Positions 1 to 47,259 of a DNA stretch of 47,259 bases are shown here, in pieces (positions within the stretch are counted from its first letter, which is position 1; every line of letters starts with the position of its first letter). Location: IMG/VR virus record IMGVR_UViG_3300030392_000429, positions 1 to 47,259 of that record, one strand, 5' to 3'. The translations under genes were made by a program, and so were the position numbers. The stretch comes from a virus. A model generated the notes under the pieces. It ran no database searches and was not told the origin of the DNA. It saw only the letters and a list, made by a program, of their open reading frames with translations.

Positions 1-99
1 GAAATGAGCCGCATGGCATCACAGGCGTAAAGCATCGCGTTGACCGCAAACTAAACCCCGTAACCAGCAGCCTGACCGATTCGCAGGCGCGTGAATATG
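1..99. repeat. 99-nt terminal sequence, exact copy of 47161..47259 (circular-closure overlap or short direct terminal repeat)
   Basis: Base-by-base comparison: both ends read gaaatgagccgcatggcatc...gcgtgaatatg. An ORF stays in frame across the join. Confidence 0.95.
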
Positions 100-437
100 C
101 GGTTGAGTCAGCAACATGCAGCGACGGCCAGCCATGCGGGCAGGAGGATTATTGCGACGACTGCCCCAACGCCCCACATGCACAAGATGCGCGTCGGTTG
201 GATGAGCAGTTGGCGCGCGATATGAAGCAGCCGCGCTATCAGGATGCGAAAGGAGATGACTGGATAGACGAGTTTGCTCGAACGTCAACGGCTGAAGAGT
301 TTCATGGCGCTATGCGGTTTACCATCGGTAAATATAACCGACGCATGGGTAAAAAAGATGACATGCTGAAAGAAGTGCGTAAAATGAAAGACTATTGCGC
401 CCGCTGGGAACAATACATCCTAGCCAAGCACCGATAA
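3..437 (+). CDS. 3' part of junction-spanning gene, DUF3310-like domain protein (5' part is 46788..47259; bases 3-99 are the duplicated copy)
   Basis: The frame of the ORF starting at 46788 continues through 47259->100 into track ORF 198..437. C-terminal DDWIDEF...FTIGKYNRRMGKKDDMLKEVRKMKDYCARWEQY resembles the DUF3310 signature. Stop TAA 435-437. Confidence 0.8.
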   Translation, partial: NEPHGITGVKHRVDRKLNPVTSSLTDSQAREYAVESATCSDGQPCGQEDYCDDCPNAPHAQDARRLDEQLARDMKQPRYQDAKGDDWIDEFARTSTAEEFHGAMRFTIGKYNRRMGKKDDMLKEVRKMKDYCARWEQYILAKHR

Positions 438-602
438 CACGCCTGCCCCGTGGCGTAAATAGCGGGGCTTACCCAAAGCTGGCCTAGTGGGGGAGAAATA
501 ACGCCAGCAGCGATTGACGAAACGCCTCCTAGCCTCGCTATCCCTATGCGACAGGGACGCAGGCAAACCGCCACGGGCGGTAGTTTCGGGCAATCGCCGT
601 AC

Positions 603-626
603 GCCCCACGAGACGGGGCTTTTTTA
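603..626 (+). terminator. Intrinsic terminator-like hairpin plus T-run
   Basis: gcccc-acgagac-ggggc followed by tttttt. Lies upstream of the SD/ATG at 648 and inside the long form of track ORF 546..863. Confidence 0.55.
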
Positions 627-647
627 TACTCAAAAAAGGAGCGGATC

Positions 648-863
648 ATGCTATTAGCAATGAGCAAATACGAACAACAGATATTCGAACAGCAACGCCA
701 GCAGTGTCTAGCCGCAGGCTCGCGGTCTATCAAGCGGCAAATCAAGGACTACCCCGGGCGCGTCGTGTCTATTAAAACTGCCGAACAACGCATGCGGTAC
801 AAAGATATGTCGCTGCATGATGCGTGCGTGATCCCCGTTGGCACGTTTAAGCAGGGGTGGTGA
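648..863 (+). CDS. Hypothetical protein (71 aa)
   Basis: ATG 648 preceded by aaaaaggagcggatc (SD AAGGAG). In frame with track ORF 546..863. Stop TGA 861-863 sits 1 nt before the next start. Confidence 0.6.
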   Translation: MLLAMSKYEQQIFEQQRQQCLAAGSRSIKRQIKDYPGRVVSIKTAEQRMRYKDMSLHDACVIPVGTFKQGW

Positions 864-864
864 T

Positions 865-1227
865 ATGAGAAGTCTAGACGAAACAGACTTAGCGTTTATA
901 CGTGAAACGTATCCAGACCCCTCGTGGACACTGATTCAGATAGCTGAAAAGCTCGATAAGTCAGACAGCACAGTATTGCGCGCCGCGCGCCGCATGGGGC
1001 TTAGTCGACCCGATAAGTTCCAATGCCCTAACGTAGACTGGGAAACGATTTGGTATTCATATCTTTCATGCAGGTCTTACAAGAAAGTAGAGGAGCAGAC
1101 AGGCATTAGTCAGAAGGCTGCGATTAAGGCGGTAAGAAGAATGAAGGAAATGACCGAAGCAGAACGAATAATGCGGTGGAATCGATACCGCGTTAAGCAC
1201 GACATGCCCTTGTTTACCAAGTGCTAG
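865..1227 (+). CDS. Putative HTH DNA-binding protein (120 aa)
   Basis: ATG 865 after gcaggggtggtgat. WTLIQIAEKLDKSDSTVLRAARRMGL and EEQTGISQKAAIKAVRRM look like two helix-turn-helix units. Last gene of the + arm. Confidence 0.6.
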   Translation: MRSLDETDLAFIRETYPDPSWTLIQIAEKLDKSDSTVLRAARRMGLSRPDKFQCPNVDWETIWYSYLSCRSYKKVEEQTGISQKAAIKAVRRMKEMTEAERIMRWNRYRVKHDMPLFTKC

Positions 1228-1291
1228 TGGCCTACAATTTACTTGTCGTCAAACCTTCCTTGAAAGCACAGCTACTAACCGACGCAAAGCC

Positions 1292-1320
1292 AGCCCCGAC
1301 CACCAATCGGGGCTTTTTTA
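1292..1320. terminator. Convergence-point intrinsic terminator between the + and - arms
   Basis: agccccga-ccaccaa-tcggggct followed by ttttta. Sits between the stop of 865..1227 (+) and the stop of the holin (-). Confidence 0.75.
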
Positions 1321-1812
1321 TTACCGCCGCCGCGTCAACACGTTATCCAGTAGCCCGCCACCCGTGGCAATGCGCGTCACCTTTTCGGCACTACGGCCCA
1401 ATATGTAGCCCGACAGGCCATACTGCACGATGTCGAACAGCGCCGTGACCGTCTCTTGCGACAAGTTTTCAGGCGTAAAGCCGAACCAATAGCCGCCCAC
1501 CAGTCCCGCGAACCAAAGCATGACCAACGGACGCCAATTTCTCTGAAGCCACGATTCTCCATTAGCCTCAGCCGTCACCACGCTACCACGCTGCTGGATA
1601 ATCGCCTGTGTCAGTGATGCTTCGACTTCGCGCAGCTTAATAGCCGCTTGCGGGTCTGCCTGCATCGCTGCCTGAACCGCCTGGGGGTTATCGTCCACGC
1701 CCAATGCGCGAGCGATGAGAGTCCCAGCACCAGCACCAGCTGGGCCAGCAAGCACGCCGCCCAGAGCGGGCGCAGCTTTCGCCACCGTTTCTGCCACATC
1801 TCGCCAGTTCAT
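1321..1812 (-). CDS. Holin, GTA-type three-TM holin family-like
   Basis: 163 aa. Gly/Ala-rich N-terminus, then ESWLQRNWRPLVMLWFAGLVGGYWFGF and further hydrophobic segments. ATGA overlap (1809-1812) with the upstream endolysin gene. Confidence 0.65.
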   Translation of the reverse strand: MNWRDVAETVAKAAPALGGVLAGPAGAGAGTLIARALGVDDNPQAVQAAMQADPQAAIKLREVEASLTQAIIQQRGSVVTAEANGESWLQRNWRPLVMLWFAGLVGGYWFGFTPENLSQETVTALFDIVQYGLSGYILGRSAEKVTRIATGGGLLDNVLTRRR

Positions 1813-2459
1813 CCTAACACCTCGATGCAGCGCTCATAGCGCCGCTGTCTGTCATCTAATCCATTCGTGCCGCCGTTAATGCGCCTCGTAGCCGTCACAA
1901 TGTCAGCACCAACAGGAATATTGGTAACGTAAAACCAGCACGCAGCCAGCGCGCCTACGCCCGGCTCTAGTAGCGAATCGGGATGCAGCACTGGCTCACG
2001 GCTGTTAATCGCATCGGCAAAGCGTGTGTAATTGTAGCGCCCGGTTAGCTGGATAGGGCCACGGCCACGGAATAGCCAGCCATCGCCGTCTTTATCGTTA
2101 CCCATGCGCCCGCCGTACACGTTATTGGCGAGCGCCTCGGGATTATGCGCGTACTGCGATGCGATGCGGTCGTTGGGGAAACGTGACGGCCAAACCTGCA
2201 TCAATCGGCGGGCACTGTACGAAAGGTTCTCTTCTAGCGTATTGAGGTCTTGACTTTCATGCCCCGCCTGGGCAAGCAACATCGCCCGGTCGTCGCGCCG
2301 AACGTCGAAAAACTCTATTGCGTCATCGAATGCTACCGCCCATTGAACAGGGTCGGGGCATCCAGGCATGCACGCGGCTAGTTGCTCTGGGGTGATATGC
2401 CGATAGGTTTCGGTCTCATCTAGCCACATACGCAGCCCCCGCACCTGGGTCGCTGTCAC
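1809..2459 (-). CDS. Endolysin, glycoside hydrolase family 19 (chitinase-like)
   Basis: Motifs AGHESQDLNTLEENLSYS and YGGRMGNDKDGDGWLFRGRGPIQLTGRYNY are typical of GH19 phage lysins. GTG start at 2459; an alternative ATG is at 2429. Confidence 0.85.
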   Translation of the reverse strand: MTATQVRGLRMWLDETETYRHITPEQLAACMPGCPDPVQWAVAFDDAIEFFDVRRDDRAMLLAQAGHESQDLNTLEENLSYSARRLMQVWPSRFPNDRIASQYAHNPEALANNVYGGRMGNDKDGDGWLFRGRGPIQLTGRYNYTRFADAINSREPVLHPDSLLEPGVGALAACWFYVTNIPVGADIVTATRRINGGTNGLDDRQRRYERCIEVLG

Positions 2460-2560
2460 TATGCCCTGCGCTGATAAAAAGCGTTTTTGTTTGCATGAGT
2501 TTTTCGCTCATTATTTGGGTTCCTGTAGAGCGCCCGTAGGCGCTCAGTTAGGGTATTGAC

Positions 2561-2569
2561 AGTTTAGCA
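2561..2569 (-). promoter_or_regulatory. Extended -10-like element TGCTAAACT
   Basis: Reverse complement of agtttagca. Intergenic, between the tailspike stop and the endolysin start. Member of the TGCTAnAnT series. Confidence 0.4.
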
Positions 2570-2610
2570 CAATGCGGGGCGTCCTTGCTCCGCTGTTATT
2601 CCTTGTTATA

Positions 2611-5313
2611 TCAATACAGCACCCACATATCCGGCCTAACTAGCTCTACTGTCGCACTACCCAGGGGTGGCACTGCGAGAGACCCAAAGCGACTTGAATC
2701 TACGGTAGCCCCAGCGCCAGCAACAATATTGAGTGCGTGGGTCGTGTTATTATTTACTAATGTCACTCTTGATCCTACGTTAATTGAGGTTACAGATAGA
2801 CCTGCATCCGCAGCGGGCAGTGTTAGTGATCTTGGGGCTGTAGCAGACGCATCAAATGCGAAAACACCTTCTCTAGCTACGGGATTGCTAAGTGTAAAAT
2901 CGCCAGCAGAGTAGGCTTTTATAAAGTCCCTGTTTACGACACCTGCGCTGACGTTTGACCCTATGCAGTCCTTTACTATGTTGCCTGTTCCCCTCAGCCC
3001 GAACACGCTAGTGTCAAATAGCGTACTGAATGTTACGCCCATATTAGACACTGCTGGTGCGGGGACTGTAGCCAGACGACGCACATTAGTGACTGTATTA
3101 AGAGTAGAATCATTGAGCAAATTGATTGCTGGATTAGTGTTGTTTGGCGAACGAGACCTAGCAGACCAGTTATCAATAACCAACCCGTGCACAAATGACT
3201 CTATTCTTAAAGGCTCAGCAAAGTCGAGAATAGTAAAATCGGTCAGCGTGATTCCCGAACTTACCAAAGTCTCTATAGGTTGGTTATGGATAGTCCCTAC
3301 CCTGCGCCCCACGTCAAGAGTGATGTTAGACATACTGATGTTACGCCGAGGCTCTACTTGCTCCGACTCAGCGCCAGGAAGCAAAACGTGTGTTCCGATA
3401 AAGAACCCATCATTACCGCACTTTATACGACCATCTGATACGGAGATATCGACAGCCCACTCTGAGAATCTAATACCATCTTCTACTGCTTTAGTCTCAA
3501 TAAAAAAATCACTTAATATCCCATTCCTAGAACGTAGAAATATACCCGCACCCTTACAACCCGTAATATGAATATTAGATGCCTTCCAGCCGTACACACC
3601 GGCATGCGTAGTAAAACCCTGTTCAAAGCTATTAACAGAAACTAACTTTGTAATGCTGGGGAATAAAGTAGGAACCCCATTTATAACGTAAGTAAGATCA
3701 ATGCCCTGCATACCATTAACATCAGTGGCGCTCCATTCAGTATGCCAGTCTGAGCGGGACTTAAAGCTGTTGTATTGCGAAGTCTCCTCAACTAAATAGT
3801 TCGCTTCTGGATGCTCAGCATGTAACTCAGTGAATACTCCCCTATAGTTGTATCTACTCAAGAAGCAAACTCCAGGCTCACCCGCATGTTTTACTTTTGC
3901 TTTGTGAATGAAAGGCTCATCGCATAGCTCTGTATAAAACATTCCGTTAGCACCAACAAGGAACTCTCCGCCGATCACTTTAGCCCCAGGGAGTAAGTCC
4001 ATTTTTTGGATAGTTGTAGTTGGACGGGTAGCAGCAGGGCTCGTTTCTAGTGTGTCGTCTGTGCGGTAGTCAGGAAACGTTAACGGATTGCGAATAACAA
4101 CCTGAGTAGTTGATACCACCTGATCAACAATACATGGCTCTCCAAAGTAAAGAGCATGGGCATCGACTGAACCTGTCGCCCTACCGAGTCGCCAATCACC
4201 TGCGTCTGAGTACAGAGAATTACGTTGCCCCTTGATTAAGAATTTATCACCGACGCTTAGGCCGTGTGCGGTTGTTGTCGTTACTGTGGTGTCGCCCGTT
4301 GTTAGATTTGCAGAGATGGGAATTTCTGATCCCGACCATGCTCCTTTAAACTCCCATAAGCCGTCCACTTCTGAGGAATTAGAGGGCATAGCGGAGCTTT
4401 GAAAGTCGAATGTCGCGCCCTCCTGGAAAAGAAACAGTGTGTTCTTCCGTCCAAAGATGGGGCCATCAACACGATAGCAGCCAGTGCCTTTATTCAACAC
4501 TGTCACTGATTTTAAAGGGCCGTCACTTTCTAGGTAATCATATACGGCTTGTACAATCAAGGTGTTATCAGTACCTCCTCCTTGATAATCTCCATCAGCC
4601 CTGGCGCCAAACTGGAGTAGATTACGCCCACTTTTAAATAATCCTTTTGCCTGCAATCGACTGCCGGGTAAATCAATAAACGACCCGCCATCATTCGCGC
4701 CAGTACCAGTCGCCACGATCTCATAATCATTGCCGCCGCCGTCACCGGGGGCGTAATAGCCCAGCGTGTAACAAAACGCGCCAAGCTGTATTTTAGTACT
4801 GGTCTCAAGATAATCCTCTGGATCAAACGTTCCGATTGTGGGTGCGCGTAATGCCGTGAAACGTATACCCCTACGATCCAGCGCCTCCGCAATCGTCTGA
4901 CTACCCGTCGAGCTAGACACAGCCGCCGTGCCGTCCGCCAACTCCTGCCGCAACGCCGCATCACCCACCGCCAAAAACGCGCCACCCTCGGGCAACCCTG
5001 CGCCAGTGGTCGTATAAGGCAAGCCAGTCGAGCCGGATAACCGCCAAAATTCGCCGCTGGCGTCGCGCACCACCTGATTGTACTCAGTAATAGTGATACC
5101 TGCGGCGTAGTCGCCTACAAACTGATAGCCGCTGTTTGCTAAAAAATCAGCAAAGCGTGATTCAATCCCCGCCCAACTCAGTCGCGCATTACCCAGTCGA
5201 TCAGGATAGCTATTTTCCGTGCCGTTAATCAGCCGGTCAGCGTTCTCCGCATTATCATACAAATCACGCGGGTCAGCACTGCCGAGGGGGTTCTGGGTGT
5301 TATAGGTCGTCAT
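2611..5313 (-). CDS. Tailspike / receptor-binding depolymerase with pectate-lyase-type beta-helix
   Basis: 900 aa. N-terminal NPLGSADPRDLYDNAENADRLING anchor motif, then YYAPGDGGGNDYEIV, then LLQFGARADG..GGGTDNT (typical start of pectate-lyase-fold tailspikes). Last structural gene. Confidence 0.85.
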   Translation of the reverse strand: MTTYNTQNPLGSADPRDLYDNAENADRLINGTENSYPDRLGNARLSWAGIESRFADFLANSGYQFVGDYAAGITITEYNQVVRDASGEFWRLSGSTGLPYTTTGAGLPEGGAFLAVGDAALRQELADGTAAVSSSTGSQTIAEALDRRGIRFTALRAPTIGTFDPEDYLETSTKIQLGAFCYTLGYYAPGDGGGNDYEIVATGTGANDGGSFIDLPGSRLQAKGLFKSGRNLLQFGARADGDYQGGGTDNTLIVQAVYDYLESDGPLKSVTVLNKGTGCYRVDGPIFGRKNTLFLFQEGATFDFQSSAMPSNSSEVDGLWEFKGAWSGSEIPISANLTTGDTTVTTTTAHGLSVGDKFLIKGQRNSLYSDAGDWRLGRATGSVDAHALYFGEPCIVDQVVSTTQVVIRNPLTFPDYRTDDTLETSPAATRPTTTIQKMDLLPGAKVIGGEFLVGANGMFYTELCDEPFIHKAKVKHAGEPGVCFLSRYNYRGVFTELHAEHPEANYLVEETSQYNSFKSRSDWHTEWSATDVNGMQGIDLTYVINGVPTLFPSITKLVSVNSFEQGFTTHAGVYGWKASNIHITGCKGAGIFLRSRNGILSDFFIETKAVEDGIRFSEWAVDISVSDGRIKCGNDGFFIGTHVLLPGAESEQVEPRRNISMSNITLDVGRRVGTIHNQPIETLVSSGITLTDFTILDFAEPLRIESFVHGLVIDNWSARSRSPNNTNPAINLLNDSTLNTVTNVRRLATVPAPAVSNMGVTFSTLFDTSVFGLRGTGNIVKDCIGSNVSAGVVNRDFIKAYSAGDFTLSNPVAREGVFAFDASATAPRSLTLPAADAGLSVTSINVGSRVTLVNNNTTHALNIVAGAGATVDSSRFGSLAVPPLGSATVELVRPDMWVLY

Positions 5314-5340
5314 ATCATCACCATAGGAAATGTTAATAGC

Positions 5341-5349
5341 ATTTTAGCA
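5341..5349 (-). promoter_or_regulatory. Extended -10-like element TGCTAAAAT upstream of tailspike
   Basis: Reverse complement of attttagca. Lies in the 52-nt gap between the stop at 5366 and the tailspike ATG at 5313. Confidence 0.45.
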
Positions 5350-5365
5350 CACTAATAGCGTTATG

Positions 5366-5815
5366 CTATGGTGTGGGCCACTCGCGGTTTAGGGCGTAGT
5401 CGATGATGCTGCTGCCAGCCACGAATTGCGGGAAATCCAGCCACTCTGGCGGCAGCGTCTGGCGCTCAAATATTTCCACCTCCGCTGTGTACCGAAGCAG
5501 CGTTGGGCTAATCATCGTTGGCCCGGAATAAATATCCGTAAAGCTCACTCGCTCCATATGGCATCCGCGCGCCGTCTTGACAGGCATATCATGCCATGCT
5601 GCGCCGTCCTCGATGCCATAGCGGAACCATAATTCTAATAACTGCGCCTGCCCGTTAGTCAGCACCCATTCTAGTTGCACAGTCTGAGGTACTGACGTAA
5701 AACGCCGCCGCTGTCTAGCCCTACCGCTGGCGAGCTGGCTGCGCAATAGTGGCGAAACGGTCTGAACGCTATGCCCCTGCTGTAGCGCCGCTGGTAACTC
5801 ACTGGGATAATTCAT
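5366..5815 (-). CDS. Hypothetical protein, probably tail-tip associated (149 aa)
   Basis: ATGA overlap (5812-5815) with the J-like gene. Sits between the central tail fibre gene and the tailspike. No motif recognised. Confidence 0.55.
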   Translation of the reverse strand: MNYPSELPAALQQGHSVQTVSPLLRSQLASGRARQRRRFTSVPQTVQLEWVLTNGQAQLLELWFRYGIEDGAAWHDMPVKTARGCHMERVSFTDIYSGPTMISPTLLRYTAEVEIFERQTLPPEWLDFPQFVAGSSIIDYALNREWPTP

Positions 5816-8544
5816 GCGGGCGGCTCCGAGTTATCGTAATCATAAACACGCGAATCATAATTGACCGCTTGAACACTGACGGCGCTAAACCCCTGCGGCT
5901 CAATACTGGCAATCAACGCCGGATAGCTAAATGTCTGCGATACACCGAACATATAATGCGGCAGCTCTTGGGAATAATCGACCGTGGGCGCATCGCCATT
6001 ATACACCACTGTATAGCTGTCAGTGCCGCGTGTTGCTGTGTACGGGCCTTTTAGTAGACCTTGCGGGTCACGCCATGCGATAAGGTGCGTTTCTCCAGCT
6101 CGCCAGTCTAGCGGCTCGCTGGTTCGGATGGTTGCTTGCCCGCCGCCGCTAGACGCCTGCATCACTAGGCCGCTTGACGTATATCCCGGCACATCATCCG
6201 CCAGCGCGCAATATGACCAGTAATTTGAGTTCAGCGCGTCCAGTTCCGTGCTAAACGAATACGTTTTGCGGCGATAGCGCAACCGCAAACGCTCGCGCAT
6301 ACCTAGACGCCATGCGCGTGTCCGGCTGGTAACACCTTCGATGCGGATTTTCTCAGGACGATTGCCAGCATCGCCCGGCAATCGGCATTCCACTGTTTCG
6401 TTTGTCCACGTTTCGCTGCTAAAAAACTCTACGTCGATGCCATCAATTTCATCTGGCCGGATAGACTCAATGCTGCGCGTCAACGGATCCATCATGTTCT
6501 GCGTGGTGTACATCTGCTCAAAGGTGCTACGAGCCTCATCACGCACGGGCGTTAGCAGCCCTTGGCTAATCGTTAGCTCGGCAGCGCCCGCCCTAAGTGT
6601 GCGCTGCATCACTTCGTAAACCGTACTGCTGCCGTCATGCACAAAGTCGAACGTGTCGCCGCGTGCTTCCCATATCGCCGCCAAGCGCTCTAACTCGTCT
6701 TGGTCTAAATCGTCATCGGTGTGGCCAATATTGCGCGCCACATAGCGGAACCAATCGGCAATGCTGCGGCTAGGTTCTTCTGTCTCGGTGCCAAGTGTAG
6801 GTATTATTCGCGTGACCACGGCGCTGACTTTGTTTTCAGACTGCCCCGCAATCGTGTCGCTGCCCTCGACTGTCAGAGCCACGGTGGTGACGCCTGGGTA
6901 AGTTGATTTAGCAGACAGTTGAGACTTTAGGCCGAACCATTCGAGGCGGTCTAGGTCTTGAACGCTCGTGCCCTCAATGCTGGTGCGGCGCAAGCGAACC
7001 TCTGGCGTGATTGTTGCGCCGAAATTGGTAAAAAACGTCCACCCTAGCTGATCACGAGTCCCGCCCTGAATGTTGCGCCTGTCAGTATTCCAAGCGGTAT
7101 CACCCACGGCGCGCCATTGCAATTCAACATCTCGGCTCCGATTTTCGATTGCGCCATCATCTTTAACGCGTCCTAAGCCTTGCGGGGCGAATACGTCCCA
7201 CTCCACGCCGGATACTGACTCACCTGCCGGGCAACCCAAGAACGGCCCTGCCCATTCGCCATTGACTTCTTCATCAGACACGCGAATAAACGGACTGTTG
7301 CTGCGCTGCGACGGAAAGCCTAGCCAGCCTGCATCCTCCGTGCCATTGGGCAGCAGTTTGGTGACAGTGAAGCCGATATTAATCGCAGGCGTTCCGCCGT
7401 CATCAATAAACGCATCAATCCGGTAGCGCGCTCCTACGCGGTCAATCGTGTTGATATACGTCCCGCTTGTGGGTGACGTGACTGCCGTCAGGTCGGGATA
7501 ATCGAGCGTAATTTCAGTCGCGCTAACGCTGGCGATTGTATAAGTACCATCCAGCGCGCCGCCGTAAATAACCACTTCGTCACCGATGGCTAGCCCTAAA
7601 TCGCCAAACGCGCCACTGAAAACCGCATGGTCGTCGGTCATCGGGTCGGGCGGAGGATTAGCGACAATCTGCCGAGGAATACGGACATTTAGCTCTAGCC
7701 CTACCGTCCAGTCTGTCGGCACTGTATCGCCGCTGACGCGTGTCACGTTGACGCCGTTCACATCTACGCTCGATACGTCCCAAACGATAGTCACGTCAGA
7801 AGGAGATTTGAGCCGCAAGCCTGCCCCGCTACCCACGCTTGCGCCCACCTCGGGGGCGTTATACCAGCAGCGATGCGCCGGGTGGCTGGTAACGTCATCG
7901 CCCGGATCGAAGATTGACAAGTTGACCTGCTGCCCTAGCGCGCTTAATGGCGTAGCGCCTATGCGTATTTGAGATTGCGGAATAAGGTAGCTGCCTTTGC
8001 CGATGCAGGTAAACACGTCTACCGCAAGGTTGCGCTGGTCAATAAAGTAGCGGCGCGGCTGGTTCAGGTAATCAGGAAAAACCTTGTGCTGACCTGCAAT
8101 CTCTGGAATCACACCACCGAGCTTGGGTCGGTTGGCCTGGACATTGGGATCATAAATTGAGCTGCCCTGATTCTGCCCGCGCGCTTGATTAACGCCTGGA
8201 ACGCTTGGCAGCAGGAAGCCAAAAATATCACCAATTAGTCCAACGGCTGCATTAACAACACTTCCAACCGCGCTAACAACACTGCTAATCGCGCTCCCGA
8301 TAGCATCGACTGCACCGGATTGGGGGGCGATGTAAATATCAATGTCCGCGCCTGTTAGCGATAAATTAGACCACTCGCTAGGCGGCACAGTGCGCCCATC
8401 CTGCTTGACCACGATTGGATGGCTGTCAGCACTCAGGTCAAAATCCGGCACATTGTCAGCGAGCCAATCGGCTAGCGTTCCGCCGTCAACGCGATGCGTC
8501 TCTATCGGCTCGCCGGGCAGCATCGACGGGTACACTCGAATCAT
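5812..8544 (-). CDS. Host-specificity / central tail tip protein (lambda J-like, GTA g15-like position)
   Basis: 910 aa from ATG 8544 (ATGA overlap with the NlpC/P60 gene). Called from size and from the order TMP - DUF1833 - NlpC/P60 - large protein. The track ORF extends to 8598. Confidence 0.75.
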   Translation of the reverse strand: MIRVYPSMLPGEPIETHRVDGGTLADWLADNVPDFDLSADSHPIVVKQDGRTVPPSEWSNLSLTGADIDIYIAPQSGAVDAIGSAISSVVSAVGSVVNAAVGLIGDIFGFLLPSVPGVNQARGQNQGSSIYDPNVQANRPKLGGVIPEIAGQHKVFPDYLNQPRRYFIDQRNLAVDVFTCIGKGSYLIPQSQIRIGATPLSALGQQVNLSIFDPGDDVTSHPAHRCWYNAPEVGASVGSGAGLRLKSPSDVTIVWDVSSVDVNGVNVTRVSGDTVPTDWTVGLELNVRIPRQIVANPPPDPMTDDHAVFSGAFGDLGLAIGDEVVIYGGALDGTYTIASVSATEITLDYPDLTAVTSPTSGTYINTIDRVGARYRIDAFIDDGGTPAINIGFTVTKLLPNGTEDAGWLGFPSQRSNSPFIRVSDEEVNGEWAGPFLGCPAGESVSGVEWDVFAPQGLGRVKDDGAIENRSRDVELQWRAVGDTAWNTDRRNIQGGTRDQLGWTFFTNFGATITPEVRLRRTSIEGTSVQDLDRLEWFGLKSQLSAKSTYPGVTTVALTVEGSDTIAGQSENKVSAVVTRIIPTLGTETEEPSRSIADWFRYVARNIGHTDDDLDQDELERLAAIWEARGDTFDFVHDGSSTVYEVMQRTLRAGAAELTISQGLLTPVRDEARSTFEQMYTTQNMMDPLTRSIESIRPDEIDGIDVEFFSSETWTNETVECRLPGDAGNRPEKIRIEGVTSRTRAWRLGMRERLRLRYRRKTYSFSTELDALNSNYWSYCALADDVPGYTSSGLVMQASSGGGQATIRTSEPLDWRAGETHLIAWRDPQGLLKGPYTATRGTDSYTVVYNGDAPTVDYSQELPHYMFGVSQTFSYPALIASIEPQGFSAVSVQAVNYDSRVYDYDNSEPPA

Positions 8545-8924
8545 GCGTAATACTCCACGCGGGTGAATAGGCGCTCGAATTTTCTTAGCGGCATCCATCG
8601 GACGCCGCGTTTATAGTCGCATTCTACCACGCCTAAGCGGCCATCGACGCGCCACACGACGCCGCAATGCCAGGCAATAGCGCCAATATAGCACAACGCA
8701 AATGCCCCATGCTGCGGTTCGCATGGCGCTAGATGCTCGCCAACCTCCAATAGCGCAGCGCCAGCGGCCTGTTTATCGCGTGGGTCTACATGCTCACGAC
8801 TCGGCAGCAATGGCGCGCCAAACTGCTCATGGCGAACGATGCGCGCAAATCCGAAACAGTCCACATCGTTAGGCCCGCGCCCGCTGTCTTTGTAGGTAAA
8901 CCGCTGCTGCCATTGCTCAATCAT
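8541..8924 (-). CDS. NlpC/P60-family tail peptidase (lambda K-like)
   Basis: 127 aa. Catalytic-Cys context NDVDCFGFARIV and downstream AWHCGVVW His. ATGA overlaps on both sides. Confidence 0.7.
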   Translation of the reverse strand: MIEQWQQRFTYKDSGRGPNDVDCFGFARIVRHEQFGAPLLPSREHVDPRDKQAAGAALLEVGEHLAPCEPQHGAFALCYIGAIAWHCGVVWRVDGRLGVVECDYKRGVRWMPLRKFERLFTRVEYYA

Positions 8925-9409
8925 TGGTATCGCAGCCCCGGCGCAAATTGCGCAGTGTAGCGTTCACGCGGCCACGTACGCCCAAGAATATCGCGGAATG
9001 AGCATGTTACCTGCACGCTGCTTGCGTTCATTTGAGCGCCCACCACGATCATCGTTAGCGGCTTTTCAGCTGGCGCTTCTGGCTGCGATTCCAAATAGAG
9101 TCGATACGTCAGCGTGATTTGCTCATTTTCCTCGATAGCGTGGTCAAGCACCGCCTGGGCAACGCCTGTTACGTTATCAATCGCGAACGTTAGATTCTGC
9201 TGCCCGCTGGTGTCGCGCTTGGGTAGCGCCACGTCTAGGCCGGACGCTTCAAACGTAACCGTTTCGCTTGTCTCTAGCGTAAACGTCTGATCTTCAAAGC
9301 CTGTGCAGATGCGGATAGGTGTTGCAAACGCAGGGCTTGATAGCTCAATCGTCGGTACCAACACCTCGTTATCAGGTGCGCTCGCATACACTTTGGCTAA
9401 TATGGTCAT
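8921..9409 (-). CDS. Minor/distal tail protein, DUF1833-like
   Basis: 162 aa. YASAPDNEVLVPTIELSSPAF...NLTFAIDNVTG pattern recalled from DUF1833 phage tail proteins. Immediately downstream of the tape measure gene. Confidence 0.65.
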   Translation of the reverse strand: MTILAKVYASAPDNEVLVPTIELSSPAFATPIRICTGFEDQTFTLETSETVTFEASGLDVALPKRDTSGQQNLTFAIDNVTGVAQAVLDHAIEENEQITLTYRLYLESQPEAPAEKPLTMIVVGAQMNASSVQVTCSFRDILGRTWPRERYTAQFAPGLRYQ

Positions 9410-11910
9410 TATCGCCCCTGTCGCTGTAGACCGAACGTTGATTGTAACGCTTTTGCACTCCGTCCGTTGCCTGTCACATCCGCTATAAACACGTCGATAA
9501 ACTGGCGGCCATCGGTCTGACGCTCTACCACTTCGGTGCCTTGCGGCGCGTTATGCACATTAACATAAACCGACGTTTGTGGCGCATTGCTTGCGGCTTG
9601 CCCGCCCATGGCGCGCTGCGAACGGCTGGGGTTGTAGTCGTTAGCGCTACGCCCAATAATGCGCGCCGTGTCAGCGGTGCTTGTGATATTGGCCGGGCCG
9701 TTGACAATCTCCGGCCCGTTCTCGCCTGCGATTCCCCATTGGCCGCTGGGGATTCGCCCGCCTTTGTCGAATAGGCCAGCGAATGCACTCGCAATCCCTG
9801 AGCCGCCGCCGCCGAAAAATCCCAATGAGGCGGTCACTGCCTTGTACGCTAGCCATTGCGCTATCATTTCACCTATTCCCGCGACCACTGAGCGTGTTAA
9901 GCCTTGCATCAATGACTGAAAACCGTCTTTGAATGAGGTCTGTTGCGTCAAAACGTCAGCAAACATGTTGCCGAAGCTGCTGGTGAAATTCTCCGCAAGA
10001 TTGGCGTTTAGCGCATCGAAGTCGCTAAACGCAGACTCAGCGCTCGACAACCATTTCTCGAACGGGTCTTGCTGCTCGCCTTGATCCTGCTGTTCACCAC
10101 GCGGCTCAAAGATACTCGGATAAGCCGCCATTGCGTCATCAAAGCCACCCAGCGATTGAACGGTGTTGCGATAGGCTTCGGCTAGTCGGTTTTGCGCGTC
10201 TGCTTTGTCGTTGATTAACCCGGCCTCTACCGCCTCATCAATCATGGCCGATTGTTCGTTGTATTCGCGTTGCGCTGCGTTTAACGGGTAAAGCTGGTCG
10301 GCTAGCGCCTGTAGTGCTCGCTGACGCTGGTCTGCCGCTTCGGCTGCCCGCTTAGTGGCTTCGGTGTTTTCTTCGGTCGATTCGGTGTTTTCGTCGGTTG
10401 ATTCGGTTGACTCATCCTGCGCTTGATTGCGCGCTGTCCAGCGGCGTATTGTTTCGCGGTTGGCGGTGTTACGGCGCTGTTCGATTTCGAGTAGCTTATT
10501 CTCGGCGTCAGACAGCGCCTGCATGCCCGCTATTTCAGCGCCAACGCTACCGCCCTCAAAACCTAGCACACCGCTGCCACGGTTTTCGCTGCGCAGGTTG
10601 GCTAACTCTTCACGCGCTGCGGCGGCTTTCAGTGTCGCTTGGTCTAGCTCTGCGTTTAGCTCATCTAGGCTGCCTGATAAGTCATCATCCGACATGCCAC
10701 GCAGCTCAGTGCGCAGGTCGGCTATTTGATCTTCGGTTAGTCCGGCTTTTTCGGTAGTCAGCCCCAACTCATCACGAAACGCATAGAGTAAACCGCCCGC
10801 ACCAATGAGCAATCCTAGCCCAGTGGCGCTAGTTAGCGCACGAACAGCAACCGTAATAAGCCCAATCCCGCGCGCTGCACTGGCAGCCGCTGTGGCGGTC
10901 TTGAGCATGGCACCCGCGCCGATAAGTAGCTGCGCAGCCAAGCGTCCACCGTAAAGCGCCGCAACCGCCTTACCGATAGCAACAATGGCATCCATATTTT
11001 CAGACAGCGTGACAATGCTACTACCCAGCGTTCGTACGGCTTCCTTCACTTCCTCGCTTGAGCCAACCCACTCGATTAGATTGGTTCGGGCCACTTCTAG
11101 CTGTTGGCCGAACGTTGCAATACTGGTGGCAAACCGCCCGCTTATTTCATCGCTTGCGCCTTGGAGTGCGTTGACCACGATTTCAGCAGTGATGCCGCCA
11201 GTGGCCGCAAATTCGCGTAGCTCGCCAATGGTTAAATCTAGCGATGCAGCGATGGCGCGCATAATATCGGGCGCTTGCTCGGCCACGCTGTTGAATTCGT
11301 CGCCACGCAGCGCGCCGGATGCCAAGCCTTGGCTAAGCTGTGTAATAGCGGCGCTGGCTTCCTCTGCGGTCGCCCCGGATGTTGCAAACGATTGGTTGAT
11401 GGTTGTAGTGAGCTGTAGCAAATCCTCTTGCGACAGCCCAAGCTCAGTCGTTGATCGGGCAAGTCGGGCGTACAAGTTCGCTGTTGACTCAAAATTAGAG
11501 CGCGTATCGCGGGCCACATTGACAAGCGCTTTTTGCACCGCTGTTAATTGCTCGATGCTGTCAGTCACTTGCCTTAGCTGGTTTTCAGCGTTCTGCCATG
11601 CGTCTGCGTAGCGGATAACTTCTCGCACAGACAGCGCGCCAATTAACCCCTGAATAGCGTTTCGCGCAATGCCCGCCGTTTGCCCAAGCTGGTTATTTTG
11701 ACGACTTAAGCGCTCAGTCTCTTGCCGTACAGCGCGGGTGACGGGGTTAAGGTTGCGGTATGCGCGCTCTTGGCGCTGCGTGGCCTTCGTCGAATCGTCA
11801 AAGCTGCGCTCCATGCGGTCGGTTGAACGGTCAACATCACGCTCCGCCCGCAACAAGCCAGACGTGTCAGCGTCTACGCTGTAGTAAATCCCGCCAACGT
11901 TCTCAGCCAT
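9409..11910 (-). CDS. Tape measure protein
   Basis: 833 aa from ATG 11910 (SD AAGGAG 8 nt upstream; the track GTG start is at 11919). Contains the tape-measure N-terminal motif ITQLSQGLASGALRGDEFNSVAEQAPDIMRAIA, coiled-coil Ala/Gln-rich stretches and hydrophobic Gly-rich blocks. Confidence 0.9.
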   Translation of the reverse strand: MAENVGGIYYSVDADTSGLLRAERDVDRSTDRMERSFDDSTKATQRQERAYRNLNPVTRAVRQETERLSRQNNQLGQTAGIARNAIQGLIGALSVREVIRYADAWQNAENQLRQVTDSIEQLTAVQKALVNVARDTRSNFESTANLYARLARSTTELGLSQEDLLQLTTTINQSFATSGATAEEASAAITQLSQGLASGALRGDEFNSVAEQAPDIMRAIAASLDLTIGELREFAATGGITAEIVVNALQGASDEISGRFATSIATFGQQLEVARTNLIEWVGSSEEVKEAVRTLGSSIVTLSENMDAIVAIGKAVAALYGGRLAAQLLIGAGAMLKTATAAASAARGIGLITVAVRALTSATGLGLLIGAGGLLYAFRDELGLTTEKAGLTEDQIADLRTELRGMSDDDLSGSLDELNAELDQATLKAAAAREELANLRSENRGSGVLGFEGGSVGAEIAGMQALSDAENKLLEIEQRRNTANRETIRRWTARNQAQDESTESTDENTESTEENTEATKRAAEAADQRQRALQALADQLYPLNAAQREYNEQSAMIDEAVEAGLINDKADAQNRLAEAYRNTVQSLGGFDDAMAAYPSIFEPRGEQQDQGEQQDPFEKWLSSAESAFSDFDALNANLAENFTSSFGNMFADVLTQQTSFKDGFQSLMQGLTRSVVAGIGEMIAQWLAYKAVTASLGFFGGGGSGIASAFAGLFDKGGRIPSGQWGIAGENGPEIVNGPANITSTADTARIIGRSANDYNPSRSQRAMGGQAASNAPQTSVYVNVHNAPQGTEVVERQTDGRQFIDVFIADVTGNGRSAKALQSTFGLQRQGR

Positions 11911-12496
11911 TCGCCTCACTCCTTAATTGTGCCGCTTTTTCGCGGATGCGCTTCACGGTATCGACCGCCGTGCGGTATTCTTCTTTTGTGGGCAGGTCTT
12001 GTACCATATCGGGATGTTTGACCATCATGGCTCTCTGCAATTCGTGCATCGTCATATTCCAGGCGTCGTCTCTCGCAAGACCAAGATGCACCATTGCCAC
12101 GCTAGCGAATTCAGCCGGATTAAATTTTCGAGGCGGCTTATCACTCGGCTTGATTCGTTTAGCGTCCTTCGTGTCGCCTACCATGCCGTTGATCAAGCAT
12201 CGAGCGCCTAGCACGTATACATCTTCCCATGGTAAGCGTTTTTGCACGTAACGTAGCTTACCGCCCACGTCGCGGTAAAATCCGATCACATCGCTAACAG
12301 ATTCATCATCACAGCACGCAGCCAGGGCAGCCAGTGCCGCTGCAAAACCGCCTTTGGTGGCGCGCTGCACACGGTCAAGCATCGCGGCTAGCTCGTCGGG
12401 CGTACCCAATGATGCAAGCGCACGAAAACTGGGGCGGAACGTGTATTCCACCCCATCGACGGTAACGCCAAACTCACCCGCCGCGATGTTCGCCAT
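11903..12496 (-). CDS. Putative tail assembly chaperone
   Basis: 197 aa. It is the only ORF between the major tail and tape measure genes. Its 3' end overlaps the TMP start by 8 nt. No slippery site or -1 extension seen. Confidence 0.5.
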   Translation of the reverse strand: MANIAAGEFGVTVDGVEYTFRPSFRALASLGTPDELAAMLDRVQRATKGGFAAALAALAACCDDESVSDVIGFYRDVGGKLRYVQKRLPWEDVYVLGARCLINGMVGDTKDAKRIKPSDKPPRKFNPAEFASVAMVHLGLARDDAWNMTMHELQRAMMVKHPDMVQDLPTKEEYRTAVDTVKRIREKAAQLRSEANG

Positions 12497-12497
12497 G

Positions 12498-12986
12498 TTA
12501 CGCCGGAATGATGACGGTGCTGGTGGTGCCGTTGCCAGTCAATCGGCCCTCAATCGTAAACGTGGCCTCAGCATCATAAGACCGGTCTTTGTTGAACGTG
12601 GTGAATAGTGCTGGCGCTTCAATGACCAGCATTTCAGTAGAGCTCGACGGGTCGCTGAAACGCAGCCAGCCGGATGGTTGACCGCCATCCGGGTTGCGTA
12701 CATGCAAGTAAAGCTCTTCTTGGTTTTTCGTTTCGTCAACACTGGATACGCCATCAAACGAAAACGTTTCGTTTTTGTACGTCACCAATGACTCGCGAAT
12801 ATTCCCCGTGCTGCAAGATGACGTGGTGTCCACTTCATCCCACGCCAAGCTCAGCGACTTAGACCGCGTGCAGCCCAGCAGCTTCCAGTCAGCCTCGATT
12901 GGGGTTGTTTGCGGGGGTAGGATTGCAAACTCAACGACTGTATCACGCCCTACGAAAGCGCCAGTCGGGGAAAGCGTAATAGCCAT
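12498..12986 (-). CDS. Major tail (tube) protein
   Basis: 162 aa from ATG 12986 (SD AAGGAGAA). Thr/Ser-rich beta-type sequence. Position immediately upstream of chaperone and TMP. Confidence 0.7.
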   Translation of the reverse strand: MAITLSPTGAFVGRDTVVEFAILPPQTTPIEADWKLLGCTRSKSLSLAWDEVDTTSSCSTGNIRESLVTYKNETFSFDGVSSVDETKNQEELYLHVRNPDGGQPSGWLRFSDPSSSTEMLVIEAPALFTTFNKDRSYDAEATFTIEGRLTGNGTTSTVIIPA

Positions 12987-13049
12987 GCTTTTCTCCTTTG
13001 CCCTTTTCGGGCGTGTGCCCATGCGGGCGTTGTGGGCAAAATGCCCGGT

Positions 13050-13433
13050 TTACTGATCGTCAGTTAAGCACTGAACGTTTAGCTGAAAAACCCCACGGCC
13101 ATCTTCGGTGTAGAGTGGGCCAGTGATGCCGCCCAGGGGTTCGTAATGTTTGATGCCCGGCGACTTATAGTTACCACGCAAGTAGCGCAAAATGTCGTGC
13201 ATGCGCGTTTCTGAATCATCTATATCGAGATGATTGGCGCTGACCAGTATGAGCAGCACTTGCGGGCGCTGCACAAGATAATCAGACGTTCCGCCGGGGC
13301 CGGGTCGGCGAAGCACAAACATGGGGCGACCATCCCTTCGGGCATCATTCCACTTGTAATACTGCACATCAAAACCAGCCAGCAAGCTAGCAGCGTCTAA
13401 ATGGTCGCGCACGTTGATTAGAAAGTTGCTCAT
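13050..13433 (-). CDS. Putative tail terminator / tail completion protein
   Basis: 127 aa. Position between the HK97 gp10-like protein and the major tail gene. ATGA-type overlap at 13430-13433. Confidence 0.45.
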   Translation of the reverse strand: MSNFLINVRDHLDAASLLAGFDVQYYKWNDARRDGRPMFVLRRPGPGGTSDYLVQRPQVLLILVSANHLDIDDSETRMHDILRYLRGNYKSPGIKHYEPLGGITGPLYTEDGRGVFQLNVQCLTDDQ

Positions 13434-13837
13434 ACGCGATAGCCTTGTTTGATAATGGCTTGAATTTCGCTTGCGCCATCGCGCTCGAAACCTTTAACTA
13501 GGAATTGAGGTTCGGCGTTGGGATCCCATACGTTGCCGTCCGTTTTTGGATGGCGCGGCGTTTGCGTGCCCAATAAAACGCCTTTGGCGTTATGCACGTA
13601 CTCGGCATAGCTCTCGCCGAATCCCATACGGCCTTCGTAGCCATTGGCGGTTTTCTTTACGTCACGGTACTGGCTGTTGATTAAGTTGCTGGTCGCCACT
13701 GGCGTTAGCGCGCTGGCGTACTTACCGCCCGCAATCAATACCTGCGTGACGGTTTTCTCGGTCATGCCGCCGCCAATTTCGCCAACCTTCTTGGCGAAAT
13801 TCTTGCGAACGGTGTCAACGCCAGCGAGCTTGCTCAT
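13430..13837 (-). CDS. HK97 gp10-like neck / head-tail joining protein
   Basis: 135 aa. ALTPVATSNLINSQY...GRMGFGESYAEYVHNAKG resembles the HK97 gp10 family pattern (P..TG.L..S ... YA..VE.G). Confidence 0.6.
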   Translation of the reverse strand: MSKLAGVDTVRKNFAKKVGEIGGGMTEKTVTQVLIAGGKYASALTPVATSNLINSQYRDVKKTANGYEGRMGFGESYAEYVHNAKGVLLGTQTPRHPKTDGNVWDPNAEPQFLVKGFERDGASEIQAIIKQGYRV

Positions 13838-14167
13838 TTAAACCCTGATGACGGCCACGGTGACGCTGGTAACAGCGTCGTATGTGACGCTGACAGGCAT
13901 GGTTCCCTTCTCGGTAAACACGCCGCTAAACGGGCCAATCATGCGCGACTCGCCCGCCGGGATGGTTACGTCTACGTCACTTGGCGCGACACCCGGCTCA
14001 GCATTAAACGTAGATACCACTGTCACGGTGTGTGGGCTGACGTCATCGTTGATAACGTGAAGAAACACGCCATTGCCTGCGTCAAATTCATCGCCTGCCA
14101 CGTCTGCGGCTGCATAGGTAGGGTTTAATCCGGTCACTACAGTTTGCTGCGCGTTAAGAGTTGCCAT
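13838..14167 (-). CDS. Hypothetical small beta-rich protein (109 aa), probable virion component by position
   Basis: ORF with SD GGAGG and its own TGCTAAAAT element upstream. Abuts the gp10-like gene. No motif recognised. Confidence 0.55.
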   Translation of the reverse strand: MATLNAQQTVVTGLNPTYAAADVAGDEFDAGNGVFLHVINDDVSPHTVTVVSTFNAEPGVAPSDVDVTIPAGESRMIGPFSGVFTEKGTMPVSVTYDAVTSVTVAVIRV

Positions 14168-14195
14168 GCTATAGCCTCCATTAATTGATGGCTTG

Positions 14196-14204
14196 ATTTT
14201 AGCA
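14196..14204 (-). promoter_or_regulatory. Extended -10-like element TGCTAAAAT
   Basis: Reverse complement of attttagca, 29 nt upstream of ATG 14167. Confidence 0.45.
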
Positions 14205-14223
14205 GTATTTCGCTATGATTGCA

Positions 14224-14403
14224 TTACTCTATCCACCTCTGCACCCCGCCATGATGCGAGCATGTGCCGCGCCTAGATTGCGACACTGAATAAGCGCCGC
14301 TCTGACAAATAGCGGTAGCGCCGCCAACAATAATAGGCTCGCCAGGGTATATTAACCACCCCAACGCCGCTATCACCGCGCCCATCGCCGCCCACTGAAT
14401 CAT
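14224..14403 (-). CDS. Small membrane protein with DUF3761-like C-terminus (59 aa)
   Basis: MIQWAAMGAVIAALGWLIY (TM), then CQSGAYSVSQSRRGTCSHHGGVQRW (DUF3761-type C..G.YS.S..RRG.CS.HGGV..W). The ATG at 14403 overlaps the upstream stop as ATGA. Confidence 0.6.
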   Translation of the reverse strand: MIQWAAMGAVIAALGWLIYPGEPIIVGGATAICQSGAYSVSQSRRGTCSHHGGVQRWIE

Positions 14404-14765
14404 GGCACTATTCGCGTATGATATTGCACGCGCATTGGCGCATCGTGCTGCACGGCATCGACAGGCAGCGCTTTTGCCTCGCCTATCCACCCTAGCGCAA
14501 TCAGCGTGCCAATGGCAGCGAGTCCAAACGACAACCACTTAAGCCGATTCTGCCGTGTCTGAGCGTCTAGCAGTCTCGCCTCAGCAGCCCCTTGTGCTTT
14601 TGCGCGGTCGTCTTTTAGCGAGCCAATCGCGGCCATCACTTCTTTATGGTGCGTATCCATGCGGGTAGACAGGTCGGTGATGCGGTCGGTTTGCGTCCGA
14701 TAACCGTCCTCTAGCGCATCAATTCTCCACTCTGCCCGCATTAGTCGCGTTTGCATATCGTCCAT
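14400..14765 (-). CDS. Coiled-coil protein with C-terminal TM segment (XhlA-like topology)
   Basis: 121 aa. The N-terminal heptad-like region is followed by LKWLSFGLAAIGTLIALGWIG. Only the topology resembles XhlA/DUF1515-type phage membrane proteins. Confidence 0.55.
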   Translation of the reverse strand: MDDMQTRLMRAEWRIDALEDGYRTQTDRITDLSTRMDTHHKEVMAAIGSLKDDRAKAQGAAEARLLDAQTRQNRLKWLSFGLAAIGTLIALGWIGEAKALPVDAVQHDAPMRVQYHTRIVP

Positions 14766-14773
14766 AACCGCCC

Positions 14774-15139
14774 TTATGTCATCAATTCCCAGTCAGGCAG
14801 TCCGCCCGGCTCGAGTTCATCTATCGGCCACCAGCGGATGGCGCGGATACGCTCAGCATCAAGCGGCGGGGAAGACAGCGCGGTGTGGTCGCCTAGCTTG
14901 ATATACCACTCTCGCTCGGGGATGAGTGCGCTATCGGGCTCAGCCTCAAACCGGAATGTCTGGCTAGGCACGAACTCTGTTCCGTTGGCGTCTCGGGCTA
15001 CATCGCCGCCGCCTTCGTAGCCAACGCGGGGGATAATGTAGGGAGGCGCACCGATAGGCTGGCCCCAATCGTCCGTACCACCCGTTGGCCAGACGGTGGC
15101 AGGCCCATGCTCGTATGACCAACTCGCTATTCGCGACAT
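14774..15139 (-). CDS. Hypothetical protein, possible head-tail joining component by position
   Basis: 121-aa ORF whose ATG directly follows a hairpin plus T-run. No family motif recognised with confidence. Confidence 0.5.
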   Translation of the reverse strand: MSRIASWSYEHGPATVWPTGGTDDWGQPIGAPPYIIPRVGYEGGGDVARDANGTEFVPSQTFRFEAEPDSALIPEREWYIKLGDHTALSSPPLDAERIRAIRWWPIDELEPGGLPDWELMT

Positions 15140-15177
15140 AAAAAAGCCCCATAAAAGATATAGGGCTTATTGTAGCA
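15140..15177 (-). promoter_or_regulatory. TGCTACAAT extended -10 fused to hairpin/T-run that contains the SD of the next gene
   Basis: Minus strand reads TGCTACAAT-AAGCCC-tatatcttttat-GGGGCTT-TTTT-ATG. Confidence 0.45.
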
Positions 15178-15200
15178 TAGGGCGGTGGGGTGTGTTATGG

Positions 15201-15458
15201 CTAAGCGGCTAGCTCCACCTGCTTAACCCGCCGATAGTACGCCTTGCCTTTGCACAGCAGGTAGATAGCATCCACCACAAGCAGGCCAGTGACAATAAGC
15301 GGCACACCAACCAGCAGCGCTACCACCGATAGCGCAATCTACATAAGACCAAGGCCAGTATGGTTAAGATAAAAACGGTGTACGCCTAGGCCGCCCAGTA
15401 GTAGGCACCAAACGACAGCCCATATCTTTGATTTGTGCGTTACGATTTTGTGGGTCAT
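15201..15458 (-). pseudogene. TM2-domain membrane protein interrupted by an in-frame TAG (15339-15341)
   Basis: MTHKIVTHKSKIWAVVWCLLLGGLGVHRFYLNHTGLGLM-TAG-IALSVVALLVGVPLIVTGLLVVDAIYLLCKGKAYYRRVKQVELAA. The second TM2 helix continues in the same frame after the stop. Confidence 0.7.
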
Positions 15459-16099
15459 TGTGTTTTCTCCGGTGTCGGTAGTTCGCCGCTGGCTAGGGCG
15501 TCGTATAGCTCGCCGCAAAAGTCTTTCCGGCTTAGCATCCCTGCGCATGGGTCGCAATCAAGGCTTAATGCTTTCTCAACCCACCGCTCGCGGGGCGTGG
15601 GGATGGGGCGAATACCGCCGCCGATAGCCCACTTATAAGCATGGTCGGCAGTGGATGGATCACGATAAATAATGCCACCATCGTCATGAGCAACGACCTC
15701 AACTTGTAGCCAGTCGTTATCGTTACGACGCGCTTCTACTTTTGATCCCACCGGCGGCAGCCCCACGCCATCCCACCCGCTCGGCTCCTCGCTGGCGGGC
15801 TGGTCGAAGATGGGGCGGTAGGCCACTACCGGATCAGATAGTCCTCGCCAATGTGCGCCAAAAGTTTGCGGCATACTGCCGTTAAAAAACGAACCGCTCT
15901 TGTGTTTTGTTTTATATGAGCAATCATCTGGCAACGGACACTCCCCGCCCTTCCACTCAATCCACCCATCTGCGTCGGCTTGGATGTAATCCCATCCTTT
16001 ACCAAGGTTTGGATTGCGGCACGGAAGTCGCATTCCACCCGAATACCGCTCTTCAACCACCCGATGTTCTTTAGTTAGCCTATTCACTGCATAAATCAT
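15455..16099 (-). CDS. Hypothetical protein (214 aa)
   Basis: ORF with ATGA overlaps at both ends. GWIEWKGGECPLP and GLPPVGSKVE segments recur in enterobacterial phage proteins of unknown function. Confidence 0.65.
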   Translation of the reverse strand: MIYAVNRLTKEHRVVEERYSGGMRLPCRNPNLGKGWDYIQADADGWIEWKGGECPLPDDCSYKTKHKSGSFFNGSMPQTFGAHWRGLSDPVVAYRPIFDQPASEEPSGWDGVGLPPVGSKVEARRNDNDWLQVEVVAHDDGGIIYRDPSTADHAYKWAIGGGIRPIPTPRERWVEKALSLDCDPCAGMLSRKDFCGELYDALASGELPTPEKTQ

Positions 16100-16302
16100 G
16101 GTTGATTCTCCTCATTCCAAATAACACGAAACAGCGTCTGTTCCGCAAAATTGGCTGCCGTATCGCCCGTTGCAATGCCAATCAGCCGTGATTTATCAAT
16201 TCCCGTGCGCTCGCTCAGTGCGGGCCATGTGCTGCGCTGCTTGAGCGCAATCAGTAATGCGCGGGCGCGTGCTTCGTCGTGGTGGTGTTGGGCGTGGGTC
16301 AT
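16096..16302 (-). CDS. Small putative HTH protein (68 aa)
   Basis: Start ATG 16302 (ATGA overlap with the upstream gene). ALSERTGIDKSRLIGIATGD looks like a helix-turn-helix. Confidence 0.55.
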   Translation of the reverse strand: MTHAQHHHDEARARALLIALKQRSTWPALSERTGIDKSRLIGIATGDTAANFAEQTLFRVIWNEENQP

Positions 16303-16541
16303 TTCTGAGTGCCTGCTGTAATAGCAATGCTGACAGGCTGGCATGCCATTAGGCGGACGCACTCGTTTTGATAGTGCTGTGAATTATTGGATAATGCGAT
16401 AACCATCATTTCAAGGCACTGTTCGTAACTCATGCCTGCGCGCTGCGCTTGAAAAGCACGATGAACTTCCGGCATGGCTCTCTCAAGGTAGCGCACGCAT
16501 TCAGTAGTGCCTAGCTGCTGGACTTGTTCGGGCGTGATCAT
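16299..16541 (-). CDS. Hypothetical protein (80 aa)
   Basis: ORF in an operon with its neighbours. No motif recognised. Confidence 0.55.
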   Translation of the reverse strand: MITPEQVQQLGTTECVRYLERAMPEVHRAFQAQRAGMSYEQCLEMMVIALSNNSQHYQNECVRLMACQPVSIAITAGTQK

Positions 16542-16551
16542 TTCTTTATCC

Positions 16552-16782
16552 TCAGCAAATCAGCCTAGCCTTTCTTATTGCGTCAGCAATCGACACTTTG
16601 ACGTCATGATCTACTTTCCCATTAACACTGCTCCAATCTGGTAGCCTGATTGACGCCCGATAACCAACATTCCCAACAGGACGATCAATTTCCAGTTTGC
16701 CTAGAAATTCTGCTTGCGCCCACAAGCTGTCCAGCGTGCTGCTTTGCTCTGCTGCGTATCCAATGACTGTCAAATTATTCAT
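16552..16782 (-). CDS. Hypothetical protein (76 aa), first gene of accessory operon
   Basis: ATG 16782 with SD AAGGAG 7 nt upstream. The longer track ORF (to 16896, TTG) would run through regulatory motif A. Confidence 0.6.
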   Translation of the reverse strand: MNNLTVIGYAAEQSSTLDSLWAQAEFLGKLEIDRPVGNVGYRASIRLPDWSSVNGKVDHDVKVSIADAIRKARLIC

Positions 16783-16802
16783 ATCGATGCTCCTTGTTAT
16801 CA

Positions 16803-16855
16803 ACACCCCAAACAATAGCCCACTCCACCACCTGCCCGCTAATGGTATTTTTCTA
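16803..16855 (-). promoter_or_regulatory. Repeated upstream element, copy A
   Basis: Minus strand: TAGAAAAATACCATTAGC-20 nt GC-rich-TATTGTTTGGGGTGT. The 21-mer is identical to copy C and the 15-mer is identical to copy B. Confidence 0.55.
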
Positions 16856-16895
16856 TCGACTAACGCCACACGATAGCCACCGCCTATAAACGGCA

Positions 16896-16919
16896 ACGCC
16901 CCGGTAGGTGCCGGGGCGT
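16896..16919. other. Perfect 9-bp GC-rich hairpin
   Basis: acgccccgg-taggtg-ccggggcgt. On the minus strand it is followed by tgccgtttat (weak U tract). Confidence 0.5.
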
Positions 16920-17004
16920 CTAGTACACGGGTGTCGCTTCACAGCGCCGTGCCTATTGTAGATATGGATCACCTCGCTTTGGCGTCGTGGCCGTATCTGA
17001 TTTT

Positions 17005-17040
17005 AGTGTAGCACAAAAAAAGACCGCTACGTGAGCGGGC
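17005..17040 (-). promoter_or_regulatory. Terminator-promoter cassette (hairpin, T7, then TGCTACACT)
   Basis: Minus strand: gcccgct-cacgt-agcggtc-ttttttt-g-TGCTACACTAAAATC. Confidence 0.45.
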
Positions 17041-17311
17041 TATTTAATTAATTGTGTGCGGCGGCCGGTGCTGATCTCCGGCTTGTGGGCGATAGGCGTG
17101 GACTGGACGCCTCGTTTTATAGCTGCGGGTGTGCGTACTGCCCGCCTTACTGCTTTCCGCACCTGTTCGGCCAAAGGCAACTAATTACCAGCCCCGAACA
17201 GCTCTCGCTCCACTGATTAGCTCAGTCAGCACCTGCGCATTCACCACACCACCAATACTATCCCACGCGGGGCACCGGGTCAATTATCCACCCCACATAA
17301 ATAACACCCAT
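17041..17311 (-). ncRNA. Candidate structured non-coding RNA or micro-ORF region between two tandem minus-strand terminators
   Basis: No ATG-initiated ORF of useful length on either strand. Several hairpins are present (ctgttcgg..ccgaacag, gcggg..cccgc, ggcgt..acgcc, ccgg..ccgg). Confidence 0.2.
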
Positions 17312-17336
17312 AAAAAAGACCGCCAGAAGGGCGGTC
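17312..17336 (-). terminator. Intrinsic terminator (minus strand)
   Basis: Minus strand: gaccgcc-cttct-ggcggtc followed by tttttta. Confidence 0.65.
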
Positions 17337-17454
17337 AATAGGAGGAGCAACACACAACACAACAAGGAGTAGGTAGAGTATGGCGTTAAGCGGTGGGATC
17401 GTCAAGTGATAGCGTCAGGCTATATGAAATATTAACGCCATTGATAAAATCAAT

Positions 17455-17483
17455 TTTACCCCATCCACCTGTGGTGCAATACT
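17455..17483 (+). promoter_or_regulatory. Sigma70-like promoter for the + strand moron
   Basis: TTTACC, a 17-nt spacer ending in TGC, then AATACT. Lies 30 nt upstream of ATG 17513. Confidence 0.4.
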
Positions 17484-17512
17484 GAACTTACACCAACCGT
17501 GGAGTGTGAAAA

Positions 17513-17815
17513 ATGAACGACATCAAAAAACTACCTAAATGGGCGCAGCAGCGGATTGAGGAAGCAGAGTCAAAGCGCAATATCAGCGAGTACGGCGCTA
17601 ACATTGAAAACGTCCATGTTGAAAACAACGCAATCAAGCATACTGAACATACGGCTACAGCTATATGCTCTATCGCTGATGCGTTGATTCAAAACTCGCA
17701 AGCCAACATCGCAAACGCTGAGGCCATCAAGCAACTAGCCAAAACTATGCACAGTGAGGGATTGGAAGTTGAGTTTGGGCCAGGGATTCAACTAAGCGAT
17801 GTTCGCCATCGGTAA
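17513..17815 (+). CDS. Hypothetical protein (100 aa), opposite-strand moron inside the structural arm
   Basis: SD GGAG. Lys/Glu/Asn/Ile-rich sequence, visibly AT-richer than its flanks. Has its own promoter-like element and terminator. Confidence 0.7.
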   Translation: MNDIKKLPKWAQQRIEEAESKRNISEYGANIENVHVENNAIKHTEHTATAICSIADALIQNSQANIANAEAIKQLAKTMHSEGLEVEFGPGIQLSDVRHR

Positions 17816-17820
17816 AAATA

Positions 17821-17847
17821 AAAGCCCGCGCAATGCGGGCTTTTTTA
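17821..17847. terminator. Bidirectional intrinsic terminator
   Basis: aaaaataa-aagcccgc-gcaat-gcgggctt-ttttatt. There are T-runs on both strands, between convergent genes 17513..17815 (+) and 17895..18278 (-). Confidence 0.8.
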
Positions 17848-17894
17848 TTCCTCAGACCCGTCAATACAGGTATGGCAGGTTTACGCCGTGGTGT

Positions 17895-18278
17895 CTAGCA
17901 TCGACTCCCCTTGACCACCATGAAACCCGTCGAACCACCCGGCTTAGCAGGCGTCAGCGGTGCAGCGCAGCCGTAAGTATCGACCACTTGCAGCGAGGCG
18001 TAAAGCTGGTCGTATAGATCCCCCAGGTCGCTGTATTCAAACGACTGAGACGCACCAGACGGCGCGCTCTGCGACTTAACACGACGGCCACCGCCTGATA
18101 TGGCAAGTAGACCCACCAAGTAGTAATAGATTAGCGCTTGGTCGGTGGCGTCAACGCCGTTGGCGTCTAGGCAGCCTTGAATGCCCTGCGATTTAGCGAC
18201 CACCAGCGCCAACAGCGGTGCGGGCATGGTGATGCCAATCTCGCGCAGGTAGGCGGCGGCTTCGGCTGTTGTGATCAT
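17895..18278 (-). CDS. Putative head completion / head-tail connector protein (DUF4054-like)
   Basis: 127 aa. ALIYYYLVGLLAISGGGRRVKSQSAPSGASQSFEY resembles the DUF4054 pattern (AH.L....G.v.S.s.G..S.sY). Confidence 0.5.
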   Translation of the reverse strand: MITTAEAAAYLREIGITMPAPLLALVVAKSQGIQGCLDANGVDATDQALIYYYLVGLLAISGGGRRVKSQSAPSGASQSFEYSDLGDLYDQLYASLQVVDTYGCAAPLTPAKPGGSTGFMVVKGSRC

Positions 18279-18487
18279 GGGCGGTAGCCTTCGCAGATCA
18301 TAATCGCTCGGTCATGGCGAACGATGCGGTTAGCCATTGCGCGTAAGTTGGTTTTGCGCTGAGCTATCGCATTGTCAACTGTGACAAATGCGTGTTTACC
18401 GCACGCTGAAATGTAGTTTAATCGCGCAAGGCCAAACCACTGGATATGCTCTTTGTGGCTTCGCTTCTCTCGTGGCCTCTTACTCAT
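18275..18487 (-). CDS. Hypothetical protein (70 aa)
   Basis: ATG 18487 gives MSKRPREKRSHK... and overlaps the upstream stop by 8 nt. ATGA overlap with the downstream gene. Confidence 0.5.
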   Translation of the reverse strand: MSKRPREKRSHKEHIQWFGLARLNYISACGKHAFVTVDNAIAQRKTNLRAMANRIVRHDRAIMICEGYRP

Positions 18488-18752
18488 CATCGCCACCCCG
18501 CGCACCGTTATCATCAGGCTCTTCCTCAGTGTCTAAACTAGGCTGTTCCGGCTCTTGTTCCTGCTTAGTCTGGCGTTTCTTGCGCGGGCGCTTGGGGGTG
18601 GCGACTTCTAGGGTTTTGCCCGCCGTGCTAGACACCACGCGGTATTTGTTCGCCCATCCGGTAAAATCGTCCGGCACTTCAACCTGCGTGCCCACGGGGA
18701 TCATTTCGCCAGCGCTGCGATAGACGCCACGACGGGTAATTTCGATTAGCAT
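18480..18752 (-). CDS. Hypothetical protein with acidic/basic low-complexity tail (90 aa)
   Basis: ORF between the gp49-like and 70-aa genes. C-terminal KRPRKKRQTKQEQEPEQPSLDTEEEPDD. Confidence 0.55.
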   Translation of the reverse strand: MLIEITRRGVYRSAGEMIPVGTQVEVPDDFTGWANKYRVVSSTAGKTLEVATPKRPRKKRQTKQEQEPEQPSLDTEEEPDDNGARGGDDE

Positions 18753-18753
18753 A

Positions 18754-19056
18754 TTATTTGGCCTCGCTTAACTGTTGCTGCAATAAGTAACCTTCCATCT
18801 CCCACACTTTGCTGCGTGCGTTTTCACGAGAAATGCGCTGTCCGATCTCTTCGTCAAAGTTCGCCTTACTGACGGTTGCCGCCTCGCCTCGCACGGTGAA
18901 ACCGTTGCGCAGGGTTAGCTCGCACACCATTACTTTGCCGCTAGGTAATGTGGTGAACGTTTCGCCCACAATAACCGCATCAATGGAATCAGGCGTAAGG
19001 CGAGGGGCGTTTAATCCCTTGTCTTGAATCGCCTGCTCAATAGCTTGATCTTTCAT
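18754..19056 (-). CDS. Phage Gp49-like (Phage_gp49_66 family-like) protein
   Basis: 100 aa. MVCELTLRNGFTVRGEAATVSKANFDEEIGQRISRENARSKVWEMEGYLL matches the remembered family pattern (C.L.L.NGF.V.GES...NFD.E.G...A...A..K.W.LEGY.L). Confidence 0.7.
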   Translation of the reverse strand: MKDQAIEQAIQDKGLNAPRLTPDSIDAVIVGETFTTLPSGKVMVCELTLRNGFTVRGEAATVSKANFDEEIGQRISRENARSKVWEMEGYLLQQQLSEAK

Positions 19057-19081
19057 AATTGACTCCTAAGATGTTTCCCTG

Positions 19082-19117
19082 ATTTTAGCATAAAAAAGCC
19101 CGCGCTGTGGCGGGGGC
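19082..19117 (-). promoter_or_regulatory. Terminator-promoter cassette (hairpin, T6, a, TGCTAAAAT)
   Basis: Minus strand: gcccccgcc..gcgggc-tttttt-a-TGCTAAAAT, then SD AGGAG and ATG 19056. Confidence 0.55.
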
Positions 19118-19124
19118 TTGCGTG

Positions 19125-19799
19125 TTAAGACGCATCAGATAGCAGGAATCCATAGGTGCCGCGCATTTCTTCCCGATCATTCAGCCACTCTTCTAACGTC
19201 TTATCCCGCTTATCCCTATTATGCTCAGCCCATAGCGGGGCTAGGTTAGCCAGCTTGTTTATTTCCTTTGGGTCGAAGATGCCGGATTTAACCATCCTCG
19301 ACACTGGGTTAATGTGGTCTATGTGCCATTCGCCGTAATTGGCCCAGCTCATGCCCGGCTGCATGCATGATTCAATCCTCTCTTTTAGCTGAACCGCTGT
19401 ATAGCCAAGTATCCGATTGGTTTTATTTGACTTAGTATAGCCGATGTCTCTAACGTGCCGCTTGAGAAGCGCCCTGCATATTTCAGACACCTTGAAGGAT
19501 TCTGAGTTCGCGTAAAGCTCGCGATAGTATTTATTCTGATCCTCTTTTTTGTCTTGATAGCGTACTCTTTTGTACTCCCTAACCCTTTCCCTATTTTCCT
19601 GATACCAGTCGTTTGTTCTTGCTTTTGCTTTCTCTGGATTTTCATTAGCCCACGCCTTGGCTTTTTCAATCGCGCACTGTCTGCAAGAGGTGTATTTGAC
19701 GTTTCTCTCGCTGATATGTCCATGCTTGCACATGATCCCTGTGAAATAATACTTCATCCCAAGATTCTTGGCGTCTTCGCGGCTAATAATATGCAGCAT
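19125..19799 (-). CDS. Free-standing HNH homing endonuclease
   Basis: 224 aa. EWHIDHINPVS...NLAPLWAEHNRDKRDK (H-N-H core). AT-rich. Flanked on both sides by terminator-promoter cassettes, between the capsid and gp49-like genes. Confidence 0.75.
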   Translation of the reverse strand: MLHIISREDAKNLGMKYYFTGIMCKHGHISERNVKYTSCRQCAIEKAKAWANENPEKAKARTNDWYQENRERVREYKRVRYQDKKEDQNKYYRELYANSESFKVSEICRALLKRHVRDIGYTKSNKTNRILGYTAVQLKERIESCMQPGMSWANYGEWHIDHINPVSRMVKSGIFDPKEINKLANLAPLWAEHNRDKRDKTLEEWLNDREEMRGTYGFLLSDAS

Positions 19800-19828
19800 G
19801 ATAATCTCTTTTTAGACAATTATCAGTA

Positions 19829-19860
19829 ATTGTAGCATAAAAAACCCCTCCGTAGAGGGG
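19829..19860 (-). promoter_or_regulatory. Terminator-promoter cassette (hairpin, T6, a, TGCTACAAT)
   Basis: Minus strand: cccctc-tacg-gagggg-tttttt-a-TGCTACAAT. Directly after the major capsid gene and before the HNH gene. Confidence 0.6.
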
Positions 19861-19879
19861 TTGTTAGTTCTTTTACACT

Positions 19880-20890
19880 TTACGCACCGGAGCCATAGAA
19901 AACTGCGGAGCGCCCGTTGGCGTCTGCAATAATTTCAAAACCCATCGCCCCGGCGATAAGCATATTGTAGTCCGCCATGGGGTAGTCGCGCGGCATCATC
20001 TGCGTACCAACCGGCATGCCCACAACTGGGCGAATGTAGCGACGGTTAGGCACAAACGCTGTCCACTCATTGCCAGAGAGCGCATAATCAACCTTGATTT
20101 CATTGATTCGGCGGTTAGTGGCAAGCCGCTGGAAGCGTGTACCCGACAGGTACTCATCCTGGTTGTAAGGCAGGTCTAGGTTGCGCGCAATTTCGGGCGA
20201 AACATAGAGGTTCATCGGCTCGGTAACGAGGTTATCGTCAGCCGCGCCGCCCAGCGTGGTCGCCAGGAAGCTTTCCCATTCTGCGGTAGTTGCGGTGGTT
20301 AGGTCGATGCCCGTCATATCGACAGATTGAGTATACGGCGAGTTACGAATGCCGTAGCCCTGGTAGCCATCAAACTGGATAGTAGGATCACCGTCCAGTA
20401 AGTAGTTAGCCATATCAGTGCGCATATCGTACGTGGCCTTTTCTACATCTTCGGCCCATGCGTCGAAGTCGTCGTTTTGCAGGACGTTCCACTCGCGGAA
20501 GCTGCGACCTACGCCGTTAGTGAAGATAGGAACCGGCACGCCACGGAAGTCGTAGTTGCCTTTGTCCATTGGCTGCGGCTTCTGACCACTGATAGAGCGT
20601 TGGGTAGTGTTCGCGCCGTCAGAATTGAAGCGGTAGCCGTGAACGATCTTACCAATATTCACTGTGGTAGCCAGCGGCATCAAGTCGCCCATAATGACTT
20701 GTCCGGCGTTATCGCGCATTACGCGAGCAGTCACGCTGTCTAGTTGTAACCATGGCTGCGGCTTGGTAATGGCGTTACCCACAAGCTCTTGCTCACGCTG
20801 TGCAAAGTAGCGGCGGTTGAGCGAAAGCTCCTGCCACTTTTGCGCGTGCAGCTTGCTGTTGGTGATTAACTGCTTATCAAAATGTAGCAT
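19880..20890 (-). CDS. Major capsid protein
   Basis: 336 aa. Position after the scaffold/protease-like and small decoration-like genes. Strong terminator downstream. Family not assignable by eye. Confidence 0.7.
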   Translation of the reverse strand: MLHFDKQLITNSKLHAQKWQELSLNRRYFAQREQELVGNAITKPQPWLQLDSVTARVMRDNAGQVIMGDLMPLATTVNIGKIVHGYRFNSDGANTTQRSISGQKPQPMDKGNYDFRGVPVPIFTNGVGRSFREWNVLQNDDFDAWAEDVEKATYDMRTDMANYLLDGDPTIQFDGYQGYGIRNSPYTQSVDMTGIDLTTATTAEWESFLATTLGGAADDNLVTEPMNLYVSPEIARNLDLPYNQDEYLSGTRFQRLATNRRINEIKVDYALSGNEWTAFVPNRRYIRPVVGMPVGTQMMPRDYPMADYNMLIAGAMGFEIIADANGRSAVFYGSGA

Positions 20891-21333
20891 TACGCAATCG
20901 CTCCTGTAGCTTTGCGAACACGCAGCAAGTCTGCCTCTGCGAGTGTCACGGATTCTTCTGAATAGAACAGCACTTCTTGTCCAGTGGTGGCTGCGGCTAG
21001 CGTACCATCGCCTGCGGATGCTAGTTCTGTGAAGCCCTGCACGTAAGTACCAGCGGCTACGCGAACATTGAAGAACTGTTCATCAAGCGGGCGGGCTGCA
21101 ACTACTGTATCGCCAGCGGGGATAACATCGTCCGCGCCTTCCAGCTTCATGTAGTTCTCTTGGGCCACCAAGTAAGTTCCGCGCGCACCAGCGGTGCCAT
21201 GTGGCTCAAATTCATCACTGGCGTTAACCGTAACGATAGAGCCGGGGGTGATGTCCACAGCCGAAGGGCGCTCCATTACCTGCGGCAATAGCTCGGAGAC
21301 CGGGCCTGCGTAGATTTTGCTATAACGAGCCAT
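20890..21333 (-). CDS. Putative head decoration / cement protein
   Basis: 147 aa. Lies between the scaffold-like and capsid genes (the lambda D position). TAATG overlaps at both ends. Confidence 0.4.
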   Translation of the reverse strand: MARYSKIYAGPVSELLPQVMERPSAVDITPGSIVTVNASDEFEPHGTAGARGTYLVAQENYMKLEGADDVIPAGDTVVAARPLDEQFFNVRVAAGTYVQGFTELASAGDGTLAAATTGQEVLFYSEESVTLAEADLLRVRKATGAIA

Positions 21334-22613
21334 TAGATTGCCTCCGGTGCTTCAAATTCAAGTTTATCGGCATTCGTGCTCAACCGCCCACCATTCAGCG
21401 CATGATCCGCCGCTTTAGGCGTTTTGCAGTTGCGGGCCATGATGCGCAGGGCGTTAACGTCGAGCGCTTTGGCTTCGTCTTCGGTCGCCAGCTTGGCCTC
21501 TACCACAGTCGCCTCAAGCGTTTCTTTCTCAGCTTTTGCAGCGGCTTCGGACTCGGCGTTAATCGCGTCGAGTTTTTCTTGCAGGGGTTTTACTGCGTCG
21601 GCAATGGCTTGCGCCTGATTCGCTTGCAGTGTTTCGGCCTGCTTGTCGAGCATGGCCTGTAGCTCTTCAGTCGTCATTTGCGGTTCCTCAGTAGACGTTT
21701 GAGAGTTGGTTTGCAGGCCAGCGGCCTCGTGTGGTTTGCCCGACGTATTGCCGAACATTTTAGAAAGCGTGTTTCGAATGGTGTTGGTGACGGCTTCCCA
21801 GGAAGTCTGGCGTTGAACTTCTTGGCGTGTATCGGAAAGCGTGATAACGCCATCAATAACGCCATAGCCGATTTTGTACGCCTTGTTGGTATCCATTTCG
21901 AAAAAGATTATCGAGTCAGCATTAAAATCGTCTACGTAGCCTTCGCCGTACTTATCTCTAGCAACGCGCTGAAGCTCTTGGCGCATATTATCAACGCTGC
22001 CGGGCAGCTCTTCGTTTAGTACCAGCTCGCTATTAACGACTTCGACTTGCTCGCCTGCGGAGTTGACCATCATGCCAACACCGTCAGCGGTGCCAATAGC
22101 GGGCGTCTCAGAAATCAAAATCGCATCGTGGTCAAATGCAAAGCTATTGCCTACCCACTCATACTCAGCGCCTTCGGGGGCTGGTTCGCGCTGCATCAGC
22201 AGGCCAGTACTGGTGCTGATTGGCTTGCCTTCGTTGATCGCCGCCAGCAGCTTGCGCCCGTTCTCGCTGTTCTGGGCAAACTCCACGTCGATAACCTTAT
22301 CGGCAAAAACGCGGTCGCCTTCGATGCGCGGGTTGGTGTTCCATGCGCCCGCCCAGAAGCCGTTAATGGCCTCTGGCGTGCGCGCGCTAACAAACTGGTT
22401 ATTCACCACCGGATGCCCCAGCGGGGCAGGCAAGCCTTCCAACTGCTGGTAGCTCGCCTCTAGCTCAGCGCGTGGGTAAAAGATGTTGTTTAACACCGTG
22501 TCGAACTTCGCCACAGCGCTAGGCACCACAATCACGTCACGACCGTTGCGCTGTTCGCGCTTGATCGCGGCGTTGTTGACACGGTGCTTGATGTTGACGC
22601 GGATTTGGCTCAT
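21333..22613 (-). CDS. Prohead scaffolding / protease-like protein (DUF2213-like N-terminus, coiled-coil C-terminus)
   Basis: 426 aa. N-terminal LGHPVVNNQFVSARTPEAINGFWAGAW region, and a C-terminal Ala/Glu/Lys/Gln coiled coil typical of scaffolds. Confidence 0.55.
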   Translation of the reverse strand: MSQIRVNIKHRVNNAAIKREQRNGRDVIVVPSAVAKFDTVLNNIFYPRAELEASYQQLEGLPAPLGHPVVNNQFVSARTPEAINGFWAGAWNTNPRIEGDRVFADKVIDVEFAQNSENGRKLLAAINEGKPISTSTGLLMQREPAPEGAEYEWVGNSFAFDHDAILISETPAIGTADGVGMMVNSAGEQVEVVNSELVLNEELPGSVDNMRQELQRVARDKYGEGYVDDFNADSIIFFEMDTNKAYKIGYGVIDGVITLSDTRQEVQRQTSWEAVTNTIRNTLSKMFGNTSGKPHEAAGLQTNSQTSTEEPQMTTEELQAMLDKQAETLQANQAQAIADAVKPLQEKLDAINAESEAAAKAEKETLEATVVEAKLATEDEAKALDVNALRIMARNCKTPKAADHALNGGRLSTNADKLEFEAPEAI

Positions 22614-22641
22614 AAATTTAGCCTATAAAAACAGTGCCATC

Positions 22642-22650
22642 AGTATAGCA
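22642..22650 (-). promoter_or_regulatory. Extended -10-like element TGCTATACT upstream of head genes
   Basis: Reverse complement of agtatagca, 29 nt upstream of ATG 22613. Confidence 0.45.
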
Positions 22651-22723
22651 CAAGGCTATCGTGGCGTGCAAAGTGGTGCAACCATGTCGTGCATGTCCAC
22701 GGTTTGGTGGCTCATCAAGGTGG

Positions 22724-23046
22724 CGTTACGACGAAAAACAGCGCGCCGTTACAGCCGTTACAAACGTTACAGCCCTAATTAAACTTGTACCGCATAAAAA
22801 TTCAATGGATTCAAGTGCTTGTGACATATATAACAATAATTACAGAAAATAGATATATATATAGAGGTCTGGCTCTCTAAGTGACTGTCAGTGTTTATGT
22901 ATATGTGACTATCGTTCGAAAAACAGCGTAACAAACGTAACGGTTGTAATTTTTTAATAAAAACAATCAGTTAAGATAAAAAATAGCGGTACGCAGGCGT
23001 TACGCCATTTTAAAACGTAACGATTGGCCGTTGACGTAAGCGTAAG
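22724..23046. repeat. CGTTAC/GTAACG hexamer arrays flanking an AT-rich (TA)n core
   Basis: CGTTAC at 22724, 22747, 22756 and 22765 (9-bp phasing). GTAAC at 22927 and 22936 (9-bp phasing). Further copies at 22997 and 23015, plus CGTAAGCGTAAGC at 23034. CGAAAAACAGCG is repeated at 22728 and 22914. Confidence 0.8.
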
Positions 23047-23065
23047 CTGTGCGTATTTCCGCACA

Positions 23066-23089
23066 CAAAAAACCCGCCGGGGTGGCGGG
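23066..23089 (-). terminator. Intrinsic terminator (minus strand)
   Basis: Minus strand: acccgcc-acccc-ggcgggt-tttttgtgtg, downstream of gene 23113..23337. Confidence 0.7.
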
Positions 23090-23112
23090 TTGGGGGCGCG
23101 AATGGTGTGCCG

Positions 23113-23337
23113 CTATTCGCTTGCCAGCCGTTGGGCAGAGTGCATTGCATCCTGTATTTGCTCGGCTAGCGTGCTATCAACACACTCTGGAAACTCAACA
23201 TCACTACCGTTCGGCCCATACATGTTGATCCATGCGCTGCCGTTCTCGATATTTAGCTCAATCACGTACCCCTCTGGCAGATCGCTTGCCGCATCTTCAA
23301 TCGCTTGATCTACTGTTAGCTCAATCATCCCAAACAC
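23113..23337 (-). CDS. Hypothetical acidic protein (74 aa)
   Basis: ORF, last gene of the 23113-24985 cassette, followed by a terminator. Confidence 0.55.
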   Translation of the reverse strand: MFGMIELTVDQAIEDAASDLPEGYVIELNIENGSAWINMYGPNGSDVEFPECVDSTLAEQIQDAMHSAQRLASE

Positions 23338-23756
23338 TCCATCACGTAGAATTTATCCCACACATACCGCCCATTCGCAGTACGCTCCAAGTCCTTCATC
23401 AGCTCGTTGCGCGCCTCTTGCAGCTCGCTAATAAGCATCTGCTGGCCTACCTCGGCCTCAGCTTCGCGTGTCTCCATGCTACCGTCATCATAGCGCAGCA
23501 CTAGCCGGGCAATGATGCGCCACCGTAGCGGGGCATGCGTGGCGTACGTGGCAATGTCCTGGTATTTATACGCCGGAACATGCGCCGGAAACGACCACTC
23601 GCCCTCAAACTCACCGCCGATATGCCGTCCGGTGGCCTTAATACCTATACACCAGCGCCTAGCGGTCGCCTGGTAGTGCTGATACTGCCGATGGCTAACG
23701 ATGCGCTTACGGCGCTTGATTTCGCCCGCTTGGGCGCGTTTTTGGGCGCGGTTCAT
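23325..23756 (-). CDS. Hypothetical protein (143 aa)
   Basis: ATG 23756 gives MNRAQKRAQ... with an ATGA overlap onto the upstream micro-ORF. The track GTG start is at 23768. Confidence 0.55.
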   Translation of the reverse strand: MNRAQKRAQAGEIKRRKRIVSHRQYQHYQATARRWCIGIKATGRHIGGEFEGEWSFPAHVPAYKYQDIATYATHAPLRWRIIARLVLRYDDGSMETREAEAEVGQQMLISELQEARNELMKDLERTANGRYVWDKFYVMECLG

Positions 23757-23920
23757 TGGTCGCCCCACATTGGCGCTGTATAAGTTACGAAAGCAACAAA
23801 AAGGCTAGCGACGTAAACGATAGCTAATTGCTCCCCTTGCTCGACATCTTCACCCATTAGCAACATCAGGATAAATGGCTGCAATCCAGCAAATACTGAT
23901 GATATTAATTTCATTTTCAT
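23753..23920 (-). CDS. Small membrane protein (55 aa), below the ORF-track cutoff
   Basis: MKMKLISSVFAGLQPFILMLLMGEDVEQGEQLAIVYVASLFVAFVTYTAPMWGDQ has two hydrophobic segments. ATGA overlaps at both ends (23917-23920 and 23753-23756). Confidence 0.55.
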   Translation of the reverse strand: MKMKLISSVFAGLQPFILMLLMGEDVEQGEQLAIVYVASLFVAFVTYTAPMWGDQ

Positions 23921-24180
23921 TGACCCCCACCTGGCGCATAAACAATCGCCGCTTGTACTGCTGCGCCCATGTCGCCAAACGGCATGTACATCTCACTGGC
24001 AGCGTCTACCATTTCGGCGGTTGGCTCGACGGGAACGCACTTCCACCCATCAGGACAGCACGCTTGCCATGACTTCCACTGATCACTGGTAATGGGGCAA
24101 GCATATTCGCCATCAATCATCTGCATCTGATTGCCGCGTGATTTCGCCCACGATTCAAATCGCTCTCTCTCAGTCATCAT
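23917..24180 (-). CDS. Hypothetical protein (87 aa)
   Basis: ORF translationally coupled to its neighbours. Trp/Cys-containing. No motif recognised. Confidence 0.55.
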   Translation of the reverse strand: MMTERERFESWAKSRGNQMQMIDGEYACPITSDQWKSWQACCPDGWKCVPVEPTAEMVDAASEMYMPFGDMGAAVQAAIVYAPGGGQ

Positions 24181-24359
24181 AACTCCATCTCCTTCAGTTC
24201 TCGTTGCAGTCGGCGCTCTTCCAGCCGGCGATCAATATCCAGCCGCCGTGCATACCGACTGCTGGCGTATAGGTCGTTGCGGATGCGGCTTTGGTGTTTG
24301 GTTTCGGATAAGCCGCACTGAATATGGCGGCCTGTGAAGTTGGGGATGGTGTGTTTCAT
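24177..24359 (-). CDS. Hypothetical basic protein (60 aa)
   Basis: ORF with ATGA overlaps. Arg-rich, with a coiled-coil-like C-terminus. Confidence 0.5.
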   Translation of the reverse strand: MKHTIPNFTGRHIQCGLSETKHQSRIRNDLYASSRYARRLDIDRRLEERRLQRELKEMEL

Positions 24360-24610
24360 GGCACGTCAATCCAAGCTGGCACTTGGTCTGTCATGTATTC
24401 GCCGTAGTTCGAGATATATCGTTGCTCAGCATCCGGCCCGTTGCAATAAAGCTCGCATAACGGCGTGAAGTGTCCGGCTTGTCTATGCTCATCGCTCTGG
24501 AATATGCCTAAAGCGTACCGGAACTCCTCAACCGTAAATTCAATCCAATCTTTTGTTGGGAACCCCATTACATGGTATTGAAGCTTAATCTTATCACCTG
24601 CCTTCATCAC
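24356..24610 (-). CDS. Hypothetical protein (84 aa)
   Basis: ORF with SD AGGAGAG upstream. Confidence 0.55.
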   Translation of the reverse strand: MMKAGDKIKLQYHVMGFPTKDWIEFTVEEFRYALGIFQSDEHRQAGHFTPLCELYCNGPDAEQRYISNYGEYMTDQVPAWIDVP

Positions 24611-24649
24611 TCTCTCCTAAATGCCCGCGCTAGGCGGGCGGGTTGTTTG

Positions 24650-24985
24650 TTAAAACTCCGCGCTCAAATAATCCCACTCGCCTATCTCGATGTCGTCAAC
24701 CTCTGATTCGAGTTGGCAGTCTGAGTTGCAATAGATTTTGCCAGACTGGATGTAGCCATCTGACGCAGCCATGCCATAGCTTTCAAAACTGTAGCGACAG
24801 CCCGCGCAATGAACTCCGTGAGTGCTGCCTACTTTAGAATGCTTAATCTGATTAACTCCCGTTGCGTTGTCTGTATAGAGACAATAAACCCCAGCGGCTG
24901 CCAGGGCTAATGGTATTTTTCTATCGTGTAGCGGCGGGTGATATGGGTTAGCTATCAGGATCAAACGCCGCTCTCTGCTTTTCAA
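24650..24985 (-). CDS. Cys-rich (CxxC...CxxxC) small protein, start codon uncertain
   Basis: HCAGCRYSF...IYCNSDCQ zinc-ribbon-like. Upstream element C and a GGGAG SD lie inside the long ORF, and there is no ATG/GTG/TTG after that SD. Confidence 0.45.
   Translation of the reverse strand: MKSRERRLILIANPYHPPLHDRKIPLALAAAGVYCLYTDNATGVNQIKHSKVGSTHGVHCAGCRYSFESYGMAASDGYIQSGKIYCNSDCQLESEVDDIEIGEWDYLSAEF
24881..24923 (-). promoter_or_regulatory. Repeated upstream element, copy C
   Basis: Minus strand: cgaTAGAAAAATACCATTAGC (21 nt identical to copy A)-19 nt-TATTGTCTC. Confidence 0.5.
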
Positions 24986-25853
24986 GCCGGGCTTTTAGCG
25001 GGCCGAGTATTGGTTCTCCTGATTCGTCAAGCAATACAGGTTGTTGCGAACATTTGCACCGAATAGAATTGGCGTCTACCGAATACCACTCTGCAACCTC
25101 CTGAGGAGAGTATGTTCTCCCATGCCTAGCGGAATGCGACCTTCTGGTAGTTGGTGACAGGGCTGATAAATGGAGCATGGCGGTACGAATACCCAGCCGC
25201 TCCCGAGCATCCTGCGTTTCGTCTCTTGTGGCGCGCCTTAACGCGCTACCTATCTCAGTCCGCGCAATAGTCTCCGCCCGCCGCTCAGCAATCCCGAACC
25301 GCTTGCGAATATCCTTCGCCACATCACGGGGATTTAGCCCATCCTCAACGCCCTGGCTAAGCACGCGCCCCAATTCCGTAGCCGTATCGCCGTTGAATGA
25401 GTCCATCTGCTCGAACACCCGCGAACGAATCAACGCCACCCGCCGCTGCCACGGCTCCGACGCCAAGACCTGCGTTATCTCCCGCGTATAGTCATCCGTC
25501 AGCGCGGCAAGCTGTGCTACGGCGTTACCCGTACCCGCTTCATAAGCTCGACGGGCCTGCTCTGCCATATAATCCGGTGGCACTTCGATGCCCAGGCGAC
25601 GGCGAATCTCCTCAACAATAAGCCGCAGCTCCTCCACGCTAATTAGGTATTCGTAGCGCGTTTCGTTGACCACGTAGCCCGGCACCTGGGCGTTAATCGT
25701 GATCTCACGCTTTGGTATCTCCTCAAAACGATCAAGCACCCAGCGGCGAACGTCACGCAAGCCGCGTTTTAGGCGGCTGATGGTCTGTTGTTGGAGTCTT
25801 GCGCCACCCACCGGGTTCTCTGTGTTTCGGGGCAGGGTGGGGTATTTAGGCAT
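24948..25853 (-). CDS. Head morphogenesis protein, Mu F / SPP1 gp7-like
   Basis: 301 aa. ARTEIGSALRRA...TTRRSHSARHGRTYS...NSIRCKCSQ matches the Mu F-like pattern (R.sH..l.G ... nCRC). Confidence 0.75.
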   Translation of the reverse strand: MPKYPTLPRNTENPVGGARLQQQTISRLKRGLRDVRRWVLDRFEEIPKREITINAQVPGYVVNETRYEYLISVEELRLIVEEIRRRLGIEVPPDYMAEQARRAYEAGTGNAVAQLAALTDDYTREITQVLASEPWQRRVALIRSRVFEQMDSFNGDTATELGRVLSQGVEDGLNPRDVAKDIRKRFGIAERRAETIARTEIGSALRRATRDETQDARERLGIRTAMLHLSALSPTTRRSHSARHGRTYSPQEVAEWYSVDANSIRCKCSQQPVLLDESGEPILGPLKARLEKQRAAFDPDS

Positions 25854-25998
25854 TGTGACCGCCAGTCATAAATGTTCTATGCCCACACCCTGGGCAGCGC
25901 TTTGATGAGCCACCTTTCTTTATGTCTTTTGCTGTCGGCTCACTCATCTTCGCCTTAGTTACAGGCTTTAAGCATCTCATGCATATGTAATGATTCAT
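25846..25998 (-). CDS. Zinc-ribbon micro-protein (50 aa), below the ORF-track cutoff
   Basis: MNHYICMRCLKPVTKAKMSEPTAKDIKKGGSSKRCPGCGHRTFMTGGHNA has CxxC...CxxC. Overlaps the MuF-like start by 8 nt. Confidence 0.5.
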   Translation of the reverse strand: MNHYICMRCLKPVTKAKMSEPTAKDIKKGGSSKRCPGCGHRTFMTGGHNA

Positions 25999-26010
25999 CC
26001 CGCCATCCCC

Positions 26011-26202
26011 TCAATTAACAACATTCCGCCCATCCCACCTACGCCCACGGTCAGCATCACCACACAAATAACGGTCATGCCAAACCAATCCGGCAGCGCG
26101 GCACCCTAACGGGCTATGCTTGCTGGGCAAACGCGCGGCTAAATACCACTTATCTAGCGTGGCGGTAGCGGCCACCCAGCGCCATGTTTGTAGAATGGTC
26201 AT
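26011..26202 (-). CDS. Doubtful ORF (63 aa, Trp/Arg-rich)
   Basis: ATGA coupling at 26199-26202 supports the start. An alternative-frame 27-aa hydrophobic peptide (MTVICVVMLTVGVGGMGGMLLIEGMAG) is ATGA-coupled to the next gene instead. Confidence 0.3.
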   Translation of the reverse strand: MTILQTWRWVAATATLDKWYLAARLPSKHSPLGCRAAGLVWHDRYLCGDADRGRRWDGRNVVN

Positions 26203-26312
26203 AACACCCCCTTAGGCCGCATATCTAGCCACTTCATCTGCAAATACCACTGAAACGCGGCTATCTCTTGGTATTTTGCGTTTTCGTGCCAGTGTTGATA
26301 AACCTCATTCAT
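26199..26312 (-). CDS. Micro-ORF (37 aa)
   Basis: MNEVYQHWHENAKYQEIAAFQWYLQMKWLDMRPKGVL. Its ATG overlaps the portal stop (ATGAATGA). Confidence 0.35.
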   Translation of the reverse strand: MNEVYQHWHENAKYQEIAAFQWYLQMKWLDMRPKGVL

Positions 26313-27687
26313 CGTCGTCGCCCTCACTATCATCATCCGCAGGCACCTCAGGCTCTGCCAACGCCTCCCAGCCAATGATAGCCCGCAATTCATCTCCTGT
26401 CGCGATAATCTCCCCGGTGCCTGCCATGTTTTTAACCGCTTCGGTCGCGGTCTTGAGCATTGCCAGTTTATCGGCAAGCGAGGCGTCGTTCAGCTCCGAC
26501 CACATCACCTCGTATTCATTACCCGGCACTGGCGGAATGATGCGGTATTCCATCAGGCGGTCAATCAGGCGACGAATATCCGTTTGCAGGTCACCTGCCC
26601 GGCGCGCTTGGCAGCGGTTGTTCATATTAACCGCGTCTTCTGTGCTAGCCCTGTCCCCCTGCTGGTTCCCGATCAGCTCTTTATGAGGAATCTCTAGCGA
26701 CGCCGCGATGCACTGCACCTGCATCTCAAAATGCTCTTTCGGCTGCGGGACGTTGGCGACCAACGGGTTAATCTTGCCGCCTGTAGTGAACGCTGCTGCG
26801 TCAATGCCGCTGTTCAGATCCGCCATCATCTCATTCAGGCGCTCGTTCAGCTCGTCCATACCGACGCCATACGACCTGGCAAGCTCTGGCAGGCTTTGCG
26901 AGTCGCTATACTCAACGCTCAACTGCCGTGAAGCATTCTTCAAAAATCCTTCGCCGCTGCCTCCCGTAATCTTAACCAATGACACGAAGTCGTTATACGC
27001 CGCTTCCAGCTCGCTCACGCCTTCTCGATAATCACCTACAATAACCACGCGGCTATGATGAATCGTCACGCTACGCGCCGGGGGCGGGTTGTCTGCGGTC
27101 TGCACGTTGCCTTCGTTGTAGTTCCAGGTGGTGGGCTGGCCGTAGCGCGGGCTGTTTGGGTTTTCGTCCCATGTACCCGGCGTTAACTGGCCTTCCCATG
27201 CCGGGATAACCTCGATTAAATCCCCTCCCGGCTGTAGCTCTTCATCCCATCGCGCATTATCCGCAACGCGCAAAATCAGGCCGGAATACGCCCCTACCAT
27301 CCTGCGGCGGTCGGCATCTTGGAATTTCTGCCAGACGTTTAGCCGTTTGAACAGCTTGCGAACGTCACGTTCCCAGGGCTTCTCCGTGGTCTTTTCGTCG
27401 GTCGTGTCGCCCTGGATGATCCACGGGTTGTCCTGCCATGTCTTGCGGTTGATGCGGTTAATGCCAGCTTTGGCTAGGCTGCAGCGCTGGTACAAGTTTA
27501 GGAAGTCGAAAAAACAAAGCGTATTCGGGAACCCGAACTCGTGCCATGCGCGGTCGCGCTTCGTGTCGATACCGCCGTTGTACCCGCTGCCAAACGCTAG
27601 CGCTTGACGCATCGACGCCAACCGACGCTCGCTCATGTACTGGTTTACGGCCATCGTCAGCCGCGTTTCTTTGTCGTGTTCTGCCAT
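26305..27687 (-). CDS. Portal protein (DUF1073-type)
   Basis: 460 aa. Lies upstream of the MuF-like gene and downstream of the terminase region. N-terminal region resembles DUF1073 portals. Acidic C-terminal tail. Confidence 0.75.
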   Translation of the reverse strand: MAEHDKETRLTMAVNQYMSERRLASMRQALAFGSGYNGGIDTKRDRAWHEFGFPNTLCFFDFLNLYQRCSLAKAGINRINRKTWQDNPWIIQGDTTDEKTTEKPWERDVRKLFKRLNVWQKFQDADRRRMVGAYSGLILRVADNARWDEELQPGGDLIEVIPAWEGQLTPGTWDENPNSPRYGQPTTWNYNEGNVQTADNPPPARSVTIHHSRVVIVGDYREGVSELEAAYNDFVSLVKITGGSGEGFLKNASRQLSVEYSDSQSLPELARSYGVGMDELNERLNEMMADLNSGIDAAAFTTGGKINPLVANVPQPKEHFEMQVQCIAASLEIPHKELIGNQQGDRASTEDAVNMNNRCQARRAGDLQTDIRRLIDRLMEYRIIPPVPGNEYEVMWSELNDASLADKLAMLKTATEAVKNMAGTGEIIATGDELRAIIGWEALAEPEVPADDDSEGDDDE

Positions 27688-27722
27688 TTAAAAAGCCCTC
27701 ATAGTGTGAGGGCAGTATAGCA
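27688..27722 (-). promoter_or_regulatory. TGCTATACT extended -10 fused to hairpin/T-run that contains the portal SD
   Basis: Minus strand: TGCTATACT-GCCCTC-acactat-GAGGGC-TTTTT-AA-ATG. Confidence 0.5.
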
Positions 27723-27739
27723 TTTAGTGCGCTGTGGTG

Positions 27740-28708
27740 TTATGGGCGGGAATAATGCTCGAATAATCCTGAGCAGCGCTCCTCTCTTTCCCCATCATCG
27801 TTTCTGATCACAGGATTGTTGTCTCCCACCATATTTAGAATTTCATACCTACCGCCTTTGATTAATTGTAACGCACTAGTCGTGCAAATAATCCAATCAC
27901 CCGCCCGCCAATTTGCCGGGTCATCCATGTCGTCTACTGGCTGTGGTTGTTTTCGGTAGCCCTGCTGGTACAGTCGCTTGGAAAAGCTATGGAAATTATC
28001 AGACGCCTGCACATGGCTAACCATCTCCTCAACCGCGCGGTCTTCTTCGGTGGCTAATGCAGCAGAAGCGCGCTTCTGACATTCAAGGCGCGATGACTGA
28101 CAGGCATTGTGTGCTATCCATTCCAAAGCTTCCATCATGCGCTCTACGCAAGTCGCTTGCGGGTGAAAGCCATCATCGCGCAAATCTTCGGCGCACTGTT
28201 TGGGGCTTGGAATTGGCAAATATCCTTCCTCTGCGACTTCCTCACGCTCCCCCACCTCCGGCACCCATTGTTTGCTAGTCATCTGCGGCTCATCACCAAC
28301 CGCATTCGTCGCGCTCAGGATTTGGGATAGAGTGAGTTGGCGCTCTCCCCATCCTGAACCGTTATATCCATGGTACAGATTATCGATTGTCTCGCGCCAT
28401 CCAAAATAAGGATAAAACTGTCCATCCGACGGATACTCCCCCTTCCCCGCCCCCGCCGCCATAAACGCCTCTGCCACGGCGTGATAGTCGTCTTCGGTCA
28501 GGTCTTTGGTGGCGATGTAATCGCCGGGTTGTAATGTTACTGCCGAGCCATCCTGATTCGCATCACTCTGCTTCTCACGCAGCACCCACCCGCCGCCATG
28601 CTGAATAACCTCGTGCGTATGCGTCAGCCCCAGCCACGTGCGCTCCAGTTTGGCGTCTAACTCGGTGGCGAAAGGTTCGCCGTTGTTGCGCGCGATTAGG
28701 TTTATCAT
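27740..28708 (-). CDS. Hypothetical protein (322 aa)
   Basis: ATG 28708 with SD AAGGAG, directly downstream of upstream element B. No motif recognised. Confidence 0.65.
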   Translation of the reverse strand: MINLIARNNGEPFATELDAKLERTWLGLTHTHEVIQHGGGWVLREKQSDANQDGSAVTLQPGDYIATKDLTEDDYHAVAEAFMAAGAGKGEYPSDGQFYPYFGWRETIDNLYHGYNGSGWGERQLTLSQILSATNAVGDEPQMTSKQWVPEVGEREEVAEEGYLPIPSPKQCAEDLRDDGFHPQATCVERMMEALEWIAHNACQSSRLECQKRASAALATEEDRAVEEMVSHVQASDNFHSFSKRLYQQGYRKQPQPVDDMDDPANWRAGDWIICTTSALQLIKGGRYEILNMVGDNNPVIRNDDGEREERCSGLFEHYSRP

Positions 28709-28735
28709 GGTTGGTTGCTCCTTTTCGTTGTGTTT

Positions 28736-28786
28736 ACACCCCAAACAATAAACCACCCATGGCAGGGCTGATAATTGTAATTTCTA
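28736..28786 (-). promoter_or_regulatory. Repeated upstream element, copy B
   Basis: Minus strand: TAGAAATTACAATTATCAGC-16 nt-TATTGTTTGGGGTGT (15-mer identical to copy A). Confidence 0.5.
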
Positions 28787-28939
28787 ATGATGTTGCGCGG
28801 TGGTGATGGGTTTTTCTAATTGCCGCTGCGCATACTCAGCAACGGCTTGATACAGCGCCGGGTTTGTTGTCTGCCAGCGCTGCACGGTGCTGGGTGACTT
28901 GCCGATGAGGGCTGCTATGCGGCGGATGGATGGGTTCAT
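28784..28939 (-). CDS. Small HTH protein (51 aa; possibly 67 aa from GTG 28987)
   Basis: IRRIAALIGKSPSTVQRWQ is helix-turn-helix-like. Stop TAG 28784-28786. Confidence 0.5.
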   Translation of the reverse strand: MNPSIRRIAALIGKSPSTVQRWQTTNPALYQAVAEYAQRQLEKPITTAQHH

Positions 28940-28997
28940 TGCACACGATCCCAGCGTCCTTTTGTTTTGGTCGTCGAAACGGCGCACCCGCGCGCCG

Positions 28998-29216
28998 TCA
29001 TGCTGTCACCTCGTAGCCTTCGGTTATAAAGCCGCATCCACCAATCACAAACTGGCTGCCGTCCTGCATGATTTTGGTGTCATGATGGGTAGTGATCTCG
29101 TTGCCGAAAAAATTGATCACAAACTCTACCATCTGAAAGGCTACAACACCTTGAGCCAGAAGCTCATCATCAGTGTTTTCGACTCGGCTCATCTTGTTGG
29201 CGGTGATTGTTTTCAT
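28998..29216 (-). CDS. Hypothetical protein (72 aa)
   Basis: ORF downstream of the TGCTATTAT element. First gene of the cassette between TerL and portal. Confidence 0.55.
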   Translation of the reverse strand: MKTITANKMSRVENTDDELLAQGVVAFQMVEFVINFFGNEITTHHDTKIMQDGSQFVIGGCGFITEGYEVTA

Positions 29217-29256
29217 GTCGTCGTCTCCGTTGGTGTGTCCCGCTTCGTTATGTATT

Positions 29257-29265
29257 CATAATAGC
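29257..29265 (-). promoter_or_regulatory. Extended -10-like element TGCTATTAT
   Basis: Reverse complement of ataatagca. A second TGCTATCAG lies 12 nt upstream. Confidence 0.4.
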
Positions 29266-29297
29266 ACGCTGATAGCACTATGCAACACCTATAGGCG

Positions 29298-29327
29298 AAA
29301 AAAAAGCCGGATTTTTTTTCATCCGGC
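29298..29327 (-). terminator. Intrinsic terminator after TerL
   Basis: Minus strand: gccggat-gaaaaaaa-atccggc-tttttttt, 12 nt after the TerL stop. Confidence 0.7.
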
Positions 29328-29338
29328 TCTGGTTTTAC

Positions 29339-30694
29339 CTAACGCCTCCGTTTGAGTAATACAGCAGGCCCGCCATTATTCATCGCAAGATGCGGACAAG
29401 CGCCCATGATGAAAGCATCGGCAAGGTTAGGCGACGCTATGCCGCGCTTGGCTAGCTCGTCTTTGGTTTCCACCATGTCTAATCCGCGTTTGCTGTAGCG
29501 CTTCCGTGGTGTGGCTAGCTCTAACTTTAGCTGATCAAGGTTTTTCACGTCACCACTGATGCTGATTAACTCGCTTGCCGGGTATTGCTCGCCCTTGGTG
29601 ACAGCATTGAACGTGTTGCGCAATCGGTCGGCCACGTCTTGCCACGCCTGGGCTTTTAGGTTCTCGAACTTATCCTTGTTCTTGATCTTGGGGGCGTATT
29701 CCATATCGGGGTTGATGATGGCCCCGCCCGCATTGAACTTGTAGTACCCCTGGTTAATTCCCGCCTCTCGCAACGTGGAGCCAACCTGCGCGCCCACGCC
29801 GATAGAGTCATACATCAGCCGCCCGCCTTGCGTATGCGCCCATGCTCGCTTGGCAGACTGTGCCAGCTCATCTTCCGGCGCTTTCCATTCGTCAATATCC
29901 ATGCACAATGCGCCATCAAACACAGCGCAAGCGTTCGTATCGCCGCCGCTGTCGGCAACGTCATAGCCAACGGTTCGCGCGCCTGATAGGTCAATTCCTA
30001 GCTTGATATGCGCATCAACCGCCGCCTCAATCCATGAGTATTTGATAACCGCCGCGTCGTCGTTCGACTTCGGCTGTCCAAGATAGATATGGTTGTAGGC
30101 CTCTGGGTCAGCTTCCTTTAGTCGTTCAGCCTTGCGCCGTGCCGTGCGCGACAAGAACGGGTTTTGGTCATAATTGATATGCCGGATGATGCAGTCATCG
30201 CCAAGTAGCTTAGGCAGCTTTGCCTGAACGAAGTCGGTCTGTAGGTCGGGATTCCACAGGATCCACACCTCGGCACCCTCTTTACGGATGGTCGGGTCAA
30301 TGATGGCCCATTGATCTTCCGTTAAGCCTTCGCCCTCCTCAATCCAGCAAATATCAACGCCTTCGGTGCCCTTGATCTCCTCGATGTTGCGAGCAATACC
30401 GTAGAACAAGAACTCGCTACCCGTCTCTTTGTGCCGGATAGATGAAACGCCAATATCAAACTCATCGCGCCATCCTGCATCGATGATCTTCTGCTTGACC
30501 ACGGTATACACCGAATCCGTGATGCGGTTCTGAAATTGACGCAAGCACAAAAAGCGCACTGAATAGTTGCGCGCCAAGAACGCAGCCATTCCGCCAGCGT
30601 CTTGTGTCTTGGATGAAAAGCGCCCGCCCTTTAGCAGTTTGTACGGCTTGCGCGTTGTCCAGAACGTTTTAAGATTCGGATTCAGTTGGAACAT
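29339..30694 (-). CDS. terL: Terminase large subunit (PBSX/Terminase_3-like)
   Basis: 451 aa. N-terminal KLLKGGRFSSKTQDAGGMAAFLA (Walker A-like) and LCLRQFQNRITDSVY are typical of PBSX-family TerL. Confidence 0.85.
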   Translation of the reverse strand: MFQLNPNLKTFWTTRKPYKLLKGGRFSSKTQDAGGMAAFLARNYSVRFLCLRQFQNRITDSVYTVVKQKIIDAGWRDEFDIGVSSIRHKETGSEFLFYGIARNIEEIKGTEGVDICWIEEGEGLTEDQWAIIDPTIRKEGAEVWILWNPDLQTDFVQAKLPKLLGDDCIIRHINYDQNPFLSRTARRKAERLKEADPEAYNHIYLGQPKSNDDAAVIKYSWIEAAVDAHIKLGIDLSGARTVGYDVADSGGDTNACAVFDGALCMDIDEWKAPEDELAQSAKRAWAHTQGGRLMYDSIGVGAQVGSTLREAGINQGYYKFNAGGAIINPDMEYAPKIKNKDKFENLKAQAWQDVADRLRNTFNAVTKGEQYPASELISISGDVKNLDQLKLELATPRKRYSKRGLDMVETKDELAKRGIASPNLADAFIMGACPHLAMNNGGPAVLLKRRR

Positions 30695-31073
30695 TGGGTT
30701 CTTGGTAGAAGTCGTCTAGGCTGCGGCCACGGTCGATTGCCTCGCCTTTTGTGGTGTGGTCAATCGCGCTGCGCTCTGTGTAGCCATGGTTAGCTAGCAC
30801 CAGCTTGACAATAGTGCTGTTTAGCTTGTTTGCAATGCCGCCATTCAGCGCCAAATGCTCCTGCATTACCTCAATATTTTGTAACGTGTACGAAAATTCA
30901 GGATAAAGGCTTTCCCAGTCATAACTGGTAGACTTTGAAATACCCAAATAGCAGCAAAGGCCAGCGCGTGATGGCACAACGTGGCCTAGCTCATCTAGGC
31001 GGTAAAGATAATCATTCGCCTGAGCCTGAATCTCGTCGTTATACTTGGTTGGCCTCCCTACTGGATTGCCCAT
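30669..31073 (-). CDS. terS: Terminase small subunit (P22 gp3-like)
   Basis: 134 aa from ATG 31073. GRPTKYNDEIQAQANDYL...GLCCYLGISKSTSYDW is the HTH-type TerS N-terminus. Overlaps TerL. Confidence 0.75.
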   Translation of the reverse strand: MGNPVGRPTKYNDEIQAQANDYLYRLDELGHVVPSRAGLCCYLGISKSTSYDWESLYPEFSYTLQNIEVMQEHLALNGGIANKLNSTIVKLVLANHGYTERSAIDHTTKGEAIDRGRSLDDFYQEPNVPTESES

Positions 31074-31075
31074 AA

Positions 31076-31261
31076 TCAAAGCCCATCATTTTCGTCAGCA
31101 TTACGCGCCCAAATCGGCGTCTTGTTTAGCAGCTCCATCATGCGGGGGCATTCACTAATCGGACGACTGATAACGTCGTCAAAGAAAGCCGTCTGTTCTG
31201 CATTCAAGTGATAGGTGATATGGCCGCTCTCATCGACCGTTTGCGGAATTGGCATAGTCAT
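31076..31261 (-). CDS. Hypothetical protein (61 aa)
   Basis: SD AGAGGAG. Immediately upstream of TerS. Confidence 0.55.
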   Translation of the reverse strand: MTMPIPQTVDESGHITYHLNAEQTAFFDDVISRPISECPRMMELLNKTPIWARNADENDGL

Positions 31262-31284
31262 CTCCTCTGGTTTCTATTGCGTCC

Positions 31285-31328
31285 ATACTAGCACAAAAAA
31301 CCCCTCAGTACGCAGTACGCAAGAGGGG
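31285..31328 (-). promoter_or_regulatory. Terminator-promoter cassette (hairpin, T6, g, TGCTAGTAT)
   Basis: Minus strand: cccctc-16 nt loop-gagggg-tttttt-g-TGCTAGTAT. Separates the early block from the packaging genes. Confidence 0.55.
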
Positions 31329-31342
31329 CCGTGTTGGGGTGA

Positions 31343-31699
31343 TTATATCATGCCTAGCGCGAAACGAAACTCAGTGAATTCTTTTTGGCTGCCTTCACAA
31401 ATAGCAACCTTTCCATCATTGAGCTTTATCACAAATGACGCTCTCTTTTTGTTGCCGCCGCATAGCAGTCCGGCCAATGCGCCCAACGGGCCAAGCGCTA
31501 CCAGTCCTGCCGTTCCCCAGCCTAACGTACCTAGCACAGACTTGGCATTGTCCTGCGAAAGCTCTTGGAACTCCTGGATGTCGTCAAAGCTATATTTGCT
31601 TGTGGCAAACGCGCCCGTGTTTAGGGCCACAATGCGACTGCTCTTGTTAAAGACACAGTAGCCTTTTTTGTAAAAATCGCCTTCTAGTATTTTAATCAT
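31343..31699 (-). CDS. Hypothetical membrane protein with central glycine-zipper segment (118 aa)
   Basis: GTLGWGTAGLVALGPLGALAGLLCGG is flanked by soluble halves. Last gene of block D. Confidence 0.55.
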   Translation of the reverse strand: MIKILEGDFYKKGYCVFNKSSRIVALNTGAFATSKYSFDDIQEFQELSQDNAKSVLGTLGWGTAGLVALGPLGALAGLLCGGNKKRASFVIKLNDGKVAICEGSQKEFTEFRFALGMI

Positions 31700-31905
31700 T
31701 TCATCTCTCCTAAATTAGCCGATACTGGCCCCTCATTAACATTACTCATCAGCGTATACCCGCCACGTGTGAGCGCGCAATAGTTGTTCATGGTCATGGC
31801 GTAGTACGCCACCTTGGCCCCTGCCAGTGCTTCAAACGTTAACTCATCCGTCATCGTGTCGCGGGTCTTGCCGTATATTAACGTGAAGGGTCTAGGCGTG
31901 GTCAT
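31696..31905 (-). CDS. Hypothetical protein (69 aa)
   Basis: ORF with ATGA overlaps. Confidence 0.5.
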   Translation of the reverse strand: MTTPRPFTLIYGKTRDTMTDELTFEALAGAKVAYYAMTMNNYCALTRGGYTLMSNVNEGPVSANLGEMK

Positions 31906-32351
31906 TTAGTTAGCTCCTGGGCCTCTTTCTTGAGTTGAGCGACCCAATTATTCAGGGTGGTCACCACATCGCCGTGCATATCGCCGCCCAACCTGCGAAC
32001 AACTAGCTCGACCATATCCGCCTGCTTAATCAGGTCGCGGCGGGTTAAGTCCGTAGCGGGCTGCCTATTGCGTAGCATTTCTAGCCCACGCCTGCACTTT
32101 GCTGTCACGAAGTCCGGGCCTTGCTCAACCCACCGCATTACTTCATGGCACCGCTCCACATGCGCCGCCAGCGCCGCCTCGCGCTCAAGGGCGGCGTTTA
32201 GCTGCTGCTGCAATGCGTCACGCTCTGCCCGCACCCGCTCCATCTCGTTTTGTGTTGCTGCCATAGTACCTTTTTCACCTCGCAGCACCCTAGCACCTGC
32301 CGTGCTGTTTATTCCGCACTCCGGGCAATACTGCATATCTGACTTGCTCAT
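31902..32351 (-). CDS. Hypothetical protein with N-terminal zinc-ribbon-like YCPECG and coiled coil (149 aa)
   Basis: ORF coupled to its neighbours. Confidence 0.55.
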   Translation of the reverse strand: MSKSDMQYCPECGINSTAGARVLRGEKGTMAATQNEMERVRAERDALQQQLNAALEREAALAAHVERCHEVMRWVEQGPDFVTAKCRRGLEMLRNRQPATDLTRRDLIKQADMVELVVRRLGGDMHGDVVTTLNNWVAQLKKEAQELTK

Positions 32352-32692
32352 ACCTTCCCCTCCAGTTGTTTTCCAATAGCGGCGGCCGCTCGGACGATGG
32401 CGCGGCGGGTGGCTGATAGAGGGCAGCTCTCAAACTCTTCATTGGTGTTATATCCATAACGCCCAATCATGTATGTGGTATTAACCTCGCCCACCTCATA
32501 ATCAGGAATAAATCCTATACCCAGCTCGACCGCCAACCGAAACGCATCGCTATCATCTTCAATCGGGTTCCATTCGCTGCTGTCCAGCCAGAATGAATCT
32601 CTTTCCAATCCGTTATACAACTGTATGGTTACTTTTTCCGCGCCTGCCGCTCTCGCAGCCATCTCTAGCAGCTTTTGGTCTTGCGTATTCAT
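32348..32692 (-). CDS. Hypothetical protein (114 aa)
   Basis: LLEMAARAAG...WNPIEDDSDAFRLAVELGI is a pattern common in enterobacterial phage proteins of unknown function. Confidence 0.55.
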   Translation of the reverse strand: MNTQDQKLLEMAARAAGAEKVTIQLYNGLERDSFWLDSSEWNPIEDDSDAFRLAVELGIGFIPDYEVGEVNTTYMIGRYGYNTNEEFESCPLSATRRAIVRAAAAIGKQLEGKV

Positions 32693-32976
32693 ACCTCCAC
32701 CCCCAGCCGTTGCAGTTGATCAATAATGGCGGTTAATTCAGTGATAGGGTCGTTCCATCTGACATCGAGATAAACACTCTCGTAAAGCAGCGGTTCAGGC
32801 CACGTGGCAGCAGGCGCGATGTAATCCATTCTGGAATCACGCACGCAAACGGTCAATTCTTTCGTATGCGCCGCGTAATTAACAAACACGTGCATTGTGT
32901 CGCATTTAATCGCTGCGGCCTGTATGCGGTCGCATAGGGATAGTATCGAATGGTTTTGGATAGATGTTGTGGTCAT
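32689..32976 (-). CDS. Hypothetical protein (95 aa), first gene of block D
   Basis: SD GGAGGAGG. Downstream of upstream element D. Confidence 0.55.
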   Translation of the reverse strand: MTTTSIQNHSILSLCDRIQAAAIKCDTMHVFVNYAAHTKELTVCVRDSRMDYIAPAATWPEPLLYESVYLDVRWNDPITELTAIIDQLQRLGVEV

Positions 32977-33004
32977 ATGTTTACCTCCTCCGTTGTGATA
33001 CCAA

Positions 33005-33048
33005 AAGTATGCGCCCGCCGTGGCGTGGTGGCTAATGAGTAATTTCTA
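33005..33048 (-). promoter_or_regulatory. Repeated upstream element, copy D
   Basis: Minus strand: TAGAAATTACTCATTAGC-20 nt GC-rich-ATACTTTTGG. Confidence 0.45.
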
Positions 33049-33086
33049 TGGGTAATCCTAAAATTTAAGGTTTTGGCTATTTGGAT

Positions 33087-33390
33087 AAATAGCGGCTAAA
33101 TAGCGGGCTGCTTAGCAATTAAAACATCCGTTTAAAACAAGCGTATGATAGGCCTATAAGATACTGTTTTATATATATTTTTATATATTTCTTTCACTTC
33201 TTATAGACATAAAAAAACCGCACAATAGCAGGATAGCAGCTTAGTAGGGGCTGCTTTGCTATTTGCGGTAATTTTGATTTTGAAAGGGGGTGGCTGCTTA
33301 GTTGCTATCCTGCTATCCAGTTGATTTAAAAGGGTTATCAGCCTAGTAGCAGGTTAGCACGTTATTTTCGGTTTTTGTTTAAAAACAAGC
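33087..33390. repeat. Iteron/inverted-repeat cluster with AT-rich core (candidate replication origin)
   Basis: AAATAGCGG x2 (33087, 33098). ATAGCAGGATAGCAGCTTAGTAG (33225-33247) is inverted at 33294-33316 (20/23 identical). TAGCAGGTTAGCA at 33345. GTTTAAAACAAGC repeated at 33130 and 33377. AT-rich tract at 33155-33218. Confidence 0.75.
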
Positions 33391-33409
33391 ATTTAACGCC
33401 ATTCATCAA

Positions 33410-35701
33410 CTATACACCCACGCGGTAGAATTTGGCAACTACCCGGCCATTACCTGCGTGCTTGTACTCGCGTTTTTCAATGCGACCAGTGGCGACAAGA
33501 TGATCAACCGCTTGCTCTACGTCATCTCGCGCCCACTTGCGACAACGGTTAGCAATCACGCCGATGGTCTCGCCGTCTTTATCATCAACCAGCGAATAGA
33601 TGCGCGCCATCAATGCCTCCCCCTGGCTGCTGGCGTCCGTGCGCTTTTCTAACTGGTTGGAATGCGCCAGCATGATTTTCTCGTCAATGTCCTGGCGAAC
33701 AAACGCATACGCCCAACGGACGTGGCTAGGCGTGCGCACGCCTTCCGGCCCTGCTAGTATCAGCGACACCTTGGAAACCTGCTCATAGGCGCGCCGGACG
33801 ATGGCTTCAAGCCCCGTTCGACCCTTGTGCTCCTCTGCGTACTCTTCCACCCAATCGGCTACTTGCTCAAGCATATCGAGCGCCTTGGCCTCAGTGGGCA
33901 CTCGCGTCGGTTCGTTGTAGTTTTCAATGCGTCCGCTTTTACTATCAAAGCCGCCGGGGCTGTACAGGTTTTGCAGCGCAGACCGAAGTCCCATGCTCAT
34001 TGGCTGCTTTTTAAAGCCACGCTTGCGCTTCGGGTTGGTTTCCCGCTCACGCACTAACACCGCCCTGCCAATAAACCCGTTGGTGGCCTGCTCCGCCGTC
34101 ACCAGCTCGTCAAATGTCACTGGCGTAGTGAAGCCAATGAGTGATAGAAAAGGCCGCTCTAGTCCTGTGTCTATCATGTCCAGGGCACGCTCTATCTCTT
34201 TGGTACGCGCTGACATACGTCCGCACGGATCGTCGCCTTCATCAATGGCCTTTTTCGCTTGTGCATATTCGCGCAATAACAGGCCGCGCACTTCTTCTTT
34301 CATATCACCCGTTAGCAGCATGAAACCGTTGGCCTTTGAATATGCAGACATCAGAAGTCCGATAATGCCATCCAGGTAGGCAGCGCCGCCGTTCTCCTGC
34401 GCCTTGGTAATCTTGCGCAGTAGGTAGCCCAATTCGTCAATGATGTAATAGGCGCTCTGCTGGCGGACTAGGTTTCGCGTTATCTCTTGCTCAGATTTGA
34501 TAGATCCATGCACCGCTGATTGAATGCCCGCCGCTTGGTGCACTGCCGAAGTCGCCTGCAACACCGCCTCCTTCCCCGTAGCCGATGCGGAAACGCAGAA
34601 CATGAACAGGTTGGCGGTCACGCCGTCTTTATCGTCAATCATGCGCAGGCCAATGATATTACCCACCGCCACCAGCGACGCGGCTACGGCTAAACGCTCA
34701 CGCGGGAAGCGCGATTGACCGTTAATCCACTCAGTGACCTTACCCACAAAGCCGGGTGGGCGAAGTAGGTCAATGCTGTCAATGGGGAAGGGGTGGCCGT
34801 CAGGCGTAGGCGCTTCATCCTCAACCACTGGGAACGTGACCGGGCGTTGATACCCGTTGGCCTCCGCTTTGGCGATAAGCGTGCCCAGCGTTATGGGGTT
34901 GGGCGACTTGCCGAAGCTATGCCACTTCTTGTCCATGCCCCACGGGTTGTACTTTTGCGACCGTTGCGCCCACTCTTGCCACAGCGTGAAGCCATCATTG
35001 TCGCCCCCGGTGGTGTGGTGGATACCCATACCTACCGAAACATAATCATCATAGTGGGCGTCATCGTTCGGCACTGACTTGAGTATCTCGCGCAATTCGT
35101 CTAGTGACACGTCCACCGATTCGCCGGACACGCGCCCCCGGTGGTGGTCTGGCCTGCGCAATAGCGCAATCAAATCCCCTGGGGCGTCGGTTAGGTCGTC
35201 TGGGTTGCCTTTTTCGGTTTCGTACTCGGCGCCGCTGGCATGTAATGAGCTAGCGCCCACGACGAACCCACTCGATTTAAAATCCAAGCCGGGGTAGTCG
35301 TGCAAGTGCTGAACCAGTGACACGCCTGGGGGCCGTTTGAACTCAATATGCCAGCCGCCTCCCCCGGTGGCGACCACATGGCCAGATAGCGCTTTAAAAT
35401 CCAAGCTCAAATTAGCGCACAGCTTGCCGTAGGACTCAAATCCCCCGTTACGTGGGTCTACGTCAATGATTAACTGGTCGTCAATGCACACGCCAAACCC
35501 AGTGGCAAACTGGCCCGTTTCGGTCATCGCGTCAATTTGCTCTTCCGACCAGTGGGGTGAATGTTGCCAGTTCGATATGCGAGGGTGCTTCCCTTTTGCG
35601 GTACATTCTGGATCTTCGCAGCCACATGCGCCATCCGGCTTTATTTCATGTAGCGGAAAGACGCGGCGTCCTGCGTCGATGTAGTCGTGGATGTTAGCCA
35701 T
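33410..35701 (-). CDS. Primase-helicase (Prim-Pol N-terminus, PriCT-like middle, P-loop C-terminal domain)
   Basis: 763 aa. VFPLHEIKPDG...KGKHPR, IIDVDPRNGG and GGGGWHIEF are Prim-Pol motifs. YDDYVSVGMGIHH..FTLWQEW is PriCT-like. SASATGKE is a P-loop-like motif. Confidence 0.8.
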   Translation of the reverse strand: MANIHDYIDAGRRVFPLHEIKPDGACGCEDPECTAKGKHPRISNWQHSPHWSEEQIDAMTETGQFATGFGVCIDDQLIIDVDPRNGGFESYGKLCANLSLDFKALSGHVVATGGGGWHIEFKRPPGVSLVQHLHDYPGLDFKSSGFVVGASSLHASGAEYETEKGNPDDLTDAPGDLIALLRRPDHHRGRVSGESVDVSLDELREILKSVPNDDAHYDDYVSVGMGIHHTTGGDNDGFTLWQEWAQRSQKYNPWGMDKKWHSFGKSPNPITLGTLIAKAEANGYQRPVTFPVVEDEAPTPDGHPFPIDSIDLLRPPGFVGKVTEWINGQSRFPRERLAVAASLVAVGNIIGLRMIDDKDGVTANLFMFCVSASATGKEAVLQATSAVHQAAGIQSAVHGSIKSEQEITRNLVRQQSAYYIIDELGYLLRKITKAQENGGAAYLDGIIGLLMSAYSKANGFMLLTGDMKEEVRGLLLREYAQAKKAIDEGDDPCGRMSARTKEIERALDMIDTGLERPFLSLIGFTTPVTFDELVTAEQATNGFIGRAVLVRERETNPKRKRGFKKQPMSMGLRSALQNLYSPGGFDSKSGRIENYNEPTRVPTEAKALDMLEQVADWVEEYAEEHKGRTGLEAIVRRAYEQVSKVSLILAGPEGVRTPSHVRWAYAFVRQDIDEKIMLAHSNQLEKRTDASSQGEALMARIYSLVDDKDGETIGVIANRCRKWARDDVEQAVDHLVATGRIEKREYKHAGNGRVVAKFYRVGV

Positions 35702-36233
35702 TGTTCATTTTCTCCCGCATCTGCATGTTTTCTTCCACTGTTCCGCGCAATAGCCCCATACTCTCCATTTCCAACAGATGGGCATAAATCCACTCATCTT
35801 CTGTTGAGTAAACCTTGCATTCATTAACCAAAAAATCTTGCGTAATGAACCTTACATTAGTGGGTCTGCCATCCATAAACGAAAACAACTGCAAGGCATA
35901 TAACCCTTCATCCTTACCGATAATTTGCCCTTGGTTGTGGATTTTTCCATTTTTGTAAGCGTGGACGAACAGCCCATCGAATCCGCTGTTGTTCATCGGT
36001 TTTGCTCCATTCATTTTGGGCGCATCCTTTACGCCTTTGCTTTGATTGCATGACCGGCACGCGGCCACAAGGTTGGCAATATGGTGGCTGCCACCCTTTG
36101 CAACTGGTACCACATGGTCTATTTGTAGCTCTGCGTTTTTACCTTCTGCGCCACAATAAACGCATGTGTAACGGTCGCGGCGCATAACGCGCATTTTCGC
36201 CGCGTCGCTTGGGCCTTCTAGTCGTGCTGTCAT
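35694..36233 (-). CDS. HNH endonuclease with unknown C-terminal domain
   Basis: 179 aa. CVYCGAEGKNAELQIDHVVPVAKGGSHHIANLVAACRSCNQSKG is a classic HNH motif. The 3' half is visibly AT-rich. Confidence 0.8.
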   Translation of the reverse strand: MTARLEGPSDAAKMRVMRRDRYTCVYCGAEGKNAELQIDHVVPVAKGGSHHIANLVAACRSCNQSKGVKDAPKMNGAKPMNNSGFDGLFVHAYKNGKIHNQGQIIGKDEGLYALQLFSFMDGRPTNVRFITQDFLVNECKVYSTEDEWIYAHLLEMESMGLLRGTVEENMQMREKMNNG

Positions 36234-36448
36234 TCTTTAACCTCCTGAATATCGCTTTCAAGCGCATCTGAAATAATTGGTTGCGCAATGCCGAAGCGCC
36301 AGATTTTAGCTTTTTCGTCTGGCGTCAGCGAGCCATCGCGGCGAACGTACCTAAATAGCTTCATATAGCTGACTTTAGATTGCGTGGAAAGTAGTTTAAG
36401 GCTGTATCCGGCGTCTGTGAGCAGTGCAATCATCTGTTTAGTTTTCAT
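36230..36448 (-). CDS. Small putative DNA-binding protein (72 aa), first leftward gene
   Basis: SD AAGGGG. ATGA overlap with the HNH gene. HTH-like LSTQSKVSYMKLFRYVRRDG. Confidence 0.5.
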   Translation of the reverse strand: MKTKQMIALLTDAGYSLKLLSTQSKVSYMKLFRYVRRDGSLTPDEKAKIWRFGIAQPIISDALESDIQEVKE

Positions 36449-36497
36449 TGTCTAGCCCCTTAGTTGATGCCTCTATTCTGGGGCATGAAAAAAAATG

Positions 36498-36526
36498 TTG
36501 CAAGCCGTTTTTACCGTTGCTATAGT
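36498..36526 (+). promoter_or_regulatory. Near-consensus sigma70 promoter for the rightward arm
   Basis: TTGCAA, a 17-nt spacer ending in TGC, then TATAGT (TGCTATAGT). Lies 35 nt upstream of ATG 36561. Confidence 0.6.
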
Positions 36527-36560
36527 TCGTCTTGTCAACACACAACAAGGAGCACAACAC

Positions 36561-37328
36561 ATGAGCATTTTAGACCGCATTAGCAAGCCGCAATCAAAGC
36601 CCGTCATTATGACGATTTTGGGCGAGCCGGGTGTGGGCAAAACATCGTTAGCCGCTGCGTTTCCATCCCCGGTATTCATCAAAGTGGAAGATGGCACCGA
36701 AGGCATCCCGGCTTCACTGAAAGACAACATCGCGGAACTGCCAGAAGTTAAAAGCGTTGACCAGCTATGGGCAGACCTGCATGGACTTGTTAGTGAGGAA
36801 CACCACTTCAAGACCGTGGTTATTGACAGCGTGACCGCCTTAGAGCGCCTTTTTCAGCAACACATCGTAGACAGTGACCCCAAGAAGCCCAAGAGCATCA
36901 CTACGGCGATGGGCGGTTATGGCGCTGGCTTTATGGCCGTGGGTGGACTGCACCAGCGGGTACGCCGTGCAGCGACATTGCTGCAAGACAAGGGCATCCA
37001 TGTTTTGTTTTTGGCGCACGTTGAAATTGACACGCTTGACTTGCCAGATCAAGACCCGTACAGCCGCTACTCACTACGCCTCAATAAGCGCAGCATGGCC
37101 CCGTATGTCGATGACGTGAGCGGTGTGGCACTGGTGCGCCTGGAAACCTTCACGATGGGCGATGATGAAAAGCGTAAAAAAGCCGTGGGCAATGGCAACC
37201 GAATCATTACCATGCACGCCACCCCTGCCAGTATCACCAAGAACCGCTACGGCATCACTGACAACATCGACTTTGCTATCGGCACTAATCCGCTGGCACC
37301 GTATATCGATAGTTTGAAGGAGGCGTAA
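36561..37328 (+). CDS. Sak4-like RecA-fold ATPase (AAA_24 family-like)
   Basis: Walker A ILGEPGVGKTSLAAAFP, then VFIKVEDG, then Walker B VVIDSVT. SD AAGGAG. Confidence 0.8.
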   Translation: MSILDRISKPQSKPVIMTILGEPGVGKTSLAAAFPSPVFIKVEDGTEGIPASLKDNIAELPEVKSVDQLWADLHGLVSEEHHFKTVVIDSVTALERLFQQHIVDSDPKKPKSITTAMGGYGAGFMAVGGLHQRVRRAATLLQDKGIHVLFLAHVEIDTLDLPDQDPYSRYSLRLNKRSMAPYVDDVSGVALVRLETFTMGDDEKRKKAVGNGNRIITMHATPASITKNRYGITDNIDFAIGTNPLAPYIDSLKEA

Positions 37329-37609
37329 TGCAAACCCGCAACGATATGGCATGGCGTGAAGCCGCTCAGGCATACCGAAACGCAAAACACGCGCTACAAG
37401 ACGCACAGCAGGCAGAGCAAGAAGCTAAGCTCACGCTGCTAGAACTTACAGACGTTGACGCACGCGGCTCAGGCGTGGCAGTGAAGTTTATCGAACGTAA
37501 GGGCAGCGTTGACTATAAAAAGGCGCTATCCGATGTTGCGCCTGACGTTGACGTTGAGCCGTACCGTAAAAAATCCACTAGCGTAACCAGCATTACCACC
37601 GCTGAATAA
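37328..37609 (+). CDS. Hypothetical protein (93 aa)
   Basis: ORF with a TAATG overlap onto the Sak4-like gene. Confidence 0.55.
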   Translation: MQTRNDMAWREAAQAYRNAKHALQDAQQAEQEAKLTLLELTDVDARGSGVAVKFIERKGSVDYKKALSDVAPDVDVEPYRKKSTSVTSITTAE

Positions 37610-37630
37610 ACCCGAAAAGGAATCAAGATT

Positions 37631-38197
37631 ATGTCATTTTTCAAAATGTCCGACGGCACCGCACCATCCACTAACGGCACCGCTGAAATGGGCGGTGGCA
37701 ACCTGCCACCTATCCCATCGGGTACGCAGTTAAAGGCCATGATTGTGGAGGCTAAGTGGGACGATGGCGGCCAATACAATAACCGGCACATCAAGCTGCG
37801 CTGGGATGTGGTAGACGGCGAGTACAAGAAGCGCGTCGTTTTCCAAAAGGTGCAGGTGTGCGAAACCGACGCCAACAAGCGCGACAAGGCGATCCGTATG
37901 CTGGCGGCAATTGATGCTAACTGCGGCGGCAAGATCATGCAGCTCAATGCAGAGCCAACCGATATGGATTTAATGTCCAATCTCTGCAATAAGCCGATGG
38001 TGATTAAGGTTGAGGTGTGGGAGATGGAAGGCCAGGATGGTGAAACACGCTCCGGCAACTGGGTGTCCGCTGTGTCTAGCGGCAAGCCGCAAGCGCCAGC
38101 GCAACCTGTGCCACAACAACCACAGCAACAGTCCGAACCACAAGCAGAAACGAATAATCCCGATGTGTCTAAAGCGGATAACGAACTAGGGTTTTAA
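37631..38197 (+). CDS. ssDNA-binding protein, DUF669-like
   Basis: 188 aa. Pro/Gln-rich linker and an acidic C-terminal tip ending DNELGF, reminiscent of SSB tails. Sits next to Sak4 as in known Sak4-SSB modules. Confidence 0.65.
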   Translation: MSFFKMSDGTAPSTNGTAEMGGGNLPPIPSGTQLKAMIVEAKWDDGGQYNNRHIKLRWDVVDGEYKKRVVFQKVQVCETDANKRDKAIRMLAAIDANCGGKIMQLNAEPTDMDLMSNLCNKPMVIKVEVWEMEGQDGETRSGNWVSAVSSGKPQAPAQPVPQQPQQQSEPQAETNNPDVSKADNELGF

Positions 38198-38237
38198 TAA
38201 ATTGGGCCAAGGATGGCCCATCACGGGAGCCTAAAAA

Positions 38238-38804
38238 ATGATTGACCAAGAAACTCTAAAAGAGCTAATACATTATTGCCCGACTAGTGGTAAGTTCACT
38301 TGGAAGATAAGGAGCAGAAAGTGGTTTAAGACAGAGCGCTCATGTCAGTCATGGAACAACCGATACGCATGTATGCGCGCCGGATCAGTTAGAAAAAAGG
38401 CAAGTGGCTACGAGAGAGAGGCCATAGGTATATTCAACAAGCTTTACCTTTCTCACAAATTGGCATGGCTTTACATGACCGGCATTTTTCCTGATTTCGA
38501 GATTGACCATAAAAATAGAAACGCATTGGACAATAGATGGGATAATTTGCAGCAGTCAGATGGTTTTAAAAATCATCAGAATATGAGCATGTTTAAAAAC
38601 AACAAGAGCGGTGTTTGCGGAGTTTACTTTGACAAAAGAATAGGCCGATGGGTCGCGGATGTGTTTGCTAAAGGCGTTAAGCACCGACTAGGCACCTATA
38701 GCGTTGAACATTTAGATATTGCGGCAATGGATGTAATGGAGAAAAGAATATCATTGGGCTTTAACCCTAATCATGGATTGGCTAAAGCTCATTACCATAA
38801 ATAG
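38238..38804 (+). CDS. HNH homing endonuclease (HNH_3 plus AP2-like domain)
   Basis: 188 aa. LSHKLAWLYMTG...EIDHKNRNALDNRWDNLQ, then SGVCGVYFDKRIGRWVADV..KHRLGTY. AT-rich insert between the SSB and exonuclease genes. Confidence 0.8.
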   Translation: MIDQETLKELIHYCPTSGKFTWKIRSRKWFKTERSCQSWNNRYACMRAGSVRKKASGYEREAIGIFNKLYLSHKLAWLYMTGIFPDFEIDHKNRNALDNRWDNLQQSDGFKNHQNMSMFKNNKSGVCGVYFDKRIGRWVADVFAKGVKHRLGTYSVEHLDIAAMDVMEKRISLGFNPNHGLAKAHYHK

Positions 38805-38817
38805 GAAGGGGCTAAAT

Positions 38818-39828
38818 ATGGACACACTCACAATAGACAAGGCGATGGCATCGAACCAAAAGCACCGGGCAGTCAACAGTATTAGCGCTAGTATGTGGTC
38901 TGAGTGTGACAGGCGCATGTGGCTGTCACTACGCCGTGCTAGCCCGCAATGGGTTGAGCCACAAACGCAACGAACGTTTGACATCGGCCACGCGCTAGAG
39001 GAGTGCATGGTGAAGTGGCTGGAAACGTCAGGCGTCAAAATCGGGATGCGCGAAGCGGCTCTGAAAAATAGCTACGGCACCAGCCTTGGGCATATTGACG
39101 GGATTGCCGTACTGCCAGACGGTTTCCAACTTCTGGAAATGAAAACGGCCAATGACAGCCGATTCAAGGCATGGCTGAAAACAGGCGTGCCGGATAACTA
39201 CTTTGCCCAGGTACAACTCTACATGCACCATAGCGCTCAACTGAGCGCAAAAGGCAATCAGCTCACCAAAGCGCTTTTTGTCGTCATCAACAAAAACACT
39301 AGCGAGCTACACATTGAAGAGGTGCATTACGAAAAGCCCTACGCGCAACTGCAAACAGAACGCATCGAAGGGCTAATTGCCAGCGACGCTTACCCGGCAC
39401 CCACGGCATCGTATAAGTGCCGTTTCTGTCAGTACCAGAGCGTTTGCGAAGGCAAAACGTTGCCTGAAATTGATTGCCGTACCTGCGCTAACGTCAGCGT
39501 CAACGATGGAAAATTTGAATGCCCGTACAGCAGCGACGGATGCGAAACGCCATGTGATAAGCATATTATGCACCCGCAGTTGATGGAGGGCATGGGCTTC
39601 ACGATGGTCAGTGTCGATGGCAGCGTGCCATTGGTGGAATATGAGCATTTTTGCATGGCCGCCCCAGGTGCCACGCACCCGACCAAGCCCGTGTTTAACA
39701 GCTATGAGATGAAGCGCTCGCTTGATGACGGCATGTTGAATGATCCAACTTACATGGCAATCGCTAAAGCGTTCGACGCTAAACCGATTGATGTTCCGGG
39801 TGGTGATGCGGTGGAGGGGCCGTTTTGA
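38818..39828 (+). CDS. PD-(D/E)XK exonuclease, Cas4-like, with extra Cys-rich C-terminal region
   Basis: GHIDGIAVL...LLEMKTAN...QVQLYMH (D..E.K) plus CRFCQYQSVC. A second Cys cluster CRTCANV..FECPYSSDGCETPCDKH follows. ATG 38818 with SD GGAAGGGG. Confidence 0.75.
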   Translation: MDTLTIDKAMASNQKHRAVNSISASMWSECDRRMWLSLRRASPQWVEPQTQRTFDIGHALEECMVKWLETSGVKIGMREAALKNSYGTSLGHIDGIAVLPDGFQLLEMKTANDSRFKAWLKTGVPDNYFAQVQLYMHHSAQLSAKGNQLTKALFVVINKNTSELHIEEVHYEKPYAQLQTERIEGLIASDAYPAPTASYKCRFCQYQSVCEGKTLPEIDCRTCANVSVNDGKFECPYSSDGCETPCDKHIMHPQLMEGMGFTMVSVDGSVPLVEYEHFCMAAPGATHPTKPVFNSYEMKRSLDDGMLNDPTYMAIAKAFDAKPIDVPGGDAVEGPF

Positions 39829-40220
39829 ATATTAAATGTGACTATTGCGGAAAAGAAGCCAAAAAAACTACAGGCGCTGAAATCTACCCGCACCGCGATG
39901 ATTTACACGCGCTGAAATTTTATGCCTGCATGCCGTGCGCAGCTTGGGTAGGCTGTCATAAAAAAACGGGAAAACCACTTGGTCGTCTTGCGAATGCTGA
40001 TCTTAGAAAGGCAAAAATGAACGCCCATAAGGCTTTTGATCCGTTATGGAAAAATGGCGACATGACTAGGGGTGATGCTTATGCCTGGCTATCCAATGAG
40101 CTTTGCATTAGCCGTGATAAGTGCCATATTGGGATGTTTGATATAGACCAATGCTGGTCTGTCGTTGATGCTTGCAATAACTTGCTAGGTTCTGTTGATA
40201 GACCGAGGTGGCTTAAATGA
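39825..40220 (+). CDS. Zinc-finger protein, DUF3268-like
   Basis: TTG start after GGAGGGG. CDYCGK...YACMPCAAWVGCH...LRKAKMNAHKAFDPLW pattern. Confidence 0.65.
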   Translation: MNIKCDYCGKEAKKTTGAEIYPHRDDLHALKFYACMPCAAWVGCHKKTGKPLGRLANADLRKAKMNAHKAFDPLWKNGDMTRGDAYAWLSNELCISRDKCHIGMFDIDQCWSVVDACNNLLGSVDRPRWLK

Positions 40221-42034
40221 CCTACACCCTAAGACCCTACCAGCAGGCAGCGCACGACGCCGTCATAGACTGGGTTAAGACCTGCCTAGACCCGTGCTTA
40301 GTAGAAGCCGCTACCGGGTCAGGCAAGAGCCTGCTAGTGGCTGCCATTGCCGCCAGCATCCACGCCATGAGCGGCAAAAAGATTCTGTGCATTGCGCCTT
40401 CGAGTGAATTGGTAGAACAAAATTTCGAGAAATACTTAGTCACTGGTGAGAAGGCCAGCATATTTAGCGCCAGCCTGGGCAAAAAAGACATGCGCCATAA
40501 CGTCATCTTCGGAACGCCCGGCACTATCAGCAATCAGGTTCGCAAATTCGGCAAGAAGTTCGCCGCCGTGGTGATTGACGAAGCCCACGGCGTCACACCC
40601 ACGCTAATGAAAATCGTGGATCACATGCGCAGCCAGAATCCTAAGCTGCGGGTGATAGGGCTATCAGCCACGCCGTTTCGTCTCGGCACGGGCTACATTT
40701 ATGGCAACCACTACCAGCATGGCGCGATTGACGAAACGCAGGCGATTGATCCGTTTTTCCATACGCTGGTATACAGCATTGGGGCGCGTGAACTTATCGA
40801 CGCGGGCTACCTAACGCCACCCGTCTTTGAGCAAACGGCAGAGCATTACGACACCAGCGGGCTAACGCAAAACCGCAACGGCCAGTGGTCATCGGTAACG
40901 GTCGATGCCGCGTTTGTCGGACGTGGGCGCAAAACGAGCGCCATCGTTGCGGACATTGTGAACCAATCGCAGCATCGCTATGGCGTAATGATCTTCGCCG
41001 CCACGGTACAGCACGCTCAAGAGATTATGGAATCGTTGCCGCCGTCTCTGTCGCGCATCGTGACCGGGGGAACTGACAAAAAAGAGCGGCGGCAAATACT
41101 GGCGGATTTTAAAGCGCAACGGGTCAAGTACCTGGTCAACGTTTCGGTGCTAACCACAGGCTTTGATGCGCCACACGTTGACGTAGTGGCAATCATGCGC
41201 GCCACGGAATCGGTGTCTTTACTGCAACAAATTATCGGTCGCGGCCTTCGGTTGTATGACGGCAAAAAAGATTGCCTAATCCTGGACTACGCCGAAAATA
41301 TCGAGCGCCACTGTCCCGGCGGTGACGTGTTTGAACCGGATATTCGCGCCAAGCGGGCAACGCCTAGCGAGCCGATGCAAGTTAAATGCCCTATGTGTAG
41401 CTATATCAACACCTTTGGCGCACGCAAAAACGATGAAGGCTTTGGCGTCGATGAAGAAGGCTATTTTGTAGACCTCGCAGGTCAACGCATCGAAGTAGCC
41501 GAAGGCCAGCCGCTTCCCGCTCACTATGGCAGGCGCTGCCAGGGCGAAGTGCTAATATCAGGCCACCATACGCAATGCGGGCACAAGTGGAGCTATAAAG
41601 AGTGCCCTGAATGCGGAGGTGAAAACGACATTGCGGCGCGCTACTGCACGACCTGCAAGGCAGAAATCATAGACCCGAATGAGAAGCTACGCGAGGAAGC
41701 CATCAAGATGGCCTCCGACCCGTACCGTCTGCGCATCTCGCCCATTACCGGATGGTTCGCTGTTGAGCACACCAGCAGCTCGGGAATCCCTATGATTAAG
41801 GTGCGCTATGACGTTGATGAACACCCACACCACTTGTACGACTACATCGCGCCGGAGCATAACAGCCACTGGATGCGCAAGCGTGCGGCTGATTGGTGCC
41901 AAGCGGTGTTTGGCGAGTCGCTGCCAGACAACCAAGCCATCATCGACAGCTTTAGCGATGCGACACGACCAACCACCATTGCTTTCGCCAAGAAGCGCGG
42001 ATCTCGCTTTTTTGAGGTAAGGGGGATTGAATGA
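40217..42034 (+). CDS. SF2 DEAH-box DNA helicase with C-terminal zinc ribbons
   Basis: EAATGSGKS (motif I), VIDEAH (II), SAT (III), QIIGRGLR (VI). CPMCSY and CPECGG...CTTCKAE near the C-terminus. Confidence 0.85.
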   Translation: MTYTLRPYQQAAHDAVIDWVKTCLDPCLVEAATGSGKSLLVAAIAASIHAMSGKKILCIAPSSELVEQNFEKYLVTGEKASIFSASLGKKDMRHNVIFGTPGTISNQVRKFGKKFAAVVIDEAHGVTPTLMKIVDHMRSQNPKLRVIGLSATPFRLGTGYIYGNHYQHGAIDETQAIDPFFHTLVYSIGARELIDAGYLTPPVFEQTAEHYDTSGLTQNRNGQWSSVTVDAAFVGRGRKTSAIVADIVNQSQHRYGVMIFAATVQHAQEIMESLPPSLSRIVTGGTDKKERRQILADFKAQRVKYLVNVSVLTTGFDAPHVDVVAIMRATESVSLLQQIIGRGLRLYDGKKDCLILDYAENIERHCPGGDVFEPDIRAKRATPSEPMQVKCPMCSYINTFGARKNDEGFGVDEEGYFVDLAGQRIEVAEGQPLPAHYGRRCQGEVLISGHHTQCGHKWSYKECPECGGENDIAARYCTTCKAEIIDPNEKLREEAIKMASDPYRLRISPITGWFAVEHTSSSGIPMIKVRYDVDEHPHHLYDYIAPEHNSHWMRKRAADWCQAVFGESLPDNQAIIDSFSDATRPTTIAFAKKRGSRFFEVRGIE

Positions 42035-42387
42035 AAAACGCACTACCCAGCGAGCACGCTGAACAAGTGACGCTAGTCAACTGGTTTCGCACCACGTATC
42101 CGAACGTGCGCATTATCGCCATACCCAATGGCGGCTTTCGTGACCACAATACCGCCAAAAAGCTAAAAGCCGAAGGAGTGCTGCCAGGCGTGCCAGACCT
42201 GTTTATCCCAGAATGGAACCTATGGGTAGAGATGAAGCGACAGAAAGGCGGTCGGCTGTCAGCAGAGCAAAAGGACTGGATTCAGTACCTCGACGCCTGC
42301 AATTATGCTGTTATCGTGGGCTATGGTTTTGAGGATGCAAAAGAGAAGCTGATAGTTTTTGCCCGCAACAAGACTGCAACCCAATAA
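42031..42387 (+). CDS. VRR-NUC domain nuclease
   Basis: 118 aa. EHAEQVTLVNWF...IPNGG...GVPDLFIPEWNLWVEMKRQKG (D..E.K). Confidence 0.8.
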   Translation: MKNALPSEHAEQVTLVNWFRTTYPNVRIIAIPNGGFRDHNTAKKLKAEGVLPGVPDLFIPEWNLWVEMKRQKGGRLSAEQKDWIQYLDACNYAVIVGYGFEDAKEKLIVFARNKTATQ

Positions 42388-42400
42388 ACAAAATCAATTA

Positions 42401-42422
42401 GCCACCCCGCGCTAGGGGTGGC
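42401..42422 (+). terminator. GC-rich hairpin without a clear U tract
   Basis: gccacccc-gcgcta-ggggtggc followed by agtatttg. Between the VRR-NUC and SNF2 genes. Confidence 0.3.
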
Positions 42423-42465
42423 AGTATTTGACAGGCAAGGCAACACGACACAATCAGGAGTGGTT

Positions 42466-43833
42466 ATGGAATATCACGAATTTATACAGGCCAAGCGCCA
42501 CAGTATAGGAAATCAGGGATTCGACCCCGTGTGGATGCCTGATTGCGCGTTTGATTTTCAGCAAGAGATTATTAGCCGCATTGTCAAAAAAGGCCGCGTC
42601 GGACTGTTTGCCGATACCGGCCTGGGCAAAACGCTAATGCAGCTCGCGTTTGCTTACAACGTGGTTAAGAAAACTAACAAGCGCGTATTGATTCTCACGC
42701 CGCTAGCAGTAGCGTTTCAGTTTATCAAGGAAGCCGAAAAGCTAGGGATTGACGACATTTGCCACACGAAAACGGGCAAGTTTGATAAGTCCATTGTTGT
42801 ATGCAACTACGAGCGCCTGCACCTGCTAGACCCTGCTGATTTTGAAGCGGTGCTGCTGGACGAATCCAGTATTCTCAAAAACTTTGACGGCAAAACCAAA
42901 GAGCAAATTATTGGTTTTATCAAGCGTGTCCGCTATCGCTTATTGTCTACTGCCACTCCATCACCCAACGATTTTATAGAGCTAGGCAATAGCTCCGAGG
43001 CTTTGGGTTATATGGGCTACATGGATATGCTCGGCAAATTTTTCCGCAGTAATCAGAACAGCGTTGACAGCAATAACCGAAACATTGGTGAGAAATTCTA
43101 CTTAAAGCCACATGCCGAGCGCGATTTTTTCGCATGGGTGAACCAGTGGTCAATCATGGTTAAGCGACCTAGCGACTTGGGCTTTAGCAACAAGGGCTAC
43201 GAGCTACCAGCGCTGCACACCAACCGCCACATGGTTTACAACCGCGAGGCGTGGGTGGCAGACGGGCAAGCGTCACTGTTCGCCATGCCTGCTAAAACGA
43301 TGACCGAAGTTCGAGCCGAGCAAAAGAAAACGGTTGCTGAGCGCTGCGAACGAGCCATTGAACTAGCTGATGGCAAAACGTCTGTTTACTGGTGCAACCT
43401 CAACGAAGAATCGGCGCTGCTAGCTGAGCTTGACCCCGAAGCGGTAGAGATTAAAGGCGGCATGAGCATCGACAAAAAAGAGGACATCCTTCTGGCGTTT
43501 GCGGATGGCGACATAGGCCGATTAATCACGAAAGCCAAAATGACATCAATGGGTCTTAATTGGCAGCACTGCAACCACACGGTCTATTTCCCAACGTGGA
43601 GCTATGAGCAGTATTACCAAGCCATACGCCGCTTCTGGCGTTTTGGACAAAAGCGCGAAGTCACCTGTGACCTAGTAATTAGCGAAGGGCAAGAGCGTGT
43701 TATCCAGGCGTTGCAGGAAAAAACGCAAAAAGCTATTGACCTGTATGAGAACCTAGTCGCTAACGCTAATCGCACGTATGACGATGTAAGAAAAGGCAAC
43801 ACCCAGGCCGTGCAACTACCCTCATTTCTATAA
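42466..43833 (+). CDS. SNF2-family helicase/translocase
   Basis: ATG 42466 with SD AGGAG. FADTGLGKT (I), LLDESS (II), STATPSPN (III), MTSMGLNWQ (V), QAIRRFWRFGQ (VI). Confidence 0.8.
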   Translation: MEYHEFIQAKRHSIGNQGFDPVWMPDCAFDFQQEIISRIVKKGRVGLFADTGLGKTLMQLAFAYNVVKKTNKRVLILTPLAVAFQFIKEAEKLGIDDICHTKTGKFDKSIVVCNYERLHLLDPADFEAVLLDESSILKNFDGKTKEQIIGFIKRVRYRLLSTATPSPNDFIELGNSSEALGYMGYMDMLGKFFRSNQNSVDSNNRNIGEKFYLKPHAERDFFAWVNQWSIMVKRPSDLGFSNKGYELPALHTNRHMVYNREAWVADGQASLFAMPAKTMTEVRAEQKKTVAERCERAIELADGKTSVYWCNLNEESALLAELDPEAVEIKGGMSIDKKEDILLAFADGDIGRLITKAKMTSMGLNWQHCNHTVYFPTWSYEQYYQAIRRFWRFGQKREVTCDLVISEGQERVIQALQEKTQKAIDLYENLVANANRTYDDVRKGNTQAVQLPSFL

Positions 43834-43845
43834 GGAGCAACACCC

Positions 43846-44868
43846 ATGATTAAAGATCAAATTGTTACCGACCAGTACGCCATCTATAACGCTGACAGCA
43901 TGGAAGTTCTGCCGCAAATACCGGATAACTCTATTGGCCTCTCAGTGTACTCTCCCCCGTTCGCTGGCCTTTACCAATATTCCAGCGACGAACGCGACTT
44001 TTCCAACTGCGAATCAAAAGAGCAGTTCCTGCAACAGTACGAATACATGATTAAAGAAATTTCCCGCGTTACGCAGCCAGGGCGTATTACAGCGGTTCAC
44101 GTAACAGACGTTCACGATAACGCCTGTTACCTATGGGACTTCCCCGCCGAGGTTATCAAGATGCATGCTAAATACGGCTTCCACTACCGTTGCCGTGTGG
44201 GAATCCGCAAAGAGCCGCTAAAAGTGCGTATGCGCACGATGGTCAAAAGCTTGATGCACAAACTGGTTGTTGAAGATATGAGCCAATGTTTCCCGGCCAT
44301 GCCTGACTACCTGCTTATTTTCACTAAAAAGGGCGATAACGAAAACCCGGTAACGCACCCGATGGGGCTTGTGGAGTTCCCGTATTTTGGCGAGACGCCA
44401 ATTCTCCCCCACTTTGTGACCGCGTGGAATAACGAACACGGCACCGATTGGAACGCGGACGACCTATGGCAGCACTTGAAAAGCGCCTACGCGGATCACG
44501 ACGACGCCAAAACCAACAAATTGAGCCACTACATTTGGAGGCGTTACGCGGATTACATGTGGGACGACATCCGCATCGACAACGTTCTTCCTTACCGCGA
44601 CAGCAAAGAAGAAGATGACGAAAAGCACGTTCACCCGTTACAGCTCGATGTTATTGACCGCGTGGTTTACATGTACAGTAATCCAGGCGATACGGTTTTG
44701 ACACCATTTATGGGTGTGGGTAGCGAGGTGTACAGCCCGGTAAGCATGGGTCGCAAAGCTATCGGAATCGAATTGAAAGACAGTTATTTCAAGCAGGCGC
44801 GGATCAACCTGACGCACGCTGATAGCCGATTTCATACCAACGCTGTTGAGCAAATGAAGATGCTGTAA
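43846..44868 (+). CDS. DNA methyltransferase, beta-class N4-C/N6-A type
   Basis: VYSPPFA (motif IV, SPPF) precedes VLTPFMGVGSE (FxGxG AdoMet motif). SD AAGGAG. Confidence 0.75.
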   Translation: MIKDQIVTDQYAIYNADSMEVLPQIPDNSIGLSVYSPPFAGLYQYSSDERDFSNCESKEQFLQQYEYMIKEISRVTQPGRITAVHVTDVHDNACYLWDFPAEVIKMHAKYGFHYRCRVGIRKEPLKVRMRTMVKSLMHKLVVEDMSQCFPAMPDYLLIFTKKGDNENPVTHPMGLVEFPYFGETPILPHFVTAWNNEHGTDWNADDLWQHLKSAYADHDDAKTNKLSHYIWRRYADYMWDDIRIDNVLPYRDSKEEDDEKHVHPLQLDVIDRVVYMYSNPGDTVLTPFMGVGSEVYSPVSMGRKAIGIELKDSYFKQARINLTHADSRFHTNAVEQMKML

Positions 44869-44870
44869 CC

Positions 44871-45200
44871 ATGCACCCATCAACATACTACAAACGCCTA
44901 GCCGCTGGCTACGACCACGAACAGGCGCACACACTACCCAAACACTGCCCGCGCTGGATGCGGGCAATTGAAGAACAGGAAGGCCAGCCGATGCGCGACA
45001 TCTTGGCAGCGGCAGCCAAGGCTGCACCACAAACGGGCTATACCTGCGCTGACTTAGCACGCGAATTGGGACTGCATAAAGATACGCTGGGCCACTGGTG
45101 CCGAAAGTGGGGAATACGATTCCCCGCTGGTGCCAGTAGTCGGCAAAAAGAGGCCGCGAAGGCTACCATTGATAGGGTTAATAGGAGGAAGAGAAAATGA
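44871..45200 (+). CDS. Putative HTH DNA-binding protein (109 aa)
   Basis: YTCADLARELGLHKDTLGHWCRKWG is helix-turn-helix-like. Basic C-terminus. Confidence 0.55.
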   Translation: MHPSTYYKRLAAGYDHEQAHTLPKHCPRWMRAIEEQEGQPMRDILAAAAKAAPQTGYTCADLARELGLHKDTLGHWCRKWGIRFPAGASSRQKEAAKATIDRVNRRKRK

Positions 45201-45358
45201 TAACCGTCAAAATCACCAAAACGCAGCGCATTGACGACCGCGCGGTTACTTACGCCACTGAGCTAAAGGGTGATGCGGGCGAAGTGCTGGCATTGCTTGA
45301 TGAGCTGGGCCACACAATGCCGCTGGAAGATGATGAAAAGACCGATACTGTTCATTGA
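45197..45358 (+). CDS. Micro-ORF (53 aa), below the ORF-track cutoff
   Basis: MITVKITKTQRIDDRAVTYATELKGDAGEVLALLDELGHTMPLEDDEKTDTVH. ATGA overlap at 45197-45200. Confidence 0.45.
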   Translation: MITVKITKTQRIDDRAVTYATELKGDAGEVLALLDELGHTMPLEDDEKTDTVH

Positions 45359-45367
45359 GGAAAAACC

Positions 45368-45790
45368 ATGACTGCAATCCAATTCAAACGACTAACCAAA
45401 AACGCAACTATCCCCACCCGCGCCACCGATGGCAGCGGGGGCTTTGACCTCTACTGCACCGAACGAGTAGACCTACCGCCAGGGCAGCGGATGTTATTGC
45501 CAACGGGTATCGCTATGGCGTTACCGAATGGTACCTGCGCGATGGTATGGCCCCGCAGCGGGCTAGCTGCCAAGCGCGGCATTGATCGGTTGGCCGGGTT
45601 CATCGACGCTGACTACCGTGGCCCCCTGCACGTATCGCTGATTAACCACGGGCTTGACGTTGTTGAGTTCCGCCCTGGTGACCGCATCGCGCAGCTTGTG
45701 GTGACGTATTGCCTGACTGATGCAGTGGAGGTTGATGAGCTAGATGATACCGAGCGCGGTGGTGGTGGATTCGGTAGCTCTGGTCGATAG
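45368..45790 (+). CDS. dut: dUTP diphosphatase (trimeric dUTPase)
   Basis: GSGGFDLY, PRSGLAAKRGI, GFIDADYRG, RIAQLV and C-terminal ERGGGGFGSSGR motifs. Confidence 0.9.
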   Translation: MTAIQFKRLTKNATIPTRATDGSGGFDLYCTERVDLPPGQRMLLPTGIAMALPNGTCAMVWPRSGLAAKRGIDRLAGFIDADYRGPLHVSLINHGLDVVEFRPGDRIAQLVVTYCLTDAVEVDELDDTERGGGGFGSSGR

Positions 45791-45899
45791 CCAAAACCTA
45801 ACGCATCACCGAATCGTATAGAGAATTACAATTATAAATTCAGCCTAAAAACCTCTAATATCATCTCATACATAAAGCGAAGCATTAAGGAGAAAGGCA

Positions 45900-46112
45900 A
45901 TGAACAACGCTAAACGAGTTGATGATTGGCACGAAGAGGGCGACGTTTCCGGCAAGTTCGTAAAGCGCGGTGGCAAGGTTATTTATACGGATATAGGTGG
46001 ATGCACGGGCAACGGAAAAGTTCGTGCCATTGGTTATCGCGCAGATGATATTTTAGAGACGCGCCGCACTTATTACATCAATTGGAGCGACAAGCTAGTG
46101 AAGGTTGCATAA
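45900..46112 (+). CDS. Hypothetical protein (70 aa)
   Basis: SD AAGGAGAAAGG. Preceded by a 109-nt AT-rich spacer. Confidence 0.55.
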   Translation: MNNAKRVDDWHEEGDVSGKFVKRGGKVIYTDIGGCTGNGKVRAIGYRADDILETRRTYYINWSDKLVKVA

Positions 46113-46160
46113 CACTAACACCAACACGCCCCGCAAACGCGGGGCCATAGGGAAAACAAC

Positions 46161-46337
46161 ATGACCAACGAACAACCCCAAACGCGCCCAGACATCGTAA
46201 TCGGCAACGCTACTGTACTAGGCACAGAGGAAGGCTGGGTCATCCCAGGCGGTCGCTTAATCCGCGACAAGACGCGAGCCCGCATGTATGCGCGGCGGAT
46301 GGCTAATTTAATGACTGGGCTGGAGGTAGTGAAGTGA
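46161..46337 (+). CDS. Micro-ORF (58 aa), below the ORF-track cutoff
   Basis: MTNEQPQTRPDIVIGNATVLGTEEGWVIPGGRLIRDKTRARMYARRMANLMTGLEVVK. Its stop overlaps the next start (GTGA). Confidence 0.45.
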   Translation: MTNEQPQTRPDIVIGNATVLGTEEGWVIPGGRLIRDKTRARMYARRMANLMTGLEVVK

Positions 46338-46618
46338 ATACTGTTCCGGATTACCGTTTAGACGACATCGACGCAGACGCCCGCGACGCCCGTGACCTTG
46401 AGCTAGAAGCGAAGCGCCAAGCCGCATGGGATGAAATGCTGAGCGATGACGGCGACATCAGCGAGGTGCTAGAGCGGCTAACCGAGCATCCGCTTGAAGC
46501 GCTCAACCTACTGCGCGACTATCACCACCTCGGCAACGACCTGCGCACGGCCGGGTATGAGCTGGCAGCGCGGCTGCATGAGTTAGCGGATGGAGTTATC
46601 GAGGAGCGTATCGGATGA
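46334..46618 (+). CDS. Hypothetical acidic protein (94 aa)
   Basis: GTG start coupled to the upstream ORF. Asp/Glu-rich. Confidence 0.5.
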   Translation: MNTVPDYRLDDIDADARDARDLELEAKRQAAWDEMLSDDGDISEVLERLTEHPLEALNLLRDYHHLGNDLRTAGYELAARLHELADGVIEERIG

Positions 46619-46791
46619 ACAGCTTTAACCCGCTACAGAGCATTACCAACGCCATCATGGCCCATGTGCCCGACACTACGTTTGGGCAAGGGCTGGCGAT
46701 TGGTGCCGGACTGTTAATTTGCATCGGTGCCGTGCTGTTTTTAGCGGCGCTGGGCGTTTGGATTGCGGAAAAGATGGGGTATTTGAAATGA
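46615..46791 (+). CDS. Small membrane protein (58 aa), below the ORF-track cutoff
   Basis: ...GQGLAIGAGLLICIGAVLFLAALGVWIAEKMGYLK has one TM segment. ATGA overlaps at both ends. Confidence 0.5.
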   Translation: MNSFNPLQSITNAIMAHVPDTTFGQGLAIGAGLLICIGAVLFLAALGVWIAEKMGYLK

Positions 46792-47259
46792 ATCGCGATG
46801 ACGCGCTAACAGAAACAGCAATGGAAGTATCGCCCCAACAGTGGGGCGAGGATTCAATCATCCATTACCGTGAGTTCGTGTTCGGCTGGAATGAATACCA
46901 GAAGCGCCGCGACGAACTCATCAACGAACCTAATGATGCGGATGCGCCGGAGTGGGCGGCATGGAAGGCGCAAGACAGCGATGGTAGTTGGTACTGGTAT
47001 TGGGACAAGCCCACGCAGGGTGCTAACTCATGGGATCCTTTTGAGAGTGACTCAAGCGTAACTAACGCGACAATCGGAAAAATCCCAGCAGGGCACGACT
47101 GGCGCACCACGCTACGCGAGGTAAAACGCGATATGAGTCAAAATAAGCCAGTTAAGAGCAGAAATGAGCCGCATGGCATCACAGGCGTAAAGCATCGCGT
47201 TGACCGCAAACTAAACCCCGTAACCAGCAGCCTGACCGATTCGCAGGCGCGTGAATATG
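46788..47259 (+). CDS. 5' part of junction-spanning DUF3310-like protein (about 269 aa once the genome is circularised)
   Basis: ATG 46788 is ATGA-coupled to the upstream gene. The ORF is open to the end of the window and continues in frame at position 100. Confidence 0.8.
   Translation, partial: MNRDDALTETAMEVSPQQWGEDSIIHYREFVFGWNEYQKRRDELINEPNDADAPEWAAWKAQDSDGSWYWYWDKPTQGANSWDPFESDSSVTNATIGKIPAGHDWRTTLREVKRDMSQNKPVKSRNEPHGITGVKHRVDRKLNPVTSSLTDSQAREY
47161..47259. repeat. Second copy of the 99-nt terminal sequence
   Basis: Identical to 1..99. Confidence 0.95.

Follow-up and report, generated by a model that had tools for sequence, protein, structure and literature searches.

The segment at positions 16,803–16,855 of the 47,259-nt viral genome analysed here (the window; IMG/VR record IMGVR_UViG_3300030392_000429) recurs elsewhere in the same DNA, and raises the question of what kind of element it is and which genes it may serve. 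An initial annotation had described it as an element of ~50 bp in four copies, a candidate phage-specific promoter or operator found only in front of accessory gene blocks. The repeats constitute a six-copy family of cassettes of ~110 bp, and we regard it as somewhat probable that these are promoters. As the sequence suggests, these would start separately terminated blocks of small or early-type genes and would mark the points at which related phages swap genes.

Copies of the repeat and their layout

The four copies already described (A, B, C and D) were all re-located in place on the minus strand, and two further ones on the plus strand, E (45787–45902) and F (42351–42468), bring the count to six. 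Moreover, the element extends ~50 nt further upstream than the ~50 bp first proposed, to an ATAG-N7-CTAT dyad at a fixed offset. The layout can be read directly from the copies and, from 5′ to 3′, consists of this dyad, 16–17 nt, an 18-nt box with the sequence (G)ATAGAAAAATACMATTAGM, 18–21 nt and a TAnnnT hexamer that resembles a -10 element, followed by a G-rich start region, a Shine-Dalgarno (SD) sequence and a start codon. Each of the six has the orientation of the gene whose SD-preceded start codon follows 28–38 nt after the -10.

A 98-column profile built from the copies found A–D, each with E ≤ 1e-12. It found none inside gene bodies, though a dyad or box may reach into the end of the gene before it, at its last codons or stop codon. 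A degenerate box pattern matched the window four times against 0.22 expected, a number reached in none of 100 shuffles.

Cassette A (16780–16887, minus strand; profile E 7.5e-13) comprises the dyad ATAGGCGGTGGCTAT (16873–16887), the box (16838–16855), the -10-like TATTGT (16812–16817) and an ATG (16780–16782). The ORFan block that it heads extends from 16782 to ~15201 on the minus strand, with a terminator-like hairpin at 15140–15168. Its dyad is abutted by an intrinsic-terminator-like hairpin on the same strand, GCCCCGG-cacctac-CCGGGGC with a T-rich tail (16891–16920), which is kept in all A-type relatives. Both sequence identities reported earlier hold: the 21-mer cgatagaaaaataccattagc common to A and C is part of a 28-nt stretch of 89% identity, and the 15-mer TATTGTTTGGGGTGT common to A and B is exactly identical. 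Copy A is a chimera, with a C-type box and a B-type -10 region.

Cassette B (28706–28819, minus strand; E 8.4e-13) carries a dyad-like sequence, TTAGAAAAACCCATC (28805–28819), a box (28770–28787), TATTGT (28745–28750), a weak spacer hairpin (28753–28765) and an ATG (28706–28708), and it heads a gene for a 322-aa ORFan with a terminator-like hairpin at its end (27695–27713). The 2-nt indel previously placed in its alignment is better omitted, the box in relatives being TTAGAAATTACAATTAGC with a 19-nt spacer. Cassette C (24845–24955, minus strand; E 2.1e-14) consists of the dyad ATAGCTAACCCATAT (24941–24955), which overlaps the stop codon of a head-morphogenesis gene, the box (24906–24923), a spacer hairpin followed by TTTATTGT (24887–24908) and the -10 (24881–24886). 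It heads an ORFan block (24847–23113) ending in a terminator-like hairpin (23071–23091). An SD and start codon had been recognised after A, B and D, correctly so; the omission of C had to be amended, as it has GGGAG-N8-ATT with the start codon ATT at 24845–24847, and the orthologue of the gene in relative L002 has ATG as start codon.

In cassette D (32974–33080, minus strand; E 2.3e-13) the -10-like hexamer was reassigned to CATACT (33006–33011), which is in register with the other copies. Its remaining parts are the dyad-like ATAGCCAAAACCTTA (33066–33080), the box (33031–33048) and an ATG (32974–32976), and the block of five small genes behind it (32976–31343) ends in a hairpin with T6 (31295–31328). 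Cassette E, on the plus strand, combines the dyad ATAGCCAAAACCTAA (45787–45801), in which the TAG is the stop codon of the dUTPase gene, with the box TAGAGAATTACAATTATA (45819–45836), an AT-rich 19-nt spacer, the hexamer TAATAT (45856–45861) and an ATG at 45900; the plus-strand ORFan block that it heads runs to a predicted terminator at 1308–1322. Cassette F (plus strand; E 7.5e-4) retains an ATAG half-site only (42353–42356), followed by the box TAAACAAAATCAATTAGC (42385–42402), the hairpin CACCCC-gcgcta-GGGGTG (42403–42420), the -10-like CAGTAT (42422–42427) and an ATG at 42466. E and F are conserved in one relative, where the boxes are more canonical: in L243, the E orthologue has the box TAGCCACAATCAATTAGC, a hairpin spacer and TATAGT, and the F orthologue a canonical GATAGAAAAAACCAATTAGCC box with a TTAG-N7-CTAT dyad.

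The cassette is kept in related genomes. In L092, whose terminase is 31% identical, a B-type copy likewise follows the terminase gene, and the cassette is more conserved than the neighbouring proteins. A metagenome scan in which only dyad and box were fixed and the gap was left free at 14–20 nt returned 37 matches, 25 of them with a gap of 17 nt; the rest are mostly AT-rich chance matches. A loose pattern run on viral contigs gave mostly AT-rich chance matches too, which were filtered with the profile. The same ~95-bp architecture, with fixed spacings of 17 and 19 nt, is found in phage contigs without detectable shared proteins, and the 16 cassette lineages span 37–57% G+C; the invariance of TAG...ATTAG in this set is partly imposed by the search pattern. 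Bacterial genomes gave two chance-like matches only, both in metagenome-assembled genomes and with no clue to a prophage or host. Megablast and blastn searches of the window, copy A and two metagenome contigs against 50,697 phage records yielded nothing useful on cultured relatives, and a literature search on the box sequence gave no relevant match. The nearest capsid protein is that of Sinorhizobium phage phiLM21 (47% identity), and more than 60 loci of distant relatives identified by their portal (identity ≤41%) contained no cassette.

Proposed promoter geometry and transcription units

A promoter-type element co-oriented with the genes that follow, as originally suggested, is supported by the SD and start codons and by the -10-like hexamer. 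The latter, scored as at least four of six matches to TATAAT including A2 and T6, was specified by no search pattern, and in 11 of 16 lineage representatives it is separated from the box by exactly 19 nt. At 18, 20, 21 and 22 nt it was found in 2, 2, 1 and 2 representatives, respectively, with a background of at most 2 per offset. Its variants across lineages are TATAAT, TATAGT, TATATT, TATTAT, TATTGT, CATAAT, TAGTAT and GATACT.

The statement that a sigma70 -35 is lacking proved doubtful. At the 3′ end of the box, TAGMCN sits 16–18 nt from the -10 and matches TTGACA at 2–5 of six positions (mostly 3–4; best TAGACA), position 2 always being A. A sigma70 consensus scan calls no cassette site, and the hexamer scores are weak (≤8/12). 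Furthermore, the conserved box is centred near -41, not 45–60 nt upstream, and direct reading of the alignments places its A-tract, RAAAATACM, at -46 to -38 as an 8/9 match to the proximal UP consensus AAAAAARNR. An activator- or alternative-factor-dependent promoter, as first envisaged, is therefore possible but not required, since a box near -41 with its A-tract in UP register and a hexamer at the -35 position gives a geometry compatible with ordinary sigma70 and UP recognition. In one lineage, TGCTATAAT, the box is joined to the extended -10 of the other promoter class, a combination that argues for a polymerase shared by both classes. The ATTAG of the box is never TTGAC in any lineage, a constancy more in keeping with a specific factor than with sigma region 4 as the reader of the site.

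Taken together, a composite, regulated sigma70-type promoter is the reading that we hold to be probable, if only just. The TAnnnT hexamer would then be the -10 for the host RNA polymerase holoenzyme, TAGMCN would act as a weak -35, and the A-tract would give a proximal UP-like contact for the alpha subunit. Transcription would begin in the G-rich stretch just past the -10 and continue into a short leader with the SD sequence. From the sequence we infer these starts and contacts, as well as the timing and the regulator considered below. The consensuses of Bacteroidetes -7/-33, sigma54, sigma28, sigma32 and ECF promoters were compared by eye with the copies and none fits. A MerR-type spacer operator was rejected because the spacer dyads are not alike between copies.

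Concerning the genes served, the claim that the element occurs only before accessory blocks did not stand: the genes behind F, on the replication arm, encode a helicase, a DNA methyltransferase, an HTH protein and a dUTPase. Hardly any gene after a cassette has an annotated function; many match no family at all, and the matches of some others are confined to families of unknown function. The TGCTAnAnT elements do belong to a different class: they are extended -10 sequences (TGnTAnAnT), most of which precede structural genes, and 11 of the 12 matches lie on the minus strand. A separate expression programme for the blocks is plausible, because each minus-strand accessory block ends in a terminator-like hairpin, after which a TGCTAnAnT promoter restarts the structural genes. 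The cassettes would give the ORFan blocks of the structural arm and two replication-arm units transcription units of their own, for which gene content, and only gene content, suggests early or middle timing.

The genome has a siphovirus-type module set (tape measure, J-like tail protein, SPP1 gp7-like head protein) and, as it shows no integrase, appears to be lytic. Should the cassettes be promoters, such a phage would operate two interleaved promoter classes on one strand, with box cassettes driving accessory and replication genes, extended -10 promoters driving structural genes and terminators insulating the units. For ORFan blocks inside the late arm, this would be a compact means of having their own timing. 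The motif could also serve to mark out transcription units and the limits of cassettes when genomes of uncultivated phages are annotated.

The upstream dyad, recombination and competing explanations

Exact ATAG-N7-CTAT dyads occur four times in the window, where ~0.7 are expected, and not once at spacings of N4–N6 or N8–N10. Nearly all copies and lineages have the dyad exactly or with one or two mismatches, B in the window being the weakest and F having the half-site only. The arm variants CTAA, CTTA and TTAG are non-compensatory, so the dyad is not an RNA stem. Outside the cassettes, an exact dyad at 22645–22659 shares positions with the -10 of the head-operon promoter TGCTATACT, the 15-mer of this dyad being identical in L003, L005 and L002, and an exact ATAGC-N5-GCTAT dyad (5355–5369) lies 5 nt upstream of the TGCTAAAAT promoter of a tail-fibre gene. 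Centred near -74 in the cassettes, the dyad would be an operator for a dimeric or tetrameric regulator, and the box can itself be taken for a second dyad of degenerate form (ATAG-N7-CMAT), lying 31 nt downstream. Given that the dyad overlaps at least one late extended -10 promoter, the candidate regulator could set the timing of both promoter classes. The initial annotation had missed both this dyad and the recombination-junction role described below.

The regulator might be a phage protein. An all-vs-all BLASTP of ORFs from fragments of up to 12 kb per lineage revealed no phage regulator common to the cassette lineages, the exception being a WYL_2-like pair in two lineages. Among the small proteins of the window, compared with Pfam, PHROG and PDB, there were only sub-threshold HTH or RHH hints; the protein encoded at 838–1227 has sub-threshold Sigma70_r4 and HTH_24 matches, and those at 44871–45200 and 28784–28987 have HTH matches. 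A phage activator or sigma-appropriating factor that occupies the box near -41, as in class II promoters, and replaces -35 recognition is a reading that we consider rather unlikely. By analogy with the T4 MotA/AsiA middle promoters and Mu Mor/C, such promoters would be silent until the factor is made. The position of the box centre (~-41.5), a conservation far beyond the needs of a generic UP element or -35, the weak hexamer scores and the small HTH-like proteins all speak for it, as does the persistence of ATTAG: the B, D and F types, which were aligned independently, all keep it, and so does L092, where proteins are 30–39% identical. However, PHROG, Pfam and PDB searches of the window produced no homologue of MotA, AsiA, Mor, C, Ogr or a sigma factor, and the fragments at hand place the cassette in contigs of 37–57% G+C that have no detectable protein in common. 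The geometry is also fully compatible with ordinary sigma70 and UP contacts, one lineage couples the box to the consensus TGCTATAAT, and two of the HTH candidates are themselves encoded behind box promoters. The spread over unrelated phages would be explained by a conserved host factor: the cassette would be a portable regulatory module common to otherwise unrelated aquatic phages, with a host LysR-type tetramer, for which OxyR is the named candidate, docking on dyad and box as two ATAG-N7-CTAT-type sites 31 nt apart and coupling cassette expression to host physiology. This scheme is improbable in our estimation, both as a statement about the module and as one about the factor. In its favour, ATAG-N7-CTAT is identical to the half-unit published for OxyR and conforms to the T-N11-A pattern of LysR-type regulators, and Pf phage DNA has been reported to contain OxyR sites (PMC3378865). 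The two cassette dyads, about three helical turns apart and spanning ~-82 to -36, resemble the layout of a regulatory site plus an activation site, and their 31-nt spacing is similar to the contact pattern of reduced OxyR (PMC3953959). By contrast, canonical OxyR sites have 22 nt between dyad starts, with four ATAG elements at 10-bp intervals, a spacing seen at a single L239 site (ATAGATTTCAGCTAT-N7-ATAGAAAATTTCTAT); L240 has two perfect dyads 31 nt apart. With a weight matrix for P. aeruginosa OxyR, several of the cassette dyads rank among the best 0.2% of 15-mers in the window, but this matrix is loose and AT-biased, the B and D dyads score poorly, and the inner dyad positions lack the T6, A10 or AT-rich preference of OxyR. 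Set against the near-perfect cassette dyads, the oxyR-oxyS site of E. coli is far more degenerate, and too much so to help as a comparison. In addition, the dyad was noticed before the match to OxyR was made, and the seven dyads clustered within 1 kb of L239, an unrelated contig, look more like the operators of a phage repressor. The operator boxes of Arc are of the TAG type. Its ribbon-helix-helix tetramer, from phage P22, also reads two adjacent major grooves (PMC12645479).

If a host OxyR- or LysR-type reading were true, the phages would plug swappable accessory cassettes into a host physiological, possibly redox, signal, and a late structural promoter would come under the same operator. 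More generally, an architecture common to contigs without detectable shared proteins points either to a regulatory module that has spread horizontally or to a DNA-binding factor that is widely conserved and unrecognised, for which the ATAG-N7-CTAT operator offers a concrete probe.

Two further explanations dispense with a promoter altogether; one concerns the spacer hairpins, the other the breakpoints. That the repeat acts at the RNA level, as an intrinsic terminator or attenuator or as a structured 5′ leader, we judge highly improbable. A GC-rich spacer is no defining feature, E and many metagenome lineages having AT-rich spacers; GC-rich spacers, where present, often form terminator-like hairpins. 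A terminator scan calls the spacers of C (24908–24887) and B (28765–28753) terminator-like, and folding is strong for C (-12.9 kcal/mol), F (-19.3) and lineage copy L010a (-16.8), each clearly better than shuffles (z -2.6 to -4.8; -2.6 for C and -4.7 for F). B-type copies in relatives reach ~-10 kcal/mol and, like L092, z ~-1.9; B in the window is weak (-6.7, z -0.8). A GC-rich hairpin with a direct U-run is found in C, the B-type copies and L010a, the T-rich run after the hairpin being TTTATTGTTT. Nevertheless, A, E and most metagenome lineages have no spacer hairpin, D folds no better than shuffles (z -0.2), and A and L010b have a separate terminator just upstream of the cassette instead. 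With half of the copies and most lineages devoid of it, the hairpin is ruled out as a core feature. What is conserved, moreover, is fixed-spacing sequence blocks and not pairing, Rfam covariance models found no family match in the window, and an RNA element would leave the fixed-offset -10-like hexamer without explanation. No tRNAs were found in the window. In some copies the hairpins look like embedded terminators: in cassettes that stand immediately behind a gene of the previous unit (C, B and perhaps F), the 19-nt spacer hairpin and TTTATTGT would end incoming transcripts, which would make these copies terminator-promoter composites.

As for the breakpoints, homology between the window and 13 relatives ends +1 to +6 nt after the -10 at A, and in six relative loci it ends at the last base of the -10 (0) at C. 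At D the break falls at +17 to +23, where relatives have an extra gene inserted, and at B there is a 5′ break at -69. Overall, the breakpoints for A, C and D fall 0 to +27 nt after the -10, with different genes following in different relatives. Since the cassette is conserved and its flanks are not, it would also act as a homologous-recombination junction for gene gain, loss and swapping. Could the repeats be nothing but recombination linkers or remnants of mobile elements, for instance linked to homing endonucleases, with no regulatory role? Breakpoints clustering at cassette edges would agree with this, as would the three HNH or EndoVII genes and the Sak4/exonuclease recombination module of the window and the greater conservation of the cassette than of the adjoining L092 proteins. 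We nonetheless think it most unlikely: neither terminal inverted repeats nor target duplications are present, no copy has an HNH gene next to it, and strict co-orientation, a fixed -10 and a 3′ SD and start codon are promoter features. Roles in recombination and as a promoter are not mutually exclusive.

Comparison with known systems

Read as composite sigma70-type promoters, the cassettes may be compared with UP-assisted promoters such as rrnB P1 and the early promoters of T4 or T5. Their A-tract lies in the proximal UP register, directly upstream of the hexamer at the -35 position, and, as in phage early promoters, conservation goes beyond the two hexamers. They differ in that the -35 is always TAG and not TTG, and in that neither the 5′ TAG nor the dyad is an UP feature. 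In T4 MotA/AsiA middle promoters and other class II activator-dependent phage promoters, too, a sigma70 -10 is accompanied by a conserved non-sigma70 box that stands in for a good -35. The boxes differ in sequence and position: that of MotA (TGCTT) has its centre at -30 and a distance of 12 ± 1 nt to the -10, whereas the cassette box is centred at -41 and ends 19–20 nt from the -10.

Morons, in the concept of Juhala and Hendrix, are units of promoter, gene and terminator located between conserved phage genes. The A, B, C and D blocks similarly lie between a predicted promoter and a terminator-like hairpin, are embedded among conserved structural genes and vary in content between relatives. Here, however, one conserved promoter family serves all blocks and a replication-gene unit as well, and expression from a prophage would not be the rationale, as the genome lacks an integrase and appears lytic.

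The closest analogue is the promoter-early stem-loop (PeSL) elements, composite terminator/promoter cassettes of T4-type myoviruses (Arbiol et al. 2010, PMC2839356; Comeau et al. 2014, PMC4122927), of which PmSL variants are also mentioned (PMC4122927). Both are repeated over short stretches and comprise an AT-rich part upstream, a promoter of sigma70-like type, a 3′ SD and start codon and, in some of the copies here, a stem-loop; both adjoin ORFans that differ between close relatives, and both are found at the breakpoints of indels or replacements, which suggests recombination between copies (PMC2839356, PMC4122927). The differences are several. The present genome is of siphovirus type and 47 kb long, its cassette -35 (TAGMCN) is weak where PeSL promoters have a near-consensus -35, an N17 spacer and a -10, and the stem-loop lies inside the promoter spacer instead of upstream of the promoter. 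All six copies have the promoter-like part, SD and start codon, and a convincing stem-loop exists only in C and F and, weakly, in B. The cassettes also possess the additional, invariant ATAG-N7-CTAT dyad at ~-74, and their architecture is common to contigs without detectable protein similarity. With these differences, the breakpoint pattern extends the idea put forward for T4 PeSL, that regulatory cassettes shuffle genes, to a very different type of phage.

Composition and spread of the cassette family

The initial annotation described an upstream element in four minus-strand copies, A (16803-16855), B (28736-28786), C (24881-24923) and D (33005-33048), and all four were recovered at these positions. 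The box pattern matched four times in the window against 0.22 expected, and none of 100 shuffled sequences reached four; copies A and C have a 28-nt stretch in common (89% identity), and A and B an exact 15-mer. A profile built from the copies recovered A-D at E <= 1e-12 in a search of the window and placed no copy in the body of a coding region, where random matches had been named as an argument against the element. The copy number of four did not hold, since the profile also matched two plus-strand sites, F (box 42385-42402) and E (box 45819-45836). Their counterparts in the relative L243 are more canonical than those of the window: that of F reads GATAGAAAAAACCAATTAGCC with TTAG-N7-CTAT ahead of it, and that of E has a hairpin spacer and TATAGT. 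The element is genuine, and with these two its family numbers six members in this genome.

When the copies were set in a common register, the cassette of about 110 bp read, from its 5' end, [A/T]TAG-N7-CTA[T/A], 17 nt, an 18-nt box (TAGRAAAWTACMATTAGM, usually preceded by GA), 18-21 nt (mostly 19-20), a TAnnnT hexamer, a G-rich stretch, a leader often containing CAACG, GGAG and the start codon. The cassette is also present in L010 and L092. In L010 (portal only 54% identical) there are two copies, with TATATT as their hexamer, and L092 (terminase 31% identical) has a second copy besides a B-type copy in the same position, after the terminase gene, with a terminal TTTATTGTTTGGGGTGT identical to that of the window. 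Metagenome contigs were scanned with dyad and box fixed and the intervening gap free at 14-20 nt; the gap was exactly 17 in 25 of the 37 matches. The matches at other gaps were mostly AT-rich chance hits, and one of them, L220 with a gap of 18, looks like a true member. The gap-17 set comprises at least 10 lineages with G+C contents of 37-57%, and for many of these no protein in common with the window was detectable within the fragments available. Such conservation of layout across seemingly unrelated metagenomic phages is an unusual feature of the cassette.

Two relatives (L008, 2492-2572; L009, 12971-13042) have a diverged version in place of the C-position cassette; it retains the dyad as ATAGCTAACGCCTAT, followed by TATAGTAACAATCAATTRG, a canonical terminator hairpin (GCCGCC-tttg-GGCGGC-TTTTG) and TATGCT. 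This version looks intermediate between the cassette and the TGCTAnAnT class, the other promoter class of the genome.

Promoter-like features and predicted transcription units

A hexamer was counted as -10-like when it matched TATAAT at four or more of six positions, including A2 and T6; the hexamer formed part of none of the search patterns. In 11 of 16 lineage representatives a qualifying hexamer lay 19 nt downstream of the box, and in the remaining ones at 18-22 nt, against a background of 0-2 at all other offsets. In the forms encountered (TATAAT, TATAGT, TATATT, TATTAT, TATTGT, CATAAT, TAGTAT and GATACT), the positions important for a -10 are retained. Every copy has the same orientation as a gene with its Shine-Dalgarno sequence and start codon 28-38 nt downstream of the hexamer. 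After C, the start codon is ATT in the window but ATG in L002; this first gene (24650-24847, minus strand) encodes a 65-aa cysteine-rich protein and also has an ATT start in L001, so that either an uncommon start codon is used or the gene was inactivated recently.

With the hexamer at -12 to -7, the box spans about -50 to -32. Together with the two bases after it, the last four of the box read TAGMCN, 16-18 nt from the -10 (TAGACN in many lineages, TAGACA in one), and its A-tract RAAAATACM, at -46 to -38, fits the proximal UP subsite consensus AAAAAARNR, reportedly from Estrem, Gourse and colleagues, at 8 of 9 positions. One lineage joins the box to TGCTATAAT, an extended -10 of the TGCTAnAnT class, which suggests that both promoter classes are served by the same polymerase. 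As judged from sequence, the reading of the cassette as a promoter is well supported. The promoter proposed in the initial annotation was largely right, while the element is longer and more numerous than described. The suggestion that it lacks a -35 and depends on a special factor is not required by the data but may still hold, since ATTAG is never TTGAC in any copy. We infer a composite promoter of about 110 bp, in which a dyad operator would be followed by a box lying over the UP and -35 positions and by the -10, with an embedded terminator added in some cassettes.

Folding of the spacers copy by copy gave strong hairpins in C (-12.9 kcal/mol), F (-19.3) and L010a, one of the two copies of L010 (-16.8), and hairpins of about -10 kcal/mol in L092 and in the B-type copies of relatives. 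The hairpin of B itself is weak (-6.7 kcal/mol, z -0.8), and no convincing one was obtained by folding for A, D, E and most metagenome lineages; the outcome for the GC-rich spacer noted earlier is mixed. A terminator scan called the hairpins of C and B, each followed by TTTATTGT. In A, L010b (the other L010 copy), L196 and L197, which lie downstream of another unit and have no spacer hairpin, a canonical terminator abuts the dyad instead. Since many copies dispense with it, the hairpin would be an optional embedded terminator outside the cassette core.

The TGCTAnAnT promoters are likewise joined compactly to terminator hairpins, in the order hairpin-T6-ATGCTAnAAT or TGCTAnAnT-hairpin-T5-ATG; in the latter form, the promoter's own transcript would avoid termination because it would begin within the hairpin. 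The TGCTAnAnT sequence amounts to an extended -10 (TGnTAnAnT), and 11 of its 12 matches lie on the minus strand (2561, 5341, 14196, 15169, 17005, 19082, 19829, 22642 and 27714, plus 29250 and 31295), mostly in intergenic DNA ahead of structural genes. Each minus-strand cassette heads a block consisting almost entirely of ORFans; a terminator-like hairpin closes the block, and the structural genes restart from a TGCTAnAnT promoter beyond it. The blocks and hairpins are 32976-31343 and 31295-31328 for D, 28708-27740 and 27695-27713 for B, 24847-23113 and 23071-23091 for C, and 16782 to about 15201 and 15140-15168 for A. On the plus strand, E heads nine small genes up to a terminator at 1308-1322, and F heads genes for a helicase, a methyltransferase, an HTH protein and a dUTPase. 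The cassettes are therefore not confined to accessory blocks, as had been claimed, F being placed before replication-arm genes; they appear to head separately terminated accessory and replication units. Because they serve replication genes as well as ORFans, we infer an early or middle rather than a late class.

The dyad and its candidate binder

The window contains four exact matches to ATAG-N7-CTAT where about 0.7 would be expected, and no ATAG/CTAT pair was found there at spacings N4-N6 or N8-N10. The arm variants CTAA, CTTA and TTAG are not compensatory, which rules out an RNA stem and points to a protein-type palindrome. Dyads also occur beyond the cassettes: one, a 15-mer identical in three relatives, overlaps the -10 of the TGCTATACT head-operon promoter, and another lies 5 nt upstream of the fibre-gene promoter. 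The unrelated 44-kb phage contig L239 has seven dyads within 1 kb (6987-7968), between primase-like and terminase genes; one pair adopts the canonical layout ATAG-N7-CTAT-N7-ATAG-N7-CTAT, and two of the seven form stems of terminator-like hairpins. In L240, two perfect dyads are 31 nt apart, the dyad-to-box spacing of the cassettes, in which the box reads ATAG-N7-CMAT. The pentamer ATAGC/GCTAT is 2.8-fold enriched in intergenic DNA. Taken together, the dyad excess, the non-compensatory arms, the outside sites, the L239 and L240 dyads and the intergenic enrichment make a dedicated dyad-binding factor likely, and such a candidate operator-binding factor would be a further unusual feature of the cassette.

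As to its identity, ATAG-N7-CTAT equals the published OxyR half-unit (PMC3378865); however, the inner dyad positions do not fit OxyR, and a weight matrix from P. aeruginosa sites gave suggestive ranks only. At least equally likely is a phage repressor of the ribbon-helix-helix or HTH type; the ribbon-helix-helix protein Arc of P22, for instance, reads TAGA boxes in two adjacent major grooves (PMC12645479). Among the fragments compared, no regulator common to the cassette-bearing lineages was found.

Genome organization and probable recombination junctions

Bases 1-99 and 47161-47259 are identical, giving a genome unit of 47,160 bp, and on account of this repeat the window is a complete phage genome with either a circular or a terminally redundant form. 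The join is spanned by an ORF (46788 to 437) of about 269 aa, which has a DUF3310 domain at its C-terminus. The gene content is of siphovirus type. The minus strand, from about 36.4 kb down to 1.3 kb, carries primase, small genes, small and large terminase subunits, portal, head-morphogenesis protein, capsid, head-tail connectors, tape measure, J-like tail protein, fibre and lysis genes, and the plus strand, from 36.5 kb through the join to 1.4 kb, a Sak4-type annealing protein, SSB, exonuclease, two helicases, methyltransferase, dUTPase and small ORFans. No integrase, RNA polymerase or sigma factor was found among the window genes. None of the cultured phages is close: megablast of the phage collection returned nothing, and the best capsid identity there was 47%. 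Three HNH or EndoVII-type genes (35694-36233, 38238-38804 and 19125-19799) probably encode homing endonucleases; none adjoins a cassette.

Several other control regions were observed. The replication arm is headed by a near-consensus sigma70 promoter (TTGCAA-17-TATAGT, 36498-36526, plus strand), whose -10 is preceded by TGC and which has an A8 tract upstream. ATG 36562, rather than 36495, is the probable start of the first plus-strand gene. A perfect TTGACA lies on the opposite strand within the same 110 bp. Between the primase gene and D, a 434-nt non-coding hub (32976-33410) may serve as an origin or as a control region. It includes a long inverted repeat (GGATAGCAGGATAGCA...TGCTATCCTGCTAT) with T7 after it, an AT-rich tract, GCTATTT/AAATAGC half-sites in repeated form and a DnaA-box-like TTATCCAAA; in L239 the equivalent position is taken by a hub rich in dyads. 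Non-coding 22650-23100, upstream of the head operon, holds 7 of the genome's 30 GTAACG/CGTTAC hexamers, a pattern that looks like iterons or a pac site. Within 17000-17850, a region with a bidirectional terminator at 17820-17844, the segment 17027-17301 is missing from 13 relatives. Direct repeats resembling terminators (17016-17043 and 17312-17339) lie on either side of it, so that it may be a small inserted module.

When 1.8-kb segments with a cassette at their centre were compared with 18 relatives by BLAST, homology was seen to stop at the 3' edge of A, C and D, and the genes directly after these copies vary between relatives. The break falls +1 to +6 nt after the -10 of A in 13 relatives, with homology resuming about 500-700 nt on; exactly at 0 for C in six relative loci and at +26 in one; and at +17 to +23 for D, where relatives carry an extra inserted gene. 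For B the homology breaks at -69, on the 5' side. Copy A is chimeric, a C-type box being combined in it with a B-type -10 and start region. Recombination on short homologies could be supported by the Sak4-type annealing protein and the exonucleases that the genome encodes. The cassette thus seems to act as a mosaic junction. Homology breaks and gene swaps at the cassette edge are likewise seen with the promoter-early stem-loop (PeSL) cassettes of T4-type phages (PMC2839356; PMC4122927). PeSL cassettes, together with morons, are the nearest known concepts for the cassette.

Follow-up and report, generated by a model that had tools for sequence, protein, structure and literature searches.

An origin-like iteron cassette without its cognate initiator in the head-gene cluster of an environmental tailed phage

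Phage P4 depends on two clusters of the octamer TGTTCACC, ori and crr, that are separated by about 4.5 kb. Its alpha primase-helicase binds short origin repeats through a C-terminal winged helix (PMC4234260, citing Ziegelin & Lanka 1995 and Yeo et al. 2002), and the SaPI/PICI iterons are recognised by a self-loading helicase, again through a C-terminal winged helix (PMC9371898; PMC6092414, Fig. 2 legend). In SaPI origins, 6-12 iterons of five or six nucleotides directly follow rep, half of them on each side of an AT-rich centre and in opposed orientation (PMC9371898). SPP1 carries two origins, oriL and oriR, which lie about 13 kb apart and each combine repeats with an AT-rich unwinding element (PMC6316719). 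Its oriR is a segment that interrupts the order of the virion-assembly genes and is bracketed by transcription signals (PMC6316719), and it has been proposed to stall replication forks through bound gp38, producing the switch to concatemeric replication (PMC6316719, PMC3485210).

The window analysed here is a stretch of viral DNA of 47,259 nucleotides whose first ~98 nt (1-98) reappear at its end (47162-47259); because of this terminal repeat we take it to be a circularly closed, complete phage genome of ~47.16 kb. Minus-strand genes, the tail genes among them, occupy positions 1-36448, and a plus-strand early module (36495-46618) encodes Sak4, an SSB, a Cas4-like nuclease, helicases (SF2), a methyltransferase and a dUTPase. 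The head region reads, in order, portal, MuF-like gene, small ORFs, terminator, a non-coding cassette that we call type A, promoter, the gene for a 426-aa protein, decoration and capsid (Table 1). As the initial annotation had proposed, the cassette lies between a terminator and the head-gene promoter, in a 500-bp gap; the promoter is sigma70-like, and both signals are on the minus strand. The cassette is 10.3 kb away from the replicase gene and 6-8 kb away from the terminase genes. GC and AT skew track gene orientation and transcription only, with nothing to be seen at 22.9 kb.

Table 1. Coordinates of the type A cassette, the resident type B module and neighbouring features in the window
Feature	Position	Strand	Details
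Major capsid protein	19880-20890	-	DUF6260/phrog_771
Decoration protein	20890-21333	-	
426-aa protein	21333-22613	-	phrog_760
Promoter of the scaffold-position/decoration/capsid operon	22642-22671	-	sigma70-type; TTGCAC (22671-22666)-N18-TGcTATACT (22647-22642); read from the sequence
Type A origin-like cassette, whole module	22682-23064	.	383 bp, non-coding; borders by blastn against relatives with another cassette
Promoter-proximal iteron array	22724-22771	-	CGTTACG at 22724-22730, then three TGTAACG (minus) at 22747, 22756 and 22765, 9 bp apart
12-mer CGAAAAACAGCG, copy 1	22732-22743	+	
AT-rich core, putative unwinding element	22772-22926	.	includes (TA)n at 22851-22866
12-mer CGAAAAACAGCG, copy 2	22917-22928	+	
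Distal inner iteron array	22927-22949	.	TGTTACG (minus, 22927-22933), CGTAACG (22936-22942) and degenerate TTGTAAT, 9 bp apart
Outer iterons	22986-23047	.	variant GCGGTACGC (22986-22994), CGTTACG (22998-23004), CGTAACG (23016-23022), tandem GTAAGC x2 (23035-23047)
Rho-independent terminator of the MuF-side transcription unit	23071-23091	-	upstream cassette border
MuF-like protein	24948-25853	-	
Portal	26305-27687	-	
Large terminase	29339-30694	-	terminase genes together 29339-31079
Resident type B origin-like module	~33075-33360	.	just 3' of the replicase gene; GGATAGCAG/CTAAGCAGC repeats
Resident replicase	33410-35701	-	763 aa; Prim-Pol + PriCT_2 + DUF3987 helicase-like (domain scan)

The borders of the cassette are sharp, with blastn homology to a relative that carries another cassette (L009) ending at 22681 and restarting at 23065. 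Between 22724 and 23047 there are 8-9 near-palindromic heptamers of the form YGTWACG (8 exact sites, with 2-3 degenerate ones besides), similar to the 6-12 short (5-7 bp) repeats of the SaPI/PICI origins, and they form two sets (22724-22771 and 22927-23047) around an AT-rich centre, as in those elements. Hexamers CGTTAC/GTAACG begin at 22724, 22747, 22756, 22765, 22937, 22998 and 23017; these seven, out of 30 in the 47-kb window, fall within 299 bp, where 0.14-0.19 would be expected (Poisson P ~1e-9), and none of 200,000 random placements matched the cluster.

Much of this anatomy had already been described in the initial annotation, which had correctly placed the first CGTTAC and the triple with 9-bp spacing, and whose 9-bp-spaced GTAAC pair on the right is found at 22928 and 22937. 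The very AT-rich centre that it reported is confirmed as well, the lowest-GC 150 bp of the genome being 22836-22985 (28% GC). Two of its details need correction, as the 12-mer CGAAAAACAGCG does occur twice, with starts at 22732 and 22917 and not at 22728 and 22914, and the GTAAGC tandem (cgtaagcgtaagc) is present with its start one base away, at 23035. The opposite orientation of the arrays holds in part: it can be read from the central and the first base only, because the YGTWACG unit is near-palindromic, and the inner arrays align equally well as direct (76%) and as inverted repeats (77%). For the same reason the SaPI-like opposition of the two sets is weakly defined here. Each copy of the 12-mer comes after an iteron array, and the two copies have the same orientation. 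A DnaA box is missing from the cassette, and a tRNA search found none. Beside the terminator, just inside the cassette, a small hairpin (GTGTGCG-gaaata-CGCACA, 23051-23066) is kept in the head-locus type A copies, with changes in L002 and L010 that preserve the pairing; it is possibly a second terminator stem.

Close DNA relatives were not found by megablast and blastn among 50,697 GenBank phage records. Searches of 185,579 bacterial and archaeal genomes with the 426-aa protein and with the 24-mer core of the cassette gave 0 matches, and nothing therefore points to a plasmid-prophage lifestyle. Relatives whose neighbouring genes are 76-95% identical do occur in IMG/VR and in metagenome contigs, mostly aquatic and including Tara Oceans, and their head locus exists in three states, with a type A cassette, with a type B cassette or with no cassette. 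The initial annotation had suggested looking for conservation of the repeats in related phages, and the type A cassette is indeed present in five distinct haplotypes that are 80-88% identical and keep all main iterons, together with both copies of the 12-mer and a 36-bp block (~22814-22849) of the AT core that is invariant among the five. Type B cassettes have the same length and layout, with repeats TATCCTGC/GCAGGATAG and CTAAGCAGC around an (AT)n core, and the terminator is common to type A and type B relatives. The one contig without a cassette, L003 (5100-5540), has other coding sequence and a different terminator abutting the head promoter, which is kept in all relatives. In the distant L252 (portal 54% and 426-aa protein 55% identical) the same slot is filled with GGTGTCAC repeats and an AT-rich centre (4650-5180). 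Type B, D and E modules also have a (TA)-rich centre.

The nature of the cassette is best understood from its homologues, which sit behind replicase genes. The cassette aligns end to end (~330 bp, ~70% identity) with a non-coding element directly 3' of the replicase gene of L117, and the rep-adjacent elements of L248 and L249 are likewise ~70% identical to it. The 9-bp triple is unchanged in the rep-adjacent copy as well as in each of the five head-locus ones, and CCGTTACGTTTGTTACG, in the distal inner array, is invariant across head-locus and rep-adjacent copies; the 12-mer is absent from the rep-adjacent paralogue. The L117 replicase belongs to what we call the RepA family. Homologues of 40% identity are encoded by L060 and L031, two high-GC and otherwise unrelated phages, which were also returned when viral contigs were scanned with the loose pattern CGTTAC-N3 x3, a pattern that mostly matched coding 27-bp tandem repeats. 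In both phages, opposed arrays with GTAACG triples spaced by 9 bp begin a few bases past the replicase stop codon; what they share with the cassette is limited to the iterons and the layout and does not extend to the sequence in between. The L060 protein contains a primase-helicase zinc ribbon (Zn_Ribbon_Prim), DUF6371 and a P-loop region; a PDB sequence search with the replicase gave 0 hits. Thus, origin-like modules homologous to the cassette, in L117, L246, L248, L249, L060 and L031, occupy the rep-adjacent position of the SaPI origins.

Repeat type and replicase family go together. We compared motif density in the 600 bp past the replicase gene with that in the rest of each locus, for 75 RepA-family and 25 PrimPol-family loci. 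Behind RepA-family genes GTAACG reaches 4.66/kb against 0.26/kb elsewhere, an 18-fold enrichment, with at least three copies in 33 loci, and GGATAG stays at 0.09/kb (0.20/kb elsewhere; at least three copies in none). Behind PrimPol-family genes the picture is reversed, with GGATAG at 1.55/kb (0.33/kb elsewhere; at least three copies in 6 loci) and GTAACG at 0.14/kb (0.26/kb elsewhere; at least three copies in none). This covariation is the pattern expected of initiator-iteron pairs. Indeed, many phages with PrimPol-helicases that are 35-98% identical have, right behind the gene, a 350-500 bp non-coding module with xGATAG-type repeats and a (TA)-rich core. A third replicase, found in L057 (Prim-Pol + PriCT_2 + AAA_25/DnaB-like, 665 aa), is followed by a type D module (10560-10830) with AAATCACC(G) repeats. 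We take the type D repeat AAATCACC to resemble the P4 octamer TGTTCACC; a difference from P4 is that the elements described here have an AT core inside each module.

Similar gaps are seen beyond the metagenome contigs. In the published isolate Pseudoalteromonas phage H103, the DNA primase gene is followed by a 500-bp gap without annotation (NC_028819.1 ~31003-31507; L258 3772-4276), in which GATAGTA-type repeats, both direct and inverted, accompany a TATATA core; on these sequence features the gap is a candidate origin in a phage that can be studied in culture. RepA-family primase-helicases are also widespread in bacterial genomes (L259-L333), among them Synechococcus, many Alphaproteobacteria and Burkholderiaceae, where the genes presumably sit in integrated elements. 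GTAACG arrays follow the gene in only 3 of 66 bacterial loci (L271, L280 and L283, all Alphaproteobacteria), and therefore iteron specificity has diversified within the RepA family.

The replicase of the window is of the other kind. This PrimPol-type protein, which has a 98% identical counterpart in a type B contig, is not related to the RepA family associated with GTAACG iterons, and the module behind it has type B repeats: GCTGCTTAGC (33107-), GCAGGATAGCAGCTTAGTAG (33228-), GCTGCTTAGTTGCTATCCTGCTATCCAG (33293-) and CTAGTAGCAGGTTAGCA (33344-), with a (TA)n/AT core at 33170-33189 (tatatatatttttatatatt). This module, the second lowest-GC spot of the genome, is homologous to the head-locus cassette of L004, L005 and L009, and it is probably the phage's own origin. 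The type A repeats at 22.9 kb and the type B repeats at 33.2 kb share no motif or words. Moreover, no RepA homologue was detected in the window, where tblastn with the L117 replicase gave a best E of 7 and a profile of the RepA C-terminal 400 aa (53 members), run against all six-frame ORFs, a best E of 0.012 (9.9 bits, over a 47-aa helical stretch). Since the genome encodes no cognate initiator, a phage protein able to bind or fire the cassette would have to be provided in trans.

A portal-centred metagenome scan gave contigs covering the two sites, in which the modules can be compared within one genome. L246, L248 and L249 pair a RepA replicase with type A modules at both the rep-adjacent and the head locus, and L244/L004, L005/L132 and L009/L131 pair a PrimPol replicase with type B at both. 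The window, by comparison, has PrimPol with type B at the replicase and type A at the head locus, and L057 has its PrimPol + AAA_25 protein with type D and, again, type A. Six entries are therefore matched and two mismatched, a tally that is small and made of non-independent entries (Fisher P ~0.1, for A/B only). The two copies inside one genome are only ~70% identical and keep the same iterons, which argues that both are selected to bind the same initiator.

The window has a mosaic make-up, with an A-lineage-like head region and a segment, 32983-37679, that shares 90% identity with the B-lineage contig L244. The mismatch in the window could stem from a chimeric metagenome assembly; L057 is a second, independent mismatch. 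Two HNH endonuclease genes (35694-36233 and 38238-38804) lie within the replication region, one of them overlapping the start of the replicase gene, and the first is 95% identical in L130 and only 36% in L131 and L132. These endonucleases, candidates for the homing type, may promote module exchange here.

Taken together, we consider it likely, from the parallel with described origins, that the cassette is an oriR-like second origin module left without its initiator by module exchange. The YGTWACG repeats that flank the AT/(TA)n core would be the binding sites of a self-loading primase-helicase initiator, which would oligomerise on the iterons and open the core. In related phages the module is found directly behind the gene of this Zn-ribbon/DUF6371/P-loop primase-helicase, the RepA family, and a second, diverged copy is present in the head-gene cluster, between the MuF-side terminator and the capsid-operon promoter. 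In the window, the replication module would have been swapped for a PrimPol-helicase with its own iteron module (33075-33360), leaving the head-cluster copy in place. That these modules are origins we infer by analogy with SaPI/PICI, P4 and SPP1, and the type A copy of the window appears to be currently unused. A replication origin was one of the options of the initial annotation, and as a kind of element it gains support from the homology to iteron/AT-core modules 3' of primase-helicase genes.

The analogies have their limits. In the cognate context the resemblance to SaPI/PICI is close, with the module directly past the primase-helicase stop codon and a specificity that tracks the initiator (PMC9371898, PMC6092414). 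The window copy differs in lying far from the replicase gene, in the head cluster, in the lack of the matching initiator family from the genome, and in its carrier, which is a 47-kb tailed phage and not a satellite. The comparison with SaPI/PICI covers the module layout; the RepA family here has the architecture Zn_Ribbon_Prim + DUF6371 + P-loop. With SPP1, these phages share two modules of repeats and AT-rich sequence 10-13 kb apart, one of them at the initiator gene, and the head-locus module resembles oriR in coming past the portal/MuF-like and small moron genes, between a terminator and a promoter. In relatives both modules are also of the same repeat type (A/A in L246, L248 and L249; B/B in L244, L005/L132 and L009/L131), as in SPP1. 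In contrast, the two modules of the window are of different repeat types, and therefore one initiator cannot serve both. SPP1 also uses the origin-binding protein gp38, a loader and a DnaB-type helicase, whereas these phages have fused primase-helicases; no DnaB-type helicase was present among the replication genes scanned (Prim-Pol/PriCT_2/DUF3987, SF2 helicases, Sak4, SSB and Cas4-like nuclease). Finally, oriL is inside gene 38, while the module here is behind the replicase gene.

Could the cassette nevertheless be at work in the window? It might be a second origin or a fork-arrest site in use, bound by the resident PrimPol-helicase, by another protein of the window or by a host protein; as a working origin it would be a true oriR equivalent, for example the trigger of a theta-to-concatemer switch of the kind proposed for SPP1. 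The slot is identical to that of oriR, for which published work offers a fork-stalling model (PMC6316719, PMC3485210). In both mismatched genomes the iterons are intact, an ori-like cassette occupies this slot even in L252, at 55% protein identity, and the type A cassette contains one invariant GATAG, which is the core of the type B repeat. Nonetheless, we regard such use as unlikely, as the type A and type B repeats have no common motif, GTAACG is not enriched past any PrimPol-family gene, the cassette has no DnaA box, and no ORF of the window tracks A-type versus B-type contigs: among the ORFs covered by the relatives' contigs, none is present in all A-type and missing from all B-type ones. 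Type B contigs, too, have the adjacent 74-aa gene, the HTH protein (44871-45200) and the methyltransferase, and the HTH protein, which had been proposed for binding tests, is 89% identical in relatives with the other cassette type. Control of transcription is less probable still. The arrays would then be operators or enhancers of the head-operon promoter, acting through looping, as the initial annotation had considered, or through replication-coupled activation, and it is true that the cassette always abuts this promoter and that the proximal array ends ~55 bp upstream of the -35 hexamer. However, the complete promoter (TTGCAC-N18-TGcTATACT) is present in the cassette-less L003, it does not vary between contigs with type A, B and E cassettes in spite of their different repeats, and the same module is found behind replicase genes, far from any head promoter, so that a role as looping operator finds little room.

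The remaining readings are highly improbable. Phased short repeats in a non-coding gap of the morphogenesis region could suggest a packaging site (pac/cos) or a centromere-like partition site, both of which had been proposed for this locus. The type A cassette is nonetheless combined with three terminase types, that of the window and L057, that of L068 (28% identity) and that of L117, which is common to B-type contigs, and the distance to the terminase genes also speaks against packaging. As for partition, no domains of a partition ATPase or adaptor were found in the flanking or early genes scanned, and the lack of a bacterial or archaeal counterpart for the 24-mer core and the 426-aa protein counts against it too. 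Nor does a small RNA or a small protein readily account for the conservation, an explanation that we hold to be just as improbable. The 36-bp invariant block and a weak plus-strand promoter-like match (GTGACA-N18-GAAAAT) could be read in its favour, and ORFs of 36-63 aa do exist, so that the earlier statement that there is no credible ORF has to be qualified; what stands of it is that the longest minus-strand ORF (51 aa) is frameshifted in two of the five relatives (L007 and L010). The cassette itself has no Rfam match (a sub-threshold GcvB match lies outside it only), folding of the single strand gave no structural signal (z-score -1.05), and in the alignment fold the covariation term is unfavourable and the helices consist only of the iteron arrays pairing with each other. 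Distant modules (L060 and L031), moreover, keep the iterons and the layout only.

If the cassette is an initiator-less second origin, as we favour, its good state of preservation calls for comment. The window and the matched L001 have seven GTAACG/CGTTAC hexamers each, and the window has 7 singleton substitutions versus 17 in L001, a count based on five haplotypes only. Both mismatched genomes, the window and L057, fully keep the iterons and show no excess of lineage-specific changes. Such an intact orphan copy could reflect a function that does not need RepA, a recent exchange, another binder, or a role in trans during co-infection. It is tempting to speculate on the last of these, although we think it doubtful: the orphan origin would be kept for conflicts between co-infecting elements, either by letting the RepA-type initiator of another phage or satellite in the same cell replicate this phage or by acting as an iteron decoy that titrates this initiator and slows the competitor. 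Such a co-infection role would explain why an intact heterologous module is found in two independent genomes with other replicases. Phage lambda provides a precedent for inhibition of phage replication by iteron-bearing DNA, as the blocking of repλ phages requires plasmid-borne oop together with iterons ITN3-4 of oriλ (PMC3349717).

Replication origins are unannotated in almost all environmental phages, and the modules described here suggest a testable rule, in which a fused primase-helicase gene has behind it a module of 350-450 bp, made of short repeats on either side of a (TA)-rich core, with a repeat type that tracks the replicase family. The group covered by this rule includes the isolate H103. 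By its likeness to known origins, the cassette of the window is a genuine origin-type iteron module, the twist being that it is a heterologous, initiator-less putative second origin. An SPP1-like putative second origin in the head-gene cluster thus seems to be common in this marine siphovirus lineage, and replicase and origin modules appear to be shuffled independently of each other, giving rise to orphan origins. These orphan origins would offer a natural system in which to study the role of a second origin, the evolution of initiator specificity and the cross-talk between co-infecting phages.
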